Positions 1-64,000 of a stretch of DNA of 64,000 nucleotides are shown one piece after another. The notes under the pieces were generated by a model. That model ran no database searches. It was not told where the DNA came from and saw nothing but the letters and a program-made list of their open reading frames with translations. Each line of letters starts with the position of its first letter. Within the stretch, counting starts at the first letter, position 1. This DNA comes from Geosiphon pyriformis uo1. Taxonomy: Eukaryota; Fungi; Glomeromycota. The position numbers and the translations under genes are program-made. The stretch spans positions 66,347-130,346 of the forward strand of contig JAAOMT010000777.1 in NCBI GenBank assembly GCA_016748015.1. The letters are read 5' to 3'.

Positions 1-2289
1 GCAATCTCTGATCTGATCAGAGAATTGGAACTAAAATGGTTCAGCGATAATAATGAAGGTATTATGTCAGAATGTGTGCATAATACTGATGCCGGATTTG
101 ATCTGAGGTATCCAGGAAAAAATGCCATCAAATTGGAACCACATTTATGCATCTGCATTGATTTAAAAATAGCACTGAAAATTTCAGCAACAACAATGGT
201 TCAATTAGCATCTAGGAATAGTTTAGTGAAAAGAGAAATTAATATAAAAGAAGGAATAATTGACATGGGATATGTAGGAAATATTATCACTATGCTACAA
301 AATGACTCAGAAAAGGCCTATATAATAGAGCCCAATGAAAAAATAGTACAGACAATATTCCTGCCTCTGATTAGAGTAGCTCAGTTAGTATTAGTGGGAA
401 AGAAGGAGGAATTAGGAATAACAGCAAGAGGAATACAGGAATTCGGATTGACAAGTAGAGTAAATGTACCAGTCAATATGGCAGAAAAAAAAATTGTTGA
501 CCAAGAAAAAATTATCTCAATGGGTCAAGCAATTTTTATTCCATCATATGGCCAGTACATGATAGAGATAAAGCAGGAAATAAAAAAACAGAATCAGATT
601 TTTGAAGCAGAACTAACCTTTTGTGAATCAGAAGAGATTGGACTCATCAATCTTTATATACCAGTCAAAAATTACAGCCACATCAAAATTCCCATCTACA
701 ATAATACAGGAAATGTCATAGTAATACCAACTGGAACCACCATTGGATACTTAAGCACTGAAATAGAGGATCAACTACCAAGCACCATTTTGAACTTTCC
801 ACAGCTTTGTAGATATGTTGATATCACATCACAAATAATATATAAACAAAGCAAATGTTATTTGCTCCAACCAGAACAATTGGAACAAATAAACATGGGA
901 TACTTAAATCCACTCTAATATATGCAACTTAAGATGTTGCTTAACAATTTCAATGACATCTTTGCCAGTGAAAACAAGTTTGGCCAAACTGACATCATCT
1001 AACATCAGATCAAGACTGAAGATGCAATGCCAATTAAACAAAGAGCATACAGAGTACTACTAGCTAGCCACAAGATTATTTGTCAAGAGATAAACCAAAT
1101 GCTTGAAAATGGGCTAATTCAGCCATCAATGAGCCCATGGTCATCACCAGTAGTACTCGTCTGGAAAAAGAATGAGAAAATCCACTTTTGTGTGGATTAT
1201 AGAAAACTCAATGGAGTAACTTGTGAAAATAGCTATCCCACTCCACGGATCCAAGAATTATTCAATGTTTTCAGTGGAAACAAATGGTTTTCAACATTAG
1301 ACCTGGACAGTAGTTACTAGCAAGTAGCCATGAATCCAGCTGACAAAGAAAAGACAGCATTCACCACCAGAGAAAAAAATTTTGAATTTGAAGTAATGCC
1401 ATTTGGCTTAACCAATACACCAGTCACTTTCCAATGGCTAATGAAAATCATTTATATTGGCTTGTTGTGGAAATCAGTAGTTGTATACTTGGATGACACC
1501 AATGTATTTTCAAAAACATTTGATGATCATCTTCATCATCTTCAACAAGTGTTTGAAAGATTAAGAAGAGCAGAACTAAAGTTAAATGCAACAAAGTGCT
1601 TTTTTAGCAAAACAGAACTAAAATTCTTGGGACACATAGTCAGCAAAAATGGCATCAAAACGGATCCAAAGAAAATAGAGATAGTAAAGAACTTTCCAGT
1701 ACTGACCAATATGACAAAACTGAAATTATTCTTGGGATTTGCCAGCTACTATCAACATTTTATCAAGAACTTTTCCAAGATAGTGCAGCCACTCAACCAA
1801 CTGCAAACCAAGAATACAAAATATGAATGGACAGGAAGTCAACAAAAAGCTTTTGATATTCTAAAAAGAAAGCTTATTTAAGCTCCAGTACTGATCTATC
1901 CAGATTACAGCAAACCATTCATTATTACTACCAATGCATCTAGCCAAGCATTGGGAGTGGTACTATCTTAGAGAGGTCCAGACAGCAGAAAACATCCAGT
2001 AGCATATACCAACAGAGGTTTAACACCAGCCAAAAAGAACTATGGAACACCGGAACAAGAACACTTAGCAATATACTGGGCTGTCATGAAATGGAAAGAA
2101 TACTTGAGCCAGAAGTTTGAAGGGTACACAGATCACAAAGGATTAACATTACTTCAAAAACAAGAATTTGGAAATAAAAGACAGTCAAAATAGAAAATGA
2201 TACTCGCACTATATAATTATACTATACATTATAAAAAGAAAAAAGACAATGGAAATGCTGACGGTTTGTTATGAATAAGACAAATTTAA
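1..2289 (+). pseudogene. pol of element A (dUTPase, dUTPase-like beta region, RT, RNase H), many in-frame stops
   Basis: One frame throughout. DAGFDL / LASRNSL / GIIDMGYVG / RGIQEFG dUTPase motifs; SPWSSPVVLV, FCVDYRKLN, VMPFGLTN, VYLDD; RH TDH and NADGL; ends ...RQI-TAA at 2287-2289. Confidence 0.9.
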
Positions 2290-2350
2290 GAACATTTCAA
2301 CCCAAAAATATAACAAAACCAGAACAATACCAACGAAAATATAACAAAAG

Positions 2351-3733
2351 ATAAACATACAAAAATATCAACAACTGCAACATTATATAAACACTCAATA
2401 GTTCAAGAAAAATTTATCTCAAACAGAATGAAAGAGTATCAAACAACAATTAAAATATTTTATTACTCACCAAAATATACTTTATTGGAAAAATAGAAGA
2501 AATCTAAAGCAACCAATCAGAGTGATCACAGAGCCAGAAAAAGAGACAATATTATTCAACATGCACTCAAATCCAACAGCAGGACACTTTCACAAAGAAG
2601 CAACCATGAAAAAAACCAAAAAAAAATATTATTGGCCATCAATGTATCCAGACATTATTCAATATGTTCAAAATTGTGATGCTTGTCAGTAAAAAGGAGG
2701 TACGAAACCCAATGAACCATTAAGACCAATCAAAGTAGGACAACCATTTGACTGTATTGGAATTGATTTAGTTGGACCATTAACGATCACCAGCAAAGGA
2801 AACAGGTACATAGCAGTAGCTATGGACTATCTCACTAAATGGCCAGAGGCGAAAGCATTTCAAAGAGCGGATGCAGAATCTGTTGCCAAATTTATTCATC
2901 AAGATTTAATTTGTTAACACAGATGTCCAAAGAAATTATTATCAGACCAAGAAACTCATTTTGTGAACAGAACATTAACAGAATTGAGCCAAAGATTTGG
3001 AATTAAGAGACCATTATTATCATCATACTATCCACAAACCAATGAATTAGTCAAAAAATTTAACAGAACATTGTGTGAAGCAATAGCTAAGCTCAGCCAA
3101 GAAAACCAAAATGATTGGGATTTGTTGATATCATCAGTACTATTTGTTTATCAAACAATAAAGCAAGATACTACACAAGCAACACCATTTAAATTAGTAT
3201 ATGGTAGGACAGCAACATTATCAGTGGAAATAGAAGTCAGCACATACCCAACCAAACCAATAACAGAAGAAAATTTCAAAAACACATTGTTGAGAAGAAC
3301 ATATAACTTAATGGAAACATTAGAAAACAAATAACGAAGAGCAGTTGACAACATACAAAGGTCACAAGAAAAACAAAAAAAAAGACATGATAACCAATTA
3401 CCAGATAAACCAGTTGAATTCAAGATTAAAGACAAAGTATTACTATATCATATATAAATAGAAAAACAATGGAGTGGAAAATTGGATCCCAAATGAGATG
3501 GACCATTTCACATAGAAGAAATTCTAGAGAATGGAGCTTACAAATTAAGATTGAATAACAAAATCTTAACCAAAGCAGCACATGGAGATTGACTGAAACC
3601 ATACCACCATATAGCATCATCATTCACCAATAATATTCTACAATTAGAAGTACAGAGAATACTAGTCCAATCAGATAAGATTCTATAAGATCTGGAACCA
3701 ATCATTATTATTGACAACAACATGTCCAATTGA
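2351..3733 (+). pseudogene. stand-alone integrase ORF of element A (start presumed ATG eroded to ATA)
   Basis: MHSNPTAGHF...CDAC zinc finger, IGIDLVGP, LSDQETHF, YPQTNELV core, GPF, C-terminal DLEPIIII. It is in a different frame from RNase H. Confidence 0.85.
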
Positions 3734-3786
3734 TTAACAAAAAAATATATAAAAACATGGTTGACGCGACAGAAAAGATCAGAAAA

Positions 3787-4416
3787 ATGGAAATTATGGA
3801 CAATATCCATTCATTAGCCCAACAAATTTTTCAATTAATCCAACACCAGGAGATGGAAATTACAATCAATCAACAAACCATTTGTTACAAAAATACAGCA
3901 AAGATACCACAAAACAAAGCACAGAAAAGACTTGAAAATGTTGTTAACAAGATCATAACCAAGATAAAATTGGCCATAAAAGAACAACAAATAGTCAAAT
4001 TATACCAAGAACTTACCAGAGAAACTTTGACTTGGTGGATGCAACAATTTCCGAAAAACTATTGTTATTTCCACTTAGAACAACATGTAAATATTCAGAA
4101 TTTGTACGTTGACAAAACAAAATGGTTATTCGACACAACAATACTAAGACAACTAGAATAATTTGTGGGAAAGAACAATCTAATTACACAAGCTTGAGCT
4201 ATTTACTGGCTATATATGGGATTTTAAGACCAACCAGAAATCTTATTCAACACAGCAATAGATACAGTTATGAGTAATCAATTGGAAAAAATGACCAATG
4301 CCCAATTTAAAGAATTACAAACTAAAATAATACAAGTAATACTCGAAAAAGAAGTTCAAGAAATAATTCAAGAAGGGGAATTAAAGGAATAAGATTTTGA
4401 TAGAGCTCAATATTAA
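3787..4416 (+). pseudogene. ORF3 (3' accessory ORF of unknown function) of element A
   Basis: MEIMDNIHSLAQQIF... continues across stops to FDRAQY-TAA at the PPT. Colinear similarity to ORF3 of B and C. Confidence 0.75.
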
Positions 4417-4429
4417 AAGGAGAGAATAA
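4415..4429 (+). other. polypurine tract of element A
   Basis: AAAAGGAGAGAATAA immediately before the LTR start TGTTAC. Confidence 0.8.
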
Positions 4430-4507
4430 TGTTACTTATAGAATATTGGAAATATAGTATTATTAGTCAGTAGATATTAGCCAATCAGATGTAGACATAG
4501 TAAATAT

Positions 4508-4635
4508 GGAATTCCAAGATTCCTCTCAAAGGAATTACAAGATTCCAAGAATTTCAGGATTCTCCAACAAGGAATTGCAGGATTCCAAGAATTCCAGGAT
4601 TCTTGTTGCAAGGAATTGAAGAATTGAGGAATCTC
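4508..4635 (+). repeat. GGAATT/GATTCC-rich degenerate ~40-bp repeats in the U3 region of LTR A
   Basis: aaggaattacaagattccaagaatttcaggatt and aaggaattgcaggattccaagaattccaggatt are repeated upstream of the TATA. Confidence 0.7.
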
Positions 4636-4926
4636 AAATATGTATATATAGCAGTAGCATTAAAAGCAGAAAAAAGAGAATCAACACCAAAAATTCTTAG
4701 CTTAGTTACCACAATTCTCAAATAAATAATTATTTACTATATCAAATTCATTCTTTACTATCAACACTTCATGTTGATAGTAACTGATACTTAACCATAT
4801 TGGAACAATAGCTCTTGATCACAGTTATTGACAGAATACTAACTTGCAAATTATCTTGGCTTATTTCTTAGTTTCTCTTTTATCTTTCTTTGTTTTCTTT
4901 GTTGTCTACTAACTTGATTAAAGGAT

Positions 4927-5239
4927 TTACTCTTGGAAGACTTATGGAAGAATAAAACTTACTTAAAACAATACTTACTCTTGAAGGACTTACAGAGGAA
5001 TAAAACTTACTTAAAACAATACTTACTCTTAGAGGACTTACAGAGGAATAAAACTTACTTAAAATAATACTTACTCTTGGAAGACTTATGGAGGAATAAA
5101 ACTTACTTAAAACAATACTTATTTTTGGAGGACTTATGAAGGAATAAAACTTACTTAAAACAATACTTACTCTTGGAAGACTTACAAAGGAATAAACTTG
5201 CTTAAAACAATACTTACTCTTGGAGGACTTACAGAGGAA
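4927..5239 (+). repeat. 48-bp tandem repeat, ~6.5 copies, inside LTR A
   Basis: Unit TTACTCTTGGAGGACTTACAGAGGAATAAAACTTACTTAAAACAATAC starts at 4927, 4975, 5023, 5071, 5119, 5167 and 5214. Confidence 0.95.
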
Positions 5240-5435
5240 CTGCCATCAGAAAACAGCACTGATATACACTTATGAAGGATATCATACCAGGAGAATTATC
5301 AACCATCAAACTGAGCAAGCAATCAACGAAACTATGGTTTCAGGAAACTACTGATAAACTGTTACCATTAAATTTCTGTTCATTATACAAAAAACTCGAT
5401 TGGAAACCTTCAGATAAAATATCTTCAGATTATCA

Positions 5436-6875
5436 TCATCACCAATTGCTTTGTGCACCAAGTTATGGGTTTGTTATTTACTTGACACTCCAAGAATTCA
5501 CCTGTAATAATGGTTTGTTGTAATCGGGATAAATTAGTATTGGTGCTTAGATAAGCTTTTTTTGTAATATATTAAAAACTTTTGGCCAGGTTTCTGTTTA
5601 CTCATATTTGACATTTTTGGTTTGAAGCTAGTAAAGTGGTTAAGCCAGTTTGGAGAAGTTTTTAATAAAGTGGCAGTAGTAATTTGTGAATTCCAAGAAT
5701 GTTTTTAGTTCTGTCAAGTTAGTTAGTACTAAAAAGTTTTTGACTATTTCAATTTTGTCTGAATCCATTTTGATTTTATTTTTGCTTATAACATGTCTTA
5801 GAAATTTCAATTTTGCTTTGCTAAAAAACACTTGGTTGCATTTAGTTTTAATTTTTTGAACACTTGCTAAAGATAATGTAGATGATCATCAAATGGTCTT
5901 AAAAATACATTGGTATTATCCAAATAAACAACTATTGATTTCCATAATAATTTAGTATAAACAATTTCTATAAGATTGAAATAAGAATTTTGGCAAATTT
6001 TTAATAATATTTTTCTATAATTTTTTGGTCTGTTATTTTTTCAGATAATTAATGTTGATGCTAAATTTTTGTTAAATTATACTTCACAGAAAACACCAAA
6101 TATTACAGATAATTATTTGAGGTGTTAAAACAAATAACAAATCTCTAACTTAATGCTTAATAGCTAAAAATTTTGGTAATTTCTAAAGATTTTAGAGTCT
6201 AAAAGTTTTGGTTGAGTTTTTTGTATAATAAACAAAAATTCAATTAATGGTTTTTTTTGTGAATTTTTTTTTTAGTGTGGTGGCCAATTTATTCTGGCAA
6301 TTATGTCTTTCTGGTAAACTATTCTTAAATTTCTATTCTTGTTTTTAGGTTTTTTACCAGATTATTTTTAATATTAAATACTTAGTACTTAATTTCTTTA
6401 TTAATTAATAAACAACAAAAAATAAAATAAAAAAAATAAAAAAAAATAAAAAAATAAAAATAAAAAATTAGTATCTTATCAATAACCATGATCAAGAACT
6501 ATTGGTTCAATGTAATTAAGTATTGAAGTTTATAAACATAAGTTGTTAATGGTAAAAAAAATGATTAATATTTTTTAATTAAATAATAATAACATAGATT
6601 TGAATGATAATTAGATAATTTTATTAATATTAATATATATATATAATTTGTGTTATATAAAATTTCTTTGAAAAAAATTTTGGAATTGTAAAATTTTGAG
6701 ATCTTGTAATTTCTTAAAAGAAATTCTGAAATTCTAAGATTTTAAAATCCTGTAATTTTTTGAAAAAAATCTTAGAATTCTAAAATTTTGAGATTCTGCA
6801 ATTTCTTTTTACTATGCCTATTTTTGATTGACTATTTTATTTACTTATTATAATTCCTAATTTTTATAAGTAATA
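5436..6875 (-). mobile_element. internally deleted, eroded gypsy relic D (A-related): 5' LTR 6101-6875, PBS ~6081-6098, RT fragment ~5500-5975
   Basis: Minus-strand IVVYLDNTNVF, FFSKAKLKFL, APILIYPDYNKP. PBS TGGTGTTTTCTGTG lies next to an eroded LTR end. LTR blocks match LTR A. Confidence 0.75.
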
Positions 6876-7694
6876 TTATTTTAATATTATTATTAACTAA
6901 AATTTTTTACTAATTGCCAACTTTCTAGTCTTTTTTAAACTAAACTTAAATGTAAAAAATAATCTAATTATACCAGGAAATTTTGAAGAAATTAATGCTT
7001 TCCCAAAACCATTAACACAATAAAAATTTTTTTTCATTGCTATTAACTTATTACCAGAAAATTTCTAAGCACAGCAGAAAGCTTAATATCCAATATGAAA
7101 AATTTTGTCAAATTAAAACTCTATTTTTTTAAAACATATAACCTAATTAATAAAAGTTATTTGGAGTCATTGAACTTAAATTATAGAAACATTAAAATGT
7201 TTTTATCATTACTTAAATTTACAAATAAAGGAGCTTTTAATAATTAACTCAACACATATGTTTCAGTACAAGTTTTCTATAATATAATATTGGCTATATT
7301 CTTATTAATTATTAAAGTATCTAAATTTACATAACTAGTTTCTTTAGCAATTATGTTTTTCATATTTTTTATATTCAATAGATTGTTAATACTACTGGCT
7401 TTGCTACCAACTTTGTTATTTTAAAACACCACTGGTTTTCTATTAAAAACACTAATATCTTCAAAGCTTAAAAAGCCAGTAAACAAATTGATTATATTAA
7501 TATTTATATTAGACTTTTTTGGCTTTTTATAAAATATATTGCAAAAGTATACATTTTTTATTCACTTTTTTTTGGTGCTTAAGCATATTTTCAAACCAGC
7601 TAAATTCAAATTAGAACCACCAACAAAAAAGTCTATTAGTTTTATCATAATAAAAAAAAAAAGTTAGAAAAAATAACTAAAAAAAAACAAAAAG

Positions 7695-7747
<53 letters not shown>

Positions 7748-7800
7748 TTTGTTCAATAATTTTATTTTTGTTATAACCAAAGGATTGATAAGAGAAGAAT
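6876..7800 (-). mobile_element. eroded LINE 5' fragment (5' UTR and ORF1 start) with expanded A-run at ~7680-7743
   Basis: Minus-strand NGFGKALISSKFPGIIR ORF1 motif; 5' end resembles the LINE starting at ~60316. Confidence 0.7.
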
Positions 7801-8029
7801 TTTTTTTCTAAGTATTTTTTTTTGTTTTTATAATAGATAATAATATAATTTTTAATAGATAATAATAATAAAATATCTTTGAAATTTTTTTATGAAAATA
7901 TTTTTTTTTTCATTTAATGAGCGAAGTCCACACACTACCTAGAACTGTACATCAAAGAAATGATCTAAACTAGGTGTGTATCATGCGTTTTCTACATGTA
8001 ACCAGCCACTCGAACCAGTCAGGACAACA

Positions 8030-10397
8030 CTATGCAGTTATAATTACAGAAACTGAAGAGTTTATACCAGAAAAAAACAAGCAAGGTTTACAAAAACCAA
8101 AACAGACACCAAAAGCCTCAGAAATCCCAAGCAATTTGATCACACCAGCTGATAATACTGAAGCCGAACCAGAAGCTGAAGTGTAAACTGAGCCATCCTT
8201 AGAGATCAGGCCACGCTTTTCCATAAAGGTGCGATGTTTAGCATAAACCAACCAAATATCATTCCTAAAAGCTAAGCAAATAGAGCATGCAAAATCAGTA
8301 ACTCTAGCACCAGCAACCTTGGAATTATGAAAGACAGAAACAGCCTCTGAGAACTATCTCTTGAAAACAAAACCCTTAAAAAGCACTGAGGACACCAATA
8401 AATCTGAAGCACAGGTTGACAATAATTGCAATACACATAAAGAGGAAAAAAAGAGACCAGAAAGCTCCTTCCAAGAGAACATGCCAGAATTTAGAATATG
8501 ACAACAGGCTGAGCTATTGACTGAGCAAAAAAACACATAATCCAATACTTCCACCTCCCCACAATACAGACACAAAACACTGGGATAACATCTATTATAA
8601 AGTCATTTTCGAACAGCCATGGAAAGCTGATGGTGTAAAGCCTTCATGAAATAGGTACAAGAATCAGCAGTGCACTTGCTAGTGAAGTTCGTGACCATGT
8701 GCAAATCAGGGTGCCACACCTGAGAAGACCTCAGCCAATCAACATCTGAAAGCAAGCCACCCGCCAGAAAGCCAGAACCAGAACCAATCTCCCAATGTGC
8801 ACAATGGACAGCACAAAAAATATCCCAAACAAAGTACCTAAAATTACCAAACATCATATCACCATCGGCCATCAAAAAATGTTCACTAATGCGTAAAAGA
8901 AGAAACCAATTAGAGAGAGAGGCATTTTCAGCAAGACTGTCAGCACAGTCATTTCCCAAAATGCCAGAGTGGTCTTTCACCTTGTGCCAGCTGACTTTCA
9001 AATTCTTGCCACGAATAATATTCCCAATGTGCCGACACTTGACCCAACACCAATTGCAAAAGTCTGGACACAATAGACCCAACTCTGATTTGCAAGCATC
9101 CAAAGCAGTCTGACTATTCAAAAACAAGCAAACGGAGCGAGATGTTAGTATACACTCTAGAGCCAAAACAATAGCCTACAACTCCACCAAAGTAGATGAA
9201 ACCAGACCACAAACATTGACACCCAAACCCAAATCAATGTTCTCAAAAAAGGCTACAGCACCAGTTCAACAGTCCAGCGTGTCCAAATTTTTCAGAAAAC
9301 CATTCGTATAAACAGACAAACTACCAGAGCCAAATTGAGAAAGACAATCATTGAAAGATATGAAATCACTAGATCCACAAATGTCCAGAGGGCCAACACT
9401 AATTAAAGCCAAAAGAGAGGGAGGCAGACCACTGAGAAACACAACAGAGAGCCCAAACCACTCAGGAACCAGACCACGGGGATTCAGTTTCTTCCACCAC
9501 TTAAAGATGTGCCAGTCGAAAATATCACCACAATGATCCTGAAGCTGATCCACAAAGGCAATGCCATAATGCCAGATAAAAGGCAAGAATTTGAAAAACA
9601 ATGCTTTGCCCAGAACAGCAGTTATAGACATCCCATTACTAAACCAAAAAGTGCTGGCCAAAGAGCCACCCAAAGACAAATTGCATTCAAGAAGAATGCA
9701 AATCATACCTGACAAGAAATTATTGGGAACACTGACATGGATATGGGCCAGTGAACTCAATAAATGAATAAAGCACCAACACAGAACTTGCAAGTCATGA
9801 GACCTGTGACTAAACAATTGACCCAGAATCCCGCAGGAGTTTGCAAAACTAATAAGTGAAGCTACTTTACTTTCAGACTGACACTGTGAGAATGATTTCA
9901 AACCATAAAAGAAAAGATGATAAATTGTGTTACAGGAAAATTGAGAGAAAGACCAAATTTAAGTTTCAAACCCTTGCAAATCAGAGCATTCCACTTGCTG
10001 CACACACTAATAGGGACAAAGCTAAACTGCGTCCTGTAGCTGACAATAGGATGGAAAACAGCCGACACTAGGTACAAGAACTGTTTATCTGAAACTGCCT
10101 TTTTTAGAACCAAATTACAGAAAAAACGAATGTCCAAATGTGCTCTGGCCAAACTAGGCTTAGAAAGGCCATCAGTTGAGAGAAAAATACCAAGATACTA
10201 ATGAGACTTGCCTTTTTTGGCTATAGAAATGGGAGAACCACTAATGAAAAGAGATGGATTGCTAATCCTGTTATTAATAAAAATGGCCACAGTTTTGTTA
10301 TTATTGATTGAAATGTCATTAATCCGAAAAAATTCACTAGCAACATCAAGAATATGTTGAGTAGTAGTCCGACTACTGCCAATCCAAATTGTGTCAT
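8030..10397 (-). pseudogene. LINE L-1 ORF2 3' half (RT C-terminus, RNase H, Cys/His zinc motif)
   Basis: DTIWIG, YLGIFLS; RNH LSVYTNG...NSQTALD...WHKVKDHSGILGNDCAD; CLYCGEVEVLDYVFFC. Confidence 0.85.
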
Positions 10398-11379
10398 TGT
10401 TATCAGAGGTTTTTGGTCTCTTTTCTTGAATGTTGTTGATGCCTGTTTGCTGTGAATTCACGTTTCCAGGAAGTAGTTGGATCTTCAGTAACTGAATTTA
10501 TCTTCAAATTATTTCCTATAATTTGAACTTGCTGGGCTTATGAGTGGAATGGCCAATTCCATGCCAGTTGCTTTATATAGTTATGTTGTAGTAAATGTCA
10601 ACTCTTTCCCAGAAATTGCTTGTCTGAAAGCTCACTAAAAATGTGTAGTTACTTTGCTGTGAAAGTTAACTCTTCTACAGGAATCTTGTCTGTAGGCTAC
10701 CCTAATAATTGTAATAAGAAAAGAAAAGAAAAATAAAAGAAATGTAAAAGAAATAGGATTTTATCAAGGGAAACGTTTTTCTATCCAGGCCTGGAGTTAC
10801 TAACAGTTTACTGAAATTGGTAGCTAATCAATTTCAAAACATTAGTTGAGTTTTGGGGATTTTCCACGTGTACTAATTAAAGAATTTGATTTTTCGAATT
10901 ATTTGATATTTATTTCTTTTTTGTGTGTGTAGGAATGGTTTTAAGTGATAAATCTAAAGTAAGATATATTTTCTCAAAGAGAAAAGCTCTTCTTTTATAC
11001 AACTTGTCATAACACTATTCTATGAACTTGAACTTTGCTATTTTCTACAATTTTGCTGAACTAAAGATACATTTTGGCAAACTACAAGTTATTTCTGTGA
11101 ACTATTAGATATTTTGGTGAACTATCAATTATTTTGGCAAATTTCTACAAATTTTGGTGCACTTTTGAATATTACATAGTTCGGAGTATTGCATGATTGA
11201 TTGTCGCAATTAGGTTACATTTGTGTTGTATACAATTTGGGTTATTAATTAAATAATGATTTTGAACATTTTTGCTAATGTAATAAGTGATAATTTGAAA
11301 CAATAATATATGCTAATTAATGATAGGATTTATAAGATAATTTCATGCTAAATAATATCTCTAATTTCATCTGGTAACA
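10398..11379 (-). repeat. 3' LTR of B (982 bp)
   Basis: Direct repeat of 19283-20244; termini TGTTA...TAACA; PPT (rc GAGGAGGAGATTA) at 11380-11392. Confidence 0.95.
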
Positions 11380-11390
11380 TAATCTCCTCC

Positions 11391-12067
11391 TCAAAACTGA
11401 GCTCTGTCAAAGTCCAAGTACTGTCTGTAATTTTCAAATAGTAATCCAAAATTATTGAAAAAATTTGGTCTGAAAATTGTTGAAATTTCAGTTCTGTGAG
11501 CTTTCCAATGTATTGAATCTTCAAAGGTCGTAAAATTGGGTTTTGTAGAACATTTTCACAGATGTAGAATAGGTCATAAAGTCTAAGAGCAGCTTTGAGC
11601 TTGTAGCAACTGTTTGTTGGTCCAGCTGTTGTCTTGAATTTGTTGTGGAGTTGTTTCTGAATAGCTTTTTTTATGAGGTTTGCTGTTGTAAGTTCCAGTT
11701 TCTATTTGTATAGTGTTTTTCCAATGTGAAAATATCTATAGATTGGAGGATATTTAGTGTTTTCTTTATTGAGACACAGTTGAAGTCTTTGTTGAATTGT
11801 AGTATTTGGTGGAATACTAATTAGAATGAGCATTAGGTTTTCTCTTAAAGCAAGCTTTAAAAGTTCTGGCAGATGAATTCCAGAATAACTTCTTGTGTTC
11901 TTCTTATATGGGTGATATTTTTGTGAATTTGGGGCTAAATTTGTAACTACTTCTGTTTGGGTATAATTAATGTGGTTTCCAGTAACAGTAATAGATAATT
12001 TGGGTATTGTTTTTAAAGTTAACATTAGTTTTTGGAATAATTGTTGAATGTTTTGAGGAATAGTCAT
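11391..12067 (-). pseudogene. ORF3 of B
   Basis: MTIPQNIQQL...; one TGG>TAG stop and a 1-nt deletion near the end relative to C. Confidence 0.8.
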
Positions 12068-12183
12068 TATAAGAAATTTGAAATAAAAGAAAATTATTTT
12101 TGGTGTATGGGTTTTTATGTTATTTTTGTTTTGTTTTTGTGAAATTGTTTCTAAATTATAAGAGAATAACTAGTAAAATTAAA

Positions 12184-13569
12184 TTAAGTGTTCAGATTGG
12201 AAGGTTGTTCAATAACAACTATTGGTTCTAAGTTTCGGAGAATATCTTCAGGATTGACTAAAGGGGAATGTATACCAATTTGTGGAATTAATGGTTCAAG
12301 ATTGTTTCTGGAATGATAGTATTTCAAATGATTTCCATGTGCAACTTTTGCTAGAATTTTGTCATCATATCTTAGCTTGTATGATCTATTGCCTAGGACT
12401 TCATGAATAAAAAATAGTCCATCCTATTTATTTTCAAATTTTCCACTCCATTGTTTTTCAGCTTTAGTTCTGTATAAGAGAACTTTGTTTCTGATTTTAA
12501 ATTCATTGGTGACTGAAGACAATTTGTCATCATGCCGTTCTTTTTGTCGAGCTTGGGAGTGTTCAATATGGGTGGGTGCTATTCATTATTTTTCTTCCAA
12601 TGTGTTAAGCAGAGTGTAGACTCTTCACTAAAGTGTTTCTTGGAAATTGTTTTTATCAATTGGTTGTGCTGAGTATGTTTCCACTGTGAAACTAATTGGT
12701 AATGTTGCTGTCCTTTCATAAGTTAAATCAAATGGTGTGTGTTTTGTGGTATCTTGTTTTAGTGTTCTGTATGCTAGCAACACTGATGGAATAAAGATAT
12801 CCCACTCTTGCTTAAAATCGGTTGAGACTTTGGCTAATGACTTACACAATGTTCTATTAAAACGTTCCACAAGTCTGTTTGTTTGTAGATGGTAAGGCGA
12901 AGACAGAGGTCTTTTGACATTGAATCATTCGCAAATTTCTTGTATCAGGTTGTTCACAAAGTGTGTCCCCTGATTGGATAAAAGTTTAATTGGACATCCG
13001 TGTCTACAAATGATATCTTTGTAGATGAAATTTGCTATTGATTTTGCATCTGCTTGTTGAATGGCTCTGGCTTCGGGCCATTTAGTAAGATAGTCTACAG
13101 CTACTGCAATATAATAGTTTCCTTAAGTGGTGATAAATAGTGGTCCAACTAAATCGATACCAACTCGGTCAAAGAGTTGTCCAACTTTGATTGGATTTAA
13201 TGGTTCAGTAGGGCGTGTTCCTTCTTTTCTTTGACAACTATCACAAGATTCAACATATTTGTGAATGTTTTTTCTTATTTGAGGCCAAAAGTAGTATTCT
13301 AGTGTTCTTTGGGTGGTGCTATCTTTTCTGAAGTGTGCTGATGAAGGATCTGAGTGCATGTTGTATAATATGATCTCTTTTTCCTGTTTTTGTATTAATC
13401 TGAGTGGTTTGTTTGGGTTTTTGAAATTTCAATGATAAATAATGTTGTTGTGTAGAAAATATTGTTTGGCTTGTTGTTGTAGTCAATGTTTTTCATTTGG
13501 AGACCAATCTGTTGGGATTGTTAATGATTCCAAATATTGTTTGAGATTGTTGTAGTTTTCCAAATTCAT
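12184..13569 (-). pseudogene. stand-alone integrase ORF of B
   Basis: Own ATG (MNLENYNNLKQYL), HHCC (MHSDPSSAHF...CDSC), VGIDLVGP, MERFN, C-terminal NLEPIVVIEQPSNLNT*. Confidence 0.85.
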
Positions 13570-13620
13570 TGTTTGTTAGCTTTTTTGGTTGGTTAAGTTG
13601 AGTGTTGGTTTTTGTGTTTT

Positions 13621-16600
13621 CTAATCTTGTTTTATTCTGGAGAGACAGTCAACATTGGTGTGGAGTTTTCCTGGTTTGTGATGTACTATATATTGATAGT
13701 TTGCTAGAAATCCTGTTCATCAGGTTTGTTTTACATTCAGCTGAGTATTTTTGTTCTGAAGTCATTTGAGTCCAATATCATCAGTAATAATATCGAATTT
13801 TTTAGGCCTGAGATAAAGGTTGAAATGGTGTAGGGCCCAAATTATGGCTGCTGTTTCTAGTTCTGTGGCAGGGTAGTTTTTCTCAACTGGTTTTAATGTT
13901 TTGCTAGCATAAGCAATTACTCGCTCATTTCCGTTGTCATCTAGTTGTAATAAGATGGCACCAAAAACAGTATATGAAGCATCTGTAGCTAGTTGAAATC
14001 GGTTGCTGAAATCCGGGTAGGCGAGGATTGGAGCTGTTGTCAGTTTTTTCTTGAGAATTTCAAAAGCTTTTTGGTGTTTGGTAGTTTATTTGTATTCAAT
14101 GTTCTTGGTGGTGAGCTGGTTGAGGGATTTTGCAATTTCCGAGAATCCTTTGATAAACTTCCGATAGTAGGATTCTAATCCTATGAATTCTCTTAGTTCT
14201 GTAGTGTTTCGAGGAGTTTTGAAGTTTTTGACAATGCTGATTTTTCCAGGGTTTGGTTTAATTCCATTTTTACTAATGATATGACCAAGGAAGACCAGGC
14301 TTGTTTTTCTAAAGTAGCATTTTTTGATATTGAGTTTTAGTCTTGCTTTTCATAATTGTTGAAAAACTTCTCGCAGATGTTTTAAGTATAATTTGAATGA
14401 TGGAAAATAAACAATAGTATTATCAAGATAAACGACTACTGACTTCCAAAGAAGTCCTTGGTACACAACATCCATTAATCTCTGAAATGTTGCTGGTGCA
14501 TTGCATAATCCGAAAGGCATTACATTGAACTTATAATTTCCACCTTGAGTGGTGAATGCTGTTTTGGGGTGATCTTTGGGATCCATAACAACTTGCCAGT
14601 AACCGCTTTCTAAATCTAGTGTTGAAAAGTATTTGGATTTTCCAAGGGCATCTAATATGTTATCAATTCAGGGAAAGGGATAGGCATCTCCAATTGTAAC
14701 ACTGTTGAGTTGTCAATAGTCAACACAAAATTGTATCTTTTCATTTTTTTTTTAACTAGCACTACAGGTGAAGCCCAAGGACTCATGGAGAGTTGGATGA
14801 GCCCATTGTTAAACATTTGTTGTACTTCTTCTTGGATGAATTGGTGGCTTTCTGGAGCAACTCGATATGCTTGTTGTCTTCTTGGTTTGGCATCTCCTGT
14901 ATAAATTTGGTGTTGGACCAAATTGGTTTTTCCTAAGTCATTGTTGTTTTCAGTAAAGATATCGGCAAATTCTGCAATTAGCTCTTTGAGCTGGCTCCAT
15001 TGTTGTGGTTCAAGTTGTCTCATGTTGATTTGAGATAGTTTTTTTATGACAACATGGTAGTTTTTAGAGCTAGGGTTCAGGTTGATTTTTGGTAGTGAAT
15101 ATCCAATAATTTCAGAGAAATCAGAGACTATTTGGGGTAATTCTTGTTGAAATATATTACTGTGAATAACTCCAATTTCTAAATTATTTAATAAAATTAT
15201 GGGGTAATTATTGGGATTGTAAAAAGTAACTTGCACTTTCTTTGTTCCTTCTGAAATATAAATGTTTGGGATCAAAATATTATGTTCCAAGCAGACTTGT
15301 TTATTGGACTCAAAAATTTGTTGTGTGGTTGTTGGCTTTGGGCAGGTGTAGATTTCCGGATGTTCTCCAAAGAGTGAGATAGTAATTGGTTGTGGAAGTC
15401 TGAGAATCTGGTAGAATTTGTTCTGTGTGTTAAGAGTTATATTAACTGGAATTGTGAATCGTTCAGTTGAACCAAAACCTTGGGTTCCTCTATTGCTTTT
15501 TCTTAATTGTTCTCTTTGATTGACTAGTTGCAAACCTGAAATGTTGATTAGGGGTAGGTAAATAACTTGGGCAATTTTTTCAGCATGTTTGATCTTGAAT
15601 GGTTTGTCAGTTTCATTTTGAAGCATTACTGTTATGTCTCCAGTATATCCAGCGTTAATTATTCCTTCTTTGACATTAATTCCTTTGCTTGCCAGAGAGG
15701 ACCGGGAGGCGATTTGAACCATCGCTTTTGGCGGGATTTCGAATGCAATTTTGAGGTTGATTTTTGTAAGAGATTTGGGTTTGAGAACAAGAGTATCCTT
15801 GCCTGGATATTTTAGGTCATATCCAGCATCAATTTCGTGTGCTTTTTCAGGTTTTATTCCTTGTCTGTTGTTGTTAAGGTATTTAAGTTGTAAAACAGAC
15901 TGATTTTTGATAAGGTAGATGGGTGTTGTTTTAATTTCTTCCGTTTCTTCAGGTTCTCTGAATTCAATTTGATTCTCATCATTTTTGCTGGGCAAGAGAA
16001 TACTAAGAGCATAACATTCAGGACACCATTGTTTATCACAAGGCATAATGCATTCTTCACATAGCCTAATGTTCATTTGCTCTAATCGTTGAATTTGAGC
16101 TTCTTGGATTGGGTAGGTGTGACTTGCAATTTGGTGGTAGACTTCTACTTTGTTTTTATAATTGAAACCAGCTAATTCCATGGTGTATTCAATGTATTCT
16201 GCTTTTTTCATTTGACAAACATCTTTTTTGGTAGCTCTATTAATTAATGCCATTGCTAGGTTGAAAATCATCTTAGCATCATGGGGGTAGTGATAAAGTT
16301 TGTTGAGAGCACTGTTGTATGCCGCATTAAAGGGTGTTCCTCTTTTTACTTTTTCTGAAATTGATAAAGCATATTGGCAGGTCTGATCACAGACTCCTTC
16401 TCTTATGGCTACATCAATCTAATTGCATTCTTCTGGTAGCATATCTCCACAAGTTAAACAAGGGGTGTTGTCCCATTTTTCACTCCTTTTTATTAGATGG
16501 CCCTATCGTTCTCTGTGGCAAGCCTTGCAGTAATAACAAGTATGATTTTCATATTCTTCTTCAGGTGAAATGCAGGCTCCCATTGACGATAGTTTTTTGT

Positions 16601-19281
16601 GGCAGTCCTTACATTTAAGGAGAATATAGGGGCATTGTTTCCTTGGTTCGGGTTTGAGTAAGAAATATTCCATCCAGAGATTTCGGGTTCAGAGTATGAG
16701 GTAAAATGTTCTTGTTCTGTTTCATTGGCCCAGTTGGATGTTGATCCAAGAGCCATAAATGTTTCAATGAGAGGTTTTTCTTTTTCTGGTTCAAATTCAA
16801 AAGCTGGGGCTTTTTTAGAGCATTTGTTGAATGTACCACAAGTGGCAGGTACTCGGGCGTGTTGTTCTTGGTAGAAGATTGTTAATTCTTGTGTTTCCCA
16901 ATTCAAATTAGCATTGGCTTTTTGAAGCCAATCATTTCCGACAAGAGCTTGGTATTGGGCTGCGTCCATTATAAGAACTTTGACTGGAATGATGATTCCA
17001 TCAAGAGTGAACAGAAAATTGTCAATTTCTCCTACTGGGGTCTTTTTCATGCCATCAGCAGTGATGATTACTGTTTGAGCTGGTCGGTTGACATTTTTCT
17101 TTAACTGTTGCATTAACTGGTAGATAATAATGCTTCCGGCAGATCCACTGTCTAGGATTAAGCAAATTGCCTTTCTTTCAACTTCTGCTTCAGTGTACAT
17201 AGTAGTGATTGCTTTTTGTTCATTAGCGGATGTATTGCTAAGCAGGAATGGTGACTTATTTGCTTCGAACTTAAAAGGGAATATATCTGAAAGGTTAGCA
17301 TTTTCAGTAATTTTGGCTGGTGGGATTGTGGTGGGAGTATAGGAAAAGTTTTGTTGTTGTGCTGCAGCTCTACCTTCCAAATGTGCAGTATGGTAAAAAT
17401 TCTGTTCTTTTGGCATTGTTAAATAACTGGGTTGAGTGTGGTAGTGGTTGGGTCTTAGTTGAGTGAAATTTTGGGGAACCAATTGGTTGTTTGAACTGAT
17501 TCTATTGTTGTGTACTTGGTATTGGTTTTGTGATGTGAATTGATTTTGTGTAGTTAGTCTTTGAGCAGGTACTTGATAATGTTGTGTGGGTGGTTGTTGG
17601 TATTGCTGTTGGATTGGCTGTGGGGTGGGCTGATAATAGTTATTTTGGTATTGGGGTTTTGGTGGATAGTAAGCTGGTGGTAGTGGTTGATAATAAGATT
17701 GCTGTGGTAGAGGGTAACGTTAATTACTCTTATTTTGTTGGTCTCATTATAGCTTTCTGCAATCTCTTTTCCAGTGGTCTGAGATTCCACAGTAATGGCA
17801 ATTCTGAGGCTGGTTATTGGAAAGTAGTGCAAAGTTATTTTGATTTCGTCTTTGGGGTGGTTGATATCTTTGGGGTTGCTGTTGTTGTTAATTGGTAAAA
17901 TAGTTTTCAATTTTCTTTGTGAGTTGGTCAATTTTTTCCTCAACTGCTAAGCTGGTTTCTCCAATTGCCAAATTTACAAGTTTTGTGCAATTGGTCTCTT
18001 TCATGGCCATTTCATATCTTTTCGCATGCTGTATGGCAGAGTTCAAATTTTCTGGGGCATGTGAGCGAACCTTTTTAATTAGTTTATCTTTTAGACCAGC
18101 GATAAATTAATCCAAGATTTGAGCATCAGAATAATAATTGTTTGTTTCGAGTTGGTGAATTTGTCTGAAAAGTTTGTTGAATTTCCCAATATAAGTCATA
18201 ACAGATTCGGAGGGTTCTTGTTTGATATTTCGAAAATGGTTGCGAAGGGTGATGGAGGTATTATTGTTGGTAAACTGTTCAAGGAAGGCTGCTTTGAAAG
18301 CGTTTCAATTATTGAATAGGGTGGCCAAGTTTTCAAACCATTCTTCTGCTGTTTCTTTGAGAAAGTAGGGAATTGTTCTTAACATTCTGGCAGCATTCCA
18401 TCCATTTGTATCTCCAGCTTTAGTAACTTAGTCGAGCCATTCTTGGGAACTGGTCTCAATGTCTTCTCCATTAAATTCAGAGATTTTTGTGATGTAGGTT
18501 GTCATTTTGTCTTCTTCATTTTCACTAACTATTGATTTTTCTTCAGATATTATGGATTTGTTTTTTTCGTTTGCTGCTGTCTCAGAATGTTCACTTTGAT
18601 TTTCAGCTAGAAAGTCAAGGAGATTGCAACTAGTTTGAAGGGGTTCTTGTTGTCTGGTGGAACTTCTGAGTGATGTAAAATCTTCTGGTTTTGCAAATCA
18701 ATTTAAGTGTGAATTAGGTGTTTGTGCTTGTGCAAGTGAAGCTGGAAAAGATGTGATAGTAAGTGGAAATTTTGAACTGGTTCCTTGTTCAGGTGTTTGT
18801 AAATGTTTGGCAGTTGTTTTTGGTAGTGTTGGAGTATTTGGGGTAGTATTTGAGTATTGCTTCAATTTGTTTTTGCCTTTGTTGCTTGTTTCTGTTTTCG
18901 ATTCAAAATCAATAGAGTATTGAGACTGCACTGGATATGTTTCTTTACAGTATTTGATAATGTTAAAATTAAGTTTGTGAAAGTAAGTGGCAAGTGTTTC
19001 ACTGTTAAGGTCTTCTGTTCCCAATTGTGAATAGTGCACTAAATTATTGTAGAGGTTGCTTCTAACTTCTGAAATGTTGTAGTTTCCAAAAAGATAATTG
19101 TTGATGCAGTTTTCAATGTATTGGTATACTGATTTTTTGATGACTTCAATTCCGTCTGGAATGTTGAATCTTTGCTTGCAGTGGGTGTAAATTGATTGGT
19201 AATACTCTAGAGTTGTTGCGTCTGGTGTGGTCACTACTTTGAATTTGTTGTTGCTGTCTTATTTCCATGGGAGAGCACCAA
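13621..19281 (-). pseudogene. gag-PR-Cys-rich-dUTPase-RT-RNaseH of B
   Basis: Gag, CCHC knuckle, LILDSGSAGS protease, DAGYDL/ASRSSL/RGTQGFGST dUTPase, RT, RH ending NVDCLSRIKQD-TAG. Confidence 0.9.
19262..19280 (-). other. primer binding site of B
   Basis: TGGTGCTCTCCCATGGAAA begins 2 nt after the LTR CA. Confidence 0.85.
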
Positions 19282-19282
19282 A

Positions 19283-20244
19283 TGTTACTGGAGGTTTTTG
19301 GTCTTTTTTTTTGAATGTTGTCAATGTCTGTTTGCTGTGAATTCACGTTTCCAGGAAGTAGTTGGACCTCCAGTAACTGAATTTATCTTCAAATTATCTC
19401 CTATAATTTGAACTTGCTGGGCTTATGAGTGGAATAGCCAATTCCATACCAGTTGCTTTATGTAGTTATGTTGTAGTAAACATCAACTCTTTCCTAGGAA
19501 TTGCTCGTCTAGAAGCTCACTAAAAATGTGTAGTTACTTTGCTGTGAAAGTTAACTCTTCTACAGGAATCTCATCTGTAGGCTACCCTAATGATTGTAAT
19601 AAGAAAAGAAAAGAAAAATAAAAGAAATGTAAAAGAAATAGGATTTTATCAAGGGAAATGTTTTTCTATCCAGGTCTGGAGCCACTAACAGTTTACTGAA
19701 ATTGGTAGCTAATCAATTTCAAAATGTTAGTTGGGTTTTGGGGATTTTTCACGTGTAATAATTAAAGAATTTGGTTTTTCGAATTATTTGATATTTATTT
19801 CTTTTTTGTGTGTATAGGAATGGTTTTAAGTGATAAATCTAAAGTAAGATGCATTTTCTCAAAAAGAGAAGCTCTTCTTTTATACAACTTGTCGTAACAC
19901 TATTCTATGAACTTGAATTTTGCTATTTTTTACAATTTTGCTGAACTAAAGATATATTTCGGCAAACTACAAGTTATTTCTGTAAACTATCAATTATTTC
20001 GGCAAATTTCTACAAATTTCGGCAAACTTTTAAATGTTACATAGTTTGGGGTATTGCATGATTGATCATTGCAATTAGGTTACATTTGTGTTGTGTACAA
20101 TTTGGGTTATTAATTAAATAATGATTTCAGACATTTTTGCTAATGTAATAAGTGATAATTTGAAATGATAATATATGCTAATTAATGATAGGATTTATAA
20201 GATAATTTCATGCTAAATAATATCTCTAATTTCGTCTGGTAACA
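19283..20244 (-). repeat. 5' LTR of B (962 bp)
   Basis: Direct repeat of 10398-11379 lacking one 20-bp internal repeat unit. Confidence 0.95.
19876..19884 (-). promoter_or_regulatory. TATA box in the 5' LTR of B
   Basis: TATAAAAGA on the minus strand, conserved in all four B/C LTRs, downstream of ~20-bp U3 repeats. Confidence 0.6.
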
Positions 20245-20248
20245 TCAT

Positions 20249-22559
20249 TAACAAAGGCTTCAGCAGTGAAAAAAGAAAAAAGCCCAGTCTGAGATTCAGC
20301 GTGACCATTCCTAAAGACAAAATGGGAATTGAGTCTATACCCATACACACTCTCCTGATGCTTAATTTCACACAAAAGAGGATCATAAAATATGCACTAA
20401 AGAAGAGAGGAAAAAACTTCTCCTTGGTCCAACCCATTATGTACATGATAACTATCAGTCAAACCAAAATCTGTCATAACTTGATTGATCTGATTTCTAT
20501 GAATATTACCGAAAAAACGAATAAACCTATCACACATTTTGATCCTAACCAAACATTTCTTAAGGTGCTCTCATCCAACAGAATTGTATGCTTTTCACAT
20601 GTCTTGTAACACTAGCCAGAGCTCCCGATTTTTTTCCAAAGCATCCTCAACAACTGAACTAATAGCAAAAATAGGAATCTGGGTAGTAGTACCTTTCAAA
20701 ACTGAAAAATTATCTCCACAAAAAACGTCATAAGCACTGCACGCCAGTAATATCCTGTCAGAGAGAATTTTAGATAGAATCTTACAAGCCGTTTCGATTA
20801 AAGTTATAGGTTGGGTATTTGTAAGGACACTCTTCCACTCGTATGGTTTAGAGATCATTGAGACCCAAGCTTCTTTCCAAGGACCAGGCACAGATTCATG
20901 AAACAGACAAGAATTTAGAAACACCAAAAGCATATCTAGAACAGACCTATCACTATGCATCTACAGTTCATTTGAGATACCCAAAAGACCAGCAGTCTTG
21001 CCAATAGGCAGATCAGAAACCACGCTAAACAATTCCAAAAACTCAATTGGTTGCATAACACCAGAAAAAGCCTCATCAAAAATGTAACTTAACAGTCAAT
21101 ACTGACAATGCCACACTTTAGGGATATCGGAAATCACACTATGCTTTCTAGTCTATCCTTCCATGATTTCATTCACCTTTGATCTCACAGGACCAAGTTC
21201 CAAAATCAGCTCATTGTCTACAACCAAGTGATCCAAAATGATCTTATGGAAAGGGCACTTCAAGATGCTTCAAATAGTGTGACCCTTGTTCAGCTCAAAA
21301 CTTTTCATCCTCTTATTGATTGCTGATTTGATATGAGATTCCTCTATGTGTTTCGATTCCGCTATTTTAAGTAAGTGATAAGTTTTCCTGATCTTGGAAA
21401 GAGCTGACCAAACAGTATCAAGAGGAAAACCAAAGAGGAAGAGAGATCTGACCACAGAGGCAGTTCTATCATTAAGAGAACCCCAGACATCCAACAGTGA
21501 AATGAATTTGTCACAACAGATTGATTGAGAAGCCTTAACCAGCCTTAATACCAAAAGTTCTAACTTGTGAAATTTGGATAATTCCTTAGTAAAGACACCA
21601 TCATAGTCCTTAAACCATCTCTTCTTAAACACCTCATTAGCTGAAAAAACTATTGTCTTGTGAACAATGTCCTACATTGCATCCAAATCTGAGACATGCT
21701 GGGAGGCAATAAAATCATCAAAGAACATGATGGCATTAGCTGTCATAGCATCCTTGAACTTTTCCCATTTCACATTATTAGCACCTTTAAAATTAAAATT
21801 CCAACAATCTCTATTCGCCTGTTTGCGAAGAGAATTCAATTGCACATCCAATAAACTACCCAAACCCAAAGACACAGAAACAGCTTGATGGTCTGTTTCA
21901 AAATGTCCACCAACATCCAAGACACTGCAATGTATTATTGCATTAACCAAATTCAAAGAGACTAACACATAGTCAATCATTTTTCTAACACCCTTAAAGT
22001 TTGCCCAAGTATGCATTTTCATAGCTGGGCTTCCGACCAAAGAATTAGCCAAATCCAAATCAAGACATTTCCTAAAACTTGTGTACTTACGAGAACCATC
22101 TTCATTGAAATTACCACCAAAAACAATAAAAGAAGATTCATTGACAGCCTTCGCAATGAAAAAGTTAACTTCACCAGTCTGAGAGAACCGAACTGCCAAA
22201 GAAGCACCAGCATAAAGCCCCAGAATTGACACAGAAAGTTTATTCTTGAAAAGTAATTTAATTGACAGGAGCTGACCAAGCACCTCAGAAACCTTGTACA
22301 CATGACAAGCCAAAGAAACATTCATGATAACAGCAACTCCTGCACCCAAATGACCTGAGTCTAAACCAGAAGTGAACACTCGAACACCGTCAAACTTATC
22401 TGCAATCTATGGATGAATCTTACTTCTTAATTTTGTTTTAGTAACGATAGAGACCAGATTATTCATTTCCTTATGCCATCTAATAATGTCCTTTTGCTTA
22501 GCAGGATTGTTCATGCCCCTAACATTGCACGTAGCAACTTTCCAGACCAAACTACTCAT
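20249..22559 (-). pseudogene. LINE L-1 ORF2 5' half (APE endonuclease and RT N-terminus)
   Basis: MSSLVWKVATCNVRG, GGNFN, IDYVLV, ETDHQAV; WKEAWVSMISKP, LQDM, LDQGEVFSPL. Confidence 0.85.
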
Positions 22560-24348
22560 TGAGTGAGAGGTAGAAACACCGAACTTGCACCAAGAATATC
22601 CACTTTGGCTGAAAGGCTCAGAACCGTTTCCATTAAACACTTCATGCTGTCTTCCAGCTTAGACACTGAAGACAAATCGAAAAACACCACTCCCGTGACA
22701 GTCCCACCACTAGTGGCTGCACTCGAACTCTCACTCATCACTATATCCGCCCCTTGATTCTGTGATGAAGGGGTCACCAATGGCTAACATCCAGGACTAA
22801 GCTGGGAAACTGTTGGCCCGAGTACATCCAACCTCTTAGCCAGCTGACCCACTTGCTCTACAAGACTGGCAAGACTGTGCTCAAGAGCAGCAAACCTAAC
22901 ATTAACTTCCATAACACCTGGTAGGAACGGTTTCATCTCTAAAGAGGAGCCAGAAGGAACCAAACCATTGTGCAACTGGAGAGGGGAGGAAGAAGAAGTA
23001 TTCATAATCTTCACCCAAGACACACCACCAAAAGAAACAGAATGAGCAACTGGAGCCAAACACTTGACATAAATGGTTGTCAGTCTGCTTTTATCAGCAT
23101 CTGAAAATACCCTGCGTGGTGAACTACCAGAAAAAACTTTCCCACCAGAAACACAGCCCAAAGAAGTATGACCAGATTTCTTACACTTGGCACAAACAGT
23201 AGAAACAAGCTGAACCCATTTCAGATTAGCATCTCTTAATACAGACGTAGTTTTCAAAGCAGCATCCAATAACTCAGCAGATTTAAAACAAATAGCTACA
23301 CACTTAGCACAAACATATGTAACCAGATAATGATCAATAACACAGGTCAACCCACCAACAGAATTAATATAAACCCAAATATCATGTGCATTTGTTCCCA
23401 TGAGCAAAGTATACAATAATGCTTTATGTACATCCTTTGCATCCCATAATTTTTTATCCTTATCTGATCTGGCGACACGTACTGCATCCTTCCTGATGAG
23501 GATAGACCACTGAGCTGCAACCAAATCAGCATGTTCAATCTGTTTGAATTCGACCACAGCTTTTTGCCACAGCCCTATCAACTGCATCTTGATAGACTTA
23601 ATTATACCATAATTAGACAGCGCAGCATGCACAGTCTCAGCTAATATACCAATTGGGATTTCCTTAAGCACCACAGTCTGATCTGACTGCCCAGAAAATT
23701 TTTTGAGATCAGTATTCACCAAGATCTTCACATCATTAGCCAATTTGGTAGCTTTCATTAAACTAGATTCAAAAGTGAACGTTGCCTGGATGATCCCAGA
23801 GAATTTTGAGGGGATAGAGACCCCCCAAAACCATTAATTTTCGAAAATAATTTCCTGACCACAGCCAGCTTGTCCTGAGTAGATTTCCCAGAAATATTGA
23901 CCAGATCAATATCCAAAGCAAAAGACTTCCTAACAGACACATTGACCAAATTTTTGAGAGGGGGAGAAAGCACCACAGGCTTATCCAGGAAAATGTCATC
24001 ATCATTATCACTGCCCAGAAAGTTGATTTTGCTCAAAGACTTGCCTAAAGCTTGCTTGGTAACCAACCTCGGACTCTTCGGCATCTGGTTACTGTCTTTT
24101 CCTTTGAGAACAACCCTTTCACCATAATTCACACTAGTTTCCTCAATCAAGAATTCCTTCTTCATATCTACACTGTCAAATTCAGTGGTATCACCAGCTT
24201 CAGATCCCCAAGAACTACCAACTGAGTTACCAGGTAAAACCATATCACGTACAATACTGTCTTTTAGAACACCTCCTTTTCTCTTTTTCCTAGAGGCAAC
24301 ATTTTTGCTAACAATATTCACACTAAAGTCCTTAACAGACTTTTTCAT
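22556..24348 (-). pseudogene. LINE L-1 ORF1 (RRM-like region, CCHC knuckle, coiled coil)
   Basis: VVLKEIPIG...WQKAVVEF; CAKCKKSGHTSLGC; LEHSLASLVEQVGQLAKRL. Start codon approximate. Confidence 0.8.
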
Positions 24349-24900
24349 TGCAGTCATACTGGGACTAACAACAGTTTCATAGTTGAGCAGAAATGGTTTC
24401 GATTTATCATACTGAATTGTAAAAACTTCTTTCAAAAAAACTTCTGGCTCTTTTTTAGGAATTTGGGACAAAGGAAAGAAAGAAGTTTTTTTTTTTTTTT
24501 AAAGTTGCTACTAATATTTATAATAATAATTTAAATATTGTATTACTTATAATTAATAAAATTTTTTTTTAAATATTTATTAATTTTTAAATAAATTTTT
24601 GTTAAAATATTTGTAAAATTATATAATTAATAATATTTAATATTTTGTTTAAGCTTTTTATAAAAGTCTCTTTTATAAATTTTGAATTAAATTTTTTTTA
24701 ACTGTATTTTATTTTTTTATTTATGCAAAAATTATATTTAAATTCTTTTAAAAAATAACTAATTGTTAATATTAAATTTTTTTGAAAGTATTTACATAAT
24801 AATTTTATAAATTTTAAGTAATTTATTTTTATAAATTTTAATTTTGTTTTTTTGTTAAATAATTACTAATTATGTTTTATTTTTTATAAAATATATTTTA

Positions 24901-25545
24901 CAAAAAACACCAAATATTACAAATAAATAAATAATTAATTAATTTATAAGTTAGTACTATTAATTAATAAAATTAAAAATTTTATTAAATTTAAAATTTT
25001 GGTAATTAAGTTTTTTGTATAATAAACAAAGATTTAAGTAATAGTAATTAACAATATTTGGTATTGAATTTTTTTGGCATNNNNNNNNNNNNNNNNNNNN
25101 NNNNNNNNNNNNNNNNNNNNNNNNNNNNNNNNNNNNNNNNNNNNNNNNNNNNNNNNNNNNNNNNNNNNNNNNNNNNNNNNNNNNNNNNNNNNNNNNNNNN
25201 NNNNNNNNNNNNNNNNNNNNNNNNNNNNNNNNNNNNNNNNNNNNNNNNNNNNNNNNNNNNNNNNNNNNNNNNNNNNNNNNNNNNNNNNNNNNNNNNNNNN
25301 NNNNNNAAATAATTAAATAATAATACAAAATAAATAAATAAAAAGTTAATATTTTGTTAATAATTATAATTAAAAGTTATTGTTTTAATATTATTAGATT
25401 TTTTAAATAAGCATTATTAATATTGATTGTTTTAATAAGTTTAATATTAAAAATAAATAATTATTAATAAAATAGATTATAATTTATATATATATACAAT
25501 TTTAATAAATAATTTAATTTAATTTAATTTAATAATTGTAATTTT
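24901..25545 (-). repeat. heavily eroded A/D-type LTR with PBS remnant (spans the N gap; may resume at ~27640-27909)
   Basis: AAAACACCAAATATTAC matches the PBS/LTR junction of D; GTTTTTTGTATAATAAACAAA is shared with D at ~6216. Confidence 0.5.
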
Positions 25546-25549
25546 ATTA

Positions 25550-27630
25550 AATAAAAATTTTATTGGCTGGTTTTTCACCAGTCAAAATTTCCTCAAAGAG
25601 ACACACTTGGGTTAGTCCTAGTGTTGCCTCCACCCCAACTAAGAGCCCAAAAGTTTTTAATAATAGACCAGTAAATAAGCTGGTTTTTCCTTCTATAGAT
25701 TCAACACCTAGTGTTTCTGGCACCACCTCCTTAAAAAAAATGGTCAAAAAGACCAAAAGTTTAGAAAAGTAGGAGCAGTCGCTTGCCTCTGCTATTGTTA
25801 TACTGAACCACTTTGTGGTTCCCAATGAGATCTTAGATGAAATCTCTATAGTATCATCCAGCATGTCATCCAAGATGGGCCAAGATTAATCACTGGCTGT
25901 GTTGCCAAATGTGGTGTTTTCCGGCAGATCATTGCTGGTTTTAGAAGCAAAACAATTTTCTTCTGTTGGGTCACCTGTTCTTGGGAACTGGGCTGATCAA
26001 ATAAAAACTGATTCATTTCCTTCTCTAGTTTCTGGTGCTACTTCTGATGGTGCTTGGGAAACTATTACTAGTCGTCAAAGGTTTGCTGGGTGGGTGGCCT
26101 CTACTCTGGTGCCTGGTGTTACTTTTAAGATCAAATTGGCTCATGTTAAGACTGTTTTTCAGTCTGTGCATGGTTTTTTAGATGCTAAATCTGTTTCAAA
26201 AGATAATGTGAAGCTTTTCTGTATGGAGTTTGCTTCTCAACAGTCTTTGGAAGCTGCGTTTCTGGTTGAGCTTATAGGCTCTGTTTGTTTGACCACTCTC
26301 AAAATTGCCAAGTCTTTGGTGGTTTCTGAATTTGGTTCCTCTTCTGCTGCTGTTGCACTGCGTAATGTATCTTTGGGTGTGTCTGCTACTGACGTCAAGT
26401 TGGCTCTCAGTGTTTTTGGTAGTGTTACTCGTGTTGTGCTAAAGCCTACTGGCATTTGGCAGTATGTGATAGTTTATTTTGAAAAGTTGGACTCTGCTGT
26501 GTCTGCCTTGGAGCATTGGTCAGTCTTGATGGGCAAGGATAGTGTTAGAATCCTCTCTCTGGTGAATCAGAATGAGACTATTTTGTCTCATGATAAGTTT
26601 AAGGCCAAATTGGTCAACCTTCCTCCTGGCTGTACTGCCTTTGAAATCAGTGATATGATTTCTCAGATTGGTGGTCGAACATGTTTCATTCCTTGTTTTC
26701 CTGATTCTGGATGTTGTTTCCAGTTTGCTTTGGTTATATTTGAATCTTAAGGTGATTTGAATTCTGCTGTAGTCAAGACTGGTACTCTAAGAAAATGCCA
26801 TATCTGGTGGAAAACTCCTGGCTGCCGGCACTGCTTTAGGTGTCAAAAAATGGGCCATTTGGTTATGGATTGCAAGATTTCTCTACCTCCCACTCCCAAG
26901 GTTTTCAAGTCTCATTTTGTGGGTTCTGCTTCATATGCCAAGACTGCTGCTCCTTTTGGTCTTTTTGAGTTTCCTTCTTTAGTAGCTTCTTTGGCTGCTT
27001 CTGCTGCTGATTCTGCTGTTAGTTCTAAGTTGGACTCTTTAGAAAAGCAGATTTTGGATTTGGCTGCTCTGGTTAAGTCTATTGTTGAGCCTATTGGTTC
27101 TTTGGTTGCTTTGGTGTCTCGTTTTCTTAATGATAATGCTGTTAAGGCTGTTCAGGTCGAGAAAAATATCATTTCCATGAAGAGTATTGCTAACAATTTT
27201 TCTAACCTTATGGTTGGAGTTTTCAAGGACATTACTTGTCTTAGATCTGAAGTTGACTTTGATAATATGGATTATGATGATATGCTGACTGTTAAGCCTT
27301 TCTTTTTAAGTGAGGACACTATTGAGTGTATTATTGCTTTGTGGCAAATGTCTGGTGCTGAAACTAGGAGCAATATTAAGTCTACTAGATTGTTTCTTAG
27401 TGAGTTTATTTTTGACTCTAGGAATCTGAATGGTATCATTGAGAGAATTCGTGAGTTGGGGTTGTTCTCACCTATTTTTAATTCAGTATAGTGAGTCCTT
27501 GATTGGGCCGAGTGTTTGATTATATGTAGAAAACGCATGATTTATGCCTATAATGTAATCCCTTCTGTGGTATCATAGTTTTAGGTAGTATTTGGGTCTC
27601 ACTTGTTAAAATAAAAAAAAATAAAAAAAA
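25550..27630 (+). mobile_element. ORF1-only non-autonomous LINE derivative (HAL1-like), copy 1, 5'-truncated
   Basis: Single frame 25563-27491 (stops only) with RRM-like core and CFRCQKMGHLVMDC, followed directly by a LINE-type 3' UTR and A-tail. No ORF2. Confidence 0.8.
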
Positions 27631-27932
27631 TTTTATTTTAAATACTAAATTTATTAACTTTTAAATTAAATAAATTAATAATTTAATGTTTTTTTTGTTT
27701 TTAAAATTACTATTATCATATAAATTTTTATAATACAAAAATTTAGAATTTTTAATAATTTTTATATATTTTAAATAATTATTAAAATTTTTAATATTTT
27801 TAAATTTTTAAAATCTTTTATGGTTTTTTAAAATTTTAATATTATATTTGCTAACTTATTTATTATATATATTAAATATTATTATTTTTTTATTATTTTT
27901 TAAGTAATATTATTTATTATAAAATTAAAAAA

Positions 27933-30185
27933 CTCTTTGTGTTCTTAATTTTATGACCACAATTAAAGCAAAGAGTAAAAAGACTGCAATTTTTTTTTTA
28001 AAGTAACTAATAAAGTTTTAATATAAAAAAGTCTCTTTGTTATTAAATAACTAAACATAATATCTTGACTACATTTTTTTTAGATATTAATAATAAAAAG
28101 CTGTCTTTGATAATTGCTAAAACATTTTTTTCATCTTTAACTGGTTTTTTATTAATTAAAATTTCTTCAAAAAGACACACTTGAATTAGTTCTAGTATTG
28201 CTTTTATCTTTTTCAAAAGCCCAAAAGTTTTTAATAACAGACTAGTTAACAAACTAATCTTTTTTATTATTGTTTTTATATCTGGTGCTATTAGTACTAT
28301 TTCTTCAAACAAAATGATTAAAAAGACCAATGTCTCAAATAAATGGGAGCAATTGTTTGTCTCTGCTATTGTTATACTAAATCTCTTTATAATTCTAACT
28401 AAAATTTTAAGTAAAATCTCCACTGTATTATTCAGCATATTATCTAAGATAGACCAAGATTAATCATTGACTGTGTTGCCAAATGTGGTGTTTTCTAATA
28501 AATTCTTGGCAGTTTTAAAAGTAAAATAATCATTTCTTATTGGGTCATTTGTTTTTGAGAACTGGACTGATCAAATGGAAACTGAATCATCTTTTCTGAT
28601 TTTTGATGCTGCTATTGGTAATATTTGTAAAACTATTACTAGTTGTTAAAAGTTTAATGAGTAGATGGTCTTTACTTTAGTATTTGATAATATTTTCAAG
28701 ATCAAATTGGCTTATGTTAAAGCTGTTTTTTGGTTTGTACATGGTTTTTGGATGTGAAATCAGTGACAAAAGACAATTTGAAGCTTTTTTGTATGGAATT
28801 TGCTTCCCAAAGTTCTTTGAATACTGTATTTTTAATTGAGCTTACAAGTTTTATTTGTTTTATTACTTTTAATATTGCCAAGTTTTTGGTGATTTCTAAG
28901 TTTGGTTTTTTTTCTGCTGTTGTTGCACTGCATAATATGCTCTTAAATATGTCTGTTGTCAATATTAAATTAGCTTTTAGTGTTTTCAGTAAAAGTTTAT
29001 TGGTATTTAACAATATGTGGTTACTTATTTTAATGAATTAAAAACTGTTGCATTTATTCTCAATTATTGGTCAGTATTAGAAAACAAAGATAGTATTTGG
29101 ATTTTTCCTCTTGTGAATCAAAAAAAATTATTGTGTTTCATGATAAGTTTAGAACTAAGTTGGTCAATTTTTTTTTTGGCTGTACTGCTTTTAAGATTAA
29201 TAATATGATTTTTCAAGTTGGTAGTCAAACTTGTTTTATTTCTCATTTATCTAATTCTGGTTGTTATTTCCAGTTTGCTCTGGTTATATTTGGCTCTTAA
29301 GTTAATTTGAATTTTGTAGTTGTCAAGACTGATACATTAAAAAAATGCTCTATTTGGTGAGAAACCTTTAGTTGTCAATGCTGCTTTAAATGCCAAAAGA
29401 TGAGCCATTTGGCTGCAAACTATACAGTTTTTTTATCTTTTCTTTTTATGGCTTCTAAAATGTTCAAATTATGTTTTATGAGTAATGTTTTTTATGTTAA
29501 GATTTTTGTTTATTTAAATTCTTTTGAATTTTTTTTTGACAGCTTCTGCTTTTTTTTCTGTAATTGTTGTTAATCTTCTGTTTTCTTTTTGGCTAGTATT
29601 TCTGGAATCTGATTTGGTTAAGTTGTCAACTTTGATTAAATCAATTAATAAACCTATTGGTGTATTGGTTACTGTATTTGAATATTTTATTAAAAGCAAT
29701 CTTATTTTTAGCAGTGTTTTTAGTTTAAAGATTAATAAGCTTATGGTTTATTTCGGTTTTTTTAACAAGATTGTTAGTAAGTTAGAAAAAAAAATAGTTT
29801 TTTTGAAGAAAAAATACTACATAAATAATATTGATATGTCTGGTAATTTGGAGTGTTCAATTGGTATAGATAATAATATGTTTTTTAATTTGATGTTTTT
29901 TTGAACATATAAACCTATTAATATTAAAACTGACCCTTTGAAAACAGCCAAATAACTGATTAAATTGGTGTTTTATAGTATTATTTTGTTTGAAATTATT
30001 TAGAAGATATTATTTTTGGATAAGTTTTCTTTTGTTATATTAACATAACATATTCTGAACTAACTTAAATAACTGGTTACATATAGAAAGTACATAAATT
30101 ATATTTAGTACTAAAATACTTAATTTGTTCCTAATTTCTAAATAGTGATTGGATTTTGTTCATTGAATCTAATAAAAAAAAAATT
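27933..30185 (+). mobile_element. ORF1-only LINE derivative, copy 2 (strongly eroded)
   Basis: 5' CTCTTTGT, ATG at 27953 (MTTIKAKSKK), colinear with copy 3, 3' motif AACTGGTTACATATAGAAAG and A-tail. Confidence 0.75.
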
Positions 30186-30705
30186 AATTAAATCTAAATT
30201 AAAATATTTTTTAAAACTAATATTTTTTTAAATTTATTTTTATTAAAATTGTCATCTAAAATAACAAAAAAAATTATTTACAGTTTTAGTTATAAATTAA
30301 TTTTATTTATCTAAGCCAATTATATATTTAAAAAAATATTAATATTTAATCTTAAACCAATAATAAAATATTTATATTTAAAAAACAGTTTAAATAATAA
30401 TAATTATTAATTTATTTTTAAAATCTTGTATATATATTTAACTAAATTATTGTTTACAAAAATTATAATACCAAATTTCAAATAATTAAAATTAAAAATA
30501 TAATTTTAATTTTATTAAATTTATTTATAATTTAAAATTTAATTTAATCTTAATAAATATAATAATTAAATTTTAATTATTTTATATTATTTATTAATAT
30601 TAATTTACTTAACAATATTTTTTATACTTTTAATATTACATATAAATATTTTTTAAATTAAATTAAATATTAAAAAAAAACTATTTATAACTTATTTTTA
30701 AGAAT

Positions 30706-33001
30706 ATTTTTTTTTTATTTTTTATTTTTTATTAAAGTTTAACAAATAAGGCCCAACCACTATCTAATATAATAAAACTACATAAGGTTCTAAATTAAAT
30801 GTGGCTCACATGCTTTCTACATATAATCAGTTACTCAAGCCAGTTCAGGCTATACTATGTTGAAGCTTTTGAAGAAAACTTACCCAAAGCTGACATCTTC
30901 TAAACAATAGAGAATAAAGTAACACTACAAGGAACCAATCTAACCAGCCACTCAGCTGTTTTCAAGTCATTAGTTTTGACATCAATAGGTTCATGTTCCC
31001 AAAGAGACGTTAGATTAAAAAACACCTCATCATCCAAGCCAATCAAATGCTTTAATCACCTGACATATTTATATCCTCCATACAGCATTCTTTCTTTAAA
31101 GAAATCATCTTTCTTCCCAACTTACCAACAACTCTATTAAAGGAACCCATATGCATCATAACCTCATTAATTTTAAGGCCAAGCTTGCTGCTTAAGACCA
31201 AATCACCATTAACAAATTGTTCAAACAATTTGACCAAAAAACCAACTGGTTTGACAATAGACTCAACCAAAGCAAAAAGCTTAACCAAATCAGATTCCAA
31301 AGAAGATAATTAGGACAGCACCAGAGAATCGCCAACAACAACTGGAGAAAAGACAAGAGGAGACAAAGGCGGAAATCCAGAGGAGCCCAAGAGAGCAGAA
31401 GCTTTGGCATAAGACTTGGAACCAACAAAATGAGATGTAAACACCTTGGAAATCTTAGGAAGAAAAGGTAAAGAAACCTTACAATCTGCAGCCAAATAGT
31501 CTAACTCTTGACACTTGAAACAATGCTGATAACCAGAAGTTTTCTACCAAATGCAGCATTTTTTCAATGTACCAGTTTTGGCAATAGCAGAATCCAAATT
31601 AACCTGAGACCCAAACGTAACCAAAGCAAACTGAGAACAATAACCAAAATCAGGGAACTGAGGAATAAAACATGTCCAACCACCAACCTGAAAGATCATA
31701 TCACTAATCTCAAAAGCAGTACAGCCAGAAGAAAGATTGACCAATTTGGTCTTAAATTTATTATGAAACAAAATAGTCTCATTTTAATTCACCAGAGAGA
31801 GGATCCTAACACTATCCTTGTCCACCAAAACTGACCAATAATTTAAAGCAAACACAGCAGAGTCTAAACTTTCAAAATAAACCACCACATACTGCCAAAT
31901 GCCAGTAGGCTTTAGCACAACATAAGTAACACTACCAAACACACCGAGAGCTGTCTTAATGTTAGCAGTAGACACACCCAAGGGCATATCATGCAGTGCA
32001 ACAGCAGCAAAAGAGGAACCAGACTCAGAAATTACCAAAGATTTGGCAATTTTGAGAGTGGCCAAATGTACAAAGCTTGTAAGCTCAACCAAAAATGCAG
32101 CTTTTAAAGACACTTGAGAAGCAAACTCCACACAAAACAGCTTCACATTGTCTTTTAATACTGACTTTGCATCCAAAAAACTATGTACTAACTGAAAAAC
32201 AGTCTTAATATAAGCCAATTTGATCTTGAAAGTAGCACCAGGCATTAAAATAGAGGCCATTCACCCAGCAAACCTTTGACAACTAGTAATAGTTTCCCAA
32301 GCACCACCAGAAGTAGTATTAGAAACTAAAGAAGAAAATAAATCAGTTTCCATTTGATTAGCCCAGTTTCCAAAAACAGGTGACCCAACAGAAGAAGATT
32401 GTTTTGCTTCTAAAACTGGTGATGATCTACCAGAAAACATCACATTTGGCAACACAGCCAGTGGTTGATTTTGGCCCATCTTGGATGATATATTGGATAA
32501 TGCTACAGAGATCTCATCTAAAATCTTATTAGGAACCACAAAGGGATTTGGTGCAACAATAGTAGAGGCAAGTGACTGCTTTCACTTTTCTGAACTTTTG
32601 GTCTTTTTAATCATTTTTTTTGAAGAGGAGGTGTTAGCAGCATCCAGATGTTAAAGCTATAGAAAGGAATACCAGCTTGTTAACTGGTCTATTATTAAAC
32701 ACTTTTGGGCTCTTAGTAGAGATGGAGGCAACATTGGGACTGACCCAAGTGTGTCTCTTTGAGAGAACTTTAACTGGTAAAAAACCAGCCAAAGATGAGG
32801 AAGTTGCTTTAATGGCTACCAAAGACAGTTTTTCACAATCACTGGGTAAAGGGAAGGCTTCTAAAACGTTTTGCCTAGTTGCTTCTACAACAGAAAAAGC
32901 TTCTCTGATTGAAATTTTATTAGATATCTCAGAACAGATATCAAGTGCAGCTTTTTTACTCTTTGCTCTGATCATGGTTATAAAATTAAAGAGACAAAGA
33001 G
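30706..33001 (-). mobile_element. ORF1-only LINE derivative, copy 3 (full length, ~700-codon ORF 30855-32981 with stops and frameshifts)
   Basis: Same 5' end as copy 2, same ORF1-like protein, LINE 3' UTR and T-run tail. Confidence 0.8.
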
Positions 33002-33328
33002 TTTTTTTAATATTTTTTTATTGAAAAATATTTTATTAAGTTTTAATAACACAATATTAAAATATAAAAGTTTAATCAATTTAACTTTAAGATATTTTAA
33101 CTTAAATATTAAAAAAACAGCAAATAAAAATATAATATCTAATTTAAAAAATATTAATAAGATTTAATTAGACAAAAACCTAATATTATATTTTTATTAT
33201 TATTATTATTATTTAACGAACAAAGTCCAAACACTACCTAGAACTATATATCAAAGAAATGATCTAAACTAGGCATGAATCATGCACTTTCCACATGTTA
33301 CCAGCCACTTGAGCCAGTCAGAACAACA

Positions 33329-36300
33329 CTATGCAATTATATTAACTGAAACCAGGTCTCCAATACCTGAAAAAAAGAGCGAAATTTGTGAAAGCCAAAA
33401 TGGACGCCAAAAGCTTCAGTAATACCAAGCAGTTTAACCACACCATTTGAGAATCTTGATGTCAAACCAGAAATTGAGATGGAAATCGAGCCATCTACTG
33501 AGATTAGGCCATTCTTTTCTATATATGCACGATACTTGGCACAGACCAACCAAATGTCATTCCTGAAAGCAACACAAATAGAGTGTACAAAATCAGCAAT
33601 ATTAATGCCAGCAACTTTGGAATCATGGAAGATAGAAACAGCTTTCTGAAGTCATTCTTTGAAAATGAAACCCTTGCAAAGAGCTGAGAATACCAGGAAA
33701 TCCGAAGCACAGGTCAACAGCATCTGTAAAATGCTTGAAGAAGAGAGGGAGAGACCAGAAAGCATCTTTCAAGAAGACATACAGGATTCCAAAATCCAAC
33801 GACGAGCTGCATCATCAATCATACAAGAAAACACATGATTAGACACCTCCATCTTACCACAATACAGACACAAAACACTAGAGTAACATTTATCATAAAT
33901 GCACTTTCGAACAGCAATGGGAAGCTGATAGTGCAAAGCCTTCATAAGGTAAGTACGAATATCAACAGTGTGCCTGCTGGTGAAACCAGTTGCCATATGC
34001 AAGTCAAGGTGCCAAACTCCAGAAGAAGTAAGCCAATTGACATCTGAGTGTAAATCACCAGCTAGAAACCCAGAACCAGAACCAACCTCCCAGTGCGCCT
34101 AACAGACAGCACAAAAAACATCTCGAACAAAATGCTTAGAATTACTAGAAACAATACCACCATCTGCCAACAAAAACCATTCAGCAACACAAAAAGAGAG
34201 AAACCGATCAGAAAGAGCTGTAGTGTCAGCAATGCTATTAGCGCAATCATTTTCTAATACACCAGAGTGGCTCTTAACCTTGTGCCAGCTAACCCTCAAA
34301 TTTTTTCTGTGAATAATATTCCTAATATGCTGGCACTCAACCCAACACTAATTGTGAAAGTCAGGACACACCAAGTTAATCTCCGATTTGCAAGCATCCA
34401 AAGCAGCCTGGCTATCTAAAAACAGGCAAACAGAATGATCTACAGGTACACACTCCAGAGCCAATGCTATAGTCTGCAACTCTGCCAAAGTAGACAAAAT
34501 CAAACCCTGAACATGGACACCCAAACCCAAGTCAATGTCCTCAAAAAAGGCAACAGCTCCAGCCCTACAACCAGTAGTGCCCAAATTTTTCATCAACCCA
34601 TCTGTATACACAGACAAATTATTAGCGCCAACCCGAGAAAGATGATCACATACAGACACAAAATCATCAGAACCACAAATGTCTATAGGGCCAACACCAC
34701 ACAAAGCCAAAGAAGAGAGAGGCGCACCACTGAGAAATACAACAGAGTGCCCGAACCACTCAGGAACTGGGCCACAAGGATCCAGTTTCTTCTACCACTT
34801 AAAGGTGTACCAATTAAAAATATCCCCACAACAATCCTGAAGCTGATCCACAAAGGCAATGCCATATTGCTGGAAAGAAGGCATGTATTTGAAAAACAAG
34901 GATTCACCCAAAACAGTAGATATAAGCACCCTATCACGAAACCAAAAAGAGCTGGCCAAAGAGCCACCTAAAGACAAATTGCATTCAAGAAGAATGCGTA
35001 TCAAACCTGACAAGAAATTATTGGAAACACTGACATGAATATGAGCTGGTAAACTCAATGGATGAATGGGGCGCCAACACAAAACCTGCAAGTTGTGAGA
35101 CCTGTGACTAAACAATCGACCCAAAACCCCACAGGAGTTCGCAAAACTAATAAGTGAAGCAACCTTGCTTTCAGACTGACATTGTGAGAATGACTTCAAA
35201 TCATAAAAAGAAGGATGATGAATTGTGTCACTAGGAAAATTGAGAGAAAGACCAAATTTAAGTTTTAAACTCTTGTGAATCAGAGCATTTCACTTGTTAT
35301 ACACACTAATAGGGACAAAGCTGAATTGTGTCCTGTAGCTGACTATAGGATGGAGAACTGCCAATACCAGATACAAGAACTGCTTATCTGAAACCGCTTT
35401 CTTTAGAACCAAATTGCTGAAAAAACGAATGTCCGAATGTGCTTTAGCTAAATTAGGCTTAGAAAAACCATCAGTTGAGAGAAAAATACCAAGATACTGA
35501 TGAGATTTGCCTTTTTTGGCTATGGAAATAAGTGAACCACTGATGAAAAGAGACGGATTGCTGATCCTGCTATTAATAAAAATGGCCACAGTTTTGTCAT
35601 TATTGATTGAAATGTCATTAATTCGAAAAAATTCACTAACAACATTAAGAATATGTTGAGTAGCAGCCTGACTGCTGCCAACCCAAATCATGTTATCAAC
35701 AAAGGCCCCAGCAGCGAAGAAAGTAAAAAACCCAGCCTGAGATTCAGCATGACCACTTCTAAAGACAAAATGGGAATTGAGTCTATATCCACATACACTC
35801 TTTTGATGCTTAACTTCATACAAAAAAGGATCATAAAATATGCACCAAAGAAGAGGGGAAAAAACTTCTCCTTGGTCCAACCCATTATGTATACTATAAT
35901 CATCAGTTAAACCAAAATCCGTCATAACCCGATTGGTCTGATTTCTATGAATATTACTGAAAAAACGAATAAATTTGCCACACATTTTGATCTTGACCAA
36001 ATACTTCTTGAGATGCTCCCATCCAACAGAGTCATATGCTTTTTGCATGTCCTGCAATATCAGTTAGAGCTCCCGGTTCTTCTCCAAAGCATCCTTAACA
36101 ACCAAATCAATAGCAAAAATAGGAGTTTGGGTAGTTGTACTCTTCAAAACTAAAAAATTATCCTCACGAAGAATGTCATAAGCACTGCACGCCAACAATA
36201 TCTTGTTGGAAAGGATCTTGTGAGCCATTTCAATCAAGACTATAGGTCAGGTATTTGTGAGGACACCTTCCCACTTGTATGGTTTAGGGATCATTGAAAC

Positions 36301-37944
36301 CCAAGCTTCCCTCCAAAGACCAGGCACAGACAAGAATTTAGAAGCACCAAGAGCATATCCAGAACAGACCTATTATTGTGCATTCACAGCTCATTTGAAA
36401 TACCTGAAAAACCAGTAGTCTTGTTAATAGACAGATCAGAAACCATGCCAAACAATTCCAAAAACTCAATTGGCTGCATTACATCAGAAAAAGCCTTATT
36501 AAAAACATAATTCAATGGCCGATACTGATGGTGCCACACATCAGAGACATTGGGAACCACTCTATGCTTCCTAGTCCATCCTTCCATAATTTCATCCACC
36601 CTTGATCTCACAGGACCAGATTCTAAAATCAGCTCATCATCCATAACCAAGTGATCCAAAACAACCTTATGGAAAGGTCACTCCAGAATGCTCTGAATAG
36701 TGTGACTTTTGTTCAGCTTGAAACTTTCCATCCTTTTATTGATTGCTGATTTGATTTGAGATTCTTCTACTGTTTTGATTCCACCATTTTAAGTAAGCAA
36801 TAAGTTTTTCTGATCTTGGAAAGAACTGACCAAACAGTATTAAGAGAAGAGCTGGAGAGAAAAAGAGATCTAACCACAGAGGCATTATTATTATCAAGAG
36901 AACTCCAGACATCCAACAGTGAATGAATTTGTTACGACAAATCAACCGAGAAGCTTTAACTAGCTTCGATATCAAAAGTTTCAACTTATGAAATTTGGAT
37001 GAATTCTTAGTGAAGACACCATCATAGTTCTTAAACCATTTCTTCTTGAACACTTCATCAGCTGAAAGAATCATTATCTTGTAAACAATGTCCCACATTG
37101 CATCCAAATCTGAGAATTGCTGGGAGGCAATAAAATCATCAGAGAACATGGCAGCATTAGCTGCCATAGCACCCTTGAAATTAAATTTCCAACAATCTCT
37201 ATTCACCTGTTTGTGAAGAGAGTTCAACTGCATGTCCAATAAACCACCCAAACTCAAAGACACAGAAACAGCCTGATGATCTATTTCAAAATGCTCACTA
37301 ATATCTAAAACACTATGGTATACTATTACATTAACCAAATTTGAAGAAACAAACACATAGTCAATTGTTTTCCTAGCACCCCTAGAGTTTGCCCAAGTAG
37401 GCAATTTCACAGCCGGGCTTCTGACCAAAGAATTTGCCAGACCCAAATCAAGGCACTTCCTAAAACTTGCACACTTATGAGAACTATCTTCATTGAAATC
37501 GCCACCAAGAATAATGAAAGAAGATTCATTAACAGCCTTTGCAATGAGAGAGTTGATTTCACCAGCCTGAGATAACCAAACTGCCAGAGAAGCACCATAA
37601 AGCCCCAGAATCAACACAGAAAGTTTACTCTTGAAAAGTAATTTAATGGACAGGAGCTGACCAGGCACCTCAGAAATCTTGTACATATGACGAGCCAAAA
37701 AAACGTTCATGATAACAGCAACACCTGCACCCAAGTGACCAGAGTCTAAACCAGAAGTGAACACTTGGACACCATCAAACTTATCTACAATTCATGGACA
37801 AACTTTACTTCTTAATTTCATTTCAGTAATAATAGAAACCAAATTGTTCATTTCCTTATGCCACCTAATAATGTCCTTTTGCTTAGTAGAATTGTTCATG
37901 TCCTTAACATTGTACGTGGCAACTTTCCAGACCAAACTGCTCAT
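33329..37944 (-). pseudogene. LINE L-2 ORF2 (APE-RT-RNaseH-ZnF)
   Basis: GGDFN, IDYVFV, QDMQKAYDSV, GLDQGEVFSPLLW, AELQTIALAL, LDSQAAL. Confidence 0.85.
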
Positions 37945-39734
37945 TGAGTGAGGGGTAGAGACACTGAATGCACACCTATACTATCCATTTTGGCCGAAAG
38001 GCCCAGAACTGTTTCTATTAGACACTTCATGCTGTCTTTCAGCTTAGACACTGAAGACATATTGAAAGACACTGCTCCCACAACAGTCCCACCACCAGTG
38101 AACACACCTGAGCTCTCACTCATCACTACATCCGCCCTTTGATCCTGTGATGAAGAGGTCACCAATGGCTAACATCCAGGGCTAGGCTGGGGAACCATTG
38201 GTCTGAATGCATCCAATCTCTTAGCCAGCTTACCAACTTGCTCCATGAGACTGGTGAGACTGCACTCAAGAGCGGCAAACTTATTGTTGACCTCCATTGT
38301 AACCAGTAAGGATGGCTTTATCTCCAAAGAGGAGCCATCATCCACCAAAACATTCTGACTAGAAAGGAGGAGAGAAAAAGACTTGCGAACAATCTTTGCC
38401 CAAGATAGATCACCAAAAGAGACCGGACAAGCAACTGGAGCCAAGCATTTGGCATAGATGACTGCCAGCCTGCTTTTATCTGTGTCTGAGAAAGCCCTAT
38501 GCAATGAATTACCAGAAGAAAATTTTCCACCAACAACACAATCCAATAACATATAACCCAACTTCTCATACTTGGCGCATTTAGTAGAAATGAGACAAGA
38601 CCAGTAGAGATTGGCATTTTTAAGTACTGGCGTGGTTTCCACAGCAGCATTCAATGATTCAACAGAGTCGAAGCAAACAACAGTGCACCTGGCCTGAGCA
38701 TACATAACAGGGTGACGATCAATGATGCATGTTTTTTCACCCACAGATCTAACAAAGTCCCAGATATCATGAGCATTAGTCCCCATTGGCAATGTGTAAA
38801 GCAGTGTTCTATGTCAATTCCTTGCATCCCACACCTCTTTGTTTGAATCAGCCCTAGCCACGCGTACAGCATCTTTCCCAATCAGAATAAACCACTCAGC
38901 TGCAACCAAATTAGCCTGATCCAATTGCTCGAAATCTACTACTGCCTTCTGTCACAGCCCGATTAATTACATCTTGATCACCTTAATAACTCCAAACTCA
39001 TATAGTGCAGCGCGCACAGTCTCAGCTGACATTCTAATCAGAATTTCTTTTATGACCACAGTCCAATCTGACCACCCAGATAATTTTTTGAGATCGGTGT
39101 TTACTAGAATCTTTGCACTCGCAGCCTTATCAGTAGCTTTCATTAGACTTGATTCAGAAATGAATGTCACTCTGATGATTCCTGAGAATTTTAAAGGGGT
39201 AGATGCCCTCTCAAAACCATTGATTCCAGAAAATAATTTTCTTACCACTACAAGCTTTTTCTGAGAAAATTTTCCAGTCACTTTATCTAAGCCAATATCC
39301 AACGTGAATGACTTCTTGACTGGAATATTGACCAAGTTTTTTATAAGAAGAGGGAGCTTAAGAGGAGCATCTGAGAAAACACTATCATCATCATTACCCT
39401 TTGAGAAATCAATCTTTCCCAATGGCTTGCCCAATGCCTTCTTGGTTTTAACTTTTGAACTCATGGGTGTTTGATCATAATCCCCACCAGCCAAAGCACC
39501 ACCTTCACCATAATCAAAGCTGGTCTCTTCCACCAGACACTCCTCTTCTATATCAACACTCTTAGACTCAGTAGTGTCCCTAGTCTCTGAACCCCATGAA
39601 CGGCTCTCCTAGACTTTAGAAGCCACTTTTTTGCCACTGGAACTATCTTTTAAAACACCTCCCCTCCTCTTCTTTCTCGATAAGACTGTCTCAAAACCAC
39701 CACCAGAACTAGAACTCTTAGCAGCCTTCTTCAT
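37941..39734 (-). pseudogene. LINE L-2 ORF1
   Basis: Homologous to L-1 ORF1; ends LPLTQ-TGA overlapping the ORF2 ATG. Confidence 0.8.
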
Positions 39735-41167
39735 GATAGTAGTATTTAGGCCAATGGTGGTCTTGTAATTGAACAGAAACAGTTTAGAGATATCATACTG
39801 AATGGTAAAAATTCTTTTGAAAAAACTTTTGACTCTTTTTTGGGAATTTTGGATGAAGAAAAGAAAGAATTTGCTTTTTTATTTTCAGTTATATTTTAAA
39901 ATATTTATTTAAAATCTATAAATTAAAAAATAAATTAAAAAAACATTAAATAAAATATATTTTAACCAAAAATTTGGCCAAAAACAACTATTTAAATTTA
40001 TAATTTACTATTATAAATGATTATATAAAAAATAAAACATTTTTTTTAACATAAAAATTAACAAAATAAGACTAATTAATTTAAAAAAACATATATTTTT
40101 AGAATTTATTAAAAAATTTTTTAAGTAAATTATATTTTAATTTAAAATATTTAAAATATTTATAATTTTTACTAAAAATACAAATAATATAATAAATTTA
40201 ATTTAAATTTTTTTTAATTTTAAAATAAATAATTATATATTATATTTTATAATAATATATATAATTTATAATGTAAATTTTTTAGATTTATTTAAAAGAT
40301 TATTATAAATAATAATATACATAAACAAAATAAACAATACAATTTTAAATTTATTTTTTTGTTTTTATATTGTTTAATTTTTATTAGTCTTAATTATATA
40401 TATAAAATTTTTATTAATTAAAAAAATATTTTAAAGCCAATAAATTAATCTAATTAAATTTAACATATTTTATTATAGCTTTTTATTATAATCTAATTAG
40501 TTATTATTAGATTAATATAATTTTATTAAATTTAAATAAAACTAAAATAATTATTTTTTTAAAAATATTTATGAATTTTTTTTTGAAAATTATAACTTAA
40601 TTTAAATATATTTTTTGTTTTTCAAGATTTTTGTTTATTTAGATTTTTTTATTTTTAATTAATGTTATAATTTTTTGCAAATTTTTTTTAAAAATAATAT
40701 AAATCTAATAATTTTTTAAAATTATTTATTATAAAAAATAATTTTTTAACAATTATTAACAAATTAATATCTAAAATTTAAAGTAATAAAATAAAAATAA
40801 AAAAACTATTATTTTATTTGTATTTATTTTTTTAGGTTTAAAATATTTGATTAAAAGTATAAAAAAGTCTTACTTTTATTATTTGTTTTTTAATTAATAT
40901 TAATATTTAAAAAAAAATTTATCTTTTTTACAAAATTAGTTTTTAAATTAATTAATACAAATATTATCTAAAATTATTTTTAAAATTAAAATTATTTTAT
41001 TATTTAAGTTTTTAATATTTTTAACCAACTCTTTAAATTTTTACGTAAAAATATTATTTATAAAACCATAAATAGTTCTATTTATTGACTTTTTTTAATT
41101 ATGATATTATTAATAATAGCTCTTAAATTTTTTTTTTTTTAAGNNNNNNNNNNNNNNNNNNNNCACC

Positions 41168-41734
41168 ATGGCTAGTGTCGACAGAGTCGAACGTGAATTA
41201 GGAGACGCTAAGACCGAGTATAGGAGATGCGTGGAGGAGCTGAAGGAGTTTAGGAAGGGTGAGAAGGGAGATAGATTAGAAGAGTTGAAGAAGAATCTGA
41301 GAGAGAAGGAGGATGTAGACGAAAAGCAAAGGAAGAAGTGGATAGAAGAAAAGGAAGAGTTGGAAGAAGAAGTGAAAGAGCTAAAAAAGAGTAAAGATAG
41401 ATGGGAGTTGCAGATGGAAAAATTACAAGATCACTTTATAGAAACTAATAAGACAGGTAACGACTTCGTGACTTGTGACTCAGGCGTTGGGGACAAAGTT
41501 TATGACTTTGGGTAATGACTCTGACTCATGCGTATTGCACTCTTGCAACTTCAACGTTCTTGAATGTTGCACTTGCAGAACTCGAGCGTCCTCCAAAAAG
41601 ACCACGCAACGGTATTGTACATTTTAACACAGATTTAAACGTTAATGTTGATAGCCCCCCAGTTTTTAACAATTTGAACAATAGAGCCCGACAAGACTAA
41701 GTTTCTATGTGAAAACCTCATTCAGCCATTTGAT
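41168..41734 (+). CDS. partial spliced gene: charged coiled-coil N-terminus plus NLS-like PPKRPR (exons 41168-41456, 41579-41611, 41685-41734>)
   Basis: CACCATGG start; GT..AG phase-1 introns 41457-41578 and 41612-41684 keep one open frame up to the N gap; E/K-rich heptads. Confidence 0.6.
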
Positions 41735-42053
41735 NNNNNNNNNNNNNNNNNNNNGTAATATTTTTGTTACATATTTTAAGTTTTAATTAAATTATATTTA
41801 ATTAATACATAAAAATAACATTATTAAATTAGTTTTATTTATAAATTAAATATATAAACTTTTATTTCATAAGTTTAAAATTAATATAAAGTTACATATA
41901 TATATGTAAAATAATATTAAAAATATATTTAATTTCCAATTTTAAAACTTACAATTATGAAACGAATTTTATTCAATATTAAATATATAAAACAATAAGA
42001 ATGTTATTTTAACAAAACAAAAATAATTTAATGAATATTGCACAATACAATAA

Positions 42054-42072
42054 CTGTCTCTTATACACATCT
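42054..42072 (+). other. Tn5 mosaic end / Nextera adapter (assembly artefact)
   Basis: Exact CTGTCTCTTATACACATCT. Confidence 0.95.
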
Positions 42073-42701
42073 AACAAAAATAGAGTTTTTTTTTGTTTAT
42101 ATATAAATTATGCATATTGTTTTATAATAGAAATTAGTGACTGTTTATTTAAACAAATTTACATTAATATTATATGTAATTAAAAATTTGTTTAGAAAAA
42201 AGTAAATAATATATTATTTTTACAAATATATTTGTAAAATTAAGATGCTTAAATATTAAGTTCTATTTATTTTAATGTATTATGTTGATATTTATTAATA
42301 TTATTTTTAAAAGATATAATTTAAATTTTTATTTAAAATTGTTTAATAAAATTAATTTTGAAAATAACAAACAAAGTTTTAAGTTTTAGTTAGATATATA
42401 TTATAAATAAAATATATATTTGTTATTTATTATAATTAAGTTAATTTTTAATTAATATTTAAAATATAAGCTTAAATAAAAAATTATAAAAAATTTAAAC
42501 ATAATAAAAATAAAATATAAAATTATTCATATAAAAATAATTATAATAATTTTATTAAATATAAAAAAATTTTGTATTTTTTAAAATAAGTTGTTTAAAA
42601 AAAATTTTGTTAAATTATATAAGATATTTTAAGTTTTTTATATTTAAATAAAAATATTAATAAATATAAAAAATTGCTAAATTAATCTATCTGCAATACA
42701 T

Positions 42702-43607
42702 TATTATCAACTAAAAGTAAATAAAAATTAACATAAAATTAATTTTATAATTCTTATTATTATATATTAATCAAATTATATTTTATTATTATTTCATAAA
42801 TTATTAATTATTTATATTTTAATTAATAATTCAAATTATATAAATACACAAATATATCTAAACTCGAATTTTATAACAGTAAAAATTGGTCGAAATATGC
42901 AAAAATCCATGAATTTGCAATAATTTACTAAAATATAAAGAGTTTATTAAAATTTATAACTAGTTTTAAAAAATTCAGAAAAATAGTTGCAAAAAAAAGA
43001 GTATTAGAACTTAAATAAATACTATTCAAAAATATATTTTAATATCTAATAATCTTAGAATTAAATAACAAATTACAAATAAAATAAAAAAAATAAAAAT
43101 ATTCTTTTAAAAAACCCAAAAATTTTTAAATATTCTTTTGAATTTTTATAACATTCGAAATTAATATTTTAAAATTAACTAGCTACTAATTTCAATAGTT
43201 TATTTGGTTTTTTACTTAAGTTTAAAGAAAATTTATGCAACAAATTATCTTTAATTATTATCAAAATTATGTTTTTTATTTTTTTTAATTTGTTATAAAT
43301 TATTAGAACCTTATAGTTAAAAAATACTGTAGAAAAATTGACTTTTATAGCAAAATAATTACATAATTTATTAAAAAAGTCTGTAATAAAAAGATTTTTA
43401 CAAAAAAATTAACTTTTAATACAAAATAATTACAAAAAATAATTGGTACAAAATTAATCATTATATTATAAGTTCAACAACATAAATAGTTTTTAAAGTA
43501 TAAAAAATACTTTAAAAAAAATTTATTAACTTATTAAAAGTTTTATTATTAACATATTAACAAAACAACAACAACAACAAAAGAAGTAAAAAAAATCATT
43601 AGTAATA
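42702..43607 (+). repeat. fossil solo LTR related to the B/C LTRs
   Basis: Colinear blocks match the B LTR mostly by C>T/G>A changes; eroded termini TATTAT...GTAATA; flanks ACAT/ATAT. Confidence 0.65.
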
Positions 43608-46600
43608 ATATAATATTATATTAGTTTAATTAAAATAAAAAATAACTTTTTTTTATATAAAATTAAAATTAGATTATATATTTAATTTTATATTATATTT
43701 TAAGTAATTTATAATATTTTATAATTAAAAAACATTTTATTGCAAACAAATTCGAATATTATAATCTTGTTTTTTATAAATTTTATATTTATATACTTAA
43801 ATTTAAAAAAAAAATTTTTAATAATTTAAAATTGAGATAAATTTTGTCAAATAAATAATTTTTAATAAGCAATACTTTATTAAAAGTAATTTAAAACACT
43901 AAAAAATATTTTCAAGTTTGTTAATTAAAAAATTTTTAATTGCAAAAAATATAATTAAAATTTGAATTAATTAAGTATATATTGTCTTTTGTTAAAAGTT
44001 AATATATTTAATTTATTTCTTTAAGCAATAAATTTAAACTTTAGATAATTATTAAAAAATTAATTTTAGAATTAATTATTGTAAAAATATAATTTGTTTT
44101 TACTAAATACCAAATAAAATAAAACTAATTTATAGAGAAAATTTTTTTAATAATAAGCATATTTCAAATTTAATATTTATATAAAAGACTTATTATTATT
44201 AAAAAAACATTAAAACAAAATATTATATTATTATTTAATAATTTTTGTGTAAGAAAATACTTCTTATAAACTGTTTTTAAAATAAAAATTAAGATTTATT
44301 ATACAATATTTTAAAAAAAAATGTTATAAATATAATAAATTTGAATATACTTAATATTTTATTGTATTTTATTTCTTTAATCATATTTTTAAAAACATAT
44401 AATATTTATAATTAAACATTTTATAAATTTTTTATTGAACTTTAAAATAGTTTTTTAATTAAACATATTAATTTTTTATTTATAATAAATTAATATTATT
44501 AAATATATATTCTTATTAATCTAAATAACAATAGATTTTTTTATATAAAATTTAAATTATTAATAAATAATTTGTTAAAGCTAAAATTACTAAATATTTA
44601 TAACTTAATATAGTTTATTTAAAATTAAATACTTATAATAATACAGATTAAATAATATTAATCTATTTAAAATAAAAATTGTTTTAATTATTTTTATTTG
44701 CAAAGTACTTTTTATAATTAATAAGTATATTTTTTTTAAAGGAAAAACTTCTTTCTCTCTTATCTCCTAAAATTCTTAAAAAGCGTATTTCAAAAGAAGT
44801 TTTTTCTACTATTTCATACTGTCTTCCATCACTTTACAAGAAACAAATCCTTTTGTTGTTGACCTGGCTGCTCCCATGAGTGGTACTGGTGCTAAAAGAA
44901 GGTCGTCCAAAGTTCTAACTTCTGGTTCAGTTAGTAGTGGTTCAAGTCATAAGGTCAAGAAATCTCTTGGTGGTGTTAAGCTATCAAGTAATAGTATGGC
45001 TCTCAAAGATAGTGGATCTGGTCAAGTGGTTGGGCAGTTTAATAGCATGGATACTGATGGGGAGGCTTCTGAAGGTGAAGGAGTATCCAATTCCAAGATG
45101 AATACATCTCAAGCCAAGCATTTCAATAATAGTGCGATTGTTGGCTTCCTCCTTGGCTCTATTAATTTTGACATAGAGGAGAAAGAGAAGATTTCTTTTC
45201 CCTCTTGTAAGTCTTTTTCTTTGAATAAGGTGTGGATTAATCCCAAAATCATTAAAACTCAAGTAGAAATGGCTGTAAAAAAATCTTTTGCTTTGGACAT
45301 CAATCTTTTGGCTGTGGAAGGAATATCGGCAATGGCTAAAACTCATGCCATAAGAAAATTATTTTCAAGAATCAATGGTTTTGGGGAGGCCACTATCCCC
45401 TTAAAATTTGAAGGGATCATCAGATCTACCTTTATCTCAGAAGCAAGCATAGAAAAGGCCACCTCATTGGCCAAGAAAAATGACATCATAGTAAACAGCG
45501 ATTTTAAGAAACAAGGAATTAGGTCAGATTGGACTGTGGTGATCAAAAAAATTTCCATGGACATGCCAAAGGATATGATTGTCGCCGCAGTATCTGAATT
45601 TGGAGAAATTAAGTCAATCAGAATTCAGTTGATCGGAATGTGGCAGAAGGCTATGGTGGAGTTCACCGAATCTAATTAAGCTGATCAGTTAGCCTCAAAG
45701 TGGTCATTCCTAATCAGGAAAAACTCTGTGCATGTTGCCAGAGCTGTGAAAGATCGTGATGTCTGGGCATCAAGGGATCGCTATAGAGCGCTTCTGTTTA
45801 CTTTGCCAATGGAGACAACTGTGCATGATCTTGGCACTCTTTTGGATAAAGTTGGTGGGAGAACTTGTATTATTAATTGCTTATTGAAAACTGACAATAG
45901 GTTTTATTGTGCTGTGGTGTGCTTTAAATTCGCTGATGATTTGAATTCAGCCTTTTTTACTGAGCCTATTCTTGGTGGTATTCAGTTTTCATAGGCCAGA
46001 TTTGATTTGGTTTGTTGCAGAAAGTGTGGGTGTCTTGGTCATTCGGCTCTTAAATGTGACGTTTCAAATGTGTCACCTTCCGAGCTCCTATCTTCGTCTA
46101 GGAAACCTGTCTCCAATGCCAATCATCTCTAGCTGGCCAGGCTGTATGCAAAAAAGAATGTTCCTATCTCTTGCCCTGCTGCTTTTGGTGGCAAGTCATG
46201 GGCCCAAGTAGTGTCTCTTGCATCTTCTTCTGGTAGTTTCTCTTCTGGTTCTGGTGCCTTCTCTCTTGGCGTTTCTGATTTGAGTGGTGGTTTTTCTCTG
46301 TTGACAAATGACAACTCTTCTTTGAATACCCACTTGGCGTCTTTGGAATGTTCCTTAGAGTTCCTACTTGATTAGGTCTTTGGTATTGTGCGCAGACTTG
46401 GCAGTATGAATCTGGTGCCTTTGGCCCTCCCTCTTTCTTTTTCAGGTATTTTGGATGTTCCAGCAGCTACCAGTTTTGATATGATTTTGGATGATACCTC
46501 ACATGATCCTGTGGTAGCACTTTTGCTTCCTCTCGTTGGTTCAGATTTGGGTTCGAGTAGTTCAAAAGTTTTGACCTCTAAAATGGGTTCTCTGGAATCC

Positions 46601-47375
46601 AAGTTGGTGGCTCTTAATGCTTCTGTTGGTGCAATTCTGGGGAAGTTAGATCAGTTGTGCACTAGTTTGAGTTTTTAGGCATCTTCTTCTTCCCAATAAT
46701 TGACCTGGTTTGGAAAGTGGCTACATGCAATATGAAGAGCATAAACAATCCTGCCAAGCAGAAAGATATTGTTCAATGGCACAAAAATGCGGGTAACATG
46801 ATTTCTGTGGTTACTGAAACAAAGTTGAAAAGAAAAGTCCGTCCTTGGATTATGAACAAATTTGATGGTGTTCGGGTGTTTACCTCTGGTTTGGAGTTTA
46901 GTTATTTGGGTACAGGAGTTGCCATAATTATGGATGTTTCTCTGGCAAAGCATGTGTGCAAGATTTCTGAGGTGCTCAGCTGGCTCATCTCTGTGAAATT
47001 GCTTTTCAAAAATAAACTTTCAGTAACAGTTTTGGGCTTATATGCAGGTGCCACCTTGGAAAAGAGACTGGCTCACTCTCATGTTGTCAATTTAATGGTG
47101 GCTGAAGCTTTAAATGGCAGTACTTTTGTTGTTCTTGGTGGCGACTTTAACAAAAATGATTCTGGCTGTAGTGCGAACTTCAAGAAATGTCTGGATTTGG
47201 GTTTGTTTGATTCTTTATATGGTTCTTTTTTGCACAGGCTTCCCACATGGTCCAATTCAAGGGGTGTTCATAAGTGCATAGACTTTATATTAGTTAGCAA
47301 TAGTCTTCACAGTTTTTTTTTTAACCAGTGTGTGTTGTGTCCGGCCAAATTTTTTGATTCTGATTACTTGGCTGT

Positions 47376-48356
47376 TGTTACTGGAGGTTTTTGGTCTCTT
47401 TTCTTGAATTTTGTTGATGCCTGTTTGCTGTGAATTCACATTTCCAGGAAGTAGTTGGACCTTCAGTAACTGAATTTATCTTCAAATTATCTCCTATAAT
47501 TTGAACTTACTGGACTTATGAGTAGAATGGCCAATTCCGTGCCAGTTGTTTTATGTAGTTACGTTGTAGTAAACATCAACTCTTTCCCAAGAATTGCTTG
47601 TCTGGAAGCTCACTAAAATGTGTAGTTACTTTGCTGTGAAAGTCAACTCTTCTACAGAAATCTCGTCTGTAGGCTACCCTAATGATTGTAATAAAAAAAG
47701 AAAAGAAAAATAAAAGAAATGTAAAAGAAATAGAATTTTGTCAAGAGAAACGTTTTTCTATCCAGGCCTGGAGTCACTAACAGTTTACTGAAATTGGTAG
47801 CTAATCAATTTCAAAACGTTTAGTTGGTTTTTGGGGATTTTCCACGTGTACTAATTAAAGAATTTGGTTTTTCAAATTATTTGATATTTATTTCTTTTTG
47901 TGTGCATAGGAATGGTTTTAAGTGATAAATCTAAAGTAAGATATATTTTTTCGAAGAGAGAAGCTCTTCTTTTATACAACTTGTCGTAACACTATTCTAT
48001 GAACTTGAACTTTGCTATTTTCTACAATTTTGCTGAACTAAAGATAAATTTTGGTGAACTACAAGTTATTTCTGCAAACTATTAGATATTTTGGTGAACT
48101 ATCAATTATTTCGGCAAATTTCTACAAATTTTGGCGAACTTTTGAATGTTACATAGTTCGGAGTATTGCATGATTGATCATCGCAATTAGGTTACATTTG
48201 TGTTGTGTACAATTTGGGTTATTAATTAAATGATGATTTTGGACATTTTTACTAATGTAATAAGTGATAATTTGAAACGATAATATATGCTAATTAATGA
48301 TAGGATTTATAAGATAATTTTATGCTAAATAATATTTTTAATTTCATCTGGTAACA
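47376..48356 (-). repeat. 3' LTR of C
   Basis: Repeat of the B LTRs, TGTTAC...GTAACA. Confidence 0.95.
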
Positions 48357-48367
48357 TAACCTCCTTC

Positions 48368-49045
48368 TCAAGACTGAGCTCCGTCAAAAGTCCAAGTACT
48401 GTCTGTAATTTCCAGATAGTAATCCAAAATTATTGAAGAAATTTGGTCTAAAAATTGTTGAAATTTCAGTTCTGTGAGCTTTTTAATGTATTGAATCTTC
48501 AAAGGTCATAAAATTGGGTTTTGTAAGACATTTTCACAGGTGTGGAATAGGTTATAAAGTTTAAGAGCAGCTCTGAGCTTGTAGTGACTGTTTGTTGGTC
48601 CAGCTGTTATTTTGAATTCGTTGTGGAGTTGTTTCTGAATAGCTTTTTTTGTGAGATTTGCTGTTGTAAGTTTCAGTTTCCATTTGTAGAGTGTTTTTCC
48701 AATGTGAAAATATCTATAGATTGGAGGATATTCAGTGTTTTTCTTATTGAGACACAGTTGAAGTCTTTGTTGAATTGTAGCATTTGGTGAAATACTAATC
48801 AGAGTGAGCATTAGGTTTTTTCTTAAAGCAAGCTTTAAAAGTTCTGGCAGGTGAATTCCAGAATAACTTCTTGTGTTCTTTTTATATGGGTGATATTTTC
48901 GTGAATTTGGGGCTAAATTTGTAACTACTTCTGTTTGGGTATAATTAATGTGGTTTCCAGTAACAGTAATAGATAATTCAGGTATTGTTTTTAAAGCTAA
49001 CATTAGTTTTTGAGATAATTGTTGAATGTTTTGAGAAATAGTCAT
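48368..49045 (-). pseudogene. ORF3 of C (226 codons, one internal CGA>TGA stop)
   Basis: MTISQNIQQL...TWTFDGAQS-TGA, ending at the PPT. Confidence 0.8.
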
Positions 49046-49161
49046 TATAAGAAATTTGAAATAAAAGAAAATTATTTTTGGTGTATGGGTTTTTATGTTA
49101 TTTTTGTTTTGTTTTTGTGAGATTGTTTCTAAATTATAAGGGAATAACTAGTAAAATTAAA

Positions 49162-50543
49162 TTAGTTCAGGTTGGAAGGTTGTTTAATGACAACTATTGG
49201 TTCTAAGTTTCGGGGAATATCTTCGGGATTGACTAAAAGGGAATATATACCAATTTGTGGAATTAATGGTTCAGAATTGTTTCTGAAATGATAGTGTTTC
49301 AAACAATCTCCATGTGCAACTTTTGCTAGGATTTTGTCATCAAGTTTTAGCTTGTATGATCCGTTGCCTAGAACTTCATGGATAAAGAATGGTCCATCCC
49401 ATTTATTTTCAAATTTTCCACTCCATTGTTTTTCAGCTTTAGTTCTGTGTAAAAGAACTTTGTTTCTGATTTTAAATTCATTGGTGACTGGAGGCGATTT
49501 GTCATCATGCTGTTCTTTTTGTCGAGCTTGGAAGTGTTTAATATGGTGGCTGCTATTCGTCGTTTTCTTTCCAATATGCTAAGCAGAGTGTAGGCTCTTC
49601 GCTGAAGCATTTCTTGGAAATTGTTTTCATTGATTGGTTGTGCTGGGTATGTTTCCACTGTAAAACTAATTGGTAATGTTGCTGTCCTTTCGTAAGTTAA
49701 ATCAAATGGTGTGTGTTTTGTGGTATCTTGTTTTAGTATTCTGTATGCTAGCAACACTAATGGAATAAAGATATCCCACTCTTGCTCAAAATCGGTTGAG
49801 ACTTTGGCTAATGACTTACACAATGTTCTGTTAAAATGTTCTACAAGTCTGTTTGTTTGTGGATAGTAAGGCAAAGACAGAGGTCTTTTGACATTGAATT
49901 GTTCACAAATTTTTTGTATCAGGTTGTTCACAAAGTGTGTCCCCTGATTGGATAAAAGTTCAATTGGACATCCGTGTCTACAAATGATATCTTCATAGAT
50001 GAAATTTGCTACTGATTTTGCATCTGCTTGTTGAATGGCTCTGGCTTCAGGCCATTTAGTAAGATAGTCTACAGCTACTGCAATATAATGGTTTCCTTGA
50101 ATGGTGATAGATAGTGGTCCAACTAAATCGATACCAACTCGGTTAAAGAGTTGTCCAACTTTGATTGGATTTAATGGTTCAGTAGGGCATGTTCCTTCTT
50201 TTCTTTGACAACTATCACAAGATTCGACATATTTGTGAATGTTTTTTCTTATTCGAGACCAAAAGTAGTATTCTAGTGTTCTTTGGATGGTGCTATCTTT
50301 TCTGAAGTGTGCTGATGAAGAATCTGAGTGCATGTTGTATAATATGATCTCTTTTTCCTGTTCTTGTATTAATCTGAGTGGTTTGTTTGGGTTTTTGAAA
50401 TTTCAATGATAAATAATGTTGTTGTGTAGAAAATATTGTTTGGCTTGTTGTTGTAGTCAATGTTTTTTATTTGGAGACCAATCTGTTGGGATTGTTAATG
50501 ATTCCAAATATTGTTTGAGATTGTTGTAGTTTTCCAAATTCAT
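49162..50543 (-). pseudogene. stand-alone integrase ORF of C
   Basis: Own ATG, HHCC, DDE core in ORF 49368-50333, WDGPF, NLEPIVVI. Confidence 0.85.
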
Positions 50544-50601
50544 TGTTTGTTGGCTCTTTTGGTTGGTTAAGTTGAGTGTTGGTTTTTGTGGGTTTTTTTT
50601 T

Positions 50602-53600
50602 CTAATCTTGTCTCATTCTGGAAAGACAGTCAACATTGGTGTGGAGTTTTCCTGGTTTGTGATGTACTATGTATTGATAGTTTGCTAGAAATCCTGTCCA
50701 TCGGGTTTGTTTTGCATTCAGCTGAGTATTTTTGTTCTGAAGCCATTTGAGTCCAATATTATCAGTAATAATATCGAATTTTTTAGGCCTGAGATAAAGG
50801 TTGAAGTGGTGTAGGGCCCAAATTACGGCTGTTGTTTCTAGTTCTGTGGCAGGGTAGCTTTTCTCAGCTGGTTTTAATGTTCTGCTAGCATAAGCAATTA
50901 CTTGCTCATTTCCGTTGTCATCTAGTTGTGATAAAATGGCATCAAAAGCAGTATATGAAGCATCTGTAGTTAGTTGAAATCAGTTGCTGAAATCCGGGTA
51001 GACAAGGATTGAAGCTGTTATCAGTTTTTTCTTGAGAATTTCAAAAGCTTTTTGGTGTTCGGTAGTCTATTTGTATTCAACATTTTTGGTGGTAAGCTGG
51101 TTGAGGGGTTTTGCAATTTCCGAGAATCTTTTGATAAACTTCCAATAGTAGGATGCTAATCCTATAAATCCTTTTAGTTCTGTAGTGTTTCGAGGAGTTT
51201 TGAAGTTTTTGACAATACTGATTTTTTCAGAGTTCGGTTTAATTCCATTTTTACTAACAATATGACCAAGGAAGACCAGGCTTGTTTTTCCAAAGTAGCA
51301 TTTTTTGATATTGAGTTTTAGTCTTGCTTTTTGTAATTGTTGAAAAACTTCTCGCAGATGTTTTAAGTGTAATTTGAACGATGGAAAATAAACATCAGTA
51401 TTGTCAAGATAAATGACTACTGACTTCCAAAGAAGTCCTTGGTACACAACATCCATTAATCTCTGAAATGTTGTTGGTGCATTGCATAATCTGAAAGGCA
51501 TTACATTGAACTTATAATTTCTACCTTGGGTGGTGAATGCTGTTTTGGGGTGATCTTTGGGATCTATAGCAACTTGCCAGTAACAGTTTTCTAAATCTAG
51601 TGTTGAAAAGTATTTGGATTTTCCAAGGGCATCTAACATGTCATCAATTCGGGGAAAGGGGTAGGCATCTCCAATTGTAACACTGTTGAGTTGTCAATAG
51701 TCAACACAAAATCATATCTTTCCATTTTTCTTTTTAACTAGTACTACAAGTGAAGCCCAAAAACTCATGGAGGGTTGAATGAGCCTATTGTTAAACATTC
51801 ATTGTACTTCTTCTTGGATGAATTGGTGGCTTTCTGGAGCAATTCAATATGCTTGTTGTCTTTTTGGTTTGGCATCTCCTGTATAAATTTGGTGTTAGAC
51901 CAAATCGGTTCTTCCTAAGTCATTGTTGTTTTTAGCAAAAATATTGGCAAATTCTGCAATTGGCTCTTTGAGCTGGCTCCGTTGTTGTGATTCAAGTTGT
52001 CCCATGTTGATTTGAGATAGTTTTTCTATGACAACATGGTAGTTTTCAGAGCTAGAATTTGGGTTGATTTTTAGTAGTGAATGTCCAATAATTTCAGAGA
52101 AATTGGAGACTGTTTGGGGTAATTCTTGTTGAAATATATTACTGTGAATAACTTCAATTTCTAAATTATTTAATAAAATTATGGAATAATTATTGGGGTT
52201 GTAAAAAGTAACTTGGACTTTTTTTGTTCTTTCTGGAATATAAATGTTTGGGATCAAAATATTATGTTCCAAGCAGACTTGTTTATTGGACTCAAAAATT
52301 TGTTGTGTGGTTGTTGGCTTTGGGCAGGTGTAGATTTCCAGATGTTCTCCAAAGGGTAAGATGGTAATTGGTTGTAGAAGTCTAAGAATCTGGTGGAATT
52401 TGTTCTGTGTGTTAAGAGCTATATTAACTGAAACTGTAAATTGTCCAGTTGAACCAAAACCTTGGGTTTCTCTATCGCTTTTTCCTAATTGTTTTCTTTG
52501 ATTGACTAGTTGCAAACCCGAAATGTTAATTAGGGATAGATAAATAGCTTGGGCAATTTTTTCAGCATGTTCGATCTTAAATGATTTGTCAGTTTCATTT
52601 TGAAGCATCACTGTTATGTCTCCAGTATATCCAGCGTTGATTATTCCTCCTCTGACATTAATTTCTTTGCTTGCCAGAGAGGACCGGGAGATGATTTGAA
52701 CCATCGCTCCTAGTGGGATTTCGAGTGCAATTTTGAGGTTGATTTTTGTGAGAAATTTAGGTTTGAGAACAAGAGTATCCTTGTTTGGATATCTTAGGTC
52801 ATATCCAGCATCAATTTCGTGTGTTTTTTCGGGTTTTATTCTTTGTTTATTGTTGTTGAAGTATTTAAGTTGTAAGGCAGGCTGATTTTCAATAAGGTAA
52901 ATAGGTGTTGTTTCAATTTTTTCCATTGCTTCAGGTTTTCCAAATTCAATTTTGTTTTCATCATTTTCGCTGAGCAAGGGAATACTAAAAGCGTAGCATT
53001 CAGAACACCACTGTTCATCACAAGACATAATGCATTTTTCACATAGCCTAATGTTTATTTGCTCTAATCATTGAATTTGAGCTTTTTGTGTTGGGTAGGT
53101 GTGACTTGCAATTTGGTGGTAGACTTCTACTTCGTCTTCATAATCAAATCCAGCTAATTCCATGGTGTATTCAATGTATTCTGCTTTCTTTATTTGATGA
53201 ACATCTTCTTTGGTAGCTCTATTAATTAATGCCATTGCTAGGTTGAAAATCATCTCAGCATTATGGGAATAATGATAAAGTTTGTTGAGAGCACTGTTGT
53301 ATGCCGCATTAAAGGGTGTTCCTCTTTTTACTTTTTCTGAAATTGATAAAGCATATTGGTAGATCTGATCACAGACTTTTCTTCTCATGGCTATATCAAT
53401 CCAATTGCATTCTTCTGGTAGCATATCTCCACAAGTCAAACAAGGAGTGTTGTCCCATTTTCCACTTCTTTTTATTAGATGGCCCCATCATTCTCTGTAG
53501 CAAGCCTTGTAGTAATAACAAGTATGATTTTCATATTCTTCTTCAGGTGAAATGCAGGCTCCCATTGACAATAGTTTCTTGTGGCAGTCTTTACATTTAA

Positions 53601-56265
53601 AGAGAATATAGGAGCGTTGTTTTTTTGGTTTGGGTTTTGAGTAAGGGATATTCCATCCAGAGGTTTTAGGTTCAGAATGTGGAGTAAAATATTCTTGTTC
53701 TGTTTCATCGGCCCAGTTAGATGTTAATCCAAGAGCCATAAATGTTTCAATGAAGGGTTTTTCCTTTTTTGGTTCAAATTCAAAAGCTGGGGCTTTTTCA
53801 GAGTGTTTGTTGAATGTACCACAAGTGGCAGGTACTCAGGTGTGTTGTTCTTGGTAGAAGATTGTTAATTCTTGTGTTTTCCAATTCAGATTAGCATTGG
53901 CTTTTTGAAGCCAATCATTTCTGACGAGAGCTTAATACTGGGCTGCATTCATTACAAGAACTTTGACTGGAATGGTGATTCCATCAAGAGTGAACGGAAA
54001 ATTGTCAATTTCTCCTACTGGGGTCTTTTTCATGCTATCAGCAGTAATAATTACTGTTTGAGCTGGTCGGTCAACATTTTTCTTTAACTGTTGCATTAAC
54101 TGGTAGATAATAATGCTTCCGGCGGATCCACTGTCTAGGATTAAGCAAATTGCCTTTCCTTCAACTTCTGCTTTAGTGTACATAGTAGTGATTGCTTTTT
54201 GTTCATTGGCGGATGCATTGCTAAGCAGGAATGGTGACTCATTTGCTTCGAACTTAAAAGGGAATATATCTGAAAGGTTAGCGTTTTCAGCGATTTTGGC
54301 TGGTGGAATTGTGGTGGGAGTATAGGAAGAGTTTTGTTGTTGTGCTGCAGCTCTACCTTCCAAATGTGCAGTATAGTGAAAATTCTGTTCTTCTGGCATT
54401 GTTAAATAACTGGGTTGAGTGTGGTAATGGTTGGGTCTTGGTTGAGTGGAATTTTGGAGAACCAATTAATTGTTTGAACTGATTCTATTGTTGTGTATTT
54501 GGTATTGGTTTTGTGGTGTAAATTGATTTTGTGTAATCAGTCTTCGAGCAGGTACTTGATAATGTTGTGTGGGTGGTTGTTGGTATTGCTGTTGAATTGG
54601 CTGTGGAGCAGGCTGATAATAGTTATTTTGGTATTAAGGTCTTGGTGGATAGTAAGCTGATGGTGGTAGTTGATAATAAGATTGCTGTGATGGAGGGTAA
54701 CGTTGATTACTCCTATTTTGTTGGTCTCATTGTAGCTTTCTGCAATCTCTTTTCCAGTGGCCAGAAATTCCACAGTAATGGCAATTCTGAAGCTGGTTAT
54801 TGGAAAGTGATGCAAAGTTATTTTGATTTTGTCTTTGGAGTGGTTGATATCTTTGGGGTTGCTGTTGTTGTTGATTGGTAAAATAGTTTTCAATTTTCTT
54901 TGTGAGTTGGTCAATTTTTTCCTCAGCTGCTAAGCTGGTTTCTCCAATTGCCAAATTTACAAGTTTTGTGTGATTGGCCTCTTCCATGGCCATTTCGTAT
55001 CTTTTCGCATGTTGTATGGCAGAGTTCAAATTTTCTGGGGCATGTGGGCAAATCTTTTTAATTAGTTTATCTTTTAGGCCAGTGATAAATTGATTCAAGA
55101 TTTGAGCATCAGAATAATAATCATTTGTTTCGAGTTGGCAAATTTGTCTGAGAAGTTTGTTGAATTTCTCAATATAAGTCATAACAGATTTGGGGGGTTC
55201 TTGTTTGATATTTTGAAAATGATTGCGAAGGGTGATAGAGGTATTATTGTCAGTGAACTGTTCAAGGAAGGCTGCTTTGAAAGTGTTCCAATCATTGAAT
55301 GAGATGGCCAAGTTTTCAAACCATTCTCTTGCTATTCTTTTAAGAAAGTAAGAAATTGTTCTTAACATTCTGGCAGCATTCCATTCATTTGTATCTCCAG
55401 CTTTAGTAACTTGGTTGAGCTATTCTTGGAAACTGGTCTCAATGTCTTCTCCATTAAATTCAGGAATTTTTGTGATGTAGGTTGTCATTTCGTCTTCTTC
55501 GTTTTTGCTAACTATTGATTCTTCTTCAGATATTTTGGAGTCATTTTCTTCATTTGCTGCTGTCTCAGAGTGTTCACTTTGATTTTCAGCTAGAAAGTCA
55601 AGGAGATTGGAACTAGTTTGAAGGGGTTCTTGTTGTCTAGTGGGACTTCTGAGTGATGTAAAATCTTCTGGTCTTGCAAATTGATTCAAGGGTGAATTAG
55701 ATATTTGTGCTTGTGCAAGTGAAGCTGGAAAAGGTGTAATAGTAAGTGGAAATTTTGAACTGGTTCCTTGTTCAGGTGTTTGTAAATGTATGACAGTTGT
55801 TTTTGGTAGTGTTGGAGTATTTGGGGTGGTTCTTGAGTATTGCTTCAATTTGTTTTTGTCTTTGTTGCTTGTTTCTGTTTTCGATTCAAAATCAATAGAG
55901 TATTGAGACTGCACTAGATATGTTTCTTCACAGTATTTAATAATGTTAAAATTAAGTTCATGAAAGTAAGTGGCAAGTGTTTTACTGTTAAGGTCTTCAG
56001 TTCCCAACTGTGAATAGTGTACTAAATTATTATAAATGTTGCTTCTAACTTCTGTGATATTGTAATTTCCAAAAAGATAATTGTTGATGCAGTTTTCAAT
56101 GTATTGGTATACTGATTTCTTGACAACTTCAATTTTGTCTGAAATGTTGAATCTTTGCTTGCAGTGGGTGTAAATTGATTGGTAATACTCTAGAGTTGTT
56201 GCATCTGGTGTGGTCACCACTTTTGAAGTTGTTTTTGCTGTGTTGTTTCCGTGGAAGAGCACCAA
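50602..56265 (-). pseudogene. gag-PR-Cys-rich-dUTPase-RT-RNaseH of C (single frame)
   Basis: ORF fragments starting at 56265, 55368, 54465, 53739, 53439, 53028 and 51639 are all in one frame; CHYCGISGHWKRDC; ends SRMRQD-TAG. Confidence 0.9.
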
Positions 56266-56266
56266 A

Positions 56267-57181
56267 TGTTACTGGAGGTTTTTGGTCTCTTTTCTTAAAT
56301 ATTGTTAATGTTGATTTGCTGTGAATTCACGTTTTCAGGAAGTAGTTGAATCTCCAATAACTGAATTTATCTTCAAATTATCTCCTATAATTTGAACTTG
56401 CTGGGCTTATGAGTGGAATGGCCAATTCCGTGCCAGTTGCTTTATGTAGTTATGTTGTAGTAAACGTCAACTCTTTCCCAGGAATTGCTTGTCTGGAAGC
56501 TCACTAAAAAATGTGTAGTTACTTTGCTGTGAAAGTTAACTTTTCTACAAGAATCTTGTCTGTAGGCTATCCTAATGATTGTAATAAGAAAGAAAGAAAA
56601 AATAACAGAAATGTAAAAGAAATAGAATTTTATCAAAAGAAACGTTTTTCTATCCAGGCCTGGAGTCACTAACAGTTTACTGAAATTGGTAGCTAATCAA
56701 TTTCAAAATGTTAGTTGGGTTTTGGGGATTTTCCAAGTGCAACAATTAAAAAATTTGGTTTTTCGAATTATTTGATATTTATTTCTTTTTGTGTACATAG
56801 GAATGGTTTAAGTGATAAATCTAAAATAAGATATATTTTCTCGAAGAGAGAAGCTCTTCTTTTATACAACTTGTCGTAACACTATTCTATGAACTTGAAC
56901 TTTTCTATTTTCTACAATTTTGTTGAACTAAAGATATATTTCGGCGAACTACAAATTATTTCTGCAAATTATTAGATATTTCAGTGAACTATCAATTATT
57001 TCAGTGAATTTCTACAAATTTCAGCGAACTTTTGAATGTTACATAATTTGGGGTATTGCATGATTGATCATCGCAATTAGGTTACATTTGTGTTGTGTAC
57101 AATTTGGGTTATTAATTAAATGATAATTTCGGACATTTTTGCTAATATAATAAATAATATCTTTAATTTTGTCTGGTAACA
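56267..57181 (-). repeat. 5' LTR of C (915 bp, ~65-bp deletion near its start)
   Basis: Repeat of 47376-48356; PBS TGGTGCTCTTCCACGGAAAC adjacent. Confidence 0.95.
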
Positions 57182-58189
57182 ACGGCTCTAATGGTAATAT
57201 CAACAGAATATAAACACTTTTTTGTCTAATAGTGTGCTTTGCAGCAGAGGCCACTCTTGTGAAAACACAGTCTAGGGACGTCAGATCGGTCAAGACAGCT
57301 ACATCTTCTAGGTTTCACAGATTGGAAATTTTGGTTGCGAAAATTTTGGATGCTTACAAAACAGGCAATATGGTTAGATTTCAGTTTTTGGTTGATAAGT
57401 GGGTCGATTTGGACTTTGACCAGACTGTAATATTCAAGAGTTCTTTGGGCAATGGTTATGACAGAGTATTGGTTAAACAATCACTGGCAAGTTTTAGGAA
57501 ATTGTATAGGTCTTGCAAGTTTTTGGAATCTAAGACTTTCGAGGACTTACGAATCCAGACAGCTATTGAAAAGTGTATAGAAGCTTTTGTAGACAACAAA
57601 GATCAAATGATCAGAAATGTGTTAGAAAAGCCTTTCAGAAAAGTTATGCTGGACCATCTGGTTGATAATGGAGATTTGATATTGGAGCCTGATTTGGTCA
57701 AGAGCAGGGTGGATTTGATTATGGAAAATTGGACCAGGAAACGTGCAGTTAAACTTTCAATGCCTTCCCAATGGCAAGAACAATTTTCTCCTCTTAATTA
57801 TGTTGATAATGGTGCGTTCTCTGGCGTGATGGAGCAAATTGATTTTGGTGAATTTTTGTTGATGGTAAAAAATCTTCCAGATGGCAAAGCTGCTGGTTTG
57901 TCTAGTATCTCTAACGAGATGTGGAAACACTGTGATGAGTCTGTTCTGGTCCTTCTTTTGCGCCTGCTCAATTTATGCTTAGTGTATAAATCTGTTCCAG
58001 ATGCCTGGAAAGAAGTCTGGATATCCATGATTCCGAAACCTTATGAGTGGGATGGAGTTCTGACGAACACTAGACCAATTGCTCTCATTGAGACCTCTAG
58101 AAAGATTCTTTCAAAAATTCTATCTGATCGTATTTCGAGAGCCTGCAGTACACACAACGTTCTGCATGGAGACAATTTTTCACTTTGAA

Positions 58190-58452
58190 ACCCCAAATAA
58201 TCACTTGTAACACCATGAATAACCACTTTAAACATCAGAAACATTTTTTTCACTGCCAAAATCATTCTCTAAGAAGCCATCTCTCCTCTTTTTTCTTGGA
58301 ACAACAGATTTAAAGCTATTATTAGAACCAAAAACTTTGACTGCCTTTTTCATAACAATAATATTACAGTTAATAATAGTTTTGATTTATCATACTGAAT
58401 TGTAAAAACTTTGAATCTTTTTTAGAAATTTGGAATGAAAAAAAAAAAGAAG
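58190..58452 (-). mobile_element. 5' stub of an L-1-like LINE
   Basis: GATTTATCATACTGAATTGTAAAAACT is identical to L-1 at ~24401; same 5' terminus pattern. Confidence 0.7.
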
Positions 58453-60315
58453 TTTTTCCTTAAAATAAGAGTTTTTTAAAAAATATTTTTTTAAGTATTA
58501 TAAAATTAATTTATATTTAAATTAAAATTTTAACCTAAAAAAATTTCTAATATAAAAGCTTGTTTAAATTTAATTAACAACAAATTATTTTATTTTATTT
58601 TAATAAATTTATAAATCAAAATAAAATAATATTTTAAAAAATTAAACTTTTAAAAATTTATATAATATAATAAAAAAACTTAATTTTTTTTAACAATATA
58701 ATAAAACTAATAATAACTAAAAATACTTACAATAAATATTTAACAAATTAAATAAATAATAATATAGTTAATTACATAAAATTTTATTTGTAATATATAA
58801 TAAATATATAATTAGAATTTAAATTATTTTATTTTGTATTTATAATATTTTTATAATTGTAAATTATTATTATTTATAATACTTAATTTTAATTGTTTTT
58901 AGCTATTTTATTTTTAATTTTTATATCCAAAAAAATAAATTTTGAATTTTTTTTATTAAAGTATTTTTTTAGCAGTTTTTTCAAGTTTTTTGAACCAAAA
59001 AAAAATTATTTTACAAATGTATTAAAACCAAATTTTATTAACTAATGTGTTGTTATTTTATTTTAAAAATATGTGATAAATTATTTTGTCTTTTATTGTT
59101 TTTTTATGAATATAAACTCTTAGAAATAAACAATAACTTTAATAATTTCTAATTATTTAATAAAAAATATTATCACAATATTTTTATTTTTAAGAACTTT
59201 GTTTGATTATTATAAGTAAAATCTGAAATCTGAATCATATGTTTAACATAAATTTTTAAACTTTTATTATAAATTTCTAATTTTGCTCTTTGTAAAAAAA
59301 ATTTGTTGAAGACTTTTTAGCTTTTTTTGTTTTTTAATATAAAATTGTTTTTTTATTTTTAGAAAATTGTTTTAATATTAAACCAAATATAACTTTATTA
59401 TTAATAGAAGATATAAAAAATTGCTTTTATTAAAACCAAAATAAAAAATAGTTAAAAATATAAATTATTTCTTATAAAAAAAACATAAAAAATAAAAGCA
59501 ATATTAAAAAAAAAACAAAATATATATAGTTAAAAAAAAATTAATAATATAGTTTGATATTTATTTTTAGTTTAATTTTTTAAAAATAACTACACAAATA
59601 AATAATATCAAATAAAAACTTTTTTATCTAAATATTTTTTATTTTTATTAGTGACTTTAAGTTAAAAAACCTTGAATAATTTTAAAGTTAAATTTGATTA
59701 AATGTTCTTATTTAAAATAAATCAATAAAAATTTTATATTTCTAAATGTTTTTGTTTGTATTATCATTATTTTTTTATTATATTAACTTAATTAAAACTT
59801 CTAATTAATGTTTAATATTTTTAAAATAATACATTTAAAAAATAAATCTTGTTTTCAAAATAATTTTTTTAATTCAAAAAGCATTTATATTAAAATCAAT
59901 TTTAATACTTAAAATATAACATATATTGTAAAAAAATTTTCAAAATTTTTTTTTCTTCAAGATATAATAAAAATTTTTATAAAATTTATATTTTCTAATA
60001 ATAAATTTAAGTTACAATAAATAGAAATAATACTAAGATTAATTTTTAAAACTGCAAAAAAGTTTAAAAAATACAATAAATATTAACAATTTTAAAATTA
60101 CAACTGTATTATTATTTTTGATAACAAAAATTTTTCTATTGTTTAATATATTATTTAATTAAAAAGTAACTTAAAAATTCAAAATATATATATAAATAAA
60201 TTGCTAAAAATATGTTATTAAAAACAAATACTATATAATATATTATTAAATAATTTTTTACTTATTTTAAAAATGAAGTTATTATGTTTAAATTACAATA
60301 ATTTATTATGATAAT

Positions 60316-63300
60316 TCTTTCTTTTGTCAATCCTCTGGCCATGATAAAAGCAAATTTTATTATTGAAGAAATTGCTTACTCTTTATTCTTTTTTTCTTTG
60401 CTTTTTTAGTTATTTCTTTTAATATACTCTCTTTTGTTATAATAATCTCAGTAGGCTCTTCTATTGGTGATTTTGACTTGGTTTTAGCTGGTTTGGAGAT
60501 CCATCTGAGTGCAAAAAAACATTGTGTTGAAAGCATATACTCCTGTAATGTATCTTACAAGAAGCCAAAGAAACTTGTAGTAACTGGCTGTATAGTTAAT
60601 TCATTAACTGGCCCTTTAAGTCTTGAAGATCTTGGTGTTATTAAAGAAAATTCTGTAATGTTTTGAGATAATAAGGTTGGTAGCAAAGCTAATAGTGTTA
60701 GTGACTTGTCAGATGTTAAGAATATGAAAAACATAGTGGCTGAAGAGATGAGCTATATGGATTTAGACAACTTAGTAATCAATAAAAACATGAACAATTC
60801 AATGCTACAAAAGACTTATACTCAAACATATGTATTAAAACAGCTGCCAAAAGCTCTTTTATTTGTTAACCTGAGTAATAATAATAATGTTCTGATGTTT
60901 TTGTTATACAAACTTTTTGGCTTCAAGCAAAATTCTAAGATTAGGCTATGTGTTTCGGAAAAACAAAGTTTGAATCAGCAAAATTTTTCATCTTAAATAT
61001 TAAAATTTCTGTAGTACTTGGTAAAACTGTTGGTAATAAATTGTTGTGTATAAAAAAAAAATTTTATTATAAAGATGGTTTTGGAGGAGCTTTTACTCCC
61101 TCAAAATTTTTAGAAATCATTAGATTATTTTTTACATCAAAATCTAGTTTGAATAAGGCAAGAGATATGATAATTAGTGAAAAAATTTTGGTTAATAAAG
61201 ATTTCAGAAAAGTAAACAGCCATTTAGATTGGAAAGTAATCATCAAAAAGATTCCAGTTGATTTTTTTAAATTGGCTGTAGAATCAGTTTTTTCCAAATT
61301 TGGCAAAATTACTTTAATTAAAATACAATTAATTGGTCTTTGGCAAAAAACCTTAATAAAATTTAAGTTAGCAAATATTGTTAGTTTAGTTGTTTTCAAA
61401 TAATCAGTTTTTATAAAAAAAATTCAGTGCATATGGCAAGAGCTGTTGATGATAAACAAGCATAAGTTTTTAAGAACCAACATCAAATCTTGTTGTATAC
61501 TCTTTCAGTTGACACTACTGCTTATAATATCTCAGATCTCTTGAAATTATATGGTAAAAAAACTTGTTTTATTGGCCATAATCCAAATTTGTATATGCAT
61601 AATAGGTGTGCTGTAATTTGTTTTGATAATGAGGCATCCAAATTAACTGCTATTGGTTCTGTTCTAGTTTTTAAGAGTGTGAATTTGTATTGGGCTGGTC
61701 TTTTTTTGGCTTGCTGTGCTCAATATAAATGATTTGGTTATGTTTTTAATATTTGTTCAATGAGTAAAAATTCTGGTATTCATGATAAAAGGGTAATGAT
61801 TTCTCAAAATCTGATTTGTTTAACAAATATTTATAAAAAAAAACAAGCACTTATTGCTTATCTAGTTTCTTTTAACAGTAAAACTTGGGCACAAATTACT
61901 GGTAGTTCTCCTTTTCAGGTGTTTTTTTTAGTTTTTTAAAGTGCTAATTTGTTTCTTGATGTGAAATCCCTTTTGTTAATTTCTGTTTTCCATAATAACT
62001 CTTGTTTGAGTAACTATTTGGCTTTTTTGAAGCATTCTCTAAAGCTTTTGGCAGATCAGGTTTCTAGTATTTTAAAAAAGTTAAGCTTTGTGGAATTGGT
62101 GCCCTTGTTACCTGCCTTTCATGTGTCTTTTCTAGTTGTTTCTGTGTCTTTGGCTTCAAATTTGAATTCAGATATAGCTTTGAATAATGTGTTAACATTA
62201 TTTGCTTTTCTTTTTACTATTAATAAAAATATGATTTCTGTTTTTGAATTAAGTAATTCTAAGGTTCTGACCACCAAAATAGGTGGTTTAAAATCAAAAA
62301 TAGTGGCTTTAAAAGTCTTGGTTGGCTTAATGTTGGAAAAGTTGAATTGTTTGTGCTTTGGTTTGGGTTTGTTGGTTTTTTCTTCAACTTAATAAGTGAT
62401 TTGGCCTGGAAATTCGCTATATGCAATGTTCAAAGTATCAATGTTTCTGCAAAGCAAGAAGATGCTATTCATTGGCATAAAGATTCAGGTAATCTGGTTT
62501 CTATTATTACTAAGACTAAATTGAAGTTTAATATTAGACTATGGATTATGAATAAGTTTAATGAAATTTGGATTTTTATTTCTGGTTTAGATGTGGGTTT
62601 TTTTGGCACTGGGGTTGCTATTATCATAAACAATTCTTTGCCTTATTATGTATCTAAGATGAAGGAGATTCCTATTTGGCTGATTTTTGTGTGTCTCTTG
62701 TTTAAAAACAAGTTTTTGGTTATAATCTTGGGCCTGTATGCTAGTGTTTCTGTTAGTATGCACTTTAGTCAAGCTTTTAATATCAACTCTATAATCTCTA
62801 AAGCAATCAATTCAAGCTCTTTTTTAGTTCTTGGAAGTGACTTTAATAAAAATAGATCCAAAAGAAGTGCAAGTTTTAAGTTCTGCTTGGATTTAGATTT
62901 GATTAATGCTTTTAATAGTTATCTATTAGCAAGAACTTCTATCTGGAACAATTTCAAAGAAGTTGAGAAGGTAATAAATTTTATTTTTGTGGATGAAAAT
63001 TTGCTATCTGTTATTATATTGCATAAAGTTGATGGTGTTTTGGAATTTTTTAATATGAATTATAAAGCAATTTCGGTTTCAATTGACTTGGATAGACTTT
63101 TAAACACTTGTTTTATTAATATCTACAAGCAAACCAACCATGACTAGTAAAAGTTCAACTTGAAAAATGCTAATAAAGCCCAGTGGTTACATTTTAAGAA
63201 GTGTTTTTCTACTAAGATATTAATTAAATATAACATGTTTAAGAATGCATATAACAAAAATAACTTGAATACAATATAAAGGGCACTAAAGAAGACTATA

Positions 63301-64000
63301 ATATATGTTGCTGAAAAAGTGTTTTCTAAATATTAGTATAATAAATATGATTGTTCAAAAAACAAACAGTCTTCTAAGTTTTTAAATTGAAGCTGCTTAT
63401 TGTTAAAATTGTAAAGAGTTGAAATTCTAAAAATTTTTTAAATTTTAATTGTCTTGTTAAGGTTTGGTTGACTATTAATAGAATTAAGACTTTCAAGATT
63501 GCTAGCATGGTTTTAGATAATGCAAATTTAGTAGATTTGGTTAAGCATTTGTTAATGATGAAGAAAAAGTATTAAAGTATTATAAGTCAAAAACTGCTGA
63601 AAATACTACAATTAAGAAAGTTATTGATTATCATATGAAGAACTTCTGTTTTAACAAAGAGCTGATAATAAAAAGCATTCTAGAATGTCTATTTTATAAG
63701 ATTGTGTTAAATCACTTGGTAGTAGATGATGAATTGGTAGTTGAGCCTAATAAAGTAAAGCTCAAAGTTAATGAGATTATAAAAGAGTGGATAAAAAAGT
63801 AGTTGGTACTTCTGAAGATGCCTAATCTCTGGTCTCAACAATATATGTCTTAAGATTATGTAGATGATAATGTTTTTTCTAATGTAATAGAGGAAATTAA
63901 CATAGAAGAATTGTTTTTGGTAGTTGATAATTTGCCAAATGATAAAGCTGCTAAGTTGTTAGGAATACTTAATGAACTTTAAAAACATTATGGCAAAGAA
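60316..64000 (+). mobile_element. eroded LINE L-4 (ORF1 ~60440-62395, ORF2 62392->end), runs off the window
   Basis: DGFGGAFTPSKF, IQLIGLWQK; LAWKFAICNVQS, LGSDFN; LPNDKAA at the window end. Confidence 0.85.

Follow-up and report, generated by a model that had tools for sequence, protein, structure and literature searches.

Ty3/gypsy-type LTR elements, likely of arbuscular mycorrhizal fungi, that carry integrase in a reading frame of its own

The Metaviridae superfamily is defined by domain order and sequence kinship, not by the number of ORFs, and free-standing Gypsy-type integrases occur in the Ginger/GIN DNA transposons and in domesticated GIN1 genes. We know of no Ginger/GIN element with gag, reverse transcriptase (RT) or LTRs. 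GIN1-named clusters are found among the Atlas look-alikes of the integrase (IN) described here, which differs in that it sits within complete LTR elements.

In textbook Ty3/gypsy elements the IN lies inside Pol, and membership of Gag-Pol is what normally brings it into the particle. The IN of Ty3 is cleaved from a Gag3-Pol3 precursor, and IN that is supplied without RT does not rescue Ty3 or Ty1 (PMC5371799, in part; here and below "in part" confines a statement to the portions of the paper that were consulted). In a survey of fungal elements most had either one ORF or two, and IN formed part of Pol (PMC2864245, in part). The elements described here resemble foamy virus, where the enzymes are made apart from Gag and packaging relies on RNA signals, but foamy virus splits Gag from Pol and packages only a PR-RT-IN precursor, not IN alone (PMC3705302, in part). 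In the present elements the break falls after RNase H and ahead of IN.

The hypovirus CHV1 (UAAUG), caliciviruses, influenza B and the non-LTR retrotransposon SART1 likewise have a long ORF with a second ORF behind it that starts at an AUG. The coupling in these systems has been shown by experiment, with stop and start from a few to ~30 nt apart in the portions of the literature consulted, whereas here it is a prediction from sequence and comes with no TURBS motif complementary to 18S rRNA, the calicivirus pentamer occurring in only 2 of 49 upstream windows of 90 nt. Viral TURBS reinitiation requires stop and start to be no more than ~20-30 nt apart (PMC10275272, in part), and in CHV1 fungal ribosomes stop and restart after a long ORF with a frequency of 2.5-4.4% (PMC2699510, in part).

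The split junction in the window

The window, which is the whole 64,000-nt stretch of DNA analysed, contains elements A, B and C (Table 1). Pfam searches of the window ORFs and of intact loci give the Ty3-type domain order of capsid, then protease (PR), RT, RNase H and IN. The IN carries PF17921 and PF00665, and the best match of its profile among solved structures is Ty3 Gag-Pol (E 4.5e-50). The likeness to Ty3/gypsy lies in this PR-RT-RH-IN order, the Ty3-type capsid, LTRs with TG...CA termini and a target duplication, and since the superfamily rests on domain order and kinship the lineage is filed as a Ty3/gypsy variant. It differs from the textbook form in having IN as a separate cistron with an ORF3 after it, and in giving no chromodomain match, either on the intact IN of locus L014 or on the window IN, with no PF00385 among the 120 homologues listed. 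A dUTPase between PR and RT is a feature in common with PosPlaTy3-5 of Postia placenta (PMC2864245, in part).

Table 1. Positions of the features of elements A, B and C within the window
Feature	Position	Strand	Remarks
Element A gag-pol 3' part (dUTPase, RT, RNase H)	1..2289	+	TAA stop 2287-2289; decayed
Element A spacer	2290..2350	+	61 nt, A/C-rich, AUG-free, unstructured
Element A integrase ORF	2351..3733	+	first codon ATA; decay stops scattered
Element A ORF3	3757..4392	+	BLAST to L005 ORF3, E 7.6e-9
Element B full-length LTR element	10398..20244	-	LTRs 10398-11379 and 19283-20244
Element B gag-pol stop TAG	13621..13623	-	
Element B spacer	13570..13620	-	51 nt, in frame, single internal TAA
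Element B integrase ORF	12184..13569	-	ATG 13569; one frame; decay stops
Element B ORF3	11348..12067	-	crosses polypurine tract into 3' LTR
Element C full-length LTR element	47376..57181	-	93% identity to B
Element C gag-pol, one frame of ~1,870 codons	50602..56217	-	TAG 50602-50604
Element C spacer	50544..50601	-	58 nt, out of frame
Element C integrase ORF	49162..50543	-	ATG 50543; domains zinc-binding and rve; a single frameshift, late in the ORF
Element C ORF3	48366..49045	-	end approximate

Elements B and C are ~9.8 kb each. The LTRs of B are 93% identical, have TG...CA termini and are flanked on both sides by a 4-bp target duplication; in C the LTRs are present, and a target duplication was looked for there and none seen. 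The gag-pol of C carries capsid, zinc knuckle, protease, a Cys-rich insert, dUTPase, RT and RNase H, and the ORF3 of A ends just 5' of the polypurine tract and of the 3' LTR, which starts at 4430. It is apparent that these copies are dead and decayed, as CpG in the window is at 0.27 of its expected frequency and 62 of the 65 differences between the LTRs of B are transitions.

A first-pass annotation of this DNA had proposed that gag-pol ends at the same codon in all three elements, that a G-poor and A/C-rich spacer follows and that IN begins at its own Met. All of these coordinates were verified, with the stop lying 4 codons past the L-S-R position in A, B and C, and the composition count agrees for the spacers of 61, 51 and 58 nt (59-61% A and 2-7% G, vs ~40% A and 14-17% G in coding regions), whose predicted folding is 0 kcal/mol. 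The IN starts with ATG in B and C and with ATA in A, where position 2351 is aligned with the conserved IN Met. A further proposal was that the spacers keep no conserved frame; those of A and C are out of frame, but that of B is in frame, with a TAA as its sole internal stop where C has CAA. In one sequencing run the B-type spacer is the commonest form of the family, a 7-nt deletion relative to C that accounts for 13,273 of a depth of 20,607, the spacer of C being 7 nt longer than this form; a 6-nt deletion relative to C makes up 1,903 of the depth in the same single run. These figures come from 40 of the 554 variant rows, among which there is none at the stop codon.

The argument that chance decay would not have placed the stop at one position was overstated for the window, given the in-frame spacer of B and the decay stops that B and C have in common, 5 others in the 2,195 codons compared. 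B and C amount to roughly one observation because of these stops and their 93% identity, and the window alone is not decisive, as its copies are decayed and the spacer of B is in frame. It is the intact relatives, with no continuous frame in the 46 loci counted (below), that uphold the argument.

Within the window's own subfamily the stop might be read through, or might be a decayed sense codon, and an ordinary Pol-IN polyprotein would result. Consistent with this are the in-frame 51 nt of B and of the commonest variant, the nearest intact relative (L005), in which a lone TAA precedes an in-frame spacer of 24 nt, the decay stops common to B and C, and five continuous Gag-Pol-IN proteins in or beside the clade. 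The in-frame spacers with a single stop in B/C and L005 count against reinitiation in the window subclade. Local readthrough is nevertheless very unlikely in our judgement, as the spacers of A and C are out of frame, the Pol frame of L005 is otherwise open and carries its TAA at the same place, and the IN Met and its start context have been retained; in addition the stop is followed by C at only 1 of 35 junctions, and 8 of the 11 in-frame spacers contain further stops.

Split pol among the intact relatives

The relatives examined were 80 metagenomic loci, the best 80 of at least 536 confirmed, chosen by IN similarity only. Removal of 6 loci that begin inside IN, 4 truncated where IN starts and 1 (L048) without an in-frame Met left 69, of which 23 have no RNase H end upstream (the contig being too short or other ORFs lying there), so that 46 were counted. 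None of the 46 loci that show both an RNase H end and an IN Met has a continuous RNase H-IN frame. De-replication at 75% identity gave 37 loci, 32 of them with a short Pol tail, and the gaps at these 32 junctions, of -14 to +365 nt, are spread over every frame (13/11/8), with TAA as the stop in 16, TGA in 9 and TAG in 7. As an observation in its own right, none of the 11 in-frame junctions is open vs 2.0 expected (P 0.07), which is no more than suggestive of selection against re-fusion.

The same Met starts 93 of the 120 IN homologues among the matches listed (253-805 aa, most of them 400-440 aa), and a second Met, 17 residues in, starts a further 17. As that search was limited in length, the DNA of the loci was examined. 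In a search of unrestricted length, 16 proteins scored above 420 bits for a single domain, all of them lacking an upstream RNase H, and fused Pol proteins first appear at 418 bits. The loci include long open gag-pol frames (1,479-1,651 codons in L012, L014 and L065) followed by a separate IN, and one, L072, that carries both LTRs; the catalytic D, D, E and the zinc ligands are invariant in 67 aligned INs. As read from these sequences, the split of IN is real and lineage-wide, with gag-pol shown to end at a genuine stop and IN to begin at a conserved AUG of its own and to keep its catalytic core intact.

An intron or a programmed frameshift could rejoin RNase H and IN, and one gene model of Rhizophagus clarus, P0122, is indeed fused. 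This model omits the RNase H end, along with the motif that contains its final conserved Asp, as well as residues 1-21 of IN, and it nests among split R. clarus proteins; thus it is most simply explained as a predicted intron. A frame-restoring GT-AG pair is available at 7 of 35 junctions and consensus-like sites at 0 of 35 (in A a decay stop bears on this count), whilst slippery heptamers occur at 3 of 35 and the shift required spans all frames. We regard this route as extremely improbable, and readthrough, frameshift and frame-restoring intron all fail on the junction counts as lineage-wide explanations.

The separate expression of IN put forward by the first-pass annotation is thus borne out, as far as intact relatives can indicate it, by the 0/46 continuous loci and by the common Met. 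The contrary outcomes that it had named were looked for, and neither a continuous frame (46 loci) nor a frame-restoring intron or programmed frameshift (35 junctions) was found lineage-wide. Its gag-pol, IN and ORF3 layout recurs in intact relatives, although ORF3 is not universal and some families have further cistrons: extra cistrons are joined to IN via ATGA or TGA-GTA-ATG in L044 and L056, and kinase-like or nuclease-like ORFs are chained to IN in two loci.

For the IN tree, loci and hits were sampled for spread and length, which gave 53 split rows and 42 fused ones. All 53 split rows fall in one 58-row branch (SH-aLRT 98) together with the five continuous Gag-Pol-IN proteins, which may be sisters or re-fusions. 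Constraining the 53 split rows as a group gave a likelihood 23.9 above that of the free quick search (p-AU 0.70), and so a single origin of the split is not rejected by these trees and not proved. In the IN tree A and B group with L005 at 99%, and another tree adds C to them; the RT tree has an unresolved backbone, with no named reference sequences in the set. The named hosts of IN relatives are Rhizophagus (with the intact P0006 and P0056 in R. irregularis) and Paraglomus, those of ORF3 relatives Diversispora and Dentiscutata, and A, B and C likely belong to a Ty3/gypsy-type lineage of arbuscular mycorrhizal fungi.

Candidate routes to the integrase

Termination-reinitiation on the gag-pol RNA is the route that we favour, at about even chances of being correct. 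The Gag-Pol polyprotein terminates after RNase H and IN is a separate gene with its own AUG; on this reading a few percent of the small ribosomal subunits would remain on the RNA after the stop. Such subunits would scan through the spacer, which lacks AUGs and structure, or back up slightly at overlapping ORFs, and then start IN. Little IN would be made relative to Gag, even though Gag and Pol come 1:1 from a single frame. We conjecture that IN, no longer delivered within Gag-Pol, is either retained in cis by the RNA or particle from which it came or joins the cDNA once the particle has opened.

The start signals are in keeping with this. A purine stands at -3 of the IN AUG in 44 of 52 cases vs 56% of other ATGs (P ~1e-5), and 22 spacers hold 7 ATGs vs 20 expected from shuffles, none of 2,000 of which was as low. 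The ATG-poor zone begins at the Pol stop, with 3 ATGs in 1,334 nt of spacer (100 nt or less from the IN AUG) and ~30 per kb in the stretch of Pol directly 5' of the stop. The spacers of short-tail junctions contain little G, and their folding is no stronger than that of shuffled sequences. The junctions between IN and ORF3 cover a range similar to those between Pol and IN, and the extra cistrons of L044 and L056 are chained to IN in a like manner. Stop and start are 30 nt or less apart in 16 of the 32 short-tail relatives, and 51-61 nt apart in the window; the spacer reaches 24 nt or more at 20 of the 32 short-tail junctions and in all three window elements.

TAATG junctions are present in L019 and L032 and an ATGA junction in L024. 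No excess of stop/start overlaps was found: of the 21 out-of-frame junctions, 10 stay open as far as the ATG, or 12 if both TAATG junctions are included, vs 8.1 expected. Overlap as proof of coupling was dropped, its frequency being no higher than chance given the short distances.

The spacers of L029 (365 nt, 7 AUGs), L063 (461 nt, 7 AUGs) and L072 (727 nt, 12 AUGs) count against scanning, which should not cross many AUGs, and they are a better fit to IN being made from its own short capped mRNA. Such an mRNA might arise from an internal promoter near the end of pol, in the manner of hepadnaviruses, or by splicing that joins the LTR leader to a spacer acceptor, as happens for retroviral env and foamy pol. 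The strong start context and the AUG-poor spacer also resemble a short 5' leader, there is a TATA-like run inside the spacer of L072, and foamy virus Pol does come from a spliced mRNA (PMC3705302, in part). However, there is no excess of acceptors (branch point plus YAG in 11 of 49 vs 11.1 in shuffles, YAG in 29 of 49 vs 31.9), TATA-like words are found in only 5 of 23 spacers, and the last 59 RNase H codons, judged by eye, are without conservation at synonymous sites. At the 12 overlap junctions ATG density is normal 30-150 nt upstream (31-35 per kb), which a capped mRNA with a long leader does not predict, and the leader in these families would need to be shorter than ~30 nt. A capped mRNA is the main rival to reinitiation but rather unlikely as the general route, and different families may use different expression routes.

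Internal entry, in which an RNA element brings ribosomes to the IN AUG with no need of upstream translation, draws on a structured motif of ~40 nt that a covariance model places in the spacer, 0-41 nt 5' of the IN AUG, in 20 of the 80 loci. The motif is always just before IN and is absent from the window. Its structure was derived from the same 16 sequences that were used for the pair counts, in which 97% of cells are paired and 6 of 10 pairs have changed on both sides, and the covariation exceeds all 500 shuffles and all slid controls. An Rfam search with 10 loci gave no match at the motif, and an exact pattern match in the viral collection, on an unrelated phage-like contig, was judged to be chance. 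Although the motif covaries, it is limited to one subclade, in which Pol has an acidic, Cys/His-rich tail of 200-300 aa, the other spacers, including those of A, B and C, are unstructured, and the motif could equally help reinitiation, as the downstream structure does in SART1 (PMC10275272, in part), or serve packaging. For these reasons internal entry appears improbable.

ORF3 and the meaning of a separate integrase

ORF3, called as a downstream ORF of at least 100 aa, lies 3' of IN in A, B, C and 27 loci. Of these 30, 24 went into a profile that matches 27 of the 30, B and C included although neither is in the model, whilst several loci with ample downstream DNA (e.g. L023, L028, L031 and L046) have no ORF3 nearby. 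The protein is 140-240 aa long and soluble-looking, and the predicted model of one member is all-helical (mean pLDDT 95.7). None of 49 members matched Pfam, a search of the Atlas gave no usable match, and viral structures gave none at E 0.001; the best PDB match has Z 4.4, with none at Z of 5 or above, and such weak or missing matches are no proof of a new fold. An errantivirus-like envelope glycoprotein was considered and rejected, the protein being predicted all-helical, soluble-looking and without a Pfam match. ORF3 is a conserved family, helical by prediction and matchless in the databases searched, and a role in reinitiation or in the delivery of IN is our conjecture.

No LTR element with a separate IN ORF was found in the literature searched, which came largely from freely accessible journals. 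The papers compared were 10.1101/2021.03.30.436303, PMC13468544, 10.64898/2026.05.21.726589, PMC2864245, PMC3248453 and PMC5911963, each in part, and the structure table in the supplement of PMC2864245 could bear on the point. The present analysis contributes the split junction of spacer type, the RNA motif, ORF3 as a family and a negative result on overlaps.

Taken as a whole, and with considerable doubt, these may be an ancient fungal LTR clade with a polycistronic, operon-like RNA (gag-pol, optional cargo, IN and ORF3), in which ribosomes would restart after an ORF of 1,600-1,900 codons. A new structured RNA would assist them in one subclade, ORF3 might act as a factor in reinitiation or packaging, and IN would reach the cDNA without ever having been part of Gag-Pol.

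Gene predictors can invent introns over the junction, as in P0122, and this may be why the layout is easily missed in mycorrhizal genomes. The dozens of natural junction variants are test material for fungal reinitiation after very long ORFs, and the lineage also supplies an uncharacterised RNA structure and a protein family matchless in databases. Delivery of IN outside Gag-Pol, if true, would be a route that experiments with Ty1, Ty3 and foamy virus say should fail, and a large, successful lineage that breaks the link between Gag-Pol and IN would represent a second solution to the problem of IN dosage and delivery.

RNA motif and Pol tail

Just 5' of the integrase AUG there is a conserved, covarying RNA motif of ~40 nt, which is found in the metagenomic relative L012 (4465-4500) and in 19 other loci, all of one subclade. 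The motif has no match in Rfam and is not present in the window. It occurs together with an acidic tail of 216-314 aa that follows RNase H at the C-terminus of Pol (L012, L014, L027, L046 and L047), within which is a conserved Cys/His cluster that is possibly a new zinc-binding domain; a Pfam scan of pieces of the tail gave no match. A long near-perfect hairpin also lies within the coding region of the Pol tail in another locus (L042:50-159), with its matches to microRNA families weak and below threshold.

The long spacer between the Pol stop and the integrase AUG in L072, an element with LTRs that are 97% identical, contains a TATA-like run and a 10-mer repeated three times, and part of it looks like the RNA motif's 3' half.

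Additional coding regions and repeats

The Cys-rich insert in elements B and C has no match in Pfam. Among the relatives, the extra ORFs of L044 and L056 are linked to integrase by tight stop/start junctions, with no RT seen in either of these short contigs. Past integrase in L032 there is a coiled-coil-like ORF and after it one that, as judged by eye, is like the conserved downstream ORF3. Within the window the LINE-like copies have endonuclease, RT and RNase H matches, and the 1.3-1.4-kb repeat has a weak RNA-recognition-motif match.

Features of the window and of related loci (L numbers), with positions
Feature	Position	Remarks
Cys-rich insert, ~280 aa	window 52850-53700 (C); matching part of B	gag-pol frame, between protease and dUTPase
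Kinase-like and restriction-endonuclease-like (PF13156) ORFs	L044:3-1234; L056:2-784	directly upstream of integrase
Extra ORFs	L032:7404-9176	downstream of integrase
Two extra ORFs, no match	L055:2942-5364	downstream of integrase
Spacer, 727 nt	L072:6703-7432	12 ATGs
LINE-like element, decayed copy 1	window 7899-10397 with 20247-24535	interrupted by inserted element B
LINE-like element, decayed copy 2	window 33198-39913	
Tandem array, 48-nt unit, ~7 copies	window 4879-5244	just downstream of 3' LTR region of element A
1.3-1.4-kb repeat	window 25563-33167	inverted and direct copies
Separate inverted RT fragment	window 5505-5967	related to element A

Continuous proteins near the split clade

In five protein records (P0274, P0275, P0293, P0333 and P0318) Gag-Pol-IN is continuous, and these fall within or next to the clade that has a separate integrase cistron; P0274 has a Met at the position of the integrase start. 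It is possible that these five are re-fusions or a sister lineage.

Follow-up and report, generated by a model that had tools for sequence, protein, structure and literature searches.

The stretch of DNA analyzed here (64,000 nucleotides from Geosiphon pyriformis, called the window in what follows) contains three Ty3/gypsy elements, A, B and C, each with a sense-oriented open reading frame, ORF3, located between integrase and the PPT and 3′ LTR (Table 1). In a Pfam scan, the order of the coding regions was gag-protease-dUTPase-RT-RNase H-integrase, with gag present, the succession protease, RT, RNase H, integrase preserved and the dUTPase placed between protease and RT. In B and C, LTRs with TG...CA ends, a PBS and a PPT were all present; A is cut by the start of the window. 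B and C represent the same family (92.5% identity over 9.8 kb), and within each of them the 5′ and 3′ LTRs are about 93% alike. The gag-pol of C reads as a single frame, apart from stops and small indels. All the window copies are decayed, the internal stops of ORF3 being four in A, one in B and one in C. In both B and C, the distance from the integrase stop to the start of ORF3 was 119 nt. When the window was searched with ORF3 profiles, these three copies were found and no others.

Table 1. Positions in the window of ORF3, of the elements that carry it and of the associated features.
Feature	Position	Strand	Remarks
Element A, 3′ part	1..4430	+	dUTPase-like stretch, RT, RNase H, integrase, ORF3, PPT; 3′ LTR from 4430
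ORF3 of A	3787..4416	+	Divergent family; 4 internal stops; in-frame upstream ATG at 3757
Element B	10398..20244	-	LTRs 10398-11379 and 19283-20244; target-site duplication ATGA
ORF3 of B	11348..12067	-	239 codons; one premature stop; overlaps PPT and LTR start
3′ LTR of C	47376..48356	-	93% identical to the 5′ LTR of C
Family-typical ORF3 C-terminal frame	48325..48387	-	Through PPT into 3′ LTR; out of frame in C
PPT of C	48360..48369	-	
ORF3 of C	48368..49045	-	Premature TGA at 48508-48506; ends FDGAQS* in this copy
GAGCTCA motif of C	48375..48381	-	25 nt before the LTR
4-base run in C	48386..48389	-	One base longer than in B
A/T-rich spacer, integrase stop to ORF3 ATG of C	49046..49164	-	119 nt
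Decayed gag-pol of C	49162..56268	-	gag with zinc knuckle, protease, dUTPase, RT, RNase H, integrase; no chromodomain match
5′ LTR of C	56267..57181	-	Followed by PBS-like TGG tract

Other features of the window were recorded. No target-site duplication is seen in the flanks of C (47371–47375 and 57182–57186), in contrast to B, which is bordered by ATGA at each end; recombination between two insertions may have given rise to C. The insertion site of B lies in a LINE-like element with endonuclease, RT and RNase H (7899–10397 and 20247–24535), of which an uninterrupted relative, 77–79% identical, lies at 33198–39913. A tandem array of about six 48-nt units (4879–5244) is found downstream of the start of the LTR of A. 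Three related repeats of 1.3–1.4 kb, two of them inverted, occupy positions 25563–26962, 28141–29412 and 31384–32792, and contain RRM and zinc-knuckle matches, typical of LINE ORF1. Between protease and dUTPase there is a Cys/His-rich stretch (53068–53835 in C, 16418–16700 in B), with no Pfam match on the part scanned.

The integrase ends in a GPY/F-type SH3 region followed by a short conserved tail. Chromodomain matches were absent from the integrase frames that were scanned; for C and the metagenome contig L001, the tails were read by eye. The tail extends 25–30 residues past the SH3-like region (window 49162–49260 and 12184–12280), in the place of a chromodomain, and an EPI-hydrophobic motif closes it in A, B, C, family F and the metagenomic locus L002.

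Concerning the ORF3 frames themselves, in the first 630 nt they contained 5 (one terminal), 1 and 1 stops in A, B and C, respectively, versus 8–20 in the other five frames; as the stops are far fewer, the ORF3 frame goes beyond what is expected by chance. The presence of an ORF between integrase and PPT in the three elements had been proposed in an earlier, sequence-only reading of the window. The frames and the peptides quoted there could be read as described, with the difference that the end of the B frame shifts from 11391 to 11348, since the frame passes through the PPT and reaches about 30 nt into the LTR. The different ending of C, FDGAQS*, is due to the presence of one extra base at 48386–48389 compared to B. 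Considering the B/C homologues, the 120 listed of 190 matches were 72 with the long PPT-LTR end, two with the GAQ-frame end, and 46 truncated or spliced models, and a PPT-frame peptide end like that of B occurs in two further metagenomic proteins. In read contigs of run X1, one base was missing at 48386 (18 contigs) or at 48387 (eight contigs). So, both junction lengths may exist.

Six motif pairs had been presented as colinear between A and B/C. The peptides stand as written, but the terminal pair, FDRAQY*/FDGAQS*, was misread, as it results from the one-base insertion in C together with a conserved DNA motif. This motif, GAGCTCA, is located 25–27 nt before the 3′ LTR in A (4403–4409, 27 nt before the LTR), B (11398–11404), C and L001 (L001:3092–3098), in whichever ORF3 frame, and the LTRs of these families do not align. 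Being kept regardless of the reading frame, GAGCTCA is most likely a cis element, probably a signal for reverse transcription or packaging.

The ORF3 proteins of A and B/C are very divergent, yet homologous, as the sequence-only reading had maintained. Compared as single sequences, their similarity was weak (BLASTP E 0.017), while the comparison of family alignments gave an hhalign E of 3.2e-5 over 180 columns. In addition, the B/C profile scored an A-family protein with 19.7 bits, the best of 2000 shuffles reaching 7.2 bits. A non-significant alignment of A with B/C had been named in advance as evidence against the gene; the result with profiles was significant.

Homologues were abundant in one organism. 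The search with the C frame matched 190 proteins among 219 candidates, and all the 120 listed were G. pyriformis hypothetical proteins, at most 91% identical; with the A frame, 81 of 117 matched, all from G. pyriformis. When 1.84 billion representatives were searched with a profile, 112 matches were obtained; the identities of 15 matched proteins corresponded to 11 from G. pyriformis and four metagenomic ones. A wider profile gave 60 matches (58 from G. pyriformis and two from ENA). The resulting set consists of at least five Geosiphon families plus three metagenomic lineages, mostly 15–40% identical. In the protein and profile searches, every named homologue was from Geosiphon pyriformis and none from other fungi; for P0236, an intact relative of ORF3, a Mucoromycota cluster of 98 members appears in the ESM Atlas at 0.90. 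Relatives of ORF3 were not found in metagenome contigs searched with one alignment (A3), in viral contigs or in plasmids. P0295 is a distant ORF3 fragment on a 612-nt contig.

The association of ORF3 with retroelements was also observed outside the window. L001 contains RT, RNase H and integrase, a 316-nt spacer and an intact ORF3 of 230 codons, followed by the same PPT-TGTTACC junction as in the window. In L002, the integrase tail is followed by an extra ORF of about 128 codons and then by ORF3; the second extra ORF of L002 (L002:425–811) had no Pfam match, and its best PHROGs match was only at E 0.04. Among 337 retrieved proteins that match the ORF3 profile, 36 gene models matched integrase also, in 33 of them with integrase upstream, and they belonged to three families. 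The spacer between integrase and ORF3 varies from 24 to 316 nt across lineages. ORF3 is kept in most copies of a family and across related families, the pattern that characterizes an aORF.

The dN/dS values obtained by comparing B and C were 1.10 for ORF3, 1.21 for RT-RNase H and 1.56 for integrase. A dN/dS near 1 had also been named in advance as evidence against a conserved gene; formally, ORF3 displays such a value, yet the RT-RNase H and integrase values are alike, and because of this the B-versus-C pair cannot test selection. Forty of the 41 changes in ORF3 were transitions, as were 681 of the 733 differences across the whole element, where CpG is depleted (observed/expected 0.3). The B-versus-C dN/dS reflects post-insertion decay and says nothing on selection.

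Comparisons between lineages are more informative in this respect. Eight lineages retain a colinear frame of 210–245 codons and a hydrophobic core. The columns kept in most of them are, with P0236 numbering, Tyr107, two aromatics at 109–110, Gly113, Gly145, Asn148, Arg158, Phe163, Leu170, Gly184, Thr187 and Phe191; a basic residue at 154 occurs in the five Geosiphon families only. Between lineages, second codon positions were the best kept (0.48–0.60 versus 0.35–0.45 at third positions), although the protein-guided alignment favors second positions. ORF3 changes faster than pol (27–30% versus 49–57% identity between L001 and the window elements), and the LTRs of A, B/C and L001 gave no real blastn match to one another. 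From the occurrence of ORF3 in the same place in lineages with unalignable LTRs, and from the confident fold obtained from co-variation, we infer that ORF3 is an old, non-env accessory gene maintained by long-term selection, as had been advanced from the sequence. Its divergence, faster than that of pol and accompanied by unalignable LTRs, is as expected of a protein that tracks a changing LTR target.

With respect to the nature of the ORF3 product, no transmembrane stretch was detected in any of six representatives (highest 19-residue Kyte–Doolittle mean 1.04), nor did hydropathy reveal in them a hydrophobic N-terminal stretch. As no transmembrane stretch is present, ORF3 is not env, in agreement with the sequence-only reading. 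No viral fusion glycoprotein was matched in Pfam, in the PDB sequence search or in the viral and PDB fold searches. The net charge is near neutral (pI 5.8–9.3 in six proteins). The AlphaFold model of P0236, run with 33 sequences (mean pLDDT 82, pTM 0.66), depicts a soluble helical protein with a helix at 11–24, a hairpin at 29–42, a linker, and helices at 60–72, 88–96, 105–122, 129–144, 149–163, 167–171, 180–185 and 188–223. The helical core of the model includes a pair of helices with a G-K-x-N turn between them, a conserved Arg being on the second. A first model, run with 14 sequences, was poor (pLDDT 45), and Foldseek returned nothing with it.

The fold of the 33-sequence model was not matched by Foldseek with E < 0.001 in the viral or PDB libraries, nor by VIA with Z ≥ 5 among 48,161 chains (best Z 4.3), the N-terminal module being barely probed in both cases. 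The VIA rows with Z 3.4–4.3 included a filamentous virus capsid protein, the CHD1 C-terminal domain, ORC, sigma F, Spo0J, ParB and KorB, amid unrelated helical proteins. The DNA-binding domains of Spo0J, ParB and KorB and the sigma-factor HTH (Z 3.4–3.9, rmsd 2.4–5.5, 56–96 residues aligned) were tied with those unrelated proteins, and many helical protein-binding scaffolds were also among the weak neighbors.

Sequence families gave a similar picture. Pfam matched 0 families to the C frame at E 0.01, and only scattered weak matches were obtained with sets of 14 and 9 relatives. The best PHROGs match of seven ORF3 proteins was to a family of unknown function (E 0.0012), with nothing coherent among the results, and the PDB sequence search returned importin-5 only (E 0.027 and 0.24). 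In NCBIfam, FtsQ was matched by eight closely related members of the 33 tested (best E 0.00046), which was judged to be noise. A confident match to a known env or accessory family, which had also been considered adverse to the proposal of a novel gene, was thus absent from Pfam, NCBIfam, PHROGs, PDB and the fold searches.

DUF1016_N (PF17761) was rejected as a relative of ORF3: a single member gave 12.9 bits, versus a cut-off of 32.8, over residues 109–173 (Pfam E 0.12). In the ESM Atlas, DUF1016_N appeared at 0.85 for one family member. Profile alignments were built with 28 of 30 loci for the ParB HTH and 24 of 30 loci for DUF1016_N. The comparison of the ORF3 profile with those of the ParB/KorB HTH (PF17762) and DUF1016_N remained within block-shuffled controls, with scores of 14.2 and 16.4 versus shuffle maxima of 16.7 and 19.1 and, in a further run, 9.1 and 14.2 versus 16.0 and 19.5. 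The ParB-HTH and DUF1016_N alignments matched each other (E 4.5e-5), and at one locus (G021:C10:273–674, L098) both profiles matched the same stretch; the profiles suggest that DUF1016_N may contain a ParB-type helix-turn-helix.

Our preferred interpretation, to which we give a probability of roughly 0.4, is that ORF3 encodes an LTR-binding regulator acting in trans. The predicted soluble helical protein would bind the LTR DNA of its own element and, once bound, would in trans switch the element on or keep it unsilenced. As a stop and a spacer of 24–316 nt divide ORF3 from pol, the protein would come from a separate message, spliced or internally started. The window copies are dead, and intact copies elsewhere would supply the protein. 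The interpretation is favored by the HTH-like helix pair with its conserved Gly, Asn and Arg, by the faint DNA-binding fold neighbors, by a pace of divergence that follows the LTRs, and by a host lineage that silences transposable elements; in the related fungus Rhizophagus these carry CG methylation and are a source of small RNAs (bioRxiv 2021.03.30.436303). On the other hand, the lack of a fold match at Z 5, the ParB and DUF1016_N scores within shuffles and the near-neutral charge speak against LTR binding. Nucleic-acid binding and anti-silencing are plausible on the basis of weak hints; DNA binding, and the LTR as its target, are guesses.

Other interpretations can be considered for a soluble protein encoded next to integrase. 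ORF3 could be an integration-targeting or nuclear-import adaptor, which would bind integrase and chromatin and replace the missing chromodomain. Chromoviruses are described as most of the fungal Gypsy elements (PMC3248453), and here the integrase, with its GPY/F-type SH3 region and short tail, shows no chromodomain match and has ORF3 as the next gene. It seems an unlikely role, however, as ORF3 is unfused to integrase, the spacer ranges from 24 to 316 nt and another ORF intervenes in L002. The fast divergence of ORF3 fits also a host-defense antagonist that would bind host proteins or small RNAs (RNAi or methylation machinery) instead of element DNA. Such a protein could well diverge fast with a kept fold, have a near-neutral charge and find helical protein-binding scaffolds among its weak fold neighbors, and silencing of transposable elements by methylation and small RNAs is described in related fungi (bioRxiv 2021.03.30.436303). 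Nevertheless, no family likeness rose above noise in Pfam, NCBIfam, PHROGs or PDB, and the families within one host differ by 60–85%, which seems more than expected for one shared host target, so that we take this role as improbable too. Distinctly less probable is the capture of a viral protein, coat or nucleocapsid, that would wrap the element RNA and aid its movement through non-septate hyphae. Gypsy elements acquire viral genes in the env slot (PMC5408684), the top VIA row was a filamentous archaeal virus capsid protein (Z 4.3, rmsd 2.9, 66 residues aligned), and the closterovirus coat protein (PF01785) was the first ESM Atlas match for P0236 (0.91, 138/256 features). But in the latter case the recognition value of 2119 was under the threshold of the tool, with fewer than 170 shared features, another ORF3 family member gave different Atlas matches, the closterovirus coat was absent from the listed Pfam and fold matches, and the search of the viral fold library had no coat protein among its 50 best matches (lowest E 0.012).

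Two more interpretations find less room. The sequence-only reading had suggested, among other roles, a translational transactivator suited to a polycistronic RNA. ORF3 is indeed a downstream cistron, and two ORFs follow integrase in L002, but the proposal is unsupported because gag-pol, as seen in C, forms one polyprotein frame that decay has interrupted; besides, there is no family match and a factor encoded in the last cistron would need its own expression route. We deem it very improbable. Finally, ORF3 could have no function and be carried along passively, or could result from an A-rich strand bias plus a cis-acting sequence, since the three window copies are broken, dN/dS between B and C is 1.10 and the last seven codons are explained by a DNA motif. 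The persistence in eight lineages of the colinear frame of 210–245 codons with its hydrophobic core, despite unalignable LTRs, the intact ORF3 of L001 and the confident fold go against this possibility, which we consider largely refuted and the least credible of all.

Several features make the ORF3 family tractable: eight lineages are available, some metagenomic members are intact, the structural model is confident and the list of conserved residues is short. In practice, hundreds of G. pyriformis "hypothetical proteins" correspond to the ORF3 transposon gene and not to host genes. Should ORF3 turn out to be an LTR-binding regulator, fungi would provide a case of a regulatory gene carried by a retrotransposon, and this gene could contribute to the LTR load of G. 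pyriformis, where LTR elements make up 41.2% of the genome (PMC11952901). A more ambitious version, rather doubtful as a whole, would be an old fungal Ty3/gypsy clade with a family-specific LTR-binding anti-silencing or transactivator protein of uncatalogued helical fold, a counterpart of VANC or of retroviral regulatory proteins, that helped LTR elements to fill about 41% of the Geosiphon genome.

No description of the ORF3 gene was found in the open-access literature searched. Extra ORFs in the env slot are already known; the ORF3 genes, real and old, make up an accessory family without a name in fungal Ty3/gypsy elements, and their predicted helical fold is unmatched. As a functional model, it can be compared to the VANC protein of VANDALs, which are plant DNA transposons. 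The VANC proteins of Arabidopsis are encoded by the element, bind non-coding DNA of their own family and counter silencing (PMC5735166, PMC10398659). The likeness to ORF3 would lie in the functional model alone, with no sequence or fold link found. DUF1016_N and the ParB/KorB/Spo0J HTH have a run of helices that may resemble that of ORF3 (Z 3.4–3.8, tied with unrelated helical proteins), but ORF3 has no attached nuclease or ParB-N domain. For YhcG, a helical N-terminal domain without a known function has been described (PMC1189080).

Closer in genomic context are the extra ORFs of other LTR elements. The role of conserved non-env extra ORFs is presented as an open question, and Gag and Pol are thought to be enough for an LTR retrotransposon (PMC7264820). 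The plant aORFs treated in that article resemble ORF3 in slot, orientation, retention in most copies of a family and obscure origin. However, the sense aORFs are described there as env-like, some with transmembrane segments, which ORF3 lacks, and the candidates for nuclear or regulatory functions (Grande gene23, Retand and the fungal Boty) are antisense, while ORF3 is sense (PMC7264820). In fungi, a survey of Gypsy elements mentions an additional ORF ("add. ORF") of unknown function, comparable to ORF3 by description, and PosPlaTy3-5 has its dUTPase between protease and RT, the same as the window elements (PMC2864245). That survey is centered on chromoviruses, and neither "Glomus" nor "ORF3" appears in its main text. 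The bdelloid rotifer LTR elements provide another parallel, since a non-env ORF3 occurs there in dUTPase-bearing Ty3/gypsy-like elements, as it does here, and rotifer ORF3s are typically expressed from spliced messages (PMC5408684). The rotifer ORF3s are recognizable proteins (GDSL esterase, DEDDy exonuclease, coiled-coil, TM) that were gained family by family (PMC5408684). Unlike them, the ORF3 described here has no known domain and is common to all the related lineages seen.
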